In this document: one piece after another, positions 1-64,000 of the stretch
Position numbering within the stretch: position 1 is the stretch's first letter
Layout of the letters: each line of letters begins with the position of its first letter
Source of the DNA: Mobula hypostoma
Taxonomy: Eukaryota
DNA length: 64,000 nucleotides
Direction: 5' to 3'
Assembly: GCF_963921235.1 (NCBI RefSeq)
Contig: NC_086102.1
Span: forward strand, 54,374,001-54,438,000
Translations under genes and position numbers: made by a program
The notes under the pieces: model-generated
Told to the model about the DNA's origin: nothing
Seen by the model: the letters and a program-made list of their open reading frames with translations, nothing else
The model's database searches: none

Positions 1-920
1 TTTTCAGCTCAAGTAGCATGCACAGAAACTCAAGTAGGCCAAACAGGGTTCTAACAGCAATTTTGAGAATACGTATCCTCAGTGCCCACAGGCACTTGAT
101 GGTAGCTCCTGACTAAGACCACTTTAGAAAAAAATACCTTTCTGGCGAAGCGTGCTGAAAAGTGTTGGTGGGACTGGGTAATGACTGGGGGTGGCAGCAA
201 CCAAGATTGGGCTTCGGGACCATGTGAAGGGGTGAAGCCCAAGGGCTTTTCATCCTGCGTATAATGCCAAGCATTTCCATGTTAACAAACTCAGCCTTCA
301 TGCTGGCCGGCTTTTCTGAGTCCAGCCTATGCACATGGACCAGTGAGTCAGCTGTGGAAATGTAGTGCTCAACCCCAGGCTATGTAACTCTGGTACAAAA
401 TGGGGACTTGCTGAGGTTTGAGAATATGCCCAGCGGGTGGGTAGTCACTTATGGTGGTGCATGCACTAGACAGAATTGTTGTGAGAAACTTACTGGGTCT
501 ATAGGGTAATGACCCAGAGCTCGTTGTGTCCACAATTTGGCAGTTCCTAAGATCTACTCACCGTGTTTTGGTGCACAGGAAATATGCATACAGCAGAGAT
601 CCAGCAACTTTAGCAAGATAAAGTTCATATGCAGCATTGACCACTGAAGCAAAGCATCACGCGTTATGTCCCATAAGTCCGGATCCAGCTGCCGTTAGCA
701 GCCTCCAGTGAGGGTCCTTTGTTCTCTACCTTTTAATCAATTGTCAATACTGGCAGCAAAGTTACTTGAGTGCATGTGTCACACAGGAAGCCTCACCTGA
801 AAGGGTGTCCTTAATGAACAGCAGACTATCCTGGCAGCTATCCATGGAGTTCTCAGACCTCTGATGTCCCAATGCGCCTAGCACTGTCAAAGCTGTCACT
901 TACTGGCATTCATGCTGAAG
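1..920 (-). mobile_element. Degenerate Gypsy-type LTR retrotransposon pol fragment (protease-RT)
   Basis: ORFs 113..334 (SPWASPLHMVPK) and 51..242 (VLVRSYHQVPV) match Gypsy RT N-terminal motifs split by a frameshift; FLCDT protease-like motif near 770-790. Confidence 0.72.
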
Positions 921-1539
921 TGAGCATGTTAAAAACATAGACCTGGTATTGTCTGGTTCGGAGCCGTGGGCATGAGTCTGCTGGAAGGTCTGCTGACAGG
1001 GCTTATTGAGACAGGTAAAGAAGGAGGGACAATGCACTTCTGTCTGCCTAAGAAAGTCCATTAGAGCAAGTTCCCCATCATCCTTCAGGACTATTCAAAT
1101 TTGATCAGGCAAAAAAGCTCTTTAAAAATAAAATATGGATGGTGATTGCCTAGTAGAAGTAGCACATAGTCTGTTAGTTCTGAAGGTCTAACATCATCCA
1201 GGCTGGGCAAATTGATCCACTGTTTGCTGTGCTCGGACTTAGACAGTTCAAAAGTCTGTAATGGGTGAGTTTTCAGAGTGACTTATTTATCAGTTGCAGG
1301 TGGGTCTTCTAGTAGACTCACCACTCTGGCTGCAGAGGAACTACTCAGCAATGCAATGGCATGGTAAGATCTGGTATGTCTGTGGGGATTTCTCACAGTG
1401 CAAACTGGGCTTCTGTCTGTGCAAACATGTGGATGCATGCTGCTCCCAAAATTCCAGCAGCTTCAAACTGACTGCATTGGTTGACATATCATTGAGTAAC
1501 TCCGGAATTATCCAAGTGTCAGGGTCACCAATGTAGGAT

Positions 1540-1742
1540 TTTGTGAATAAAACGCGAATAATGAAGGCCCACTTACCATATGCCTTCTTAATCACCTTAT
1601 CAACTTGTGCGACAACTTTATGGGATCTATGGGCATGGAATCCAAGGTCCTTCTCTTGTGTCACACTGCTAAGGATCCTGCCATTAACCATGTACTCTAC
1701 CTTCAGGTTTGACCTTCCAAAGTGTATCACTTCATACAACAA
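1540..1742 (-). mobile_element. CR1 LINE ORF2 fragment
   Basis: ORF 1341..1742 begins YEVIHFGRSNLKVEYMVNGRILSSVTQEKDLG, a typical CR1 post-RT segment. Confidence 0.8.
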
Positions 1743-1809
1743 GCAACAGAACTCCCCAACTTCCAGAGGGCCAAATTACGCACAGCTCTTCCATACGAAT
1801 GAGCATTTG

Positions 1810-2856
1810 GCAGAATCAGAATCAGTGGCATATGTTGTGAAATTTGTTGGTTTGCAGCAGTAATACAATACATAATAATAAAAAACTATAAATTACAACA
1901 AGATATATATATATAAATTTATTTTAAACAAGTAGTGCAAAAAGAGAGCAAAAAAACCGAGGTAGTCTGTGTGGTTTATTCTTCATTCTGAAATCTGATG
2001 GTGGAGGGGAAGAACCTGTTCCTGATACACTGAGTAGGTGTCTTCAGGCCACTTTGCTCATCCTTAATGGTAGAACTGAGAAGAGGTCATATCCAGGGTG
2101 ATTAGGGTCCCAACTGTTGGATGCCGCCTTTTCGAGACATCACCTTTTGAATATGCCCTCAATGCTGGGAAGGCTAGTGCCCACTCAGGAGCTGACTGAA
2201 TTTACAACTTTCTGCAACTTTTTCTGATCCTGTGCAGTGGCCCATCCATAGCAATCAGTGATGCGACCAGTTCGAATGCTCTCCATGGTACGTCTGTAGA
2301 AATTTGCTAGAGTATTTGGTGACATACCAAGTCTTCTCAAACTCCCAGTGAAATACAGCTGCTGTTGTCCTTTCTTGGTAATTGCATCAATATGTTGGGC
2401 CCAGGATAGATCTTCAGAGATGTTGACACCCAGGAACTTGAAACTGCTTACACTTTCCATTGCTGACATGTCGATGAGAACGGTGTGTGTGCCCGTGATT
2501 TCCCCTTCCTGAAGTCCACAACCAATTTCTTGGTCTTACTGACATTTAGTACAAGGTTGTTGCAATACCCCTCAACTAGCTGATCGATATCACTCCTGTA
2601 CACATCCTCATCACCATCTGAAATTCTGCCAACAATAGTTATGTCATCGGCCCACTTATAGACAGACTTTGAGCTGTGCTTAACCACACAGCCATAGGCA
2701 TAATGAGAGTGAGCAGTGGGATAAGCACGCAACCTTCAGGTGTGCCGTTGCTGATTGTCAGCAAGGAGGAGATGTTATTTTTGGTCCACACTGACTGTGG
2801 TCTCCTGATGAGGAAGACAAGGTTGCAGCTGCAGAGAGGGGTACAGAGGTCCAGAT
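1810..2856 (-). mobile_element. Rex1/Babar-type LINE, older 3' fragment
   Basis: YKWADD (RT xADD motif), SFKFLGVNISEDLSW; (ATTCTG)n-type tail seen as cagaatcagaatcag at about 1811. Confidence 0.75.
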
Positions 2857-3960
2857 TTTAGATTTAGATTAGATTAGATTAGATTCAACTTTATTGTCAT
2901 TGTGCGGAGTACAGATACACAGCCAATGAAATACAGTTAGCATCTGACCAGAAATGCAAAGAATTACAAAATAACTGTGAATAAAAAGTAAGTGCTACAG
3001 CACACAAATATAAAAGTACTGAGACAGTACAATATGGATGCAATACTGCTTAGCGCTGTGATGTGAGTTTTAACAGGGTCACAGCCGAAGGGAAGAAGCT
3101 CTTCCTGTGCCTGCTGGTGTGGGAGCAGAGGCTTCTGTAGTACCTACCAGATGGGATGAGAGTAAAAAGTCCATGGTTAGGGTGAGATGCATCCTTGATA
3201 ATGCTTTTTGCCCTGCCCAGGCAGCATTTATGGTAGATGTTCTCAATGGTGGGCAATTGGGTGCCGATAATCCGCTGGGCAGTTTTCACCACATGCTGGA
3301 GTGCTTTGCGGTCTGATACGGGACAATTGCTATACCACACTGAGATGCAGTTGGTGAGTATGCTCTCAATGATACAGCGGTAAAAGTCCATCAGTATCCT
3401 GGCACAGAGGTGAGTTTTCTTGATGCTCCGCAGGAAATAAAGGCGCTGTTGTCCCTTTTTGATCAGGATGGAGGGGTTCAGGGACCAGGTGAGATCCTCG
3501 GAAATGTGGACACGAAGGAACTTGAAGCTTGTTACATGCTCCACTAGCATGCCTGAAGTCCACAATGATCTCCTTGGTCTTCTGGGTGTTAAGGGCCAGG
3601 TTGTTGTCGGCACACCATACGGCCAGGTGCTGGACCTCGTCCCTGTAGGCTGTCTCATCATCCCCTCTGATCAGGCCAACAACCATGGTGTCATCTGCGA
3701 ACTTGATTATGGAGTTAGAACCCTGTACAGGAACGCAGTCATAGGTGAAAAGGGAGTACAGAAGAGAGCTCAGCACACAGCCTTGAGGCACGCCGGTGTT
3801 CAGGGTGAGAGTGGAGGAGGAGAGGCTGTCTAACTTAACTGATTGGGGTCAGTTAGTCAGTCTGTTAATCAACAAGCTCCAGAAATCTTGGAGCTTGTTG
3901 ATTAGAACTGACAGTATGATTGTGTTGAACATTGAGCTGTAATCAATAAACAGCGTGTCA
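2857..3960 (-). mobile_element. Rex1/Babar-type LINE, younger 3' fragment
   Basis: ORFs 3366..3791 (PQGCVLSSLLYSLFT, KFADD) and 3050..3661; (ATCTA)n tail at about 2858-2885. Confidence 0.85.
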
Positions 3961-4589
3961 GGGGCGTTGCTATTGTCTTGGTGATCGAAGGCTGAATGGA
4001 GAGCCAGTGACTGGGAGACTGCTGGGGTGGATTTATCAGCTGCTGCGAGGCTCGAGGCAGTTTTTTCTGAGTGGGAACTTCATCTGCAGCTCTGGTGCAA
4101 TGTTATGATCACAATACATGTTCTATGTTCACTCAGCATACAGGAAATAAATCATACTTTATTGCATGCTGAGCACTGATATTACCTAGTATAGATAATA
4201 GTTTTTCAACCACAATATGTTTGCATCTTTCAGAGAAATCAGAATGTTTGAGTTAAATGCCGTAGTTTAACACACAGATTGCCCTTTGTTGACCTATGTT
4301 TTATTTAAATATATTGTTGGGTGATCACATTTCCAACTTACAAATTCTTCAGGTTACAACCCAGCTCTCATGAACAGAACGCTGTCATAACCTGACACTG
4401 GAGCCAAAGAAGGCAGTACTAGACCACAACCAGGAGAGGTCACTATTGTAACGATTGACCTGACTGAAGTCAGCAAAGTAACTTCAGGTAAGCTAAGAAC
4501 TGCAGAAAAAAAAGTTTAGACCAATAAACTGATGTTGCCGAGAGCAGATGAGGGGGGAACAAAAGGAAAGCAGCAATTGCAATGGCTGC

Positions 4590-4895
4590 AGCCTGGATTA
4601 GAAAGACCCTGGTATAAAAGTATCATGGGAAATACCTCAAGGAAGGCAGAATATAAATCATTCCTCCAACAGACCTGGTGGTGGTCAGGACTGGGTAGAC
4701 ATGCAGGGAGATTCTGTTAGCTGTGTGTCATATTCATCCGAGCACTAGTAAGAGAGAGATAAAAGTAGAATTCAGCGTGACCACAGAGCCCCTACAAAGT
4801 CTACAAATGGATTTTGCCAGACCCTTGGAAAGTGGAGGAAACTGGTACTGGTTGGTAATCACAGAGGATTCCGCCACTCGGAGAAAACATTTCTG
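4590..4895 (+). mobile_element. Degenerate LTR-retroelement integrase fragment (Gypsy or ERV)
   Basis: Across frameshifts reads ...KYHG...LQQTWWWSGL...FC*LCVI (HHCC-like), then EPLQSLQMDFARPLESGGNWYWLVI (core Asp motif). Confidence 0.55.
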
Positions 4896-5042
4896 ATATG
4901 AAATTGTGCTTCTGGCACTATAGTGTGGATTATTCTTCAAAAAATCATTCCATCAGGATGGATTTTGGTTGGAGATTATTTTATATCATATAACTTAATT
5001 CATAATAATAATTATTTACAAGAATAAACCACGCAATGCCTT

Positions 5043-5255
5043 TTAGATTAGATTAGATTAGATTCAACTTTATTGTCATTGTGCCGAGTACAGATAAAAA
5101 GCCAATGAAATACAGTTAGCATCTGACCAGAAATGCAAAGAATAGCTTTATTTACAAAATTCACTGCGAATAAAGAAAGTGCTACAGCACACAAATATAG
5201 AAGTACTGAGACAGTACAATACGGATGCAATACTGCTTAGCGCTGTGATGAGAGG
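5043..5255 (-). mobile_element. Short 3' tail of the same Rex-Babar family as 2857-3060
   Basis: Near-identical to 2860-3065, including the (ATCTA)n tail. Confidence 0.85.
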
Positions 5256-5277
5256 TTTTCATTCTTACATTAATGAA

Positions 5278-5442
5278 TGGTAGTGGTAGTTGATAGGGTT
5301 ATTCCCATTCCACTCAGTTAGCTGCTCCCACGTGGGTGGAGTTCACATCATGTACAAGTAGGGATCATTAAAGTTCAGTTAAATATACTGCATGCTGGCG
5401 TCCTGGTATGCTCTGCACTGTCCCTCAATATCGAGTAGAACA
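5278..5442 (+). repeat. 5' LTR of Gypsy element 1
   Basis: Direct repeat of 10154-10307; ends in CA immediately before the PBS. Confidence 0.85.
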
Positions 5443-5457
5443 TGGTGTCAGAAGTGG
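5443..5457 (+). promoter_or_regulatory. Primer-binding site complementary to tRNA-Leu 3' end
   Basis: TGGTGTCAGAAGTGG directly after the LTR CA; complementary to ...CCCACUUCUGACACCA of vertebrate tRNA-Leu(CAA). Confidence 0.75.
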
Positions 5458-7762
5458 TTGATCGTCAATGCTGCACACCAAATGAGATCTCCATCATGAA
5501 AGGAATTACAGTAGTACTGTTCTTGTTCCCATATATCAATGAAAAACATCCAGAGACTTATCAACCTGAACTGTTGATGCTAGTTTGCTAAGTTGTATAC
5601 ACCAAGAGGCTTGAGCTGTAATAATCTGTGGCACACAAGCCTGGTGAATTACACAGATGCAGCAGAGAAGTCAGTCAAATTCTCAGAGAGAGAAAAGAAG
5701 CTTTTCTAGTCCAAATAAATAAAATAATAAATAAATAAACAGGAAAATGGTGCAAACACCTGCAGTACCTACATCTACTTATCTACTTCCCTAATAACCC
5801 CCCCCCCCCCCAAGATATTTGATTTTTCTAAACCAGGGGACATTGAGAGATGGCTCAGACACTTTTAGAGATTTAGAGTTGCAAGCAATCTCACTCAGGC
5901 TTCAGAAGAGCATCAAGTAAGCACACTGATATACTGCATTAGGGACAAAGCAGATGATATCATGGGTGGATTGGAACTGATAGATGTTCAGAAAAAAAAG
6001 TACAAAACAGTGCAGGACAAATTCAAAGAATATTCCACAGGAAAGCAAAATGTGATATATGAGAGGGCAAAGTTCAACTCCAGAAAACAGGAGCTAGATG
6101 GAAGTTAAAATGACTTCATCACAGCATTTTATGTTCTGTCAGACAACTCTGCAAATGAAAATCTGAGAGATGAGTTCATTGGAGACAGGATTATTGTCAG
6201 GCTACTAGACACCAAATTGTCAGAGAGACTTCAGTTGCAGGCAAATCTCACACTAGAGAAAGTCATGACTATGGTCAGGCGGAGTGAGAATGTTTATCAG
6301 CAACAGGCAGAACATAGGCAGAAAATTATGCCAAGGCAAAGATAGAAGCTGTACAAAAAGAATGGTACAAACAAATTGCAGTCAGAAAGACTGCAGAAAA
6401 AGGTGACAGGAGAATTCAGCTCAAACAAAACAGACAAGCAAAACAAAGAGCAGGAGAAAATGTCCAACTGCAGGAGATGTGGCAACTCTTCATTCCATGT
6501 CAAAGAGCTCTGTCCAGCAAAAGAAGAGAAATGCCACCAATGCATTAGAGATGGTCATTATAAAAGCCAGTGTCACTCCAAAACAGTTCTTCAGGAGGTC
6601 ATAGAAGGCCATAATTCAGATGAACAAAGAGCTTTCATTGGGGTTTTAGATTCAAATAGACAGGGCTGGTGTACTATAGTTCAGTTGCAAAATGAGGCTG
6701 TGTCGTTCAAAATAAACACTGAAGCAGATGTCACAGCCATCCCCACGTCAGTTCATAAAACTGGCGAGAAAAAACAGGCTTTACGCTAAACTTAACAAAG
6801 AAAATGCTCATGAGGCCAGGGAAACATAAGCTCAGTGTGAAAAGAATGTTCACTACTTCCATCTGTAAAATGATTAGCAGTTAAAAGAGGATATCTATGT
6901 TGTTCAGAATCTCTTCTCACCACTACTGGGACAACATGCCATCAAGAAGCTAAACCTCATTACGAGGTTGGATTGGTTAAATAATGTTCAAGGCAGAACA
7001 AGTACCCAGAGTTATTCACAAACCTGCGATTACTGAAAGAAGAGTACCTTATCCAACTGGGACCAGGAGTGACGCCCTACTCTCTTACCACAGCAAAGCA
7101 TATAACCGTCCCATTGATGAACAAAGTTAAAGCTGAACCTGAGAGATTGGAGGCACTTGATACTATAACTAGAGTGAATGGACCTACTGAGTAGTGTGCA
7201 CGCATTGTTCCTGTTCAAAAGCCAGATGAAACAATTCTGCATTATTCACTGCAAGATTGAATAATGCCGTGAGGTGGGAAAAAATTATTCTGCCCTCTGA
7301 GCACACATTGGGTATGCTGGGTGGGGAAAAGTTCTTCAACAAACTAGATGCAAACTCGGGGGTTCTGGCAGATCTGTTTAGCTCCTGAGTCACAGTAGCC
7401 CATAACCTTTATCACACCATATGGGCTCTATGCCTTCAAGAGATTCCCTTTTGACATCTTATCAGCCCTTGAACCCTTTCAAAGTTTGGTTCATCCTCAT
7501 CTGGAGGGACTGGAAGGAGTCGTCTGCCACATGGACGATATATTCTTCTTCAGAGGCACAAGTGAGGAACATGACAAAAGAGTGGAAGCTGCCTTGGAGA
7601 AACTGAAACAGGCCAGAAACAGCCTGAACAAATAGAAATGTGAAATTTCAAAGTTGAAGTTCTGAGGGCACAAACTGTCCTCAGATGGAGTCCATCCAGA
7701 TTCAGACAAACTGGCAGGAGTTCAGAACAAGGAACAGCCTACGAATGTATTAGACAATATAG

Positions 7763-8030
7763 ACAATAGGTGCAGGAGTAGGCCATTCGGCCCTTCGAGC
7801 CAGCACCGCCATTCACTGTGATCATGGCTGATCATCCACAATCAGTATCCAGTTCCTGCCTTATCCCCATAACCTTTGATTCCGCTATCTTTAAGAGCTC
7901 TATCCATCTCTTTTTTGAAAGCATCCAGAGATTTGCCCTCCACAGACTTCTGGGGCAGAGCATTCCATACATCCACCACTCTCTGGGTGAAAAAGTTTTT
8001 CCTCAACTCCATTCTAAATGGCCTACCCCT
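7763..8030 (-). mobile_element. Young CR1 3' end inserted in Gypsy element 1
   Basis: GGTGCAGGAGTAGGCCATTCGGCCCTTCGAGCC 3'UTR shared with 26461-26876 and 63722-64000; (CTATTGT)n tail. Confidence 0.85.
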
Positions 8031-8411
8031 AAACAGAGTTTAGGTGAGAAGGTGAGAGATGAAACAGAGTTTATCGCTCAGCCTACAGTGGCGTTCTTTG
8101 ATCTGAACAAAGCAACCAAGGTCTCATCAGACACTTCCTCTTTTGGCCTGGGGGAGTGCTCATGTAATACTGCAGTGATGTATGGAAACCGGTGGCATAT
8201 GCATCAAGAGCACTGACTCCTACTAAACAGCTTTATGCCCAGATCAAACAGGAGATACTGGCTTTTGTGTGGGCTTGTGAACGCTTCAGCTGCCATTTGA
8301 TAGGCAGTAAATTCCTACTTGAAACAGACCACAAGCCACTTGTCAGCCTCCTCAGCTCGAAACACTTGGATGACTTACCTCCATGTCTGCAAAGGTTCAG
8401 AATGAGTTTTA

Positions 8412-8832
8412 TACAAGACACACAAAATGCTGGAGGAACTCAGCATGCCAGACAGCATCAATGGAAAAGAGTAAAGAGTCGACTTTTCAGGCTGAGACCC
8501 TTCATCAGGACTAGAAATGAAGAGAAGAAGTCAGAGTAAGAAGTTGGGGGGAGGAGAGGAAGTACAAGTTGGTAGGTGTCAGGGGAGGGGGGAAGAAGTG
8601 GAGGTAAAGAGTTGGGAAGTTGATTGGTGAAAGAGGGATGGACAGGAAGGAATCTGATAGGAGAGGACAGAAGCCCATGAAAGAAAGGGAAAGGGGAGGA
8701 CCACCAGAGGGAAGTGATAGGCAGGTGAGGAAATAAGGTAGCAAGAGAAAAAGGAATGGGGAATGGTGAAAGGGAGGCAATTACCAGAAGTTCAAGAAAT
8801 TAATGTTCATGCCTTCAGGTTGGAAGCTACTG
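8412..8832 (-). mobile_element. Penelope-like element 3' fragment
   Basis: GIY-YIG C-terminal remnant (LQPEGMNINF-like) at about 8795-8830, purine-rich 3'UTR and hammerhead core. Confidence 0.75.
8477..8512 (-). ncRNA. Minimal type I hammerhead ribozyme motif (one core deviation)
   Basis: AGUC-CUGAUGA-AGG(GUCUCAG)CCU-GAAA-A-GUC-GACU; C-to-A change in stem III relative to intact copies. Confidence 0.55.
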
Positions 8833-10141
8833 GCTTGAAAGCTACTCACCGTTCTTGATGGTTTGCTGCTAAAGAGCTCCAGACTCCTCATTCCTGTTCT
8901 ATGAACACCAGGATCATCAGTCAAGTCCACCAAAGACATCAAGGCATCAATAAATGCCATCTAAGAACAAGGCAATCCATGTGATGGTCTAGTCTGACCA
9001 CAAAGCTGGACGATTATGTAAAACAATGTAAGGCATGCAGAAAACTGCACAAAAATCTTTCCGAACCGCTCTGCCCCAAGGATTTCCCAGACTTTACATG
9101 GCAACTTGCAGGCACAGACATTTTCAAGATGAAAAGAGATGTATCTTCTCACTGTGGATTACTACTCATGGAATGTTAAGTTGTCCAGGCTATCCTCTAA
9201 GTTCTCAGAAGCAGTTATACAGCACCTGAAAGCTATATTCACTTACCGGAGACATTTGTGTCAGACAACAGTCCATAATTCAGCTGCTTAGAATTCAAAG
9301 CCTTTGCTGGGAACTATGAGTTCAAACACCAGACAAGAAGTCCACAGTACCACAGGCAAATGGAGAGGCAGAAAGAGCAGTGCAAACGTTTAACAGTCTC
9401 CTACTGAAGGCAAAAGGTCTCAACAAAGCACTAGTAGCTTTATTGCTCCACACCTCTTGTGAAAGGCTACATTCTATCAAAGCTGTAAGTGGAGAAGCCT
9501 GCCCATTCTTCCTTCCCTTCTTTAACCTCATACACTGGACTTGCACAAAATGAGAAATTAAGAGACAACACAGCATGGAGTCAACTCAACAAAGGTGGAA
9601 CAGCTGTACGCTTGAGTGCCTTCAAAGTCCACAAAAGGTGGAGAAAGAACAGGGGTGGCTCGATTGTTATGATGAGGACCGTGTTCCTGAGGTGGACACC
9701 TGTTCAAGAATCTCCATCCACTCCAACGCTTTCAGGAACCTATACCAGATCGGGTCATTTATCTGTCCCACCACAGAGATATACTCCAAGGCCTAGTAGC
9801 TTAGAGCAATTGACTAAATAGACAGAATAACCCTTTCACTTTGCTAGGGTGTTCAGGTAGTCTAGCCAGACCGCCATTAGATTTTGTGTTTTTTTAAAGT
9901 TCTAACGTTGAAAATATTTCACAAAATGAGACTGTTCTTAAAAAAAGGAATTAGTGGAAAAAAGGAGGAAAACAAAGATCGAGAGAGAGCATTAAAAAAA
10001 CAAAGAGACAGTTATAATGTTGACAATTCTTTTTTATGTTTATATATGGGTAAAGTGAACTGAATCACGCAATTTCAGTGACTATAATTTCAATGCAGTT
10101 CTCTAGATAGGAAGTACATTCCCAGTTTTGCTTTTTCTTTC

Positions 10142-10307
10142 AAAAAGGGGAGATGCGGTGGCAGTTAATAGTGTTAACACTCAGTTAGCCACTCCCACAT
10201 GGGTGGAGTTCACCGTGTACGAACAGGGATCAGGGAAGTTCAGTTACGTATCCTGCATGCTGATGTCCTGGTGTGTTCTGCAGTGTCCCTCAATAATGAA
10301 CACAACA
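10142..10307 (+). repeat. Polypurine tract plus 3' LTR of Gypsy element 1
   Basis: AAAAAGGGGAGA (10142-10153) followed by TG...CA LTR 10154-10307. Confidence 0.85.
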
Positions 10308-10384
10308 TAAGCAATGCATGAAGTAATGTTCTATTAGATCTCTTAAACCAAGTAGACTGTTGCTGCACATGTGGTCCTCTGGGC

Positions 10385-11590
10385 TATTACATTTATTACA
10401 ATAAATGAGAGGCTTCCACATCACTCCACATGCCCCCCCCCCACAAGTTCAGTAACTTGAAGAACCCAACTCTGTGGTCCTTACCCACAGTGGCCTTACA
10501 TCAAGCCTCAGTGTGTTTCACAGCACATACTCCTGCAGCCTGGAGTGTGTCAGTCAGCAGCATTCTTCTACTGACACCTCGATGTGCTGGCAAACCTTTA
10601 GGTTTCAGGCAGACCAAACAATGACTTTCGCTGAGCTGACGATTTTCCAGCAGCCCTTGATACCTGTCACTGTGTGCCCCTGGGAACATCATGTAGATCA
10701 GAGAGTCTGCTTTTGTGCAGCTGCTCAGAACGAAGTGTGATACAGGCCCCTGCATCTTTCACACCTCTCTATATACTCTTCACAAACGCAAAGTTCGCGA
10801 AGAAGTGAGCAACACCCACAACAGTCATCCTGCAGGCAGTATACAGTGACAGCAATGCTCCAGGCATGCAGGATGGTTCTGACTATGAGGGCCCCTCTCA
10901 CTGCCAGCCAGGCAAGGTCTGGGTGCCTGTTGGTGAGGTGTGGTGATGAGGCATTCTGCCATTTGGTTTGTACAGTCTGCTGAGCGAACCACTCCAACGA
11001 GTCCATTGAGACCTTCTCCTGTAGTATCTGCAGGATGTTCTGAGCTGAGCACTACCTGATGGACTTGTGGTCAAAGATGTTGGTCCAGAAGAACTTTTCC
11101 ATGAAGGACAGATAGTGCAGCAGTGTCCAACTGACTGGGATGTTGCATGGCAATGTGGCCAGACCCATCCTTCACAACACCAGGGACAGATTGTATCTCA
11201 GCATGTAGTGGTACATAGTGCCACATACTTAGGTTCCAGACATGGCCTGATGCAGCCACACATGAAGGTGGTCATCAGAGTGAGGGAAACATTAGGTCCA
11301 TTTTTGCCCCTGTTATCCAGGGATTTCTGCATCATAACCCACCTGACTCGCTCCGTTTCGAATTCCCAACTGAACTTGAAGACAGTTAGGGAGATTTTCA
11401 AAGGTCGACCACACCTACACCAAGTACAGCATTCTTGAGAGGATTTCATACCTGATGACCAGGTTCTTCGTAGTTATTGAGAGGGAGCGTCCTCCCATCA
11501 TCCCAGTTTCTATTGTGCCTTCCCAATCTGCTCCAGCCAATTCTTGTTGGCTCCTCCAAACCAGAATTCTTCCCAGCACCTTCAAATAAT
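10385..11590 (-). mobile_element. Old Tx1-clade LINE ORF2 3' fragment
   Basis: WQNASSPHLTNRHPDLAWLAVRGAL and MQKSLDNRGKNGPNVSLTLM, homologous to 58378..59457. Confidence 0.85.
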
Positions 11591-13794
11591 CAAACCTAAC
11601 AGAGAAAGGGACACTGGATTGGTTGGGCCATTTGCATTAAGTACAGAAATGGTTCCATATACTCTATCACTCCCATGGCTCTGTCATGTTGAATCAGAGA
11701 ACCAAGCCTCAGAATTATTTGGTTCGAATGGCAAAATATGTGAGGGATGAGTAATCAAATATCCAAGGTTCAGTGCAAAACTAATGTTAATTTATTATCA
11801 TCCAGGGAACTGAATGAGAATGAGAATGGTGGATCTTCTGCAACTGGGGGATCAGGTCGTTATAAAAGAAACATCTGGAAGGGCAGAATTTTCCCCTATT
11901 GACTGGATAACCTAAGATGCTGTTATCTGGATATTTTAGTGTTTCCTGAATTTCATCCCGATTACCTTATTTAAAGTAAATCAATGAGTTGAATATCTAT
12001 GCAGTTCTCTCAGTCACTTGCCATAACTTTGGAAGGAGATCAACAAAATGGATAAGCTAGGGCCATATTTTCTGACGTTACAATGGATACTATTGCACAT
12101 GCCTTTATAGGCATTTTTGTTTGGTAGTATTCAGGATTCACCAGCCACATTGGAAAATGTATCTTATGTTACTTCTGGTGCAGAGTAGACAAATGATACC
12201 AGAAGCAATTGATGAAAATTTGGAATTTATGCTCTTTCTCCTCTGATTCCTGTAACATCTATTTATTCTTCCACCTTTTTTCTGCACCTCCTTATCTTCA
12301 CATGTTATGCAAATAGGGAATTTATGTTAGGGAACTTATGCTGGTAGATCAACCTCTGATCTGAAAAGAATTAATAAGAAATTATCCAAAGACATGAACT
12401 TTGAATCAAAAAGGGTTTTATTTATAAAAGGCAAATGAACAAATAGTACAGTATCTAGATTAGTAAATATATTTCAACACAGCTCCTGAAACTTAATTAA
12501 CAGGAAGCAGGTAAAGAGATGCTCTGCTAGCCATTTAAAATGCTGATATAAAAAGTGACTAACTGTTGTTCATTAGTCAGTAATTAGCAGATCAAGAGAG
12601 AAGCTGTGTGGTGTCATATATGTAAAATTATCATGAATTTGTTTGCCATGCACGTACTACAGAAAAGAGCAAAATACACATTAGTTTTTGAAAGAAATCT
12701 GAATTTTTTAAAATACATAAGTGGAAATAAGCAAATTTCTTTTTCAGCATTGTAAAATTCAAAGTTGCCAAAAATCAGTTTTGTCAGAATTTGGGTAATT
12801 AATGTGTGAGTCTTTTTTTCTGAACATAAATATTCAGTGTGATAAGGTCAAGGTACATATTAATGCACTGAAATTCTTCAGGGGGAATTTTAAGATACCT
12901 TATTGCTGGCCGTGGAATAATCCATGTGAATTTTACGATTTCAGTATAAAGCCATGAGTTTCATATGAATGGTGGGTGCCAGTGCATATGTGTGTACTCT
13001 GCTGGCTGCAAGACCGGGCTAGTGAATGCAGGCTTGGCTATAGGATTATTTGTCCTCCACAGGTGATGTTGCCCTCTGCTACTCCTTTATAAGAGGTAAC
13101 GTTTGGAAACTCTGCCAAAACAAACATTCCTTGGTTTCCAGAGTTATGGCTGGGACCTACACTATCTCATTCCCAAGTTGAATCATAGCCCATTTATGGC
13201 ACTTAATTTGAAATATAACAGGAATGTGTAGATGGCACTTACTGAAGAAGTGATTAAAGCAAAATTGAATATGTTGGCGTAACTGACCTCATTACATGCT
13301 TCTAAAAATTTCTAAGGATAGAAATTCAACTGCACCATTTTCTTGCTGCTATAACAGTGTCAGCAATTTCATCAAAGTTTCATGAAGTTGTTAAATACAA
13401 AACATAATTCATTTTTACCAGTTCCAAAATAGCTCTGGTGCAGTTTCTCATGTAATGCAACATCCTGCTCTATTTCAAAGCAGCAGTTGATAGAGTTAAC
13501 ATTTCCGCCTTATTTGCACCATTTCTCACAGGTCTCACCTCGGGTAGTATCTCTTTGAGGGTCAGAGAACAACACCACCAACAGTTTCAGTTATAGGGGA
13601 GATAGGGTCACGAATGAGTGCATGACACAATAATCAAATGTACTTCAGAGTACTCTATGGACAAGGTAGAAACACAGGCGTTAGAAGAATCATGTACATA
13701 GGAAACAGGTTTCCTTGTGCAAAGGGAACATCGGGGTGGAAATTGCCAAGGAGACACAAATGCCTACTGAACAAAATGGAAAATTCTTATTAAA

Positions 13795-13863
13795 ACCAAT
13801 TCTTATTTAACCAATTTCCCCCAGGATCAATAAAGTATGACTATGACAATGACTATGACTATC
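13795..13863 (+). mobile_element. Short LINE 3' tail with (TATGAC)n
   Basis: aaccaatttccccc...gatcaataaagtatgactatgac, also at about 62010-62067. Confidence 0.6.
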
Positions 13864-15129
13864 AAAAATGTAAGATTGCTAATATCCTTACAGAACCAAT
13901 CTGGATTTCTACAAGGCTCATTGAGATGGGAAATGTCACATGTAGAAGTCTCGGCAGAGATGTGCGGAAAGATCCTGAGGCAAAGTGTTTGAAAGTGAAG
14001 TTGCCCTGATTTTGAGAGAGGTTACTACCTGTGTCTATTTGGAAATGTAAATGCTTGCACAACCTTTATGGTCAAAGTCAGGGAAATCCTATTCTCTTAC
14101 CCATTTCTGATCTGATATAATGGAGTTGTGTCTTTTACTGTAGGATTTCCACTAGCATCTCTGGCCACTTAATTTTGAAGGAAATTTTGTTGAAACTACC
14201 TGTAAAACCCTTTAAGTGGTGCACTTTGACTAAAATTGCAGGAGACATGTGTCTGACCATCAAAGTTGCACTGATCTTGAGACTCCAGTATTAATAGAAT
14301 CTGTGTTTTCTGTGACTAAACACAACCTGTTGTGGTTCATATCAATATGGTTAAAAATGACAAGTGAAACAAATTTTGAGCATTCCACTAGGTTTGAGGT
14401 TATTTGGGCAAGCTGGATGCCTAAAAAAAGTGCTGGTTTACAACAAAATCTCACATCGTCTTGTACTCACAGCATGAATTCGCACAGAAATATGCACAAA
14501 GCCAATGTATACACTTGAAAATAATTTCCACCTGCACAAGGTCATTTATTTTTAAATTTCACAGATGAACTTCCATGTCTATATATTCACATTTACAAAC
14601 CTGGCACTTTCCCCATTTTTTCATAGATGTCATCATTCATACTTTTTCTGATTTCATCTGATTGTTCAGCCTTGTTTCTTTTACCTGCTTGGACAACATT
14701 GTACCACCAAATTACTATTTTCAAACAAAATGGACAAAACCATATATACATTTACACAATGAACTTAGATTATAAAGTGCAAAGTACAAATTCTTCTGGA
14801 GGAGATTCAATACCTTGACTGGTGAACAATTATAAGTGATTGTGAGTGTCATGCTTTCACACACTTAGTTACAGAGATGAATTGAGGATCACTGAAAACT
14901 AGTTTCAATTTAACAAGTATTAAAACTATCCTGCAAGTGAAACAGAAGGGCTATAGATTAAAATAGTAATTTTGAATTATATCTCAATTTTAAGAATAGA
15001 ATATTTGTAATCTCTCCAAATGGAAAATCGTGTGTAATGGGAAGCCTGCATAATAAAGAAACAATTGTTTTTTGCCCTCCCACAGGATATAAATAGGCCA
15101 CAATGCTAGCAATTGGCTATGAGTGTACT

Positions 15130-16920
15130 GTGTACAAACACATGCGGCTCCAATAGGATCAATGTGGGATGATAATCAAAAGATAAATCTCCAAGCTCAT
15201 TATATCAGTACATATAGCATTCATAATAAGGTGGATGAACTGACGTCACAAATAGAAATAACTGGATATGATTTGATAGCTGTCACACGCCAGCTTCTAA
15301 GGTCCAGGGTTGAATATTGCAGAGTATTTGGTAAAATTACGATCTAAGATTAGCTTTATTTGTGACATGTATACTGAAATGTTAAAGCATACATGAAATA
15401 CGTCAATGACCAAGAGAACCTGAGGATTGTGCTGGGGGCAGCCCGCAAGTGTTGGCACCAGGTGTAGTGTGCCACTACTCACTCACCCTAACAGTATATC
15501 TTTCTGGAATGTGGGAGGAAACTGGGGCACCTGGAAGAAAACTGCACCGTCATGGGAAGAATGTACAAACTACTTACAGACAACATTGGGAATTGAACAC
15601 TAATTGTGATCACTGGTGCTGTAAAGTGATTGCACTAACAGTTATACTATCATGTCACCCCCACAATGGAAACAGAAAAAGTAATAGAGGTGCTGTTGTT
15701 CTTTTAGTAAAGGATCAGATCAGATGAGTAATGTACACTTTGTAAAATCACCTTGTCCCAAAGATCAAAATGTAGAGTTTGTTTGGATAAAGATAAGAAA
15801 TAACAAAGGACAGAAGTTGCTGCTGGTTAGATTCTCTACCTGGCAGTTTCATGGTATGATTGCTATTTAAACCACGTGTCTGCCCATGCCTGAATTTTGC
15901 GGAAGCCATCAAGGGGAAAAGTCATTAAAGATGCCGTCATATGCATTGAAACAGGATTAACTAATAATCCAAAAATAAACTATTGATATTTAAATAGGTA
16001 AAATAACATTTTGTAGTTTAATAGTGAAACTCTTTTGTCAGAAACTAGTGTATTATATTTTCATAAAGCAAACAGCAATGCACAATTGACAAGAAGGCTA
16101 AAATGGAATTAGAAAATAAATGGAAAGGGTAAAATGGTACACAAGAAGTGGGACCATCCTGAAATACATATTACTTCAATGAGAGATAAAGGCAATTAGA
16201 ATGATGCAAATGTGGCCAACCAAAGAATTCAAACTCAGTGTCAAATTGAAAGGAAAGGCACATAATGTGCGTGCTTAGTTCGTGGTAGGTCTGAACACAG
16301 AGAGACCTTTAGAAACCAGCAAAGAATGACTGACAAGTAATAAAGAAAGATACTGTGAATTGTGAAAGTAAACTAGCAGGGAAAAAAATTAAAAATAAAA
16401 GAAGACTTAGAACTTTTTGTTTGTTATGTACAGCAATATGGAAAGTGTTATTAGTAGGTCAGCAAATCACTCAAATACTGGTATTGTGAATAGTGAGAAG
16501 GATAGTCTCAGGCAACAGAAAATATTGATCAGCTGGTATATTGGGCAGAGCAACACAGATGAAATTCAATCCAGATAAATGCCAAGCAATGCATTTTAGG
16601 AAGTTAAATATGGATAGAGTGTACACAGTAAACAAGAGGGCCGTAGGCGGTATTGATGATCAGAAGGACCGAGCAGTGCAAGTCCACGCAACTCTAAAGG
16701 TGGCAGAACTGGGAGACAGGCTGAAGAAGAAGACATTTGGAGTGCTTATCTTCAGCAGTCATAGCATGGGATACAAGAGCAGGGATATTACGTTACAGCT
16801 TTATAAGATATTGGTGAGGCTATCTCCAGAATATTGAGTGCAGTTTCAGTTATCACAGTATAGAAAGTACGTGATAACTCTGGAAAAACTGCAGTGCAGA
16901 TTCACCAGGATGTTGCCTAA
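15130..16920 (+). mobile_element. Old CR1 ORF2 remnants, resuming at 25909-26215 beyond Gypsy element 2
   Basis: IHNKVDELTSQIEITGYDLIAVT (endonuclease start); QMKFNPDKCQAMHF; ...ACCAGGATGTTGCCT at 16903-16918 continues as GAATGG... at 25909. Confidence 0.75.
15470..15655 (-). mobile_element. tRNA-derived V-SINE (HE1-like), decayed
   Basis: Reverse complement of the V-domain (gtgggaggaaactggggcacctgga) and tRNA head; homologous to 38462-38719. Confidence 0.65.
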
Positions 16921-17789
16921 GTAATGCCCTGGTAAAGGTTTTATTGATAATCTTGCAAGATATTTCATGTAATGATTTTTCTAGAGAAGCAGTGTGTTCC
17001 ACCGGCAGTGTTTGGGTTACAGTTAAAGATAAGGGATGCTTCGGAATGTGTGTGTCATCCAATCGGAGGGTGGGACTGGAAGAAGATTCTTGTGAACGTT
17101 GGGGGAGCAGCTTTTGTGACAGACTGTGGTGCAGGTCGAGGTCTTTCTCAGTGGGAGGTGGAGAGAGAAGGAGCTCGAGAGAACTGGCTGTGGGATTTGA
17201 TCTGGCGGGAACATGCAGTCTGATGGAGCCCAAGAGGGGAACTTCTACTGGGGAGCAGCGAATATGAGTTGGTGCAGTGAGTACACATCAGACACAGTGG
17301 ATTTTGGAAGATTTGAGCTCCACCTGTGCACATTTGACTGTTCAGTTATAACGGACCTTTTTTTGTTTTTTCTTTCTTTTCTTTAATAATTCTTCGACTA
17401 AGTTAACATTCATAAATATACTCTCTATATAATTGTACGCAGTATACGATCTGTTATTTCTTGCATGGGGCACTAAATCACGCAGTATTCGTACAAACTG
17501 GGGTTTGGGGTGGGCAGTGCATCCCAACCTTATGGGTTAGCTGGGACCAAAATCATACACACCCTATCACAAACAAGACAAAATCTGCAGCTGCTGGAAA
17601 TCCGAGCAACACACACACAAAATGCTGGAGGAACTCAGTAGGCCAGGCAGCATTTTGTGTGTGTTGCTTGTATACACCCTAGACATGCAGACCCTAAAAA
17701 AGGTAGGTTTCTTGCCAAGGAGTCAAGTGGCTGTTAGCAAGGGGCTAACAATTCACATTTCCAGAGACGCCCTGTAAAAAGGGGTTTCA
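16921..17789 (+). repeat. 5' LTR of Gypsy element 2
   Basis: Direct repeat of 25156-25909 (about 14 mismatches in first 120 bp by eye); ends GGGGTTTCA; followed, after the PLE insert, by TGGGGGCT, a partial tRNA-Pro-type PBS. Confidence 0.85.
17568..17670. repeat. Small Penelope-derived fold-back insert in the 5' LTR
   Basis: Arms 17606-17627 and 17648-17667; absent from the 3' LTR; flanked by an acaccct duplication. Confidence 0.7.
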
Positions 17790-17896
17790 TTGTGGGGCAA
17801 ACAACAGGAATTCTGCAGATGCTGGAAATTCAAGCAACACACATCAAAGTTGCTGGTGAACGCAGCAGGCCAGGCAGCATCTATAGGAAGAGGCGC

Positions 17897-17932
17897 AGTC
17901 GACGTTTCAGGCCGAGACCCTTCGTCAGGACT
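17897..17932 (-). ncRNA. Minimal type I hammerhead ribozyme motif, intact core
   Basis: AGUC-CUGACGA-AGG(GUCUCGG)CCU-GAAAC-GUC/GACU; mirror image of 18040-18075. Confidence 0.7.
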
Positions 17933-18039
17933 AACTGAAGGAAGAGTGAGTAAGGGATTTGAAAGCTGGAGGGGGAGGGGGAGATGCTCTCCCCCTCCCC
18001 CTCCAGCTTTCAAATCCCTTACTCACTCTTCCTTCAGTT

Positions 18040-18075
18040 AGTCCTGACGAAGGGTCTCGGCCTGAAACGTCGACT
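18040..18075 (+). ncRNA. Minimal type I hammerhead ribozyme motif, intact core
   Basis: Stem I AGUC:GACU, core CUGACGA and GAAA, stem II AGG:CCU, palindromic ACGU stem III, predicted cleavage after GUC at 18071. Confidence 0.7.
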
Positions 18076-18327
18076 GCGCCTCTTCCTATAGATGCTGCCT
18101 GGCCTGCTGCGTTCACCAGCAACTTTGATGTGTGTTGCTTTCATTGTGGGGGCTATTTTCCAGTATTGAATTTGTGGAATGCTGTCTGATTGCCCTAAGA
18201 ATTGATTAAGTGGGTTTGTGTTTTAGCCTGTGTTAAATTATTGTCCAGGAAAATGATTAAGATACGTGGTTATGGCATGACAGGGATTAAGTGTTGGTGT
18301 GATTCAAAGAGATTACCCATAACTAAT

Positions 18328-18582
18328 CAACACACATAGAATGCTGGAAGAACTCAGTGAGCCAGGCAGCACCTGTGGAAAAAAGTACAGTCGACGTTTC
18401 CTGCCAAGACCCTCTGGCTGGACTCATCTTCCACCTATCTCAGTCCTGCCGAAGGTCTTGGCCCAAAATGTTGATTGTTCTTTATTCCATAGATGCTGCC
18501 TGGCCTGCTGAGTTTCTCTAGCATTTTGAGTGTGTTGCTTGGATTTGCAGCATCTACAGATTTTCTCTTGTTTGTGATTTGC
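18328..18582. repeat. Older Penelope-derived fold-back insert interrupting the gag start
   Basis: Diverged inverted arms (about 18328-18425 and 18443-18537) with decayed hammerhead cores; TSD ttac(c/t)cataactaat at 18313-18327 and 18583-18597. Confidence 0.85.
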
Positions 18583-21500
18583 TTACTCATAACTAATGCT
18601 TGTGTTCTGAGCTAGGTGGATATCTGCAGCCCAGATAAATTGTTGTTTAGAGTTTTAAGTACTTTTGGAGCATTAGGGAAAGTCATGGTCATTGACCAAA
18701 CAGCGGGGAAAGATGTGGTGTTAGTTCAGACTAGCAGTGATGTGGCATCAATGGATCTGGCTGTTACCCTTAAGAATATCCAGCAAAGTGGGGCCTTGGG
18801 CTTTCAGAGAGAGGAGAGTGTAGGCAAGGATGCCAAACTGGAAGACAAGTTTCCCGTAGAGGGCAGAGACTATAAAGACAAGTTGCTCTTGTTTCTGCAG
18901 AGTGAGGGGAAGGAGTTGTCTGATGTTGAAGGCCAAATGAGCCCTCTAGTGAGAAGATAAAATTTGAGTTGGTGTTGCCCCTTACGTTCCTGGCGGATAA
19001 ACGGCAAAGAGCACCGGCAGAGAGTCAAAGTTATCAATAGCTGAGAAAGTTCTCAGGAGTGAAACCCACCCCTGAGGGGGAGGAGGAATATGAGACGGGT
19101 GGAGCAGACCTCTCGGATGCTGGATGAGCGACAGCGCTCTGATAATGTGAAAAGACAGCAGCTGGTAGAGAGTCTAAAAGGTCTGGCTGCTGAAGTACTG
19201 AGGTCCTTGAAGGCAGAGAAAACCCTTTGCTACCTCCAAGGGCTACATGCAAGTGTTAGAAAATGTTTCTGTCATGACAGGAAATCCAATGGAGCTTACG
19301 ACGGAATTTAGGAGCGTGTTTCAGGAGAAAAGGGAGAAACTTACTGCCTACATTTTCTGGCTAGAGAGACAGCTGCTTTGCTTGTGGCGTAAAGGGGCCA
19401 TCCAGCTGGCTGAGGTGAATCAATTCAGAATGGATGAAGTGGTGAAGGGCACACAGTCCATGACATGATTGCTTTAAGCATCCTACTGTTTCATAAGACC
19501 TACCCCCGCCATTTGTTGAGCTGATTAGAGAAGTAAGAGAGGAGGAAAATGCAATTGAGAAGTGGGAGGCCTCCTTCAGTGGGGCACAGTCCTTGGTAGT
19601 AACCTCTGTTGCTGAAGCAACCCCCAATGCCACACAGGCAGGAGTTTTGCAGGATTTCATGAAAGATTTGAGAGCTGAGGTATCCTGGTTGATGTCGACA
19701 GGTGCTGTCATCAAGCATGACAAAGCCAATAGGGAGCCGGACCCACTGATGGGATGTATGAAGCACAGGCCTGCTGTTGACCGGGGTCCCTTGAAAAGGG
19801 GAGTGACTGGTATTGTCTGTTACCACTATGGTGCGGAGGGACACTTCAAGCGGGAATGTGAAGGACGGGAAAACCTTCAGAAAGTGAGCCCATAGTTATT
19901 GAAACAGAAGGAGAAGTCTGGAAAATTCGGAGAGACCCAGTGAGGGAACAGCCTGGCGTCTCAGGGGAAACACATTCCAATCAATGTATCAAGGAAAACA
20001 CTAAAGTGCAAAATCCTATTCCTGAAGCTCCAGTGTATCCCTAAAGATTGAGGGTATTTAGGCGAGAGCCATACTTGACCCAGGGTCTCAGCTTACTCCG
20101 CTGTACAGGTACTTCTACAACCAGTATTTGATGCATTTACCATTGACTCCACTCAGTGCCCTAGAGCTCTGGGGACTTAGCACTGATGGCTACCCGTATG
20201 ATGGTTACTTGTCATTGAAGCTGGAATTTTCGGAGGCAGGTATGTAGTAGCTGAGGTCCTTGATATGTTAGTGTTTGTCTGTCCGGACCCAGACGAGGAG
20301 GGTGAAGCTTCAGTTCTTGTGGGAACAAATACTCTTATAGTGAGAAGCCAGCAAGGAGAGATTGGGAGAGAGTATTCTGAAAACCTTGTCCATTCACACG
20401 GTGCTCAGAGCTGGTTTTGAGGAAGTGAAAGCCCATCCTAAGCTGGATGGTGAACAGAAATGAGGAACTGTGTGGTATACCCAGTCCAAACCCGTCATGT
20501 TATGGCCTGGGGAAGTAGCTGGAGTGACCGGAAATCCCAAGTTTCCTGGAATGGCTGATGCCGAGGCCCTCCTGTTGGATGCTGCAGAAGACCACGAAGA
20601 GGAACCATACTTACCAGCTGGGGTATTAGTGAGGCTTGAACTGCAGAAGCCGTCGATTGTACGGGGAAACAAGGTGATAGTGATGTTCAGGAACACCTTG
20701 GAGAGGGAGGTCACCCTCAGGTGGAGAATGCTGATGGCACATTTTTTTTCCCCGGTGACTGTAATGTCTAGTTTTCCTGTGAGAAAAGCAGGAGAGAGAC
20801 CATCTCCTGGAATAGGAAAGTTGACAGCCAAGTCATTCAACTTTGGTGACTCCCCGGTGCCTGGAGCTTGGAAAAGACGACGGATGGACAAGGTGTTAAA
20901 GTTTGAAGATGTTTTTTTCTACTGATGAGTTTGATGTGGGTTGTTCCAAGAGTACTCGCCCCACTATCAAAGTGACAAAGGACACCCCTTTCAGAGGAAG
21001 GTCTCGGCGAGTGGTGCATACCCAGAGGTGGAGGACATTCTGCAGCAACTGCAGGAGCTGGGATTACCACTGAGTCCAGGAGTCCCTGTGTGTCATCCAT
21101 AGTGGTGCTGAGTAAGAAGAATGGGAAGGTACAAATATGTGTTGACTATTGGACACTGCACCAAAGCACAGTCCCCAACCAGAACACTGTTCCAAGGATT
21201 GAGGCCACACTGGCCTGACTGGGTGGAGTGAAATGGTTCAGTGTGCTGGATCTAAGGAGTGGGTATTATCAGATATCCATGAGCAAGACTGACAAGAGAA
21301 GGCGGCATCCATATGTTCATTCTTTCAGTTTGAAAGGATGCAGGCCATATCAAGAGCACCAACTACTTTCCAGCATGTCATGGATAGAACTGTAGGGGAT
21401 ACAAAGTTGCTTGAGATGCCGGTTTTCCTGGATGATCTCATGGTGTTCAAGTCCACTTTAGAAGAGCACGAGGTGAGGCTCCTGAAGGTGCTAGGCCACC

Positions 21501-24271
21501 TGAAAGCTAAAGGGTTAAAACTGTCATTGGACAAGTGCCAGTTCTGAAAGACATCTGTCGACTATGTTGGGCCCATAGCCATGGTCCGTCAAAGATAGAG
21601 GCGGTGACCACATGTTCTTGGCCCATGGCCATGAGTGCCCTTTGCTCGTTCCTTGGATTCTGTGGGTACTATCGCAGGTTCATGAAGGACTACTCCAAAG
21701 TGGGTCACCCTTTGATTCAGCTTCTGTGCGGTTCTTGGGGAAGAAAGGGAGGAGGATGAAAGGAGAAGATGGTAAGGTTTACCATAGCCTTTTGGAGTCT
21801 TTTGGAGCAAGATGGGATGCAAAATGCAAAGAGGCCTTTCAGTTGCAGAAGGAGCTACTAATGAAAGCACCTGTGTTGGCTTTTGCGAACCCCCAATTGT
21901 CTTAAGTTTTGCATACAGACACCAACAGAGAGGTCTTAGGTGACATTCTCTATCAGGATCAGGGCACAGGGTTGAGACCTGTTGCTCTTGTCAGCTGGAG
22001 TCTGTCACCCTCTGAGCGAAACTACCCCAAGTACAAATTGGAGTTTCTGACATTGAAATGGGTTGTGGTGGATAAGTTAAATGATTATCTATATGGTGTC
22101 AAGTTTGAGCTGAGGACTGACAACAATCTATTGGCTTCTCTCCTGACCTTGATGAAATTGGATGCCATGGGCCGTTGTTTGCTGACGGGGTAGTCTGCTT
22201 ATGATTTCAGCCGGGGAGCCAGTACATTGATGCGGATGCATTGTCCTGACATGCGCATGAAGGGCTGGAAATGGACGGAAAGTGGGAGAGCGTTCTTGCC
22301 TCTGGAGTTAAAACAGTGTGCCAATTTTCAGCCATGGAGAAGTCAGAGGCAAGGGCAGGGCAGAATCAAGCTGTGGATCATTTGGGAGCTTCCGATTGCA
22401 CCGTTTCACAAGTCTACAACCTGGCTGCTCTGAACATGAAGCAGTTGCCCGCATTGAGTCCTGGCGAAGTGGCTGCTGCTCAGTGAGACGACCCTTGTAT
22501 TGGTACCATTGGTCAGCCATTGCCAACCGATGATATGGCCCAAGTTGAAAAGACAAAACTCCCTGGCACACCTCTGCTGCTGAGAGAATGGAACAAACTT
22601 GAGTTGAGGAACCGGTGTCACGTCTTCTCCAGACAGACCTTGGCATTCCCAGTTGATTTTGTCTGAAAGGCATCAGAGGATTGTGTTGAAGTCACTTCAT
22701 GATGATTCAGGTCATTTGTAATTTGATGGATCCTATGGATTGGTCTGAGATTGGTTCCACTGGCCCCGAATGAACCCTGAGGTCGAGGAGTGCTGTAGGT
22801 CGTGCACTCGATGTATTTGGAGGAAGATGCCTCTCCTTTATCCCATTTACAGAGCATGGGACACCTCATCTGGTATGTATGCATTTTCTCTCCCTAGAGC
22901 CTGATTCCAGTGACATGGTGAATGCCTGGGTTATTACTGATCACTACACCAGATTTGCTCAAGCCTTCCCTACAAAGGGTCAGAGTGTGTCCACCATGGC
23001 CGAGGTGTTATGGGAGAAGTATTTTGTTCATTATGGCCTTCCCAGATGGATACATAGCAATCAGGGAAGAGATTTTGAGAGTTGGCTCATACATGAGTTA
23101 CTGAGCATGTCTGGAGTCGAGAAGTTGAGGGCTATGCTTCATCACCTGCAAGGTGATCCCCAGCCCGAGAGACTCAAACAGACATTGCTAGACATGCTCA
23201 AAGCTCAAGAGATCAGCAAGAAGAACAAACGGAGTCAGCAGATTGGGCATCTGCTCCACTGCTACAACTGTACACAGAATGAAGTTACTGGATACTCGCC
23301 ATATTATTTGATGTTTGGGCACAGAGCAAGATTGCCTGTTGACCTTTGTTTTGAAACTGCTGTGGAAGATTTGCCACAGAAGACCTACCTTAAGTATGTG
23401 GCTGACATGAGGAGGAAATTGCAAAAGGCTTATGAACTAGCAGAGGTCTTTGCTACCAAGCAGGATCAAGGAAATAAGAGGAGACATGAACAAAAGATTA
23501 GGTTCTCCCAACTGATGCCTGGAGACAGGGTTTTCATAATGGATTTGGGGCTAACAGGGAAGCATAAGTTGGCTGACCAGTAGGTGGCTATACCTTATGT
23601 GGTGGAGAGTCAGATGCCAAATGTGCCAGTTTTCTGGGTGAAGCCAGAAGACAGGAATGGACCTGTCAAAATTCTCCACCGGAACCACCTTCTACCTCTA
23701 GGACAGGAGAAACTTTTCGACCCAGAGCCTGACATGGACCCTACGCCTAGTGGGAGGATTCGGCACCAATGTAGGAGAACAGAAAGGCAATCGGTGGAGA
23801 GACCTGAAGGGGACTTAAAAACTGAATGATGTACAGACTCAGAAGATGAGGAAATAGGGATGTGTTATATGTTACCTTATGCAAACTCCCCAATAATCGA
23901 TAAAGAGATTCCCGAACCTCCCCACACTGATGTCGATGTAGCTGGGGGACTAGGCAGTGGACAGGCAGGCTTGCAGTTGGACAATGAAGGGAAACTAGGC
24001 CCCAAAGTAATTGGTGATGAAGCTGAGATCAGTCGAGTGACCGGGGGACCTGAGTTGCCAGATGGCATGAGTACTGGACAGGGGGAGGCCTCTCCAAGTA
24101 GACAGGAAGGATTCCAAGCAGTGTCTGAGACAGAACAAGTAGATGATGTGATAAGGAGTCAGGAAACCCCCAGACAGGCTGGCATATGTTGTGCCAGGGG
24201 AACAGAGTGTTATGCCTATCCCCCGAGTGAGATATGTCACTAACATTGACAAATGGATTGGCAGTCCTGAC

Positions 24272-25100
24272 TTAGAAACATAGAAACATAGAAAACCTAC
24301 AGCACAGTACAGGCCCTTCAGCCCACAATGCTGTGGCAAACATGTACTTACTTTAGAAATTACCTAGGGTTACCCATAGCCCTCTATTTTTCCAAGCTCC
24401 ATGTACCTATCCAGGAGCCTCTTAAAAGACCCTCTCGTATCTGCCTCCACCACCATTGCCGGCAGCTCATTCCATGCACTCACAACTCCGCATAAAAAAC
24501 TTACCCCTGACATCTCCTCTGTACCTATTTCCAAGCACCTTAAAACTGTGTCCTCTTGTGCCAGCCATAAGTGGTGTGCCACATGGATCAGTGTTGGGTA
24601 CACTGTTGTTAGTCAGATATATATTTTATGGTCTTATATTAATGATATGGATGAAAAAGTACATGACATAATTAATAAGTTTGTAGATGACACCAACATT
24701 TGTGGTGTAATGGATAAGGAAGAAGGTTGTCTGTCACAATGGGATTTGGACAATTGGGAAAATGGGCAGAGGAAATGGCAGGTAAAGTTTAATACACACA
24801 GGTGTAAAATGATGTATTTTGGTAAGTTAAACCAGGACAGGGCTTACACAGTGAATGGCAGGGTCCTGGGGAGTGTTACTGAACAGAGAGACCTAGGGGT
24901 ACACATACATAGTTTCCTGAACATACAACACACTAGGACAGGTTGTGAAAAAGGAGTATGGCATACCTGCCTCTTGAATACATGAGTTAGAATGTCACAT
25001 TGCAGTTAATTGCATAAAATATTAATTAGAATGTATTAGGATTATTATGTGCATGCAGAAATGTTGTAATTAAGCTGGAGATGGGGCACTCACAAAATTC
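24272..25100. mobile_element. CR1 fragments in both orientations inside the Gypsy 3' region
   Basis: Minus-strand 3' end with (CTATGTTT)n tail at 24272-24296; plus-strand RT part KFVDD...WQVKFNTHRCK in ORF 24401..24985. Confidence 0.8.
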
Positions 25101-25140
25101 CTTTGAAAACTGTATTAATAATGAGTGGTTGATAAACTTT

Positions 25141-25909
25141 TGGTGGGAGGGGAGGGTAATGCCCTGGTAAAGGTTTTACTGCTAATGTTGCAGGGAATTT
25201 CATGTAATAGTTTTTTTGTAGAAGCAGTGTGTTCTACTGGCAGTATTTGGGTTACAGTTAAAGATAAGGGATGCTTCGGAATGTATGTGTCATCGAATCA
25301 GGAGGGTGGAACTGGGAGAAGACTCTAGAGAACGCTGGGGGAGCAGCTTTTGTGACCAGACACTGGTGCAGGTCGACATCTTTTTCGGTGGGAGATAGAG
25401 AGAGAATATGCTCGAGAGAACTGGCTGTACGATTTGATCAGGTGGGAACATGCGGTCTAATGGAGCCCAAGAGGGGAACTTCTACTGGGGAGCAGTGAAT
25501 TTGAGTTGGTGCAGTGAGTACACATCAGACACAATGGGTTTTGGAAGATTTGAGCTCCAACTGTGCACATTTGACTGTTTAGTTATAATGGGTCCTTTTT
25601 AAAATTTTTTTTCTTTCTTTTCTTGAATAACTATGGTTAAGTTAACAATCATAAATATACTCTCCTTATGCAGCATACAATCTGTTATTTCTTGCTGATG
25701 GGCGATTGCATGGGGCATTAAATCACACAGTATTCACACAAACAGCATGTGGGTAGGCGAGACATCCCAATCTTGTGGGCTTGACCGGACCGAAGTCGTA
25801 GACACCCTAGATATGTGGAGCTTGAGGAAGGTGGGTTTCTTGCCATGGAGTCAAGTGGTTGTTATCGAAGGGCTAATGGGCCTCTTTTCCAGAGACACCC
25901 AGTAAAAAG
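25141..25909 (+). repeat. Polypurine tract plus 3' LTR of Gypsy element 2
   Basis: TGGTGGGAGGGGAGG PPT, then GTAATGCCCTGG at 25156; terminal GGGTTTCA missing. Confidence 0.85.
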
Positions 25910-26460
25910 AATGGGATGTCTCTGTTAGGTGGAGAGATTTGGTAGGCTGGGTTTACTTCACCTGAAATGGGGAATGGGGGGACCTCATCAAAATGTACAA
26001 AATTATGAGGAAATAGATCGGGTAGACAGTGGTAAACCTTGCCACACAACATAGCATTTATAACCAGAGAGCACAGACTTAGGTAAAAACTAACAGGTTT
26101 GTGTGGAATATAAGGAAGAATTTTTTTCTCCCAGAGGGTGATTGGAGCTTGGAATGCAGTGTCTGAGAGGGTGCTAATCTCACAGTATTTAAGAAGTATC
26201 TAGAAGACCACTTAAATCAATGGCTCCCAAACATTTTTGGGTTACCACCCCCTTTTTGCCTATTACATAAAATCTGTAAAGAATTTTGATTTATGATGCA
26301 CAGTGAAAGAAAATAGGATGAACTGCAAATTCAAAGCTGTGGCAAATAATTGCAAAAATTATCAAATCTACTTAAAGCTACAAATAAAATTATTTCTTTA
26401 TTCAATTGCAGTAAAAACTATTTTCAACAATTTTAGAGTGTGCATTAGTAGTCCAACTCG

Positions 26461-26876
26461 TTGGAATTTAGAAGATTGAGGGGGGATCTGATTGAAACGT
26501 ATAAGATCCTAAAGGGATTGGACAGGCTAGATGCAGGAAGATTGTTCCCGATGTTGTGGGAGTCCAGAACGAGGGGTCACAGTTTGAGGATAGAGGGGAA
26601 GCCTTTTAGGACCGAGATTAGGAAAAACTTCTTCACACAGAGAGTGGTGAATCTGTGGAATTCTCTGCCACAGCAAACTGTTGAGGCCAGTTCATTGGCT
26701 ATGTTTAAGAGGGAGTTAGATAGGGCCCTTGTGGCTACAGGGGTCAGGGGGTATGGAGGGAAGGCTGGGGCAGGGTTCTGAGTTGGATGATCAGCCAAGA
26801 TCATAATAAATGGTGGTGCAGGCTCGAAGGGCCGAATGGCCTACTCCTGCACCTATTTTCTATGTTTCTATGTTTC
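26461..26876 (+). mobile_element. Young CR1 3' end nested in the hAT relic
   Basis: ORF 26461..26781 EFRRLRGDLIETYKIL...FFTQRVVNLWNSLP; (CTATGTTT)n tail. Confidence 0.9.
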
Positions 26877-27094
26877 ATTGCTTTTCAATGGGCTTGGCGC
26901 AGTGATATCAGCTTCTCAACATCAGGTTAAATATCACTCAGAAGGAGTCTCAGATCCCCATATTCAGTAGTTTGCATTCCATTTCATTGCTTTGAAAGAA
27001 GTTGGGCAACTGCATTGAAGTTGTGCTCCACTCAATGTGACGTTGGAAAGGCAATAAAGAACGCCTTACCCTTTTTCCACTGTGGAGGATTGTG

Positions 27095-27870
27095 TTCAGA
27101 GTTACAGAGTTCAAAGATACAAAGTTTCAAAGGACATTTATTATCAAAATATGTATTTAGTATACAACCCCGAGACTTGTCCTCCCGCAGAAAGCCAGGG
27201 GAAAAAAAAACCATGAAATCTATTTAAAGAAAATATCAAACATCCAATTCATGAACAAAGAACAAATCATGCAAACAGCAAAAAAGGAGGCAAATAACAT
27301 GCAGAATATTAAGCACAATCTGCATAGTTCCCAAAATGGTCCAGGAGTGAGAGACACTGAGTCAATTCAATTTAGCGCTGTGTTAAACTTGGTTCCACAC
27401 CAAGGCACTTAGATCGAATTGTGCAAATAACAAAAAAAGAACAAAATAACAGAAACTCATGGAACATGAACTGCAAAGTCCTCCAAAACAAGTCCACAAT
27501 CACGGTTTGCATTCAGTGCTGAGGACATTAAACATCAAACCGCAAAGTTTCCTAAAAAAGCCCCACAGCCACAAGCCATACCACCGAGGCTTTCAAGCAT
27601 ACACCTTCCTCCAGCAGCATTGAGAGGGAGACTAGTCAAATGCAGGCAGGTGGTGCTGAACACCAACTCATCTTCGACTCTCATCATTGTTGATTTCTAT
27701 CTTGCTTGACCTTTTAATTGGCAAGGAGTAATAGAGCTGGCCATGGATTTGCATTTCGCCATTGAGAAATGATGGCTATATACTCTGCTCCCAACCTCGC
27801 CAAATTCCCCAGGAAATAGTGAAAGTGTCACTCATTGCTCAGTCGGCCCAAAAACACATAAAAAAATTGA
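27095..27870 (-). mobile_element. Unclassified retroposon 3' fragment interrupting the transposase
   Basis: (TTTGAAC)-like tail and AATAAA on the minus strand at about 27105-27145; similar tail at about 55390. Confidence 0.4.
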
Positions 27871-28728
27871 AACTACAGCCCACAATTGATCGCAGTTCAG
27901 AAAAGAAGCATATTTAAAAGACGAAGATGTAGAAGTAGTTCATGAGCTAATTGCAGCATTTCACCATTCGTCACATGGGTTGCTGCAAGCAGAAGTCTGG
28001 ACATGATTATTTTTGAACCTTTGCTTCAGCTCAAAGTCATTCTGTAGTGAGATCAGTTCTTCCTTTATCCTTCCTGTTAATTCCTCATTACATGTGCTCA
28101 GGATGGCACTTGTCACCCAATCAGGAATTTGGATTGAGAGAAAATCCTGAAGTCTCTCTAACATGTCTTTATACAGTTCACCAAGTGGATACAGTATACT
28201 TGAAGATCATCTTCTGGTATTCTTTCTTTCTCTTCCAAGAGAGAGGGGCTTGGAAATTGGAAAAGGTCCACTTAAATAGGGTTAACTGTACTCAGAACCT
28301 CTTACTGCTGGCAGAATCAGTTCTTCTCCAATTGTATGGGGTTTTCCAGATTTAGCAATGAACAATAAAATGTTATATGGAGCACATGAACCATTAGTGG
28401 TTTGTTGTGATGTTCTGACAAGCATGTTTTGAAGTGCTTTCCTTTTCTGAAATTTTTCATGAAGTGACTGAAAATAAGCCAAGTTCTTGTTTGCTTTATC
28501 AGAGTGTATTCTCTTCAAGTGGTAAAAGAACCTAGCTGGTTTCATTGTCTCGTCTGAAGAAACTTTTTCACACAACAGACACATTGGCCGCTGCTGATTG
28601 CTTTGTGCTGGTATAAATCTATGATTTCAGACACTCCACACCATACTGTCTACACTTCTTTATTGTTTGATCCGATCCGGTTCTGCCATTTTTGTTATGG
28701 ATTAACGATCATGGTCAATCACCTGTTG

Positions 28729-28920
28729 CAGGGGTGGCCAACTTTACATTCCATGCATCAATTTTTTCACTCACAAGTTCAGATGCACCATACAACTCTT
28801 GTACCCCCATTCAATTCTTGTAAAAATATGTTAATGTAGAATTCGTGCGTGAAAAAAATCGCATCTGAACGCATGCGTGAAAAAATTGACGCATGGAGTG
28901 TAAAAGGTTGGCCACCTCTG
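28729..28920. mobile_element. hAT-type MITE
   Basis: TIR CAGGGGTGGCCAAC / GTTGGCCACCTCTG; 8-bp TSD acctgttg/acctattg. Confidence 0.85.
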
Positions 28921-30082
28921 ACCTATTGTTTAAATCCAACTTCAAGTGTTAGGATCAATAAAGTGGAAAGTTATGACTGCACATAGCCCAGGCAAACCCT
29001 GACTCTCTGCCTGAAGGTACATAAAGTGGGGCAGCAATATTTTGGTTGGCTGTGAGCTAGGGCAGATTCTGAACTTTACCTGATTGAATGCCATATCTTA
29101 TTTCACAGAGATTGTGTCATTGTGCGAATACAGAATGGGAATCGTATTACATACGCTAGTAAGTAGAGAACGGCAATGATAGATGGGCCGGGCCCAGAAA
29201 TAACATGATTTCTTCAGTCTAGATTTCTCATGATATGCCAAATATTGAAGCGTCACATTATTTTTCAACGACTAGAACACACTTTGAGCAAAGTACAAGA
29301 GAATGGTGGGTTAGCAAGAGCTAAGGTGATTATTGTAATCAATTATGAGGCAGTGAGGTTCAAGTGCTTATAGTAAGTAATTCCTTGCTTAAATTAAGCC
29401 TGTAGTCCCTCAGCTACCCCCCTTGCTACCAAGCGCCCCTTCACTGCTCCCTTTATCTTCATTGTCCCCTTAGAAACTCCCAATGCCCCTGGGGGAAGGC
29501 GATATGGAACCATTGATTTAAATCATCAACATGTAGAAATTCATGGACTAAGTGCTGGTAATTGGAATAGTAGAGCTGAATACTTATTAGTTGGCATAGA
29601 CAGAGTGGACCAATTCAGTCCTCAGGTCTGAAAAGGAAAGGCTACAGTATCAGCAGATACTTTGTATTCTTCCAAAATTCCCAAGTTTTCCTAAAATTTA
29701 TTAATTCAAGGCATATAATCTCACCACGATGAGCAGCATGTGCAGTGCACCCTTAATTACTCTAAAATAAAGAGGGATTTAACAGTCTACTATATTGGTC
29801 CATCTGGGAAAGACTTGGTAAGGATAGCAGATTTAATTTCCTCAAGGACATCAATGAACCAGAAGCATTTTTACTTCAGTCTGGTAGTTTCACAACCACC
29901 ACTTCTGATACTATTTTCAAGAAAATTTGGTTAATTACTTGCATTTTAATTCTACACCTGTATTATGGATTCAATTTCAAGCCTTTAAATCTTGCTCCTT
30001 GGCCAGTAATTTAATTGCTAAAAGCGCATAGCTAATTCTGGAAATATCCCAACTGATTGGAAATGACACAATGTAGCAGCCA

Positions 30083-30286
30083 GCTGGTGGTGTAGTGGCA
30101 TCAGCACTGGACTTCAAGGCAGATGATCCTGAGTTCAAACCCAGCCGGGTCCCAACTTGGGCAGTAGCACTATCTGTGTGGAAGGCAGGCCTGGCAATCT
30201 ACTTTCATGGCAATCTTGCCATGAAGGACATATGGTCCATGAGGTCATATTGAGTTGGACTCAACTTAACAAATGAACAACAACAA
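30083..30286 (+). mobile_element. tRNA-derived SINE with RTE-type tail
   Basis: A box-like GGTGTAGTGG, B box GAGTTCAAACC (30131-30141), 3' GAGTTGGACTCAACTT...(CAA)n. Confidence 0.7.
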
Positions 30287-30559
30287 AACTCCTACTATGA
30301 AACTATGAATAGGGAACTATGGCCAATTATCTTCACATCCATCATTGGGAAGATGTTGCAATCCATTTAGACTTTGTGAATGCAATAAGCAGTGTAGATA
30401 AATTGGAACAAATAGATGTAAAATGATTTTTTTTGCCACTTATATGGTTACTGCATTTGTTTCCAAGAATATATATACAAAGCCTATTGGTTGTGTTATT
30501 TTAAAGGAAGTCCATTAATTTTTTTTGAAAGTGCAGATTCTAATAATTTGACATGGCAC

Positions 30560-33433
30560 TGACAACAGCTCAACAAAGAGCAAACATGGAGAATGATTAA
30601 GAGGATGGGAGGAGATAGAAGGGAATGGGAATATCCAGTAATGATATCTGAGGAGGAAACAGCAGTCTCCAGTAGGGATAAGGCTGAGATCATGGCCAAG
30701 TCATTTGTACAGATACACAGTTCAGAAAATTTGTCTGAAGAAGAGGGAAGGAGAAGGGAAAGAACAATGAGTCAGCACCCAGGTGTTTTAAACAGGAGGG
30801 AAGAAACTGATGATATAATTGATGATCCATTTATTTTGGCAGAAATGGTGAGGGCAATAAAGAGATCGAGACCAATCTTCCCAGGGAAAGATCTGATACG
30901 CTATGTTATGCTAAAAAAATCTAGGAGAAGGAGCATTTTTATAACAGAGTGTGGGAAGAGGGAAGATTACCAAGTGCATGGAAAGAAGCAGTAATAATTC
31001 CAATAGGGAAACCTGGCAAGGATCAGTCAAAACCCACTAGCTACAGACCAATATCATTAACATCAAATATATGCAAGATAATGGAAAGGATGATAACTGA
31101 AAGGTTATCGTATGAGCTTGAGAAGAGGGGAATACTGGCAAGTTATCAGAGTGGTTTTAGGAAGGGAAGGAATTCCATGGACTCAGTGAAAACGTTAGAG
31201 ACTGAAATAAGAAAGGCCCAGGCAAATAAAGAGTCAGTAGTTGCAGTGTTTGTTGACATAGAAAAAGCCTATGATATGATGTGGAAGGAAGGATTGTTAA
31301 TTGAACTGCACAAGATGGGGGTTGGTGGGAGAGTATTTAATTGGATAAAAGGTTTTTTGTTTGGTAGAAAGATTCAAGTTCGGATTGGATTAGAATTATC
31401 AAAACAGTACATAGTGGAAAATGGCACACCTCAAGGTAGTGTGATTAGCCTGTTACTTTTCATCATTATGATCAATGATGTCTTCACAAAGGTACCAGTG
31501 GATATAGGTAGGACTCTGTTTGCGGATGATGCGGCCTTGGGGAAAAGAGGCAGAAACATGGAGCATATAATCAGGAAACTACAAGGAGCAATTGATGAAG
31601 TGGTGGAGTGGGGTTATGATTGAGGATGTAGATTTTCAGTAGAAAAAACTCAAGCTGTATTTTTCACCAGGAAAAAATTGATGTTGGGAAGAAGTTAAGG
31701 ATGTATGGGATTGAATTAGAAAGGGTTGAACTTTTAAAATTTCTGGGAGTTATATTTGATTCACGATTAACATGGGCAGACCATATCAGGAAAGTTGAGG
31801 AGAAACGTAAAAAAAGTAATAAATGTGATGAGATGTTTGACTGGTAGGGAATGGGGAGCAAGTTGTTCAGCGTTGAAGAGAATGTATGTGGCTTTAGTGA
31901 GATCTGTGTTGGACTATGGAAATATAGTATATGGATCAGCAGCTAGGTCTCTTACAAGGAAACTGGATGTGATTCAGGCTCTGGCTTTGAGAGTGTGCAA
32001 TGGGGCTTTAAAAACATCACCAGTATCAGCCCGACAGGTAGAAGTGGGAGTAATGCCTTTGGAACTAAGAAGGATGCAATTGATGGCAAACTACTGGGCT
32101 AATTAGCAGGGGCACAATGATTCTCACCCGGCAAAAGGAGTGTTGCAGGAGTGCTGGGAAAATGGGAGGTTTCAGAGGGATAACTTTAGTCGGGTAGGGA
32201 ATGATATTGCTAAAGAATGTGGAGTGTTTGATCTAAGGATAAGTCCTTCAGTAGTTTATCCGGTTGTAGCTCCACGGAAGATTGTATGGCTTGACATAGA
32301 CTGGCATTTGCTAGAGGTAAAAAGGAAAGGAAAATATAAAACTGATTTGGTAAATGCATTTAACTGTCATGTGAGGGAAAAGTATAGTGATTATACTCAG
32401 ATTTATATGGATGGTGCTAAGGAACCTGAAACAGGAGTGACAGGGTTTGGGGTGGCTATACCAGCAAAAGAAATTGGAATCAACAGAAGAACATCTAATA
32501 AGTTAGGGGTGTTTACAGTGGAGATGCTGGCAGTGTTGCTTGCATTGTGATGGGTGGAGAAAGCTAGACAAGTCAAAATGTTGATATGCTCAGATTCATC
32601 CTCAGTTCTAGCAAGTTTAAGGTTTTTACACTCAAACAGTTGGCAAGATGTACTTTATGAAGTCCTTCAGTCAGTCACAAGAATTGCAAATCAGGGAGGT
32701 CAGGTAAAATTTCTATGGGTTCCAGCACATGTGGGGGTGAAGGGGAATGAGAGGGTGGATGAGTTGGCAAAGAGGGCGCTGAAGAAAGAAAATATAGAAA
32801 TGCACATTAGTATCAGTAAAGCAGAGGTTAAGTGTGTAATCTGGGAAAAAAAATCAACCAAATGTGGTAAGGAAGATGGGACAGGGAGGGGAAAGGGAGG
32901 CATTTATATCAAATACAAAAGAGTGTTGCAGGTACTAGGGTAGGTAGTGGAAACAGAAGAGAGGAAACTGTGTGGACTAGGTTAAGGCTGGGGCATTGTG
33001 CATTAAACAAAACATTGAAAATGATAGGGAAACACCAGACAGGACTGTGTGAGGAATGTCAGGAAGAGGAGTCAGTAGAACATGTAGTTCTGAGTTGCAG
33101 GAAGTATGGGATAGAGAGATGATGAGAATTAATCTAAGGGAATTGGGGGTGCAGGAATTCACATTAAAAGGGTGAGAGAGCACAGGTCAGGGTATTTTTA
33201 GCTTTCTTAAGGGATACAGGGTTTTTTTTATAGGATATGATGGATAAGCAGGAATAGGGTACTAGGATGGCCAAAAATGGGAGGATAAGGTATAGGCTAG
33301 GGTATGTGTGGGTGTGTGATTGGGTGAAGGTATTTAGAATGTAAGTCTATTGCACATTCCAGAGCAGAAGGTGGTGGTAATGCACCATTAAGCTGGGTGC
33401 CAACCGCCGTAAAACAAGACAAAGAAGAGAAGA
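30560..33433 (+). mobile_element. I-group (Nimb-like) LINE with RNase H, 5' truncated
   Basis: RT (GTPQGSVIS, LFADD), RNase H (IYMDGAK, ICSDSSS, FLWVPAHVGVKGNERVDELAK), C-terminal CEECQEEESVEHVVLSC, (GAA)n tail. Confidence 0.85.
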
Positions 33434-34168
33434 TGACAGACAGACAGACGGACTCACTCTTTGGCAGTGAAAGAGATGGCAGGGTATGTGTTGCCTCCTG
33501 GATGCTGCAGTCTAGAAAGTCCTTGGATTATTGGAACCTCCTCAGGGGCAGGAGTGACCTTTACAAGAGAGATAGGCTGCACCTTAACTGCAGGGGAATC
33601 AATATCCTGACTGGGAGATTTACTAGTGCTCTTTGGAGGGGATTAAATTACTTTGACAGTAGTGGGGGGGGCATGAGGGGGAGTGGTGGAAAGCGGAGCA
33701 CCAGATCAGAAAGTAGAAGAATTGTGAGAAAGGTAGACGTCATGAAGAGGCAGGAGCAGAGTAATAGACACAATTAGACAGATGCATTGCCATGTTTTGT
33801 TGCTGGAAATATGAGTAAGGATGTTGAATCTAGAGCATGGATCAGCACATGGAACTGATGTTGTGGCTGTAACAGAGACTTGGTTGAGAGAGGGAGATTA
33901 GTGGATGCTTAATGCTCCAGGGTTTCAATGTTTTAGAAAAGATGGATGTGAGTAACAAGTGGGGCATGTGGGGAGTGAATGGCAGGGAAACAATGCTATT
34001 AATCAGGGGCAATGGCACAGCTGCGTTCAAAGCGGCATAATGGTAACCTCTTCCACATGGTCTAGTGGAAGAGAAAGGAAGCGTATGTAAGGTTTCGGAA
34101 GCTAAATTCCAAACAGAACCACCGAGGATTATAACAAAGCCAGAACAGGTAACTAAGAAAACCAAGAG

Positions 34169-35023
34169 TGTCATAATGGGAGGTGGGGGGCAATGGGGAA
34201 CAGACCCAAATGCAAGACAGACACTGAAGTACTAGGAACAGGACAGGACAAAACTAAATGTCAGGATAGGACACAGACTAGGAGTAGGGACAGGAACACA
34301 GACTAAGCTAGGGGAGCAGGACCAGGACGCGGGACTGGGAACAAGGAGCCTGGGCATGGACTCCGAGCCAGAGACTGGACAAAGACCCAGAACCTGGGTT
34401 TTGACTCAGGCTCAGACCCCAAAACCAGGCAAAGGTGTGGCAAAGCCTGGGTTCCTGGGGAGCAGGCAAAGACATGGCAAGGCCCAGGTTCCTGGGGAGC
34501 GGGCAAAGGCATGGCACAGCCCAGGTTCCTGGGGAGCAGGCAAAGGCATGGCACGGCCCAGGTTCCTGGGGAGCAGGCAAAGGCATGGCAAAGGCACAAT
34601 AGGGCAAGGGTACTTCAAGGCAACTCCTGGGCAGTACACAGGACTCCAGTCCACAGAGGCAAGGACATGGAGGGACAGACCCAATCACAGGGTAACAGCA
34701 ATCAGGCTGGCTTACCCAACAGAGGCAAGGGACAGGAAGGGAGCTAGGCTCAAGGCAGCCAGTAACCTCAGCAGGCTACAGAACAGCCAACTCCATATCC
34801 TGATAACTGCATTAGCCTTCCACCAGTCAGTTACTCTTAGGGGGGAAACTGACCAGACAACCCAACCACCACACCTGATCCCAGGGCCACTTATATTCCC
34901 AGTCCCAAGATGAACATCAGGTGCTTATGGTTAAGTCCAACTGAAACAAGGGATAGCCGGAAGACCTGGAGTCCGCGGACTGGACTGTGAACCGGAATGC
35001 GGACTTTGGACCGGACCATGACA
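34169..35023. mobile_element. Solo LTR (855 bp) with 5-bp TSD
   Basis: Ends TGTCAT...ATGACA; AAGAG at 34164-34168 and 35024-35028. Confidence 0.85.
34427..34590. repeat. 37-bp tandem repeat (about 4.4 copies) inside the solo LTR
   Basis: GGTTCCTGGGGAGCAGGCAAAGGCATGGCACAGCCCA-like units start at 34450, 34487, 34524 and 34561. Confidence 0.9.
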
Positions 35024-35290
35024 AAGAGAGGCCATGAAAGGTCCAAGGTAAGTTGGATTAAAGACAGTCCCACATCATTATATACATCAAGAGCAAGAGG
35101 CTAAATAGGATGTGGGTAGGATCACACAAGGATAAAGGAGGGAACATGTGCTTGGAGATGGAGGAAGTGGGTGAGGTCCTAAAAGAGTACTTTGCATCAG
35201 TATTTATCAAGGAGAAGGATGTGGACGATAGAGTGAGCTGTATGGAGTGTGCTAATTTGCTAAGGCATTTCAAGATAAAGGAGGTGGTAT

Positions 35291-35430
35291 CACACATAAA
35301 CGTTGCTGGTGAACACAGCAGGTCAGGCAGCATCTCTAGGAAGAGGATGCTGCCTGGCCTGCAGCGTTCACTAGCAATTTTTATGTGTGTTGCTCGAAAT
35401 TCCAGCATCTGCAGATTTCCTCGTGTTTGC
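35291..35430. repeat. Penelope-derived fold-back insert (older)
   Basis: Arms 35291-35334 and 35346-35389; decayed TSD aaaggaggtggtat/aaaggagatagtgt (11 of 14 match). Confidence 0.8.
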
Positions 35431-35886
35431 ATTTTTAAAGGAGATAGTGTTGGGTCTCTTAATAGCATTAACCGTATAATCATATAACAATTACAGCATG
35501 GAAACAGGCCATCTCGGCCCTTCTAGTCCATGCCGAATGCTTACTCTCATGTAGTCCCACCGAATATAACCATATAACAATTACAGCAGGGAAATAGCAT
35601 TAACGCAGATAACTCCCCAGGGCCTATTGGAATATGCCCCTGGTTATTGAAAAAGCAAGAGAAGAGACCTCTGGGGCTTTTACCAATACTTTTGTTCTGT
35701 CTAACCACAGGCGAGGCCCTGGAGGACTGGCAAGTCACTAATGTTGTTCCATTATTTAAGGGAAATGGGGTTAATCCTGGAAACTATAGACTGATGAGTC
35801 TCACGGCAGTGGTAAGGAAGTTACTGAAATGATTCTTCAGGGTAGTATCTATGAGTAATTGGAAAACCATGACTGAATTAGATATA

Positions 35887-36090
35887 TACATCAAAGTTGC
35901 TGGTGAATGCAGCAGGCCAGGCAGCATCTATAGGAAGAGGCGCAGTCGACGTTTCAGGCCGACGAAGGGTCTCGGCCTGAAACGTCGACTGCGCCTCTTC
36001 CTATAGATGCTGCCTGGCCTGCTGCGTTCACCAGCAACTTTGATGTATGTTGCTTGAATTTCCAGCATCTGCAGAATTCCTGTTGTTTGC
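35887..36090. repeat. Penelope-derived fold-back insert with 16-bp TSD
   Basis: 77-bp arms 35886-35962 and 35972-36048 (1 mismatch); GACTGAATTAGATATA at 35871-35886 and 36091-36106. Confidence 0.95.
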
Positions 36091-37232
36091 GACTGAATTA
36101 GATATAATCAACATGGCTTTGTTAAGGGCAAGTCAGTGGCTGATGTGATTTATTCTGGCTAGAGTTCTGTGACTAGTGGTGTTCTGCAGGGATCTCTACT
36201 GGGACCTTGGCTAAACATAGATAGGTGGATTAGTAAGTTTGCAGATAATACAAAGATTGATAATGTTGTGAATAACACAGAAGACTGGCAAAGGATACAG
36301 CAGAATATACATCAGTGCAGACATAAACAAAGAAATGGCAGATGGAGTTTAACCCTGACCAATATGAAGCATTACTCCTTGTGAAATCATATGTAAAGAG
36401 ACAGTACTCTATTAATGGCAACACCTTGCAGTACTGATGTACAAAGAGATCTTGTGGTCCAGGTCCATAAATCTCTGAAAATGGTTGCACTGGTTACTTG
36501 CGTGTAAAAATGGCATATGGTATGCTTGTCTTTATTAGTTGAGTAACTGAATTCAACAGTTAGGAAGTTATGTTGCAGATTTATAAAACTCTAGTTAGAC
36601 CATAGCTGAAGCATATCATTCAATTCTGGTTGCCACTTTACAAGAAGGATGTTGAGGCTTTGAAGATGATGCAGGTGAGGTCAGCTAGGATTTTGCAGTA
36701 CTATAAGGAGAGGAGGTTGGGTAGATAGGTCCTTTTCTCTGGAGTGGCAGAGGATAAAGGGAGATCTGTTTAAATTTTATAAGCTTGAGAGGCATAGATA
36801 AAGAGCTGGTATATTTTTCTCAGGGTTGAAATCTTTAATACCAGGGGTCACTCATTTAAGGTGAGAAAGGGTAAATTCAAAGGAGATGGGTGGGGTAAGT
36901 TGTTTTAACAATAGTGTGTACCTGGGATGTATTGTGTGAGGTAATGGTGGTGGTGGTGAAGGCAAATACAATAGCGATGTTCAAGATGCTCTTGGGTAGG
37001 CAGATGAATGTGGAGGAAATAGAAGGATATGGACATTGTGTAGGCAGAGGGGATTTGTTTAGTTAGACATGTTAAACCTTTAAGAGCTTGGAACTTCAGG
37101 GACAATGAGTCTGACTGTGTTTGTGTAGTTTATAAAGGTGTTCCTGAAATGCTATGTTTCTTGAAGTAAATATATTGTTTACATTATATTAGGTTAGTAG
37201 GAGTGCCAAGAATGTACATAATTTAAGCTGTA

Positions 37233-37238
37233 TTTATT
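37233..37238 (-). promoter_or_regulatory. Candidate polyadenylation signal of the Ig-domain gene
   Basis: AATAAA on the minus strand about 200 nt past the proposed stop at 37441-37439. Confidence 0.35.
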
Positions 37239-37438
37239 CAAAGGAAATGGTTTTATCTTTAGCACTGATACTGGTTCACATACCGGTGTTGCCTAAATTT
37301 TCTTTATGACATTTACTTGTTCAGAAATTGATAGAATGAGTTATTTCATACTCTCTGTATGAATCATTCACAGAATTAACTTTTGTATTGCACGCCATCC
37401 TTTGTAGTCCATTCCTGTGTATAGATGTGGGGTCATTG

Positions 37439-37452
37439 CTAGACCTCCACAT
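37439..37452 (-). CDS. Candidate exon 5 (terminal coding part, (Y)VEV*) of the V-set receptor gene
   Basis: Acceptor ttctttacattgctgtgcag|AT GTG GAG GTC TAG; phase-1 compatible. Confidence 0.4.
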
Positions 37453-38156
37453 CTGCACAGCAATGTAAAGAATATCACGTTAAAATAAACGTTGAACGGC
37501 CTTGTGGTTTTTCCGCCCAAAAGATGTCTGTGGTTGAAATCTATGATGTGCTCTATATTTTCCAATATTACACAACAACCAATCGTATTATCAATAAACT
37601 GAAGTGACTATTACTACTAATTCATTACTGATGTACTTGCTAATAATATAAAATTTTGCAGAATCAAAATTAGAAACTTTTGCTTCAGTTTTCAAAGTCA
37701 CTAGTATCTCCAGTTATCTTTAATGGTTATTGGGATATGTTAAAATTTTGCTGGATTCTCAATGAAGTGATATTGGGTAGACACAACCAACAATGACATT
37801 CTCACACATCTACTAAAGTGGAAATGAAAAAAGACAATGCAGGAAACAGTAAGTAGGTCAGGCCGCACTTGGAAAAGAAAAACAGTATTACTATTACAGG
37901 TCAAAGACACTTCATTAAAACCTGAAGAGTTGATTGTTATCATCATTTTTTTACTTTCATTTCTAGCATTAGCATTTATTTGATCCTTGATTTTAAAGAC
38001 AGCACTGTTCAGTCATCCCAATGCAATCACACCTGTCCATCATCAAAATGATTTTGCTAACAGTTAAACAGTTATAACAGTTAAATATAATTTAAACATA
38101 ATTTCTTTCAATCAAATGCATTTATTGTTTTAATGTCACTTCTTCCACCTTATTTA

Positions 38157-38398
38157 CTGTTCTCCTAACATAGGAGGAAAATTTGTGGAAAAGTCCCCGG
38201 GAGATAACATCTCGATGTTTAAAAGAAAAAAATATGCTTCTATTTAGCACTTTTATCATATAATTGTTATTAAGACCCAAAAATTGACACAGAGAAAGCA
38301 GAGAATGCTAAGTAGAAGCATATTTGTTTCTTTTAAACATTGAGATGTTATCTCCTGGGGACTTTTCCAAAAATTTTCCACCCATGTTAGGAGAATAG
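38157..38398. mobile_element. Tc1/mariner-like MITE with 93-bp terminal inverted repeats
   Basis: Arms 38157-38249 and 38306-38398, roughly 90 percent complementary by eye; flanked by TA on both sides. Confidence 0.85.
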
Positions 38399-38461
38399 TA
38401 AAAAAAAAATCTCATGACCCAATTATTCACGTTTAGACCATATCAGGAAACCGCCTTTCAT

Positions 38462-38719
38462 GGCAGCACAGTAGTGTTGAGGTTAGTGTAATGCTATTGC
38501 ACCACCAGCAACGTGGGTTCAATTCCCACCGCTGTCTGTAAGGAGTTCCAACATTCTCCCTGTGACCATGTGGGTTTCCTCTGAGTGCTCCAGTTTCCTC
38601 CCACATTCCAAAGACCTACAGGTTAGAAGGTTAATTGGTCACGTGGGTGTAATTGGGTGGTTTGGCCTGTTGGGCTGGAAGGGCCTGTTTACTGTGCTGT
38701 TTCTCTAAGTAAATAAAAA
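38462..38719 (+). mobile_element. V-SINE (HE1-like) with tRNA head and CR1 tail
   Basis: B box GGTTCAATTCC (38516-38526); V-domain GTGGGTTTCCTCTGAGTGCTCCAGTTTCCTCCCACA; CR1-like tail GGGCCTGTTTACTGTGCTGT. Confidence 0.85.
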
Positions 38720-38897
38720 TCTTCGTTGGTACATCATCAAACTAATTATAACCGACTGCTTGGGAATAAAGTGCAAAGTATGGTCTTAGGGTTAAACTGG
38801 TTATATTAAGGCAGAAATTATATTACTAATTTGCAGATCATTTATTTAACTTAACTCAAAATTTGAACATCAGAGTGTAGTTGTTATTAATTCTTAC

Positions 38898-38939
38898 AAG
38901 ATAATGGAACTGGGCTTTTCTCCTCGACTATTTCATCAT
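38898..38939 (-). CDS. Candidate exon 4 (cytoplasmic, DDEIVEEKSPVPLS) of the V-set receptor gene
   Basis: 42-nt phase 1-1 exon, open in the expected frame, donor T|GTAAGA; acceptor ctaacag has a weak pyrimidine tract. Confidence 0.4.
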
Positions 38940-39039
38940 CTGTTAGATGCACTGCCTTGCCAGTTCACTTCAAGGGTCACTGAAGTAAAACTAAATTCAT
39001 AATATTTGGAAACCGTGTACCAAACTCATATAGTAAACT

Positions 39040-39983
39040 TAGAATAAATTATGTTGAAATTGATAAGGTATCTGAAACAAAATATTTAGGAGTGGTAATA
39101 GATAATAAATTAACCTGGAAACCACATATAAATTATGCCAAAGCAAAAATGTCAGAATCTAATGCAATACTGTACAAAGTGCAAGATTTCTTAAATCAGG
39201 AATCTTTGTACACATTATACTGTTCACTTATAGTCCCATACATGACTTATTGTGTAGAGGTATGGGGAAATACATAAAAAATAAATACAAACTCAATTTT
39301 TCTACTCCAAAAGAAAGTCATATGAGTTGTAAATAAGACAAGTTATTATGAGCCAACCAATCCACTACTTATTCAACTAAACACTTTAAAATTCAGAGAT
39401 TTTGTAGATTTTAAAATAATACAGATTATGTATAAAGTAAAAAATGGACAGCTACCACAATGTATCCAAAGGTTGTTTAAAATGAGAGAAAGTCAACATG
39501 ATTTGAGAGGAACATGTATATTTCAAAAACAAAGGATAAGAACAAATGTAAAAAATCATTGTTTTTCAGTCAGAGGGGTGAATCTATGGAATAATTTTAG
39601 TGAGAATTTAAAAACATGCACCACACTTAAGAAGTTTAAAAAATTATTTTAAAATAATTAAATGAACAAATATAAAATACATGATTTAAAATGAATAGGA
39701 GTAATGTAAATAAATGATACTTGGAATTGGATTTTGTGTTAAAAGATTACGAATATTTTTGTTTTGATGTGATAATTGATGCCAAATATGTTGTTGTATA
39801 AGTAAGAGGGGTAGGCGTAAAAAGCTGTAGCTTCAGCCTACACCCGAAACCTTTCGGTCTGTTTTAAAGAATATCTATGTTTTTTTGTTGTAATTTTGTC
39901 CTGTGAAATCATTGTTGAAAATGATGCTTTTTGTTATATTTGTATTGACTGAAATAAAATTCATTCATCCATTCATTCATTCA
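39040..39983 (+). mobile_element. L2/Crack-type LINE 3' fragment
   Basis: FLGVVIDNKLTWKPHI, LYCSLIVPYMTYCVEVWGNT, GVNLWNNF; AATAAA plus (ATTC)n tail. Confidence 0.75.
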
Positions 39984-40261
39984 AGGGCCAGTTAAGGGCC
40001 TACCCTGGAATTCTTACAGACCGGATATGAATAACAGGATAATTTCAGTGAAGGACATTAGCGAACTTGATGAATGTTTACAGAAATCTACCACTAGAAT
40101 GTGTTTCACTGATATCAATTTTTTTGCATTTCTATTTTATTTTTTAAATTTGGATGTAGTTGATCCTTTATTATCTATGTATTGCTGAATCTCTAGTTTG
40201 TATTTAGTATAGAATCAATCTTTCTCTTAATAACAGAGCAACATAGCTTTTCTTATTTTAC

Positions 40262-40381
40262 CTTGCTTGCTTGACCTTGTCTTACAACACTTCACAACAG
40301 CCCATGCTAAAATGATGATCAGCAGTCCTATTGCCATTCCAGCAAGTATGCCGATGAAAGTACAATTTGCCGAAGTGCGAC
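40262..40381 (-). CDS. Exon 3 (stalk, transmembrane, juxtamembrane) of the V-set receptor gene
   Basis: Acceptor ttatcttctttcgtag, donor G|GTAAAA, 120 nt, phase 1-1; (S)RTSANCT-FIGILAGMAIGLLIIILAWAVV-KCCKTRSSKQ. Confidence 0.8.
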
Positions 40382-40661
40382 CTACGAAAGAAGATAATTG
40401 ATGAAAAATTTTGATTAAAATACATTGTATCAATAAAAAGCTCATTCAAGAGATTAAATACAGCTCTGGCAATCTGACACTCTCAATTTTGGTTGCATTG
40501 GATTGGCAGACTTTCTGGACTATTGGAAGTTAGATCAAAATCAGAAACATTGATGCATGTTGTGAAATTTGTTGTTTGTGGCAGCAGTACCATGCAAGAC
40601 ATTAAAAAGTTACTATAAGTTGCAATAAAAAGTAAAACAAATAACTAGTTCAAAAGGGGAA

Positions 40662-41482
40662 TGTTGTTGTTCGTCCTTCGTAGTCGAAGATGACCATGGC
40701 TTCAAAGTCAAACGGGAGATTGGTGGCTGTGGGTCCGGAGGTGACTGATGAGGCCAATCCGGGCCCTGAAGGCTCGCCCACATGTGGGACACTAGTGGGT
40801 GGGTGCTGTCGTGGCAGTGGATGCTGCTCGGGCCTTGCGCACAGCACGCTTTCATTGCGCCTCGATGATGCGCCTGACTTCAGCTGCACGGGCTCCTGTG
40901 GTGATCTTGCTGCGCCAAGCTGGACGGTCGAGGGCAGGCGTCTCCCACGAGTTGATGTCGACACCCAGGCCTTTGAGGGACGCTTTCAGGCAGTCTTTGT
41001 AACGTTTCTTCTGCCCCCCGACTGAGCGCTTGCCCTGACACAGTTCTCCGTACAGCAGCTGCTTAGGCAATCGGCTGTCTGGCATTCTGACCGCATGTCC
41101 AGCCCAGCTGGCTTGGGCTTTCAGCAGGAGGGTGTAGACGCTGCAGAGCCCAGCTCGTTCCAGGATTTCCGTGTCGGGGACTTTGTCCTGCCACCTGATG
41201 TGGAGGAGTCTGCGGAGACAGCTCAAGTGAAAATGGATGAGCTGTTTGGCGTGTCTGCTGTAGACAGTCCAGGTCTCGCTGGCGTAAAGGAGGGTGATAA
41301 GGACCGTAGACCTTCAGCTTGGTGGTAAGGCTGAGTCCTCCCCGCTCCCAGACGTTCTCACGGAGTCTCCCAAAGGCGGTGCTGGCTTTGGCAATCCTGT
41401 TGTTGACTTCAGCGTCTATGTTCACTGCGCGAGAGAGTATGCTGCCCAGGTAGGTGAAAAAGGGGAATAACTTTGTGTTCAT
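40662..41482 (-). mobile_element. RTE/BovB-clade LINE 3' fragment
   Basis: FTYLGSILSR...RIAKASTAFGRL; WAGHAVRMPDSRLPKQLLYGEL...GGQKKRYKD; (CAA)n tail. Confidence 0.9.
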
Positions 41483-41829
41483 GAGTTTGTGGACTGTTCA
41501 GAGACCTGATTGACATTCCCATTAACACCCCAATATACTTTATTCACATTGTTTAGCTGTTACATGGTAGTATAATACATTTTCCAGTGAATTTTTGAGT
41601 TTCTAGGGAGCATGGGAAACTGAGTGGTAGTTCAATGGGAGCACAGGAGATAGGATACTGGTAGATTTAAAGGAATCATGGGAAATGGGTCCCTGGGTAA
41701 ATTTAAAGGAAGTGTGTGAAACAGCAGGTTATTGGAGTTCTACTCTAACACAATAGCATGGAGCATTGCACAGGTGTGGTAGAATACCCACAATATCTCT
41801 CCAAATTCCTCTCCCAGTTGAAGATGAAG

Positions 41830-44800
41830 AGAGATTTTACAGAGCTAGGTAGAAAGCAGGACCTCCTGGGTAGTAATCTCTGAATTGCTGCCTGTGTCAT
41901 GCACCAGTGAGGGTAATAATAGGACGATTTGGCAGATGAATGTGTGGCTGAGGTAATAGTGCAGAGGCAGAGGTTCAGGTTTCTGGGTCATTGGGAAGGT
42001 ATAAGCTGTCAAAAGGGATGGGTTACACCTGAACCTGAGGGGGATTAATGTCCTTTCAGGAGGATTTAAACTAATTTGACAGGGGATAGGAACCAGGGTA
42101 ATAGGGCTGAGGATGGGGTGGTTGGTTTACTAACAGAGGCGGTATGTAGTGAGACTGCTCGGTAGGACAGGTTGATGATAGGGCAAAATTGCAATAGATG
42201 GGATGAGTTGCAATGTAAAAGTGTGACAAAATCAAAAAGGGTGTTGAATACAGGACTGAAGGTGTTATATTTGAATGCATGCTATATACAGAATAAGGTA
42301 GATGAACTTCCAGCACAGTTATAGATTGAAGTGTATGACATTGTGGGCATTACTGAATTGTGGCTGAAAGAAGATTATAGCTGGGAGCTTAAAGTCCAAG
42401 GATACACAATGTACTGAAAGGATAGACAGGTAGGCAGAGGGGGTGGTGTGGCTCAGATGATTAAAAAAATAGAAATCAAATCGTTAGAAAGAAGTGACAT
42501 AGGATCAGAAAGTGTAGAATCATTGTGAGTAGAGTTAAGAATCTGCAAAGGTAAACAGAACCTGATGGAAGTTATACACAGACAACCAAACAGTAGCAAA
42601 TATGTGGTCTACAAGTTACAATGGGAGATAGAAAATGCATGTCAAAAGAGCAATGTTACAATAGTCATGGGGGATTTCAATATGCAGGTAAATTGAAGAT
42701 ATCAGGTCGATGCTGGATCCTAAGAGGGGTGACTTGTTGAATGCCTACAAGGCGGCTTTTCAGAGCAGCTCATGGTTCATCCCACTTGGGGACCAGCTGT
42801 TCTGGATTGGGCATTGTGCTATGAACCAGAATTCATTAGCGTGCTTAAGGTAAAGGAACCCTTAGGAGACAGTGATCATAATATGATAGAATTCACCCTG
42901 CAATTTAAGAAGGAGAAGCTAAAGTCAGATGTATCAGAATTAAAGTGGAGTAAAGGGAATTACAAAGGCATGTGAGAGGAGCTGGCCAAAATTGATTGGA
43001 AGGGAACACTAACAGGGATGATGGCAGAGCAGCAATGGCTGGAATTTCTGGGAGCAATTCAAAAGGCACAAGATGGATACATCCCAAAGAAAGAAGTATT
43101 CTGTAGGCACAATGACGCATCCATGGCCGACAAGAGAAGTCAAAGCTATCATAAAAGCCAAAGAGAGAGCATGACATAGAGCAAAAATTAGTCAGAAGTT
43201 TGAGGATTGGGAAACTATTAAAAACAACAGAAGGCAACTAAGAAAGTCATAAAGAAGGTAAAGATGAAATACAATGGCAAGCTAGCCAACAAAATTAAGG
43301 GGAAAACCAAAGGCTTCTTCAGATACAGTACATAAAGTGTAAAAGAGAGGTGAGAGTAGTTATCAACTTCTGAAAAATTATGCTGGAGAGGTAGTAAAGG
43401 AGGAGAAGGAAATTAAAGATAAACTGAATAAGTATTTTGCATCAGTCTTCTCTTTTGAAGACACAAGCAGTATGCTGGAAGTGCGAGAGTGTCAGGGGAG
43501 GCAGAGATGAGTGAAGTTGCCATTACTAGGAAGAAGGTGCTTGGGAAACTGGAAGTTCTGAAATTTGGTAAGTCTTTTGGACCAGATGGTCTACATCCCA
43601 GGGTTCAGAAGACGAGGCTAAAGAGATCATGAAGGCATTAGTAATAATCTTTCAAGAATCTCTAAATTCTGGCATGGTTCCAGAGGACTGGAAAATTACA
43701 ATTGTCATTCCACTCTTCAAGGAGGGAGAGAGGCAGAAGAAAGGAAATTATAGGCCAGTTAGTCTGATCTCAGTGGCTGGAAAGTTATTGGAGTCTATTG
43801 TTAAGGATGTGGTTTCAGGGTATATGAAAGCACATGCTAAAATAGGCTGAAGTCAGCATGGTTTCCTAAGAGAAAATATTGCCGGAAAGATCTATCTGAA
43901 TTCTTTGAAGAAATGACAAGCAGGATAGACAAAGGATGTTGTGGACCTGGATTTTCAGAAGCCCTTTGACAAAATGTAACACAAGAGGCTGCTTAACAAG
44001 TTAAAAAGCTATGGCATTATAGGAAAGATACTAGCATGAACAGAACATTGGCTGATGGGCAGGAGGCAAAGTTTGAGAATAAAGGGAACCTTTTCTGGAT
44101 GGCTGATAGTGACTAGAGGTATTCCACAGTGGTCCGTGTTGGGACCACTTCTTTTCACATTATATGTCCATGGTTTGGGTGATGGAATTGATGGCTTGGT
44201 GGCCAAGTTTGTGGACAATAGAAAGATAGGTGGAGGGACAGTTAGAATTGAGGAAGCAGAGAGACTACAGAAGGACTTAGATTAGGAGAATGGGCAAAGA
44301 AGTGGCAGATGGAGTGTACTGCCGTGCACTTTGGCATCTGAGGTGCAAAGGGACTTGGGAGTCTTCACGCAAGATTCCCTAAAGATTAGGAAGATCAAAC
44401 ATGCAGATTGAGTCAGTGGTGAGGAAGGCATATGGAATGTTAGCATTCACTTTAAGAGGACTAGAATATAAAAGTGAGGATGTAATGTTGAGGTTTTATA
44501 AAGGACTGATGAGGCTTGACTTGGAGTATTGTGAGCAGTTTTGGGCCCATTATCTAAGAAAAGATGTGCTGACATTGGAGAGGGTTTAAAGAAAGTTCAC
44601 AAAATGATTCTGGGCTTATCATATGAGGAGTGCTTGATGGCTCTGGGCCTTTACTCAGTAGAGTTCTGTAGAATGAGTGAGGATCTCGTTGAAACCTATC
44701 ATTCTTACCTTTGGTCCCATTGTTCTTGAGATGGTGGCTTAGGTTGAACTTTGCTTCTGTGCTCCATTCTTTATCTTCTGTCTTCATTCCCCCAAAACCA

Positions 44801-45980
44801 ACACCTCCTTTGAGAAGTTAATGAGAAACATGGATAGGCATCATATTATTCATGTAGATTTTCAGGAATTGCATTTTAAGGTGAGTGTGTGAAAATTCAA
44901 AGGAGGTGTGCTCATCGTCACATTCTTCAGTGAGCAGCCGGACGTTGTGGTCCACTTCAATACCAATGACATAGGTAGGAAGGGTGATGAGGTCCTGTAA
45001 AGTGATTTCAGGGAGTTATGTGCTGAGTGAAATGGTAGGACTTCAAGAGTTGTGATCTCAGGATTGCTATCCATGCCGTGTGCTAGGGAGGTCAGAAATA
45101 GGATGATCACTGGAGATGATGCAGGAGGGAGGGCTTCAGATTTTTGGATCATCGGGCACTCTTCCAGGGAAGGTGGGAAAAATGGTAGATGGAATTTAAA
45201 TTAGACAAGTGTGAAGTAATTTGGGAAGAAAAACCAGGGTAGGACCAGGGTACCACAGTAGGTGGTAGGGCACTGAGGAGTGCGGTAGAACAAAGGGGTC
45301 TGGGAATACTGATCCATAATTCTTTGAAAATAGGGTAGGTAGGGTCATAAAGAAATTTCTTGGCATGTTGACTTTCATAAATCAGATTGCTGAGTACAGG
45401 AGATGGGATGTTATGTTGAAGTTGTATAAGACATTGGTGAGGCCCAGTTTGGAGTATTGTGTGCAGTATTGGTCACCTACCTACAGGAAAGATTGAAAGA
45501 GTGCAGAGAAAATTTAGAAAGCTGTTGCCAGGACTTGAGGACCTCAGTTATAAGGAAAGGTTGAATAGGTTAGAACTTTATTCCCTAGGGTGTAAAAGAA
45601 TGAGAAGAGATTTGATACAGATATGCAAAATTTTGAGGGGTATAGATAGGGTAACTGAAAGCAGATTGGGTGTGCTTGGGTGCAGCTGGGTGAGACTAGA
45701 ATTTGAGGTAATGGGTTAAAGGTGAAAGGTGAAATGTTTAAAGAGAACATGAGGGGGAGCTCCTACACTCAGAGGGTAGTGACAGTGTGGAATAAGCTGC
45801 CAGTGGAATTGGTGGACGTGAGTTTGATTTCAACATTTAAGAGTAATTTGGATAGGTACTTGGATGGGAGAGGTATCGAGGGCAATGATCTAGGCTGATA
45901 TGACTCAGCAAAGTAATAGTTCGGCATGGACTAGATATGCCAAAGAGTCTATTTCTGTGCTGGAGTGCTCTATGAATCTA
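41830..45980 (+). mobile_element. Long decayed CR1 (ORF1 end plus ORF2) followed by a second CR1 remnant
   Basis: DGLHLN esterase end at about 42020; EN ITELWL; EDWKITIVIPLFK; KFVDN; second esterase piece VVVHFNTNDIG at about 44945. Confidence 0.8.
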
Positions 45981-47984
45981 TGTGCAGGGAAGTTTATCGT
46001 TATCCAGAGTGGCGGGTTGCTGGAAAATGCTGCCCAGAGTGATGGTAGAGGCAGAGAAAAGAGGGACATGGATCATGAGCAGAAAAGATTAGTTTAATTC
46101 AGTAACTTTAGCTTAATTAGTTTAGCGCAACATTGTGTGAAAGCCCTTTTTCTGTGTTCTAATTAGGATGTGGTCGTATGTTGAGCATGATTAGTTATTA
46201 TCCCGCATCTTTGCTACCTGCTCCAGAACAGTGGAGAAACTCTGCATGACGGGGTGGGGAACACTAATGAGAAAACTTGCAAAGCCCTGCAAGATATGGT
46301 TAGGAAGATGAGTCAGGTTTGGAGCTTGGTGTGACTCATCGCTGGGCTACACTACCTGTTTCCCAGGGACTAATCCTATCAGATGTGACAGTTGATGTAC
46401 ACAGGCCAACCGCGAAGGAAGTCATTCAAGCAGGCCAGGCATGTTTTGGGTTATACTTACTGTTATTTGGAATTTCATAAAAGAGAAGTACAAGGTATGT
46501 TTTACCCATGGATCAGCACTTTTTATTATTCATGTTGCGACACAGAAGTACTGACTGCACTGGTCAGTGCAAGTGACGTGCTACTCTGCAGTAGCATCCA
46601 GTGCTGAGTCAGGGGAGCTCCAGGTCAGCCTGAAAATAGGGATCATATCTGACACAAACCCTTTCAGTTGTAGTGCTGGGCCTGGAATGCACCTGAACAT
46701 TACTGTATGCTGGAACAAATCTAAAGTAAAATACTATGAGTGTCACCTCGGCCAATTAATTCCACTGAGACCCCCCAAGAAATAGTCGGCAAAAAACAAC
46801 TTGAAAAGGAAATACAGATGAAATGCAAGCTAAGGTGTGTTGAGGAAAGATTATTTAAAATAATGATTTCAGAATGGAATAATTATTGAGACTTATAGAC
46901 GAATCAATGTGCACAAGCTTGATGTTCAAAAGCATAGGGTAATGTATAGAAGGCATGCTCTAACTATTGATGTCGCTGCTCCCAGGAGGGTCTACTTTTA
47001 ACCTGCATGAGTACAGAAGAAATAAAATGAATATTCTATGTGACATCAGGAGTTTCCTCTGCTGCTCCTTAAAATCATGGCAGATCACATATATCATCCC
47101 ATGTTCTGCCCACTTCCCATCTTGCCTGATTCTATTACCGTCCAGAAATTCTTCAGTCTCAAGTTTTAACTAGATATATGTTCTGGGCTTCCACAGCCTT
47201 TGAAGAGGGTATTGCAAAGATTTATAATTTCTCATACCCAAATTGCTAACCTCTTATCACAGCATAGATATGTACAGCACAGAAATAGCCCTCTGGTTTT
47301 CATGTCAATGCTGATATTTTTCCATGTCAACACATTTGCCCACAATAGGCTTGAATCTTTTGATGCCTTGCATATTTAATTACCTGCCTAAATATCACTT
47401 AAATGTAGTGATTATATCTGATTCCACCACTTTCCCTGGCAGCACCTTCCAAATCTGCATGCTGTAACAAAAAAGACGCCCTTCTCAAATCCCCTTTAAC
47501 ACCCCTTCCCCTCACCTGAAAGCTATGTCCTCTTGTTATTGTCTACTACTGTGGGGAAGATAACTTAACTATCTATCCTATCCATGTCTCTTGTAAATGT
47601 ATTCCTTTATCAGATCATCTCCACAGCATCATTTCTGCAAGAAAAATGGGTCCAGTCTATCAAATAGTTCCACATAACTAAAGTCCTCTTGACCTAGGCA
47701 GCTTCCTAGTGAATTTCTTTCATGCTCTCTCCATAGCAACCACATCCTTCTTATACTGTAGCAACCAGAACTGCACATGGTGCTGCAGTGCAGTCTAACA
47801 GCGTTTAGTCAAGTTGCACAAATTCTGAGACTATGCTCCTTAGTTCTAGACTTTCTGGTCCAAGGAAACAGCCTCTCAGAAGTTATCCTTATCCTGCCCC
47901 CAGGTCAATGAGGACACCTTTCATTTTTCTAAACTCCAGGACAGCGGTCCTTCCTACTCACCGTGTCCTTGTTGGGCAAACCAT

Positions 47985-48600
47985 AAATACAAGAGATTCT
48001 GCAGATGCCAAAAATCTTAAGCAACACACAAAAATGTTGGTTGAACCCAGGAAGTCAGGCAGCAGATATGACAGAATGAATAGTCAGCGTTTCAAGATGC
48101 GAAAGGAAATGAGCATGCACCAGAATAAGAAGGTGGGGGAGATGAAGGATTATGGGCTGTCAGGTGATAGGTGAGACCAGGTGAGGGGAAAAGTGGGTGC
48201 GTGGTTGAGAAGGGTGAGAAGCTGCAAGGTGATTGGTGGAAGAGGTAATGGGCTAAAGAGGAAGGAATTTAATAGGAGAGAACAGTGGACCATCGAAGAG
48301 GGAGATCAGATGTTGTGATGGGCAGGTAGGACGGGAGAAGAGGAGAAAGGGTAACTAAATGGGGAATCAGAATGAGGAAAGGGAAGGAGAGAAGTGGGGA
48401 GGGTGGAGAAATTACAGGAAATTAGAGAAATCAATGTTCATGCCCTCAGTTTGGAGGCTACCCAGGCAGAATATGAGGTGTTGTCCCTCTTACCTGAGAG
48501 TGGCTTCATTGTGGCAGCAGAGAAGGCCATGGACAGACATGATTGATCAGAAGTGGGAAGTCCAATTGAATGGGCAGCCAATGAGAGATCCTGTCTCTTC
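47985..48600 (-). mobile_element. Old Penelope-like element 3' fragment
   Basis: Homologous to 62775-63348 (GIY-YIG C-terminus at about 48430-48580 plus 3'UTR). Confidence 0.7.
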
Positions 48601-49260
48601 CACTTATCCCCTCCCAACTTCTTAATTCATTCCCCCTCCCCCCAGCCACCTATCTTCCCCTCATCTATCACCTGACATCTTGTACTCCTTCCCCTTATTG
48701 AAGAAACCGTTCATCCCAGTGAGCAATCTAGCTTTATTTTGATTCCAAAGCAGGTATATCCTCTTTTATCAATGGAGACCTAAACTCCCAGCAAAACAGA
48801 TGCAGCTTCTACAATTGTAGCAAGGCTTTTGCAATTTTATATTCAATTTCCCTTGCAACAAATACCAGCTTACCATGTGCCTTCTGCACAGCAGGGACTC
48901 TCTCTGCTGCTCATGTGCCATCATGTCCAGATCCCTTTATGCACCAACACCTGCTAATTTCTCACTGGTCAAAACATTGCTTGTCTATTTTTCACGCTGA
49001 AGTGAACAACTTCACATTGTTTATTTAGCTGTCACCTTCTTGCCTCTTTGCTTAAGTGTCGGTACCTTTGAATACTTCTTACAACTGTCCCCCACACCCC
49101 CCCCCAGCAAATCAAAGCGTTACAACACAGGTAATCTGACATTTCAAATGTGCAGCTCTGATGTCAGATTCAACTAGTTTTCTTGATTTTGTGTGCTCCC
49201 CAATACCCCTTCAGTTTGTCACTAATCTTTACCACCACCTTTAACCTAGCGCCACTATCA

Positions 49261-51610
49261 TAAGACCAAGACCATAAGACAAAGGAGCAGAAGTTGGCCA
49301 TTCGGCCCATCGAGTCTGCTCCACCATTTTATCATGAACTGATCTATTCTCCCATTTAGTCCCACTTCCCCACCTTCTCACCATCACCTTTGATGCCCTG
49401 GCTACTCAGATACCTATCAATCTCTGCCTTAAATACACCCAATGACCTGGCCTCCACTGCCGCCCGTGGCAAAAAATTCCATAGATTCACCACCCTCTGG
49501 CTAAAAAAATTTCTTCGCATTTCTGTTCTGAATGGGCGCCCTTCATTCCTTAAGTCATGCCCTCTCGTACTAGACTCTCCCATCATGGTAAACAATTTTG
49601 CCACATCCACTCTGTCCATGCCTTTCAACATTCAAAATGTTTCGATGAGGCCTCCCCTCATTCTTCTAAACTCCAAGGAATACAGTCCAAGAGCGGACAA
49701 ACGTTCCTCATATGTTAACCCTCTCATTCCCGGAATCATTCTCGTGAATCTTCTCTGTATCCTCTCCAGTGTTAGCACATCTTTTCTTAAATCCTTCAAA
49801 AAACAGAGTCCATCTCTGCAATCATGCTGCTGCTGTTAGTGGAACCGTTAGTGGCTAAAGGGATCAGCGGGTATGGAGGGAAGGCTGGTACAGGGTTCTG
49901 AGATGGATTATCAACCATGATCATACTGAATGGCGGTGCAGGCTTGAAGGGCTGAATGGCCTACTCCTGCACCTATTTTCTATGTTTCTATGTTTCTATA
50001 AGGAGACCAAAACTGCCCACAATACTCCAAGTGAGGTCTCACCAGCGCCTTATAGAGCCTCAACATTACATCCCTGCTCCTATACTCTATTCCTCTAGAA
50101 ATGAATGCCAAGTTTGCATTCACCTTCTTCACCACAGACTCAACCTGGAGGTTAACCTTAAGGGTATCCTGTATGAGGACTCCCAAGTCCCGTTGCATCT
50201 CAGAACTTTGAATTCTCTCCTCATTTAAAAAATAGTCTGCCCGTTTATTTCTTCTGCCAAAGTGCATAACCATACACTTTCTAACATTGTATTTCATTTG
50301 CCACTTCTTTGCCCATTCTTCCAATGTATCCAATTCTCTCTGCAGACTCTCTGTTTCCTCAGCACTACCGGTCCCTCCACCTATCTTTGTATCATCAGCA
50401 AACTTAGCCACAAAGCCATCTATTCCGTAATCCAAATCGTTGATGTACAATGTAAAAAGAAGTGGCCCCAACACAGACCCCTGTGGACCACCACTGGTAA
50501 CCAGCAGGCAACCAGAATAGGATCCCTTTATTCCCACTCTCTGTTTCCTTCCAATCAGCCAACGCTCTTTCCACGTATGTAATTTCCCCATAATTCTATG
50601 GGCTCTTATCTTGTTAAGTAGCCTCATGTGTGGCACCTTGTCAAAGGTTTTCTCTGAAAATCCAAATATACAATATCCACTGCATCTCCCTTGTCTAGCC
50701 TACTTGTAATTTCCTCAAAAAATTGTAATAGGTTTGTCTGGCAGGATTTTCCTTTAAGGAATCCATGCTGAGTTCTGCCTCTCTTGTCATGTGCCTCCAG
50801 GTACTCTGTAACCTCATCCTTGACCAATCGACTCCAACAACTTCCCAACCACCGATGTCAAGCTAACAGGTCTATAATTTCCTTTTTGCTTCCTTGCCCC
50901 CTTCTTAAATAGCGGAGTGACATTTGCAATCTTCCAGTCCTCCAGAACCATGCCAGAATCTATTGACTTTTGAAAGATCATTGCTAATGGCTCTGCAATC
51001 TCCACAGCTACTTCCTTCAGAACACGAGTGTGCATTCCATCTGGTTCGGGAGATTTATCTACCCTTAGACTATTCAGCTTCCTGAGTAGTTTCTCTGTTG
51101 TAATTGTGACTGTGCACACTTCCCTTCCCTGCCACCCTTGAGTGTCCAGTATACTGCTGATGTCTTCCTCAGTGAAGATTGATGCAACATACTCGTTCAG
51201 TTCCCCTGCCATCTCCTTATGTCCCATTACAATTTCTCCAGCATCATTTTCTATCGGTCCTATACCTACTCTCACCTGTCTTTTACTCTTTATATACTTG
51301 AAAAAGCTTTTAGTATCCTCTTTGATATTATTTGCTAGCTTCCTTTCATAGTTAATCTTTTCCCTCTTAATGACCTTCTTAGTTTCCTTCTGTAAGCTTT
51401 TAAAAACTTCCCAATTCTCTGTCTTCCCACTAATTTTTGCTTCCTTGTATGCCTTCTCCTTTGCTTTAACTTTGGCTTTGACTTCTCTTGTCAGCCACGG
51501 TTGTATTCTTTTTCCATTCGAAAATTTCTTCTTTTTTGGAATATACCTGTCTTGCACCTTCCTCACTTCTCGCATAAACTCCAGCCACTGCTGCTCTGCG
51601 TCCTTCCCGC
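49261..51610 (-). mobile_element. Young 5'-truncated CR1 with frameshifts; plus-strand CR1 tail nested at about 49793-49997
   Basis: ORFs 50814..51575, 50624..50848, 49980..50636 (PQGSVLGPLLF, FADD) and 49356..49631; (TCTTATGG)-type tail at 49261. Confidence 0.9.
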
Positions 51611-51939
51611 CAGTTCATCGTTCCGCTTTTCCTAGCTTCCACCTTAACACAGATTGCTCTATCCTTTGTACTGTCCTCCCCACCTCCCTCCCCATCTGTT
51701 CTCTGGACCCTAATACTTGTGTATTATTCCCTTCTCCAATGAATGGCCACCAATCTGAAACATTAAACTGCGTTTCTACCTCCACAAATACTAATTGACT
51801 AGCTGGGCATTTCCAGCGTCATCTGCTTTAGTATTTTGTTTTTCCCCCAATAGCTTTATTTTATTAAAATAATGAAATTTATGTTTATTAATCATCTAAA
51901 GAGTCTAACAGCACACATCGACTGTCAGGACAAACTCAC

Positions 51940-52284
51940 TGAACACGTTCACTTCGGTCTTCTGGGTGAACTCTTCTCCATTCTGACCCGTGACAGTGCA
52001 GTCATATGTCCCAGAATCGTTTATCTGCATATTTCTGAGGGAGAGTGAGCCGTTCGGGTACAAAAAAGCCCGGTGTGAATAGTTGAAGAGATAAGTACTC
52101 GAACTGCCTGCATCTGATATCAACTTGCCGACGTGGCGCCAAGTTATCCCATTGAAATACTTCCATTCCACTGTCTGTATCTGTTCAGAAATGCCAGTGA
52201 CTGGTACTGGCAGGAATATACTCCCAGTGACTGTTCCATTTAAAACGTTAGAGCTCGTTTCGATGACTGCCACTTGCATTACAA
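51940..52284 (-). CDS. Exon 2: Ig V-set domain (CEACAM/CD2-SLAM/HEPACAM-like N-domain)
   Basis: Acceptor tttatttacag, donor A|GTGAGT, 345 nt, phase 1-1; GTVTGSIFLP, VEW, RAFLYPNGSLSLRNMQINDSGTYDC. Confidence 0.9.
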
Positions 52285-52384
52285 CTGTAAATAAACGGGC
52301 ACAGGATTAAAAAAAACTGGTTAATATCCCAACCGAGTATGGAAAAAAAAGACAACGGTGACCAGTGTATCGGCCATGGGTTAC

Positions 52385-52439
52385 CTTGTAGCCAACAACT
52401 GCAGAACGTCATCATCGTGGACTTTCCGGACCACTCCAT
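52385..52439 (-). CDS. Exon 1 (signal-peptide leader MEWSGKSTMMTFCSCWLQ)
   Basis: Strong Kozak ACGATGG, donor AAG|GTAACC, 55 nt phase 1; joins exon 2 in frame (WLQ-VVMQVAVI). Confidence 0.75.
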
Positions 52440-52815
52440 CGTTGAGCCTCAGTACCCTCAATTCGTCGCGTCAATACAGCTGGTTCAGTCCCGTAGCATC
52501 AGCAAGTGATTCACGCTCAGGTAAAAGAAAGAGCGAATCACGAAACTTAAATGTCAGTCTGCAAGGAAAATATTAAAGGCTTAGTCAGCGATTGCACGGA
52601 AGGCAATCAGTTTGCAATATCGGTCCGACGGGGAAGCAAGCCCAGATAATATCCAGCGTAGTGGTGGTGGATTTAGATTTAATTCAATGAGTGGAATACA
52701 ATTGCATCGGAGCGTCGGGACTTGGCAGAAATTCAGCCGAATCTCTAAATTCGGCCCTCCACATCTGGGGTTAAAAAATTGGGGTGGCGAATTCTGAAAG
52801 AACATCACAAACAAG

Positions 52816-52851
52816 AGTTCTGATGAAGGGTCTCGACCCGAAATGTCGACT
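52816..52851 (+). ncRNA. Hammerhead-like motif in a Penelope-derived fragment (52816 to about 52915)
   Basis: AGUU-CUGAUGA-A-GGGU(CUCG)ACCC-GAAAU-GUC-GACU. Confidence 0.55.
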
Positions 52852-55159
52852 GTTTACTCTTTTCCATAGGTGTTGCCTGGCCTACTAAGTTCCTCCAGCA
52901 TTTTGTATGTGTTGTCTGAAAGAACTTCACATTTTTTCACGGTGTCGCAATAGAAATTGCGATCGGCGATTTCCTTAAAACAACTTGAATTCGAATAATA
53001 AAAACTCAATTCTAGGAGTTTAGGCTTATTGAAAATCAATACGAGTTGTTATAGAAGAAAAACAGGAAAGCATAAGAAACATTCAGCAGAACAGGCAGCA
53101 TCTGCAAAGAAAGAAAATTATTGGTTAGGTCAAGCACCATGGATATTCGAAACTGGAGAAGAGTAAGCCTTTCGAATTATCTGCGGCTTATTTGCCTTAG
53201 ATCCACTGTGAGATCCAATGTGTGGTAAATATTTCATGCATATCACCATCAACAATGAAAATCATTCTTAAGAATGTATTTACAATGATTAGCTGCAAAT
53301 TCTGTTTCTTAGACAGAAGGCAAAAAGATATAACCTGACCTGATTCTGAAGGTGGAAGAATCCGACAATTAGAAAATGTCGGAAATGATCCGAAAATGAT
53401 CAGAAATTAATTTAAGAGTTTGTATTTGGCACATATGTTAACTTGACCGTCGGGAATTTAAAAAGTCCTGGGTCAATTTGAGAAGCAGCAATTTAAGAAG
53501 TAACTGGGCACCAGCTGGAAACTGGAATTGAAAAGTAAAACATTGCGCAGATAGCGGAAAGCAAAAATAAATGAGGGAATACTTAACATGTTGGAGAAAC
53601 AGATCCAAAATTTCAGCTTAATAACTTGGTCTCAGAACCATTCTGACGGAAGGTCATCGAAGTTTTTTGTTTCTCTCTCCACAGTCACTGCCTGACCTAT
53701 TGAGTATTTCCAGTATTTACTAAAGAACACCACAGTCCCAGTAGAAGATGAGTCCAGTTGGATTCAACGTAACTTCTGTATTAATTTCGTATATTTGACT
53801 GACAGCTTCCCCGTCTCATAATTGTTAGGTAACTCTAGAAGTGCGAATCCATTCGATGGGAAAACAGGATGAGGGTGTGAAAATAGCGGACCGGCTGATA
53901 AATAACTAAAATTACTAATTTATCCAGTTTCTTGAATGGCCGATGCCTTAGAATTAATTCACAATATGTTCTATACGCTTACCATAATCTTTGCATCTGA
54001 ATTCGCAAACGTCGGATTAATCAGCTCTATTGCATGACATGAGAGTAAACGAATTACCGAACAAACCCTAATGTGGCCGCAGATATACAAGAAAGGAGCA
54101 GCGTGCAGAGTTCTGATGAGCAATTCCCACTATGAAAAGACAAAGGTAATTGTGAACTAGAGTCTGTTCATTTGCCGCTTCCGAAGAAGAAATACACATA
54201 AGAACGCTACAAAAGTTCAATCGTTCGAACTTATTTCAGTAATTTGAACATGATTAACCCATTTGATTCAGTTAAAGATGCAATAGCATAGTAATAATGA
54301 CTATCGATGAAAAGGGAAAACAGGTTCAATTGCCTAACGATATATTCTATCATTCAGGCAACTTTGGCAACTTTAATGCAATTACAAAGTCTGGGTATTT
54401 GACATTTCCGAATGAGAAATGTGTAATTTCTCTGCATTATAAAATGAAAATCATAATTTGAATAACGCAAACCAATGTATGTCAAGGGAATTATATTTCA
54501 AATATTTAACATCAACACATGCATATTGCAAAGCTCACCCTTTCTCAGTGTATTGTTCGCTTTAATCGCTGATATTAAGCTGTCAATCTGGAATACAAAT
54601 ATTAGCTACGATCAGGTTATCACGGTCATGGAATAAGGAAGAGTCCTCGTACCAAGGATTCGAAGCCGGCAGATAACTATAATTGTCGATCAAGCAATTA
54701 CAGATTTTCTGACCAATTGTTCCAAGGTGTAAGTTAGAAACTGTGATCGAATTGAAAAAGTCTCACGCACCGTGTTATCAGTTGAACTGCACTAGACCCT
54801 TTTCACCTTCTGAACATCGGAAGTTATCTCGGCAAGAGGTCGCAACACAACTCTCAGTGTTATCAGATTCATCTGTAATAAACGCTTATCGAGGATGACT
54901 TATAAAAAAAGAGTTTTAAAGGGTGAGAATGGAAAACACACAAGCCAGGATCCAGAGGTAACAGGAGAGGTCAAGATCTGTAAGAGACACTTTGAGCAGT
55001 TTCCTCGTTTATCTATATAATCAAGTGAGTTTCTCTGAGAAACTCGTAGCATGTTGGTGGAGAATAGTGGGATACTTAAAAAAGTTTGGTATCTTTACAC
55101 GGACGTTTTAAAGATTTCAACATAAGTGATCCCTGTCATTGATTCCCGACAGGGGTCAT

Positions 55160-57200
55160 TTAGAGTCATAGAGAACTACAGTATGGAAAAGAACAGGCTC
55201 TTCAGCCCAACTGGTACATGACAAACTATTATTCTGCCTAGTCCCATCTACCTGCATCAGGATCATAACCCTCCCATCATGCACAATCCAAACTTCTCTG
55301 AAATGCTGAAATTAAACCCTTATCCACCAATTTCACTTTCATTCCACACTCACATCGCCTTCTGAGTGAAAAAGTCCCCTCTCATGCTCGAAAGGTTCAA
55401 TAGGTACATTTAATGTCAGAGAATTATACATTCTGAAATTATTTTGCTTCGCAAACATCCATGATAACAGAGGAGTGCCCCAAAGAATGAACGACAGTTA
55501 AACGTTAGAACCCCAAAGCCCCCCAGCTCTCCCTCCCACGCGTAAGCAGCGGCAAAGTGACACACCACCTCCCCCACCAGTCCCTTTAAGCATTCTACTT
55601 TTCACCCTTAACCCATAACCTCTAGTTATAATTTCACCCTACTTTAGTAGAAAAAGCCTGCTTGCATTTATCCTATCTATACTCCACATAATTCTGTATA
55701 CCTGTATCAAATCTCCCCTCATACTCCTTTGCTCCAGGCAATAAAATCCTAATGTATTCAACCTTTTCCTATAACTCAGATTGTCAAGTCACAGTGACAT
55801 CCTTGTAAGTTTTTTCGGTGCTCTTTCAATCTTATTGATATCTTTCCTGTAGGTAGGTGACCAGAAATGCACACAACAGTCCAAATTAAACCTCACCAAT
55901 GTTTTAGAACATAGAACGGTACAGCACAGGAACAGACTATTTGGCGCTCAATGTTCTGCCAAACAGGCTAAAAATCAAATAAAAAATACCCAAACACTAA
56001 TCCCTCCTACCTACACAATATCTATGTCCCTCCATCTTCCTTACATCCATGTGCCCATCCAAACACCTCTTAAAAGTCTCTGATGTATTTGCTTCTGCAC
56101 CATGCCAGCCAGCACATACCAGGCATCCTCAACTCTCTGAGTAAATAACTTACCCATTACATCCCCCTTGAACCTACCCACTTTCACCTTCAATGCATTC
56201 CCTCTGGTTTTAGACATTTCAACCCTGGGAAACAGATATTCCCTGCCTACTTTATCTATGCCACTCATAATCTAATAAACCTCTATCAGATCTCCCCCTA
56301 GCCTATGTGCTCCAGAGAAAACAACCCAAGTGTTTCAGCTTTTCCTGATAGCACATGCCCTCTAAACCAGGCAGCATCCTGGTAAACTTCTTCTGCATCC
56401 ACTCCAAAGCCTCAAGATGCTTTCTACAGTGGAGCAACGAGAAGTGTATGCAATATTTCAGATGTAGCCTAATGAGAGTTTTATATAGTTACAACATAAC
56501 TTCTTGACTTTTGAACTCAGTGCCTCAATTAATAAAAACAACCATTCCACAAGTCTTCTTAAACACTTTAGTGACCTATGTAACCACTTTCAAGGAGCTA
56601 TGAACTTGGATCCCAAGATCTCTCTGTTCAGCAACACTATTAAGGACCTTGCCGTTGATAGTGTACTGTTTCCCTGCATTTGCCATACCAAGGTGCAACA
56701 CCTCACATTTATCTGAGTTAAGCTCCATCTGCCATTTCTCTACCCATATCTACAACTGATCCGTATCATGCCATATTCTTGCCAATCTACAACTAATACT
56801 ATCTACAACTCCACCAATCTTGGTATCATCTGCAAACTTACTAACCCACCCATCTACGTTTTCATCTAGGTAATTTATATACATCACAAACAGCAGAGTT
56901 CCCAGCACAGATCCCTGTGGAACACCTCTAATTACTGACCTTCAGATTGGGTAAGTCCTTTCAATCACTACCCTCTGTCTACTATGCACAACCCAGTTCT
57001 GAATCCAACCAGCCAATTTGCAACAGGCCCTGTGCATCTTAATCTTCTGGATTAGCCTCCTATGTTGGACTTTATCAAACACGTTGTTAAAGGGCATCTA
57101 AATAACATATATGACCTTTCCTTCATCAACATTCCTGGTAACCTCTTCAAAAAACTCTGTAAGATTGGTTAGATACGATCAACTCTGCACAAAGCAACGT
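55160..57200 (-). mobile_element. Cluster of old CR1 3' fragments
   Basis: IDKVGREYLFPRVEMSKTRG...FTQRVEDAWY; (GTTCTAT)-type tail at about 55905. Confidence 0.7.
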
Positions 57201-57216
57201 TGACTATCCCTAATCA

Positions 57217-58149
57217 GTCAGAATCAGAAGCAGGTTTATTATCACCAGTATATGTACATCATGAAATGTGTTGTCATGTGTAGCAGTACATTGCAATACA
57301 TAATAAAAATAAACTATAAGAATTAAATATATTTAAAAAGGTAGTGCAAAAAGAGAGGAAAAAATAATACATAGTGTTCATGGATTCATTGTCAATTCAG
57401 AAATTTGACAGAGGAGGGAAGAAGCTGTTCCTGAAATGTTGGGCATGATGGAGCTGGTTGAGTTTGCAACTCTCTGCAGCCTTATCTGATCCTGTGCAGT
57501 GGCCCCTCCACATCAGATGGTGATGAAACCAGTTGGTATGCTTTCCACAGTAGCAGCTGTCTTGCATTCTTTGTAATTGCATCAATATATTTGGCCCAGG
57601 ATAGATCTTCAGAGATGCTGAAACTGTTTATCCTCTCTTCTGCTGATCCCTCACTGGTGTGCGTTCCCTTGACTTCCCCTTCCTGAAGTCCACACTCAAT
57701 TCCTTGGTCTTACCGATGTTGAGTGCAAGTTTGTTGTTGCAGAACCACTCAACCAACTGATCTATCTCGCTCCTGTATGCCTTCTCGTCACCATCTGAAG
57801 TTCTGCTAACAATAGATGGTGTTTGAGCTGTGCCTATCCACACAATTGTGGGTGTAGAGAAAGTAGAGCAGTGGACTAAGCACACTTCACAGAGTGTGCC
57901 GGTGTTGATTATTAGTGAGGAGGAGATGTAAATTCCAATCCGCACAGACTGTGGTCTCCCGATGAGGAAGTCGTGGATCCAGTTGCAAAGGGAGGAGCAG
58001 AGGCCCAGGGTTTGGAGCTTGTTGATTAGAACTGAGGGTACAATCATGTTGAACGCTGAGCTGTGATCAGTAAATAGCAACCTGAAGTAGGTATTGCTAT
58101 TGTCCAGGTGATCCAAGGCCAAATGGAGAGCTGGTAAGATTGCATCCAA
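57217..58149 (-). mobile_element. Rex1/Babar LINE, 3' part (host of the Tx1 insertion)
   Basis: [33 protein letters not shown]; (ATTCTG)n tail at about 57217. Confidence 0.8.
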
Positions 58150-60610
58150 TTTTGACTTTTTAAAAAATTTATTTCAAAATATACTTTATTCAAAAATAAA
58201 TTTATACAATAAACCATTCAATAACTTTTCATCCTTTACATACGTTTCCATTATAGTCAGTACATATCCGTATTTATAGCCACCCACGTGGCACTCCAGT
58301 AGTTCAGCTTACCATATCATTGTTGAGGGGTATACTCCCCGCCCTCTGACCCCTCCCACTCCCACGGGTGGAGAAACCTATACTGTGGTCCTTCCCCACC
58401 GGGCCCTTGCGGTGGCTGCACCGAGTTTCAGTGCGTCCCTCAGCACGTACTCCTGCAACCGAGAATGTGCCAGTCGGCAGCATTCTCCCACGGACATCTC
58501 CATGTGCTGGTAGATCATCAAGTTTCGGGCCGACCAAAGAGCATCTTTCACCGAGTTGATGATCTGCCAGCAGCACCGGATGTTGGTCTCCGTGTGTGTC
58601 CCCGGGAACAGCCCGTAGATCAGAGAGTCCTCTGTTACGCAGCTGCTGGGGATGAAACGTGACACTAGCCCGTCCATCCTCCTCCACACCCTCTTTGCGA
58701 ACTGGCAGTGTGCAAAGAGGTGGGTCACAGACTCCTCCTCACTGCAGTCCTCCCGTGGGCAGTGGGGTGCGGAGACAACGTTCCGGGCGTCCAGGAGGGC
58801 TCTGACTGGGAGGGCCCCTCTCACCGCCAGCCAGGCGAGGTCTTGGTGCCTGTTGGTGAGATCTGGCGATGAGGCATTTTGCCAGATGAACCGGACAGTC
58901 TGCTCATGGAACCACCCCACTGTGTCCATCACGTCCTTCTCCTGCATTGCCTGCAGGACATTACGTGCCGACCACTGCCTGATGGCCCTGTGGTCAAAGG
59001 CGTTCTCCTGGAAGAACTTTGCTATGTAGGACAGGTATGCTGGCAACGACCAGCTGACTGGGGCGTTGCGCGGGAGTGGGGCCAGACCCATCCTTCGTAG
59101 CCAGGGCGACAGGTAGAACCTGGGCACATAGTGGTACTTGGTGCCCACATACCTGGGTTCTACACACAACCTGATGCAGCCACATACGAAGCTGGCCATC
59201 AGGGTGAGGGCGACATTGGGGACGTTCTTGCCCCCGTTGTCCAGGGACTTGTGCATGACGGTCTGTCTCACCCGCTCCATCTTGGATCCCCAGACGAATC
59301 TGAAGACAGCCCGGGTGATTTCCGAGCTGTAGGAGCTGGGGACGGGCCAGACCTGCGCCAAGTACAGCAACCCTGAGAGCACCTCACACCTGATGACCAG
59401 GTTCTTGCCCGTTATCGACAGGGAGCGCCCTCCCCACAGTCCCAGTTTCTGTTTCACCTTGGCAGTCCGCTCCTGTCAGTTCTTGTTGCACGCCTCCGCC
59501 CCTCCGAACCAGATCCCCAACACCTTCACGTGGTCAGACCTGATGGTGAAGGGGACGCTGGATCGGTCGGGCCAGTTGCCGAAGAGTATGGCTTCGCTCT
59601 TCGTGCGGTTGACCCTGGCCCCCGACGCTAGCTCGAACTGTTCGCAGGTGCCAATCAACCTGCGAACTGACCTCGGATCAGAGCAGAAGACGGTGACGTC
59701 GTCCATGTACAGGGAGGTTTTCACTTGGGTCCCTCCACTGCCTGGCAGCGTCACCCCTCTTATGCCCTCATCCCTCCTGATGGCTTCCGCAAAGGGTTCT
59801 ATGCAGCAGACAAACAAGACAGGGGAGAGGGGACAGCCCTGTCTGACTCCAGACCTGATGGGGAAGCTGTCTGTTTCCCACCCGTTGACCTGGACTGCAC
59901 TACGGATGTCTGTGTAGAGCAGTCTAATCCAATTCCGGATTCCCTCCCCAAATCCCATTTTGGAGAGCACGTCCGCCATGTACGTGTGCAATATCCTGTC
60001 AAAGGCTTTCTCCTCGTCCAAGCTGACCAGGCAGGCGTCCACCCCCGTGTCCTGCACGTAGGCGATGGTGTCCCTCATCAGCATGAGGCTGTCTGAGATC
60101 TTCCTGCCTGGTACAGCACAGGTTTGGTCTGGGTGGATCACCTGTCCCAGAGCAGACTTGATCCTGTTGGCGATCGCCTTGGACAGGATCTTGTAATTCA
60201 CATTCAGGAGAGAGATGGGTCTCCAATTTCTAATGTCCTCCCTTTCCCCCTTTTGCTTGTAGATGAGGGTGATGATGCCCTTCATCATGGACTCAGACAT
60301 ACTGCCGGCCAGAAGCATAGCATTGTACACTTCCAGCAGATCTGGGCCCATCCAGTTCCACAGAGCCGAGTACAACTCAGCTGGTAAGCCGTCGCTTCCG
60401 GGAGTCTTACCCGACCCAAAGGAACGGATGGAGCCTGTCAGCTCATCCAGGGTCAGTGGCTGATCCAGATTCTCCCGCTTGCCGTCGTCTAAGACCTGCA
60501 TGATAGACGACAGGAAGTTGCGGGAGGCTGTGGATTCTGTGGCCTTTTCGTCGTACGGACCGGCATAGAAGGACTTGCAGATCCTCAGTATGTCGGCCTG
60601 CGAGGACGCG
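58150..60610 (-). mobile_element. Young 5'-truncated Tx1-clade LINE
   Basis: RT (GVRQGCPLSP, LYMDD) and CPREDC...HLFAHC Zn finger; ORFs 59476..60867 and 58378..59457 are in one frame, separated by a single TGA; AATAAA near the 3' end. Confidence 0.92.
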
Positions 60611-60868
60611 ACTGAGCCGTTGTGGTGATAGGAAAATTGCAGCAGTTCCAAGTCCGTGCTTAAGCAGGAGTTGACTTTGGCCATGACCAACCTTTCAAAG
60701 CACTTCACAGTAGATGTGAGCGCCACTGAGTGATAGTCATTGAGGCAGCTCACCCTACTCTTCTTGGACACTGGTTTGATTGTTGCCCTTTTGCAGCAGA
60801 TGGACACCTTCAACTGCAGCAGTGAGAGACTGAAGGTGTCAGTGAGTGATGACATTTGCATCATCAAT
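60611..60868 (-). mobile_element. Rex1/Babar LINE, 5' part
   Basis: ATIKPVSKKSRVSCLNDYHSVALTSTVKCFERLVM...LLQFSYHHN continues as DAI at 58149. Confidence 0.8.
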
Positions 60869-60870
60869 AG

Positions 60871-61615
60871 CAGGGGTCCCCAACCAATTTTGCACCGCGG
60901 ACCGGTTTAATATTGACAATATTCTTGCGAACCGGCCGACCCGGGGGGGGTGTGTTCAAGTAGGGTTAAATTCACCTCAACATGTCTTTTACAGTTAGGG
61001 TTGCCAACTTTCTCACTCCCAAATAAGGGACAAAAGTAGCACTCAAATCGTGGGACACTTTATCCGGGGAAAAGACTACCATGACCATGAAGCCTTGCGC
61101 GGGCACCTGTGAGCGCATGCGTGACGCGCGTATGCGCGTACGTGCCGATTTTTTTCCCCACAAATCGGTTTTCTCTTCATCTTCTCGACTATACTCTGCA
61201 TACATTATTTCTACTTTATATATAGGCTGTGTATTTATCATATCATTCCTGCTTTTACTATATGTTAGTGTTATTTTAGGTTTTATGTGTTATGTGGTAT
61301 GATTTGGTAGGTTATTTTTTGGGTCTGGACCAACGCTCGAAAATTGTTCCCATATGAATTAATGGTAATTGCTTCTTCATTTTACGCCATTTCGGCACGA
61401 AAGGTTTCATAGGAACGCTCTACCTTAGCGGGGGAAATACGGGACAAGGGCGGTCCCGTATGGGATAAACCAATTTAGCCCAATATACGGGATGTCCCAG
61501 CAAATACGGGACAGTTGGCAACCCTATGTTCAAGTTCAACAGTGTGTGACAGAGAATGAGGAAAGGTGCAGCTGACTCATATCGTTTCCTCACGGCCCGG
61601 TAGCACATGCTTTGC
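60871..61615. mobile_element. Composite hAT-type MITE (outer CAGGGGTCCCCAAC element plus inner TAGGGTT element)
   Basis: Inner element 60961-61526 flanked by 8-bp TSD TGTTCAAG; outer right TIR missing. Confidence 0.75.
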
Positions 61616-61619
61616 GGCG

Positions 61620-62772
61620 AAGTACCAGAGGATTGGAGGGTTGCAAATGTTGTTCCCTTGTTCAAGAAAGGGAGTAGAGATAACTCAGGAAATTATAGAC
61701 CAGTGAGTCTGACTTCAGTGGTTGGAGAAGATCCTGAGAGCAGGATTTGAGCATTTGGAGAGACATGATCTGATTAGGGATAGTCAGCATGGCTTTGTCA
61801 AGAGCAGGTCATGCCTTAGGAGCCTGATTGACTTACGAGTCATTCCTGCCTGTGGCCATCAAACTTTACAACTCCTCCCTTGGAGGATCAGACATCCTGA
61901 GCCAATAGGCTGGTCCTGGATTTATTTCATAATTTACTGGCATAATTTACATATTACTATTTAACTGTTATGGATCTATTACTAATTATTATTCATGGTG
62001 CAACTGTAACGAAAACCAATTTCCCCCGCGATCAATAAAGTATGACTATGACTATGACTATGACTATTGAATTCTTTGAGGAAGTAACAAAACACATTGA
62101 TGAAGGTAGAGCAGTAGATGTAGTCTATATGGATTTCAGTAAGGCATTTGATAAGGTTCCCCATACAAGACTCCTTCAGAAAGTAAGGAGGCATGGGATC
62201 CAAGGAGACTTTGCTTCGTGGATCCAGAACTGGCTTGCCCACAGAAGACAAAGGGTGGTTGTAGATGGTTTATTCTGTACATGGAGGTCGGTGACCAGTG
62301 GTGTTCTACAGGGATTTGTTCTGGGACCCCTCCTCTTTTTGATTTTTATAAATGACCTGGATGAAGAAGTAGAAAGGTGGGTTAGTAACTTTGCTGATGA
62401 CACAAAAGTTGGGGGTGTGGTGGATAGTCTGGAGGGTTGTCAGTGGTTACAGTGGGACGTAGATAGGATGCAGAACTGGGCTGAGAAGTGGCAGATGGAC
62501 TTCAACCCAGATAAGTGTGAAGTGGTTCATTTTGGTAGGTCCAATTTGAAGATAGAATTTAATATAAATGGTAAGATTCTTGGCAGTGTGGAGGATTTGA
62601 GAGACCTTGGGGTCCGTGTTGATAGGACGCTCAAAGCTGCTGCGCAGGTTGACAGTCTTTTTAAGAAGGTGTATGCTGTGTTGGCATTCATCAACCATGG
62701 GACTGAGTTCAAGAGCTGTGAGGTAATGCTACAGCTATATAAGACCTTGGTCAGACCCCACTTGGAGTACCA
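61620..62772 (+). mobile_element. CR1 ORF2 RT fragment with a short LINE tail inserted at about 61840-62067
   Basis: EDWRVANVVPLFKKG; YMDFSKAFDKVPH, NFADD (ORF 62042..62857). Confidence 0.85.
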
Positions 62773-62774
62773 TT

Positions 62775-63348
62775 CACAACATGCTGGAGGAACTCAGCAG
62801 GTCAGGCAGCATCCGTGGACGCGAACAGTCTACGTTTTGGGCCGAGACCCTTCGTAAGGACTGAAGAGGGAGGGGCAGGGGCCCTACAAAGAAGGTGGGG
62901 GGAGGGTGGGAAGGAGAAGGTAGGTTCCAGGTGAAAAACCAGTAAGGGGAATGATCAAGGGGTGGGGGAAGGGAAGCAGGGAGGGGATAGGCAGGAAAGG
63001 TGAAGAAGGAATAGAGGAAAGCACAATGGCTAGTAGAAGGAGGCGGAACCATGAGGGAGGGGATAGGCAGCTGGAGGAGGGGGCAGCATGAAACGGATGG
63101 GGGAAGGGAGGGGGAGGAAATTACTGGAAGCTGGAGAATTCAATGTTCATGCCAAGGGGCTGGAGACTACCCAGACGGTATATGAGGTGTTGCTTCTCCA
63201 ACCTGAGTCTGGCCTCGTCATGGCAATAGAGGAGGCCATGTATGGACATATCCGAATGGGAATGGGCAACCGGGAGATCCTGTCTGTTTTGGCGGATGGA
63301 GCGGAGGTGCTCGATGAAGCGGTCCCCCAATCTGCGTCGGGTTCCACC
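62775..63348 (-). mobile_element. Penelope-like element 3' end with GIY-YIG endonuclease C-terminus
   Basis: TRRRLGDRFIEHLRS...RLRLEKQHLIYRLGSLQPLGMNIEFS; decayed hammerhead at 62827-62862. Confidence 0.85.
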
Positions 63349-63721
63349 GAGGATCAGCTATTCTGGAACGGGTGTTTTGCAATAAACCAGAATTGATTAG
63401 AGACTTTAAGGTAAAAAAATCCTTAGGGGAAATTAATCTATGGAATTTGTTGCCATAGGCAGCTATGAAGGCAGTTTTATGTATATTTAATGCAGACGTT
63501 GATAGATTCTTGATTGTTAGGGCATGATGAGATATGGGGTGAAGGCAGATTATTGGGGCTGAGAGGAAAACTGATGAAATGGTGCAGCAGACTCGATGGG
63601 AAAATGGCCTAATTCTGCTCCTATATCTAATGGTCTTATCGTCTTTGTTACATCCTCAAAGAATTCAATCAGGCTCATAAGGCATGACCTTCCCCTCAGA
63701 AAATTTTGTAAACACAGAAAC

Positions 63722-64000
63722 AGAAAATAGGTGCAGGAGTAGGCCATTCGGCCCTTCGAGCCTGCACTGCCATTCAGTATGATCATGGCTGATCATCCAA
63801 CTCAGAACCCTGTACCTGCCTTCTCTCCATACCCCCTGATCCCTTTAGCCACAAGGGCCATATCTAACTCCCTCTTAAATATAGCCAATGAACTGGCCTC
63901 AACTGTTTCCTGTGGCAGAGAATTCCACAGATTCACCACTCCCTGTGTGAAGAAGTTTTTCCTCATCTCGGTCCTAAAAGGCTTCCCCTTTATCCTCAAA
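63722..64000 (-). mobile_element. Young CR1 3' end (runs off the window)
   Basis: KPFRTEMRKNFFTQGVVNLWNSLP; near-identical to 26600-26860. Confidence 0.9.

Follow-up and report, generated by a model that had tools for sequence, protein, structure and literature searches.

An intact five-exon receptor gene of cartilaginous fishes with a single V domain and a candidate YxxM signalling tail

Can exon-like pieces scattered among the transposons of a ray genome belong to an intact receptor gene, and what kind of receptor would such a gene encode? The question is raised by a 64,000-nucleotide stretch of the Mobula hypostoma genome (the window), in which a first-pass annotation had joined three exons (52439-52385, 52284-51940 and 40381-40262) into a compact receptor. 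Those exons stand: with lengths of 55, 345 and 120 nt, GT/AG sites and phase 1 throughout, they splice in-frame into 173 open codons. The translation comprises a leader, a V-set domain, a hydrophobic span of 22 residues and a basic KCCKTR stretch, and all five sequons described (NGT, NYS, NGS, NDS and NCT) are present. The general description, a gene for a single-V-domain type I membrane protein amid retrotransposon remains, was equally sound, with RT and RNase H ORFs lying in the introns. The flagged exons are part of a real and intact gene, LOC134348715, which is annotated but uncharacterised and, as had been stated, carries no gene symbol but a LOC number only. However, two exons had been overlooked (44807-44709 and 14684-14593). 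Modelled with the orthologues of 12 cartilaginous-fish species, LOC134348715 consists of five exons on the minus strand, from window position 52439 to 14593, with a span of about 38 kb in place of the 15 kb given earlier:

52385..52439, minus strand: exon 1, start codon and signal peptide; 55 nt, end phase 1, ATG at 52439, GT donor after 52385
51940..52284, minus strand: exon 2, V-set Ig domain; 345 nt, phase 1-1
44709..44807, minus strand: exon 3, glycosylated stalk with sequons NLS and NGT; 99 nt, 33 codons, phase 1-1
40262..40381, minus strand: exon 4, juxtamembrane Asn-Cys, transmembrane helix and basic/Cys-rich membrane-proximal stretch; 120 nt, phase 1-1
14593..14684, minus strand: exon 5, cytoplasmic tail ending DDIYEKMGKVPGL and stop codon; AG acceptor, phase 1
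14545..14550, minus strand: polyadenylation signal AATAAA, 43 nt past the stop codon, found by pattern search

Each exon has its counterpart in known proteins. Exon 1 encodes residues 1-18 of the public Mobula hypostoma protein (P0155) identically and is 67% identical to the Pristis protein P0002 by tblastn, and the exon-2 translation is 72% identical to the Pristis pectinata protein (E 2e-46). Exon 3, bounded by an AG acceptor and a GTAAGA donor, is recovered by tblastn with Pristis residues 136-169 (E 3e-5), is included in P0155 and has an equivalent in Callorhinchus and Rhinoraja. Exon 4 is likewise matched by Pristis (tblastn, E 9e-10), and the AF2 model places a helix at residues 173-212. 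Exon 5 lies 25.6 kb beyond exon 4, outside the range that had been flagged, and is 78% identical to Pristis residues 205-231 (tblastn, E 4e-8). The first 208 residues of the LOC134348715 protein match the window letter for letter; this exact match and the 72% identity to Pristis put the exons far beyond chance.

Orthologues were collected from 12 chondrichthyan species (Pristis, Hemitrygon, Mobula, Rhinoraja, Narcine, Heterodontus, Cetorhinus, Carcharodon, Mustelus, Scyliorhinus, Chiloscyllium and Callorhinchus), each from a single contig and with one locus recovered per species. They are 166-249 aa long with a single V domain each, and Callorhinchus and Rhinoraja share the same five-exon, all-phase-1 layout (exon lengths 55/333/81/126/89). 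For the devil ray Mobula against the skate Rhinoraja, the overall dN/dS of 0.37 indicates purifying selection; the V domain alone gives 0.26. Retroelement debris does dominate the locus, as a decaying pseudogene or a chance assembly of exon-like pieces among transposons would have it, yet such an origin is hardly credible for an open frame of 236 codons with five canonical splice-site pairs, a dN/dS of 0.37 and orthologues in 12 species. The earlier suggestion of a lineage-specific receptor holds for Chondrichthyes as a whole but not below that level, since chimaera, sharks and rays all carry the gene. No close relative was found outside Chondrichthyes, and our literature search found no paper naming these loci; four orthologue accessions and two LOC ids were sought in the supplementary files of PMC11599192 and none is present there. 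The family is tractable: the protein is small, a single locus was recovered per species, and it is conserved across the full depth of Chondrichthyes.

The predicted product is a type I membrane glycoprotein of 236 aa, with a signal peptide, one V-type Ig domain and a glycosylated stalk of 33 residues, followed by a cysteine at the membrane edge, an uncharged transmembrane helix, a membrane-proximal Cys/basic stretch and a tail of about 30 residues. The stalk of eight residues proposed before came from skipping the real 99-nt phase 1-1 exon at 44807-44709, and it does not describe the main form, as the public Mobula model and nearly all orthologues include that exon. The possibility of further Ig exons, which would have turned the gene into an ordinary multi-domain orthologue, was also considered: no C2 or other Ig exon was found in the window or in any orthologue. 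To call a one-domain member unusual was, on the other hand, an overstatement, as CEACAM3, 4 and 19 and VSTM5 share the one-domain layout.

Which family does the V domain belong to? Pfam V-set (PF07686) scores the exon-2 translation at 33.2 bits (cut-off 26, E 6e-8) and matches all 10 of 10 family members, and the AF2 model of the domain has block-mean pLDDT values of 74-89. The B-strand cysteine is absent in 10/10 aligned members, with an invariant Leu43 in GSIFLPV-type strands; the invariant V-domain residues are W59, R90, D108, G110, Y112 and the F-strand cysteine, C114. Pfam Receptor_2B4 (PF11465) matches 10/10 members at E up to 1 (best E 8.5e-6), and precomputed matches are on record for Rhinoraja and Carcharodon; the Mobula protein itself scores 18.9 bits as a whole and 20.6 for exon 2 alone, just below the curated cut-off of 21. 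Whole-domain hhalign reaches shark Ly9/SLAM-like domains at E 1.5e-8, CEACAM/PSG-like at 3.4e-9 and HEPACAM-like at 1.4e-6, and the top Foldseek PDB match is CD84. The grouping with CD2/SLAM, CEACAM and HEPACAM N-domains offered by the first-pass annotation is thus upheld by Receptor_2B4, hhalign and Foldseek, and in these alignments the domain fits the shark SLAM/Ly9-like, CEACAM-like and HEPACAM-like N-domains about equally well.

Compared with the CD2/SLAM receptors (CD84, NTB-A, 2B4, CD48, Ly9), the ray protein shares an N-terminal V domain without the canonical B-F disulfide, the type I membrane topology, a tyrosine motif in the tail and a whole-domain hhalign match to a stingray Ly9-like protein. 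It differs in having no membrane-proximal C2 domain (the window holds only one Ig exon), in retaining the F-strand cysteine and in carrying YxxM in the tail, not the ITSM switch motif TxYxxV/I. With CEACAMs it shares the E-F region signature YPNGSL...N..ND(S/T)G.Y; a shark 'PSG22-like' protein aligns with it by hhalign at 32% identity, the PDB sequence matches include CEACAM N-domains, and CEACAM4 is a whole-architecture Foldseek match. However, CEACAM N-domains lack both cysteines while the ray domain keeps the one of the F strand, and the ray protein has no ITIM or ITAM. The residues of the CEACAM-type R-D salt bridge, R90 and D108, are invariant, yet so is C114, and the similarity to the shark CEACAM-like protein is no better than to the SLAM-like ones. 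The V domain is of the CD2/SLAM/CEACAM/HEPACAM kind, and the protein lacks some defining features of the SLAM and CD28 families.

The tail ends in a family-wide DDxYExMG(K/R)VP with a YxxM site of the PI3K-binding type, kept in 9/9 full-length orthologues aligned, in which the Tyr is invariant and the Asp, Met, Gly, Val and Pro nearly so. This sole tail tyrosine lies in D(I/V/T)YE(K/S/N)M; YE(K/S/N)M is found in the window and in eight of the nine full-length orthologues aligned (Hemitrygon has YVKM), Scyliorhinus and Chiloscyllium have YENM, and [DE]xYExMG occurs once in the whole window, both strands considered. The CD28 family (CD28, ICOS, CD28H, CD28X) and CD7, itself a Foldseek match, follow the same plan of a single V domain, stalk, transmembrane helix and short tail with a YxxM-type motif. 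The motifs of CD28H (YEDM) and CD28X (EYEDM) (PMC11599192) are much like the YE(K/S/N)M of the ray family, and the membrane-edge cysteine shared with the CD28 family could make a dimer. The ray V domain differs in having neither the canonical disulfide nor the CDR3 hallmarks PPP, EIP and GxG: under the published description of the CD28 family (YxC followed by PPP/EIP and/or GxG; PMC11599192), the F-G region reads YDCTVTGQNGEEF, and no member has a proline motif. The YxxM likeness may tell how the protein works and is not taken as a sign of descent.

In the CD28 family YxxM is a PI3K site and YxNx a Grb2 site (PMC11599192). By analogy with its relatives, the ray protein would sit on the cell surface, where its V domain would bind a partner. 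Phosphorylation of the only conserved tyrosine in the tail would let it recruit an SH2 protein; given the YxxM motif, the leading candidate is the PI3K subunit p85. The YENM of Scyliorhinus and Chiloscyllium would fit Grb2 as well, and on a PI3K/Grb2 reading the signal would be activating or co-stimulatory, not inhibitory. Four residues around a tyrosine are no proof of PI3K binding, and the signalling role is a prediction from sequence. We consider it probable, with due reserve, that this intact five-exon gene encodes a single-V receptor of an unnamed chondrichthyan family whose YxxM tail recruits an SH2 protein, PI3K p85 being the likeliest. A bolder proposal is that cartilaginous fishes hold a co-signalling receptor older than the chimaera-shark split, which combines a disulfide-less binding domain of SLAM/CEACAM type with a PI3K-recruiting tail like the YExM of CD28H/CD28X, toggles between signalling and tail-less forms by alternative 3' ends, and has no recognisable counterpart in bony vertebrates; we put this forward tentatively, as a possibility we do not favour. 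The family could serve to study how adhesion-type V domains came to be joined to PI3K-type tails in early jawed vertebrates. The general picture is unchanged. Receptors that pair a single V domain with a tyrosine motif are very common; this would be one of an ordinary kind, from an unnamed family spread across the lineage, and one more on the growing list of unnamed receptors from shark and ray genomes.

VSTM5 offers a different reading, under which the gene would be its cartilaginous-fish counterpart or close paralogue, with a structural role (protrusions in neurons, T-cell microvilli) and no tyrosine signalling. The two share a leader, one glycosylated V domain, a short stalk, a transmembrane helix and a short tail within about 200 aa, and a Foldseek search of AFDB Swiss-Prot ranks VSTM5 of mouse, human and rat in the first three places (E about 4e-10). 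VSTM5 clusters also rank high in an ESM Atlas search by features and structure, VSTM5 V domains match Pfam Receptor_2B4 too, and NCBI names the Heterodontus orthologue 'VSTM5-like'. Yet identity to VSTM5 is just 16-18%, and the Foldseek match rests on the shared layout of a V domain plus a helix, because the rmsd exceeds 25 A; CD8 beta, SCN4B and CD7 match nearly as well. VSTM5 was absent among the 15 name-checked of the 150 matches listed, and from word-index searches. As to synteny, the Callorhinchus locus has one known neighbour, a CD200/nectin-like gene, which presumably does not fit the human VSTM5 neighbourhood; no neighbours lie within 10 kb in Mobula, Chiloscyllium, Rhinoraja or Carcharodon. 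Both VSTM5 and the ray protein are heavily N-glycosylated one-domain proteins, and a published study concerned with membrane protrusions describes VSTM5 as a neuronal membrane-shaping protein, with no tyrosine-motif signalling described there (PMC5528877). That the best whole-architecture structural match is described in this way, and not as a signalling receptor, would by analogy count against the signalling role (PMC5528877). We regard a VSTM5 identity as unlikely and keep to the receptor with a YxxM tail.

A second doubt about that tail comes from the public Mobula model, which spans 12,213 bp (52439-40227) and departs from the five-exon model only past residue 208, where its ending is a translation of the intron:

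40227..40261, minus strand: exon-4 donor read-through, as in the public Mobula model; 9 residues that differ, then a stop, for a tail-less form of 217 aa

The public protein is thus cut just past the membrane anchor and misses the sole conserved signalling motif, which the corrected gene model restores. Since this model leaves out the tail exon and stops by read-through, we infer the YxxM form in Mobula from the intact, conserved exon only. Among the public models, tail-less products arise by donor read-through in Mobula and by alternative splicing in Pristis (P0151), and a stalk-less product, with exon 3 skipped, is Scyliorhinus isoform X2 (P0158); both kinds may be real minor isoforms. Could the tail-less form of 217 aa be the working product in Mobula, an adhesion or decoy molecule without a signalling motif, and the distant tail exon an unspliced relic? 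The NCBI termination by read-through, two AATAAA/ATTAAA signals some 90-120 nt past the read-through end, the growth of the intron before the tail exon to 25.6 kb full of retroelements and the annotated Pristis isoform would all suit such a product. An unused exon is expected to decay, however, and the tail exon is intact in acceptor, phase, motif, stop and nearby AATAAA, with a protein 78% identical to Pristis; long spliced last introns are moreover a rule of the family (13 kb in Rhinoraja, 4.4 kb in Callorhinchus). A tail-less working product is accordingly improbable, and the YxxM tail remains our preferred ending.

The first-pass annotation had proposed another ending, in which the V exon is joined directly to the transmembrane exon and followed by tentative exons at 38939-38898 and 37452-37439, yielding an inhibitory receptor of 191 aa with an ITIM-like LSYVEV. 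AG/GT sites and frame are kept at all of its proposed junctions, and the stalk exon, being phase 1-1, can be left out without a change of frame, as in the stalk-less Scyliorhinus isoform. No homologue supports the two tentative exons, however: such a tail is found in the proteins of none of the 12 species, tblastn gives no match at these positions, and the public Mobula model itself contains the stalk exon. Tentative exon 4 (38898..38939, minus strand) has no tblastn match from any family member and none in the Callorhinchus and Rhinoraja loci. Tentative exon 5 (37439..37452, minus strand), which would complete LSYVEV, lies where the skate intron aligns, yet there the acceptor is CAC, not CAG, and the coding letters differ. 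In its sense frames the Mobula intron contains 68 chance ITIM-like hexamers, of which 12 fall within the first 3 kb, and no ITIM, (S/I/V/L)xYxx(I/V/L), is present in the homologue-supported tail. We judge the inhibitory ending very improbable; it would have marked the gene as inhibitory on the strength of chance exons. The aligned part of the intron is as follows:

37333..38068, minus strand: intronic block, 64-74% identical to the corresponding intron of the skate Rhinoraja and collinear with it

No Rfam family matches this block, which occurs once in the window and once in L002. Since exons and their flanks show similar identity, the block may be no more than intron that evolves slowly.

LOC134348715 is a real, intact gene of common design, encoded on the minus strand of the window, and its product is a V-set protein; it is already annotated in public data, though without a gene name. 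The first-pass annotation had joined three minus-strand exons into a single-V-domain receptor, and these exons are exact, all of them in phase 1, with an open frame of 173 codons when joined. This core observation stands, while the stalk, the tail and the span of that model do not. Two exons, recovered when the family was run by tblastn against the window, had been missed. The complete gene is arranged as follows.

52439-52385, minus strand: exon 1, leader, 55 nt, from ATG to the donor CAAG/GTAACC
52284-51940, minus strand: exon 2, V-set domain, 345 nt, acceptor TTTACAG/TTG, donor TTCA/GTGAGT
44807-44709, minus strand: exon 3, stalk, 99 nt, phase 1-1, AAAG acceptor and GTAAGA donor, located by tblastn
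40381-40262, minus strand: exon 4, transmembrane, 120 nt, acceptor TCGTAG/GTC, donor CAAG/GTAAAA
14684-14593, minus strand: exon 5, tail, CAG acceptor in the right phase and stop codon at the end, located by tblastn

Joined together, the five exons form a clean frame of 236 amino acids, and all splice sites are canonical. The stalk exon, which holds two sequons, is included in the public Mobula protein. The tail exon lies 25.6 kb beyond the transmembrane exon, shows 78% identity to the Pristis tail (tblastn, E 4e-8) and is followed by AATAAA 43 nt past its stop codon. The V-set call for exon 2 is confirmed by Pfam (E 6e-8, over the curated cut-off). When all six frames of the 64 kb, which contain no runs of N, were scanned for Ig F-strand signatures, exon 2 remained the sole Ig exon.

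The public Mobula model (P0155) has 217 amino acids, of which residues 1-208 are letter-for-letter identical to the window translation. In this model the donor of the transmembrane exon is read through for nine codons to a stop (window 40227-40262), and its 12,213-bp span therefore corresponds to 52439-40227. Because the intact and conserved tail exon at 14593-14684 is left out, the public annotation probably needs correction or a second isoform.

The gene is a member of an unnamed, chondrichthyan-wide family. An exhaustive search with HMMER, with the exon-2 translation as query and 1.84 billion representative proteins as target, retrieved short proteins of 166-232 amino acids aligned across the whole domain (residues 20-133), together with giant multi-Ig proteins that are matched via a generic E-F strand motif. 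Automatic names of the short chondrichthyan matches are inconsistent (“AGER-like”, “PSG22-like”, “VSTM5-like”, “uncharacterized”). The family was recovered in 12 species, in each from a single contig; five of them are rays or skates and six are sharks, the twelfth being the chimaera Callorhinchus. Word-index homologue searches, queried with Pristis and Callorhinchus sequences and with the family profile, returned chondrichthyan members only, which at their limited sensitivity is weak evidence of absence elsewhere, and no mention of six LOC/XP identifiers of the family was found in the literature searched. Five exons, all of them in phase 1, and a long last intron are also found in Callorhinchus and in the skate Rhinoraja (exon lengths 55/333/81/126/89), where the last intron measures 4.4 kb and 13 kb, respectively. 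Between Mobula and Rhinoraja the overall dN/dS comes to 0.37; the V domain taken separately gives 0.26 and the membrane-plus-tail portion about 0.5. These values denote purifying selection, relaxed to the extent commonly seen in surface receptors.

The residues invariant in the family are those typical of a V frame: a strand-C Trp, an Arg/Asp pair and, in strand F, DxGxYxC. The B-strand cysteine is found in no member, Leu standing in its place. The conserved sequons are NGT on the A' strand, NGS on the E strand, NDS in the E-F turn and NL[S/T] in the stalk. An Asn-Cys pair marks the outer membrane edge in most members, and the transmembrane helix, which contains no charged residue, is followed by Cys and basic residues; the protein may dimerize covalently through the membrane-edge cysteine, and palmitoylation of the cytoplasmic cysteines is possible. 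In the AF2 model the V domain is predicted with confidence (block-mean pLDDT 74-89), the stalk is disordered and the helix is long.

As to the kind of V domain, all 10 members scanned hit Pfam Receptor_2B4, the window protein falling just below the cut-off, and hhalign relates the family to a shark CEACAM/PSG-like protein (E 3.4e-9), a stingray Ly9-like protein (E 1.5e-8) and a HEPACAM-like protein (E 1.4e-6). Single-sequence and profile searches against solved structures give generic E-F-strand matches (contactin, Robo, DSCAM), with CEACAM, CD4 and JAML lower, and do not discriminate between families. Foldseek against PDB places CD84 first, with CD166, JAML, nectin, CD48, CD2 and TIGIT close behind; for the whole architecture VSTM5 leads, followed by CD8 beta, SLAMF6, SCN4B, CD7 and CEACAM4. 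Across PDB, AFDB Swiss-Prot and AFDB clusters many V domains receive similar scores (CD84, CD166, JAML, nectin, SCN4B, TIGIT, RAGE, VSTM5, CD8 beta), and these fold searches reveal the kind of domain and not orthology. Every family-level comparison indicates a V domain of the disulfide-less adhesion type, and none selects within that group. By its defining features the SLAM family excludes the protein, in which C2 domain and ITSM are both missing; it also stands outside the CD28 family because both the canonical disulfide and the PPP/EIP/GxG loop are absent. The comparisons do not establish it as a CEACAM, and kinship with VSTM5 is a possible reading. Four orthologue accessions and two LOC ids were looked for in the supplementary files of a CD28-family survey (PMC11599192), and none is present.

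The sole conserved feature of the tail is D(D/E)D(I/V/T)YE(K/S/N)MG(K/R)VP at the C-terminus. An alignment of nine full-length orthologues, extending from chimaera to devil ray, retains it throughout; Hemitrygon alone differs at the position following the tyrosine, where Glu is replaced (YVKM). In the whole window the core pattern [DE]xYExMG occurs once, at 14631. As summarized for the CD28 family, the SH2 domains of PI3K p85 classically bind YxxM, the Grb2/GADS site being YxNx, and CD28H and CD28X carry YEDM and EYEDM (PMC11599192). Since the conserved motif is of the YxxM type and YENM of the YxNx type, the protein would be a surface receptor whose V domain binds a partner, homophilic or heterophilic, as its relatives do, and whose phosphorylated tail may recruit PI3K and, in two sharks with YENM, putatively Grb2 as well. 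Such wiring would be activating or co-stimulatory rather than inhibitory.

The first-pass model, with an 8-residue stalk and tentative exons at 38939-38898 and 37452-37439 that would spell an ITIM-like LSYVEV, leads to an inhibitory reading. No family protein has such a tail, and tblastn gives no match there. The skate intron can be aligned base for base with that of Mobula around the second of these exons, and it has CAC for the acceptor AG, with the coding letters changed. ITIM-like hexamers number 68 in the sense frames of this intron, 12 of them within the first 3 kb, so that one beside usable splice sites is unsurprising. Missing homologues, the unconserved skate acceptor and the chance frequency of the hexamer contradict a splice-controlled ITIM, and the YxxM reading of the tail should take its place. 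The short stalk is likewise not the main form, as the Mobula protein and nearly all orthologues have the stalk exon. A stalk-less product may nevertheless exist as a minor form, because the direct V-to-transmembrane join keeps the frame and resembles an annotated Scyliorhinus isoform (X2, P0158).

Several putative truncated variants recur across species in public models. A Pristis isoform of 217 amino acids (X3, P0151) is tail-less, its tail exon being joined at an acceptor further upstream, and the Cetorhinus model (P0009, 166 amino acids) ends after the stalk and is possibly secreted. In Pristis X1 (P0152) the true tail exon is read in the wrong frame. The extra C-terminal segments of Pristis X1 and Narcine X2 (P0166) match dispersed repeats or reverse-transcriptase-like ORFs with many copies in the window; on these matches they are transposon exonisations or annotation artefacts, and thus uninformative on the real tail of the gene.

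Synteny in other chondrichthyans, proposed earlier as a check, yields a neighbor within 10 kb in Callorhinchus but none in the other four species examined, Mobula included. The Callorhinchus neighbor (17781-25927 of that locus, minus strand) is a 412-aa V+C2 gene lying tail-to-tail with the orthologue, and for its V exon nectin-3 (E 4e-14) and CD200 (E 1.4e-13) are about equally good matches; mammalian CD200 is shorter. A counterpart sought in our window was not found, the matches being to transposons only. Genes of nectin/CD200/SLAM type cluster, and the neighbor fits such clustering, by which orthology is not fixed. Human CD200 lies tail-to-tail with BTLA, and BTLA was therefore considered as a relative; this was rejected as unsupported, BTLA having canonical disulfides in its Ig domain and an ITIM/ITSM tail.

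The description of the gene as hidden among transposons is fair, the introns being full of retroelement remains.

49983-50699, 30925-31620 and 21293-21544: reverse transcriptase remains in introns
32551-32940: RNase H remains in an intron

A SINE-like element with a tRNA-like end is located in intron 4 (38450-38720, minus strand), and a stretch of ~110 bp of this element matches seven places in the Rhinoraja locus. A single-copy intronic block (37333-38068, minus strand) is collinear with 20128-20941 of the same skate locus at 64-74% identity, and the roughly 100 bp at its core (about 37340-37440) are near 88% identical between devil ray and skate; an Rfam search of the block gave no match, and it could be a regulatory element or merely a slowly evolving intron. 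Upstream of the gene, 58381-60906 (minus strand) contains two long adjacent ORFs of 365 and 476 amino acids, the second with a full RVT_1 domain (E 1e-37), and represents the least decayed retroelement of the window.
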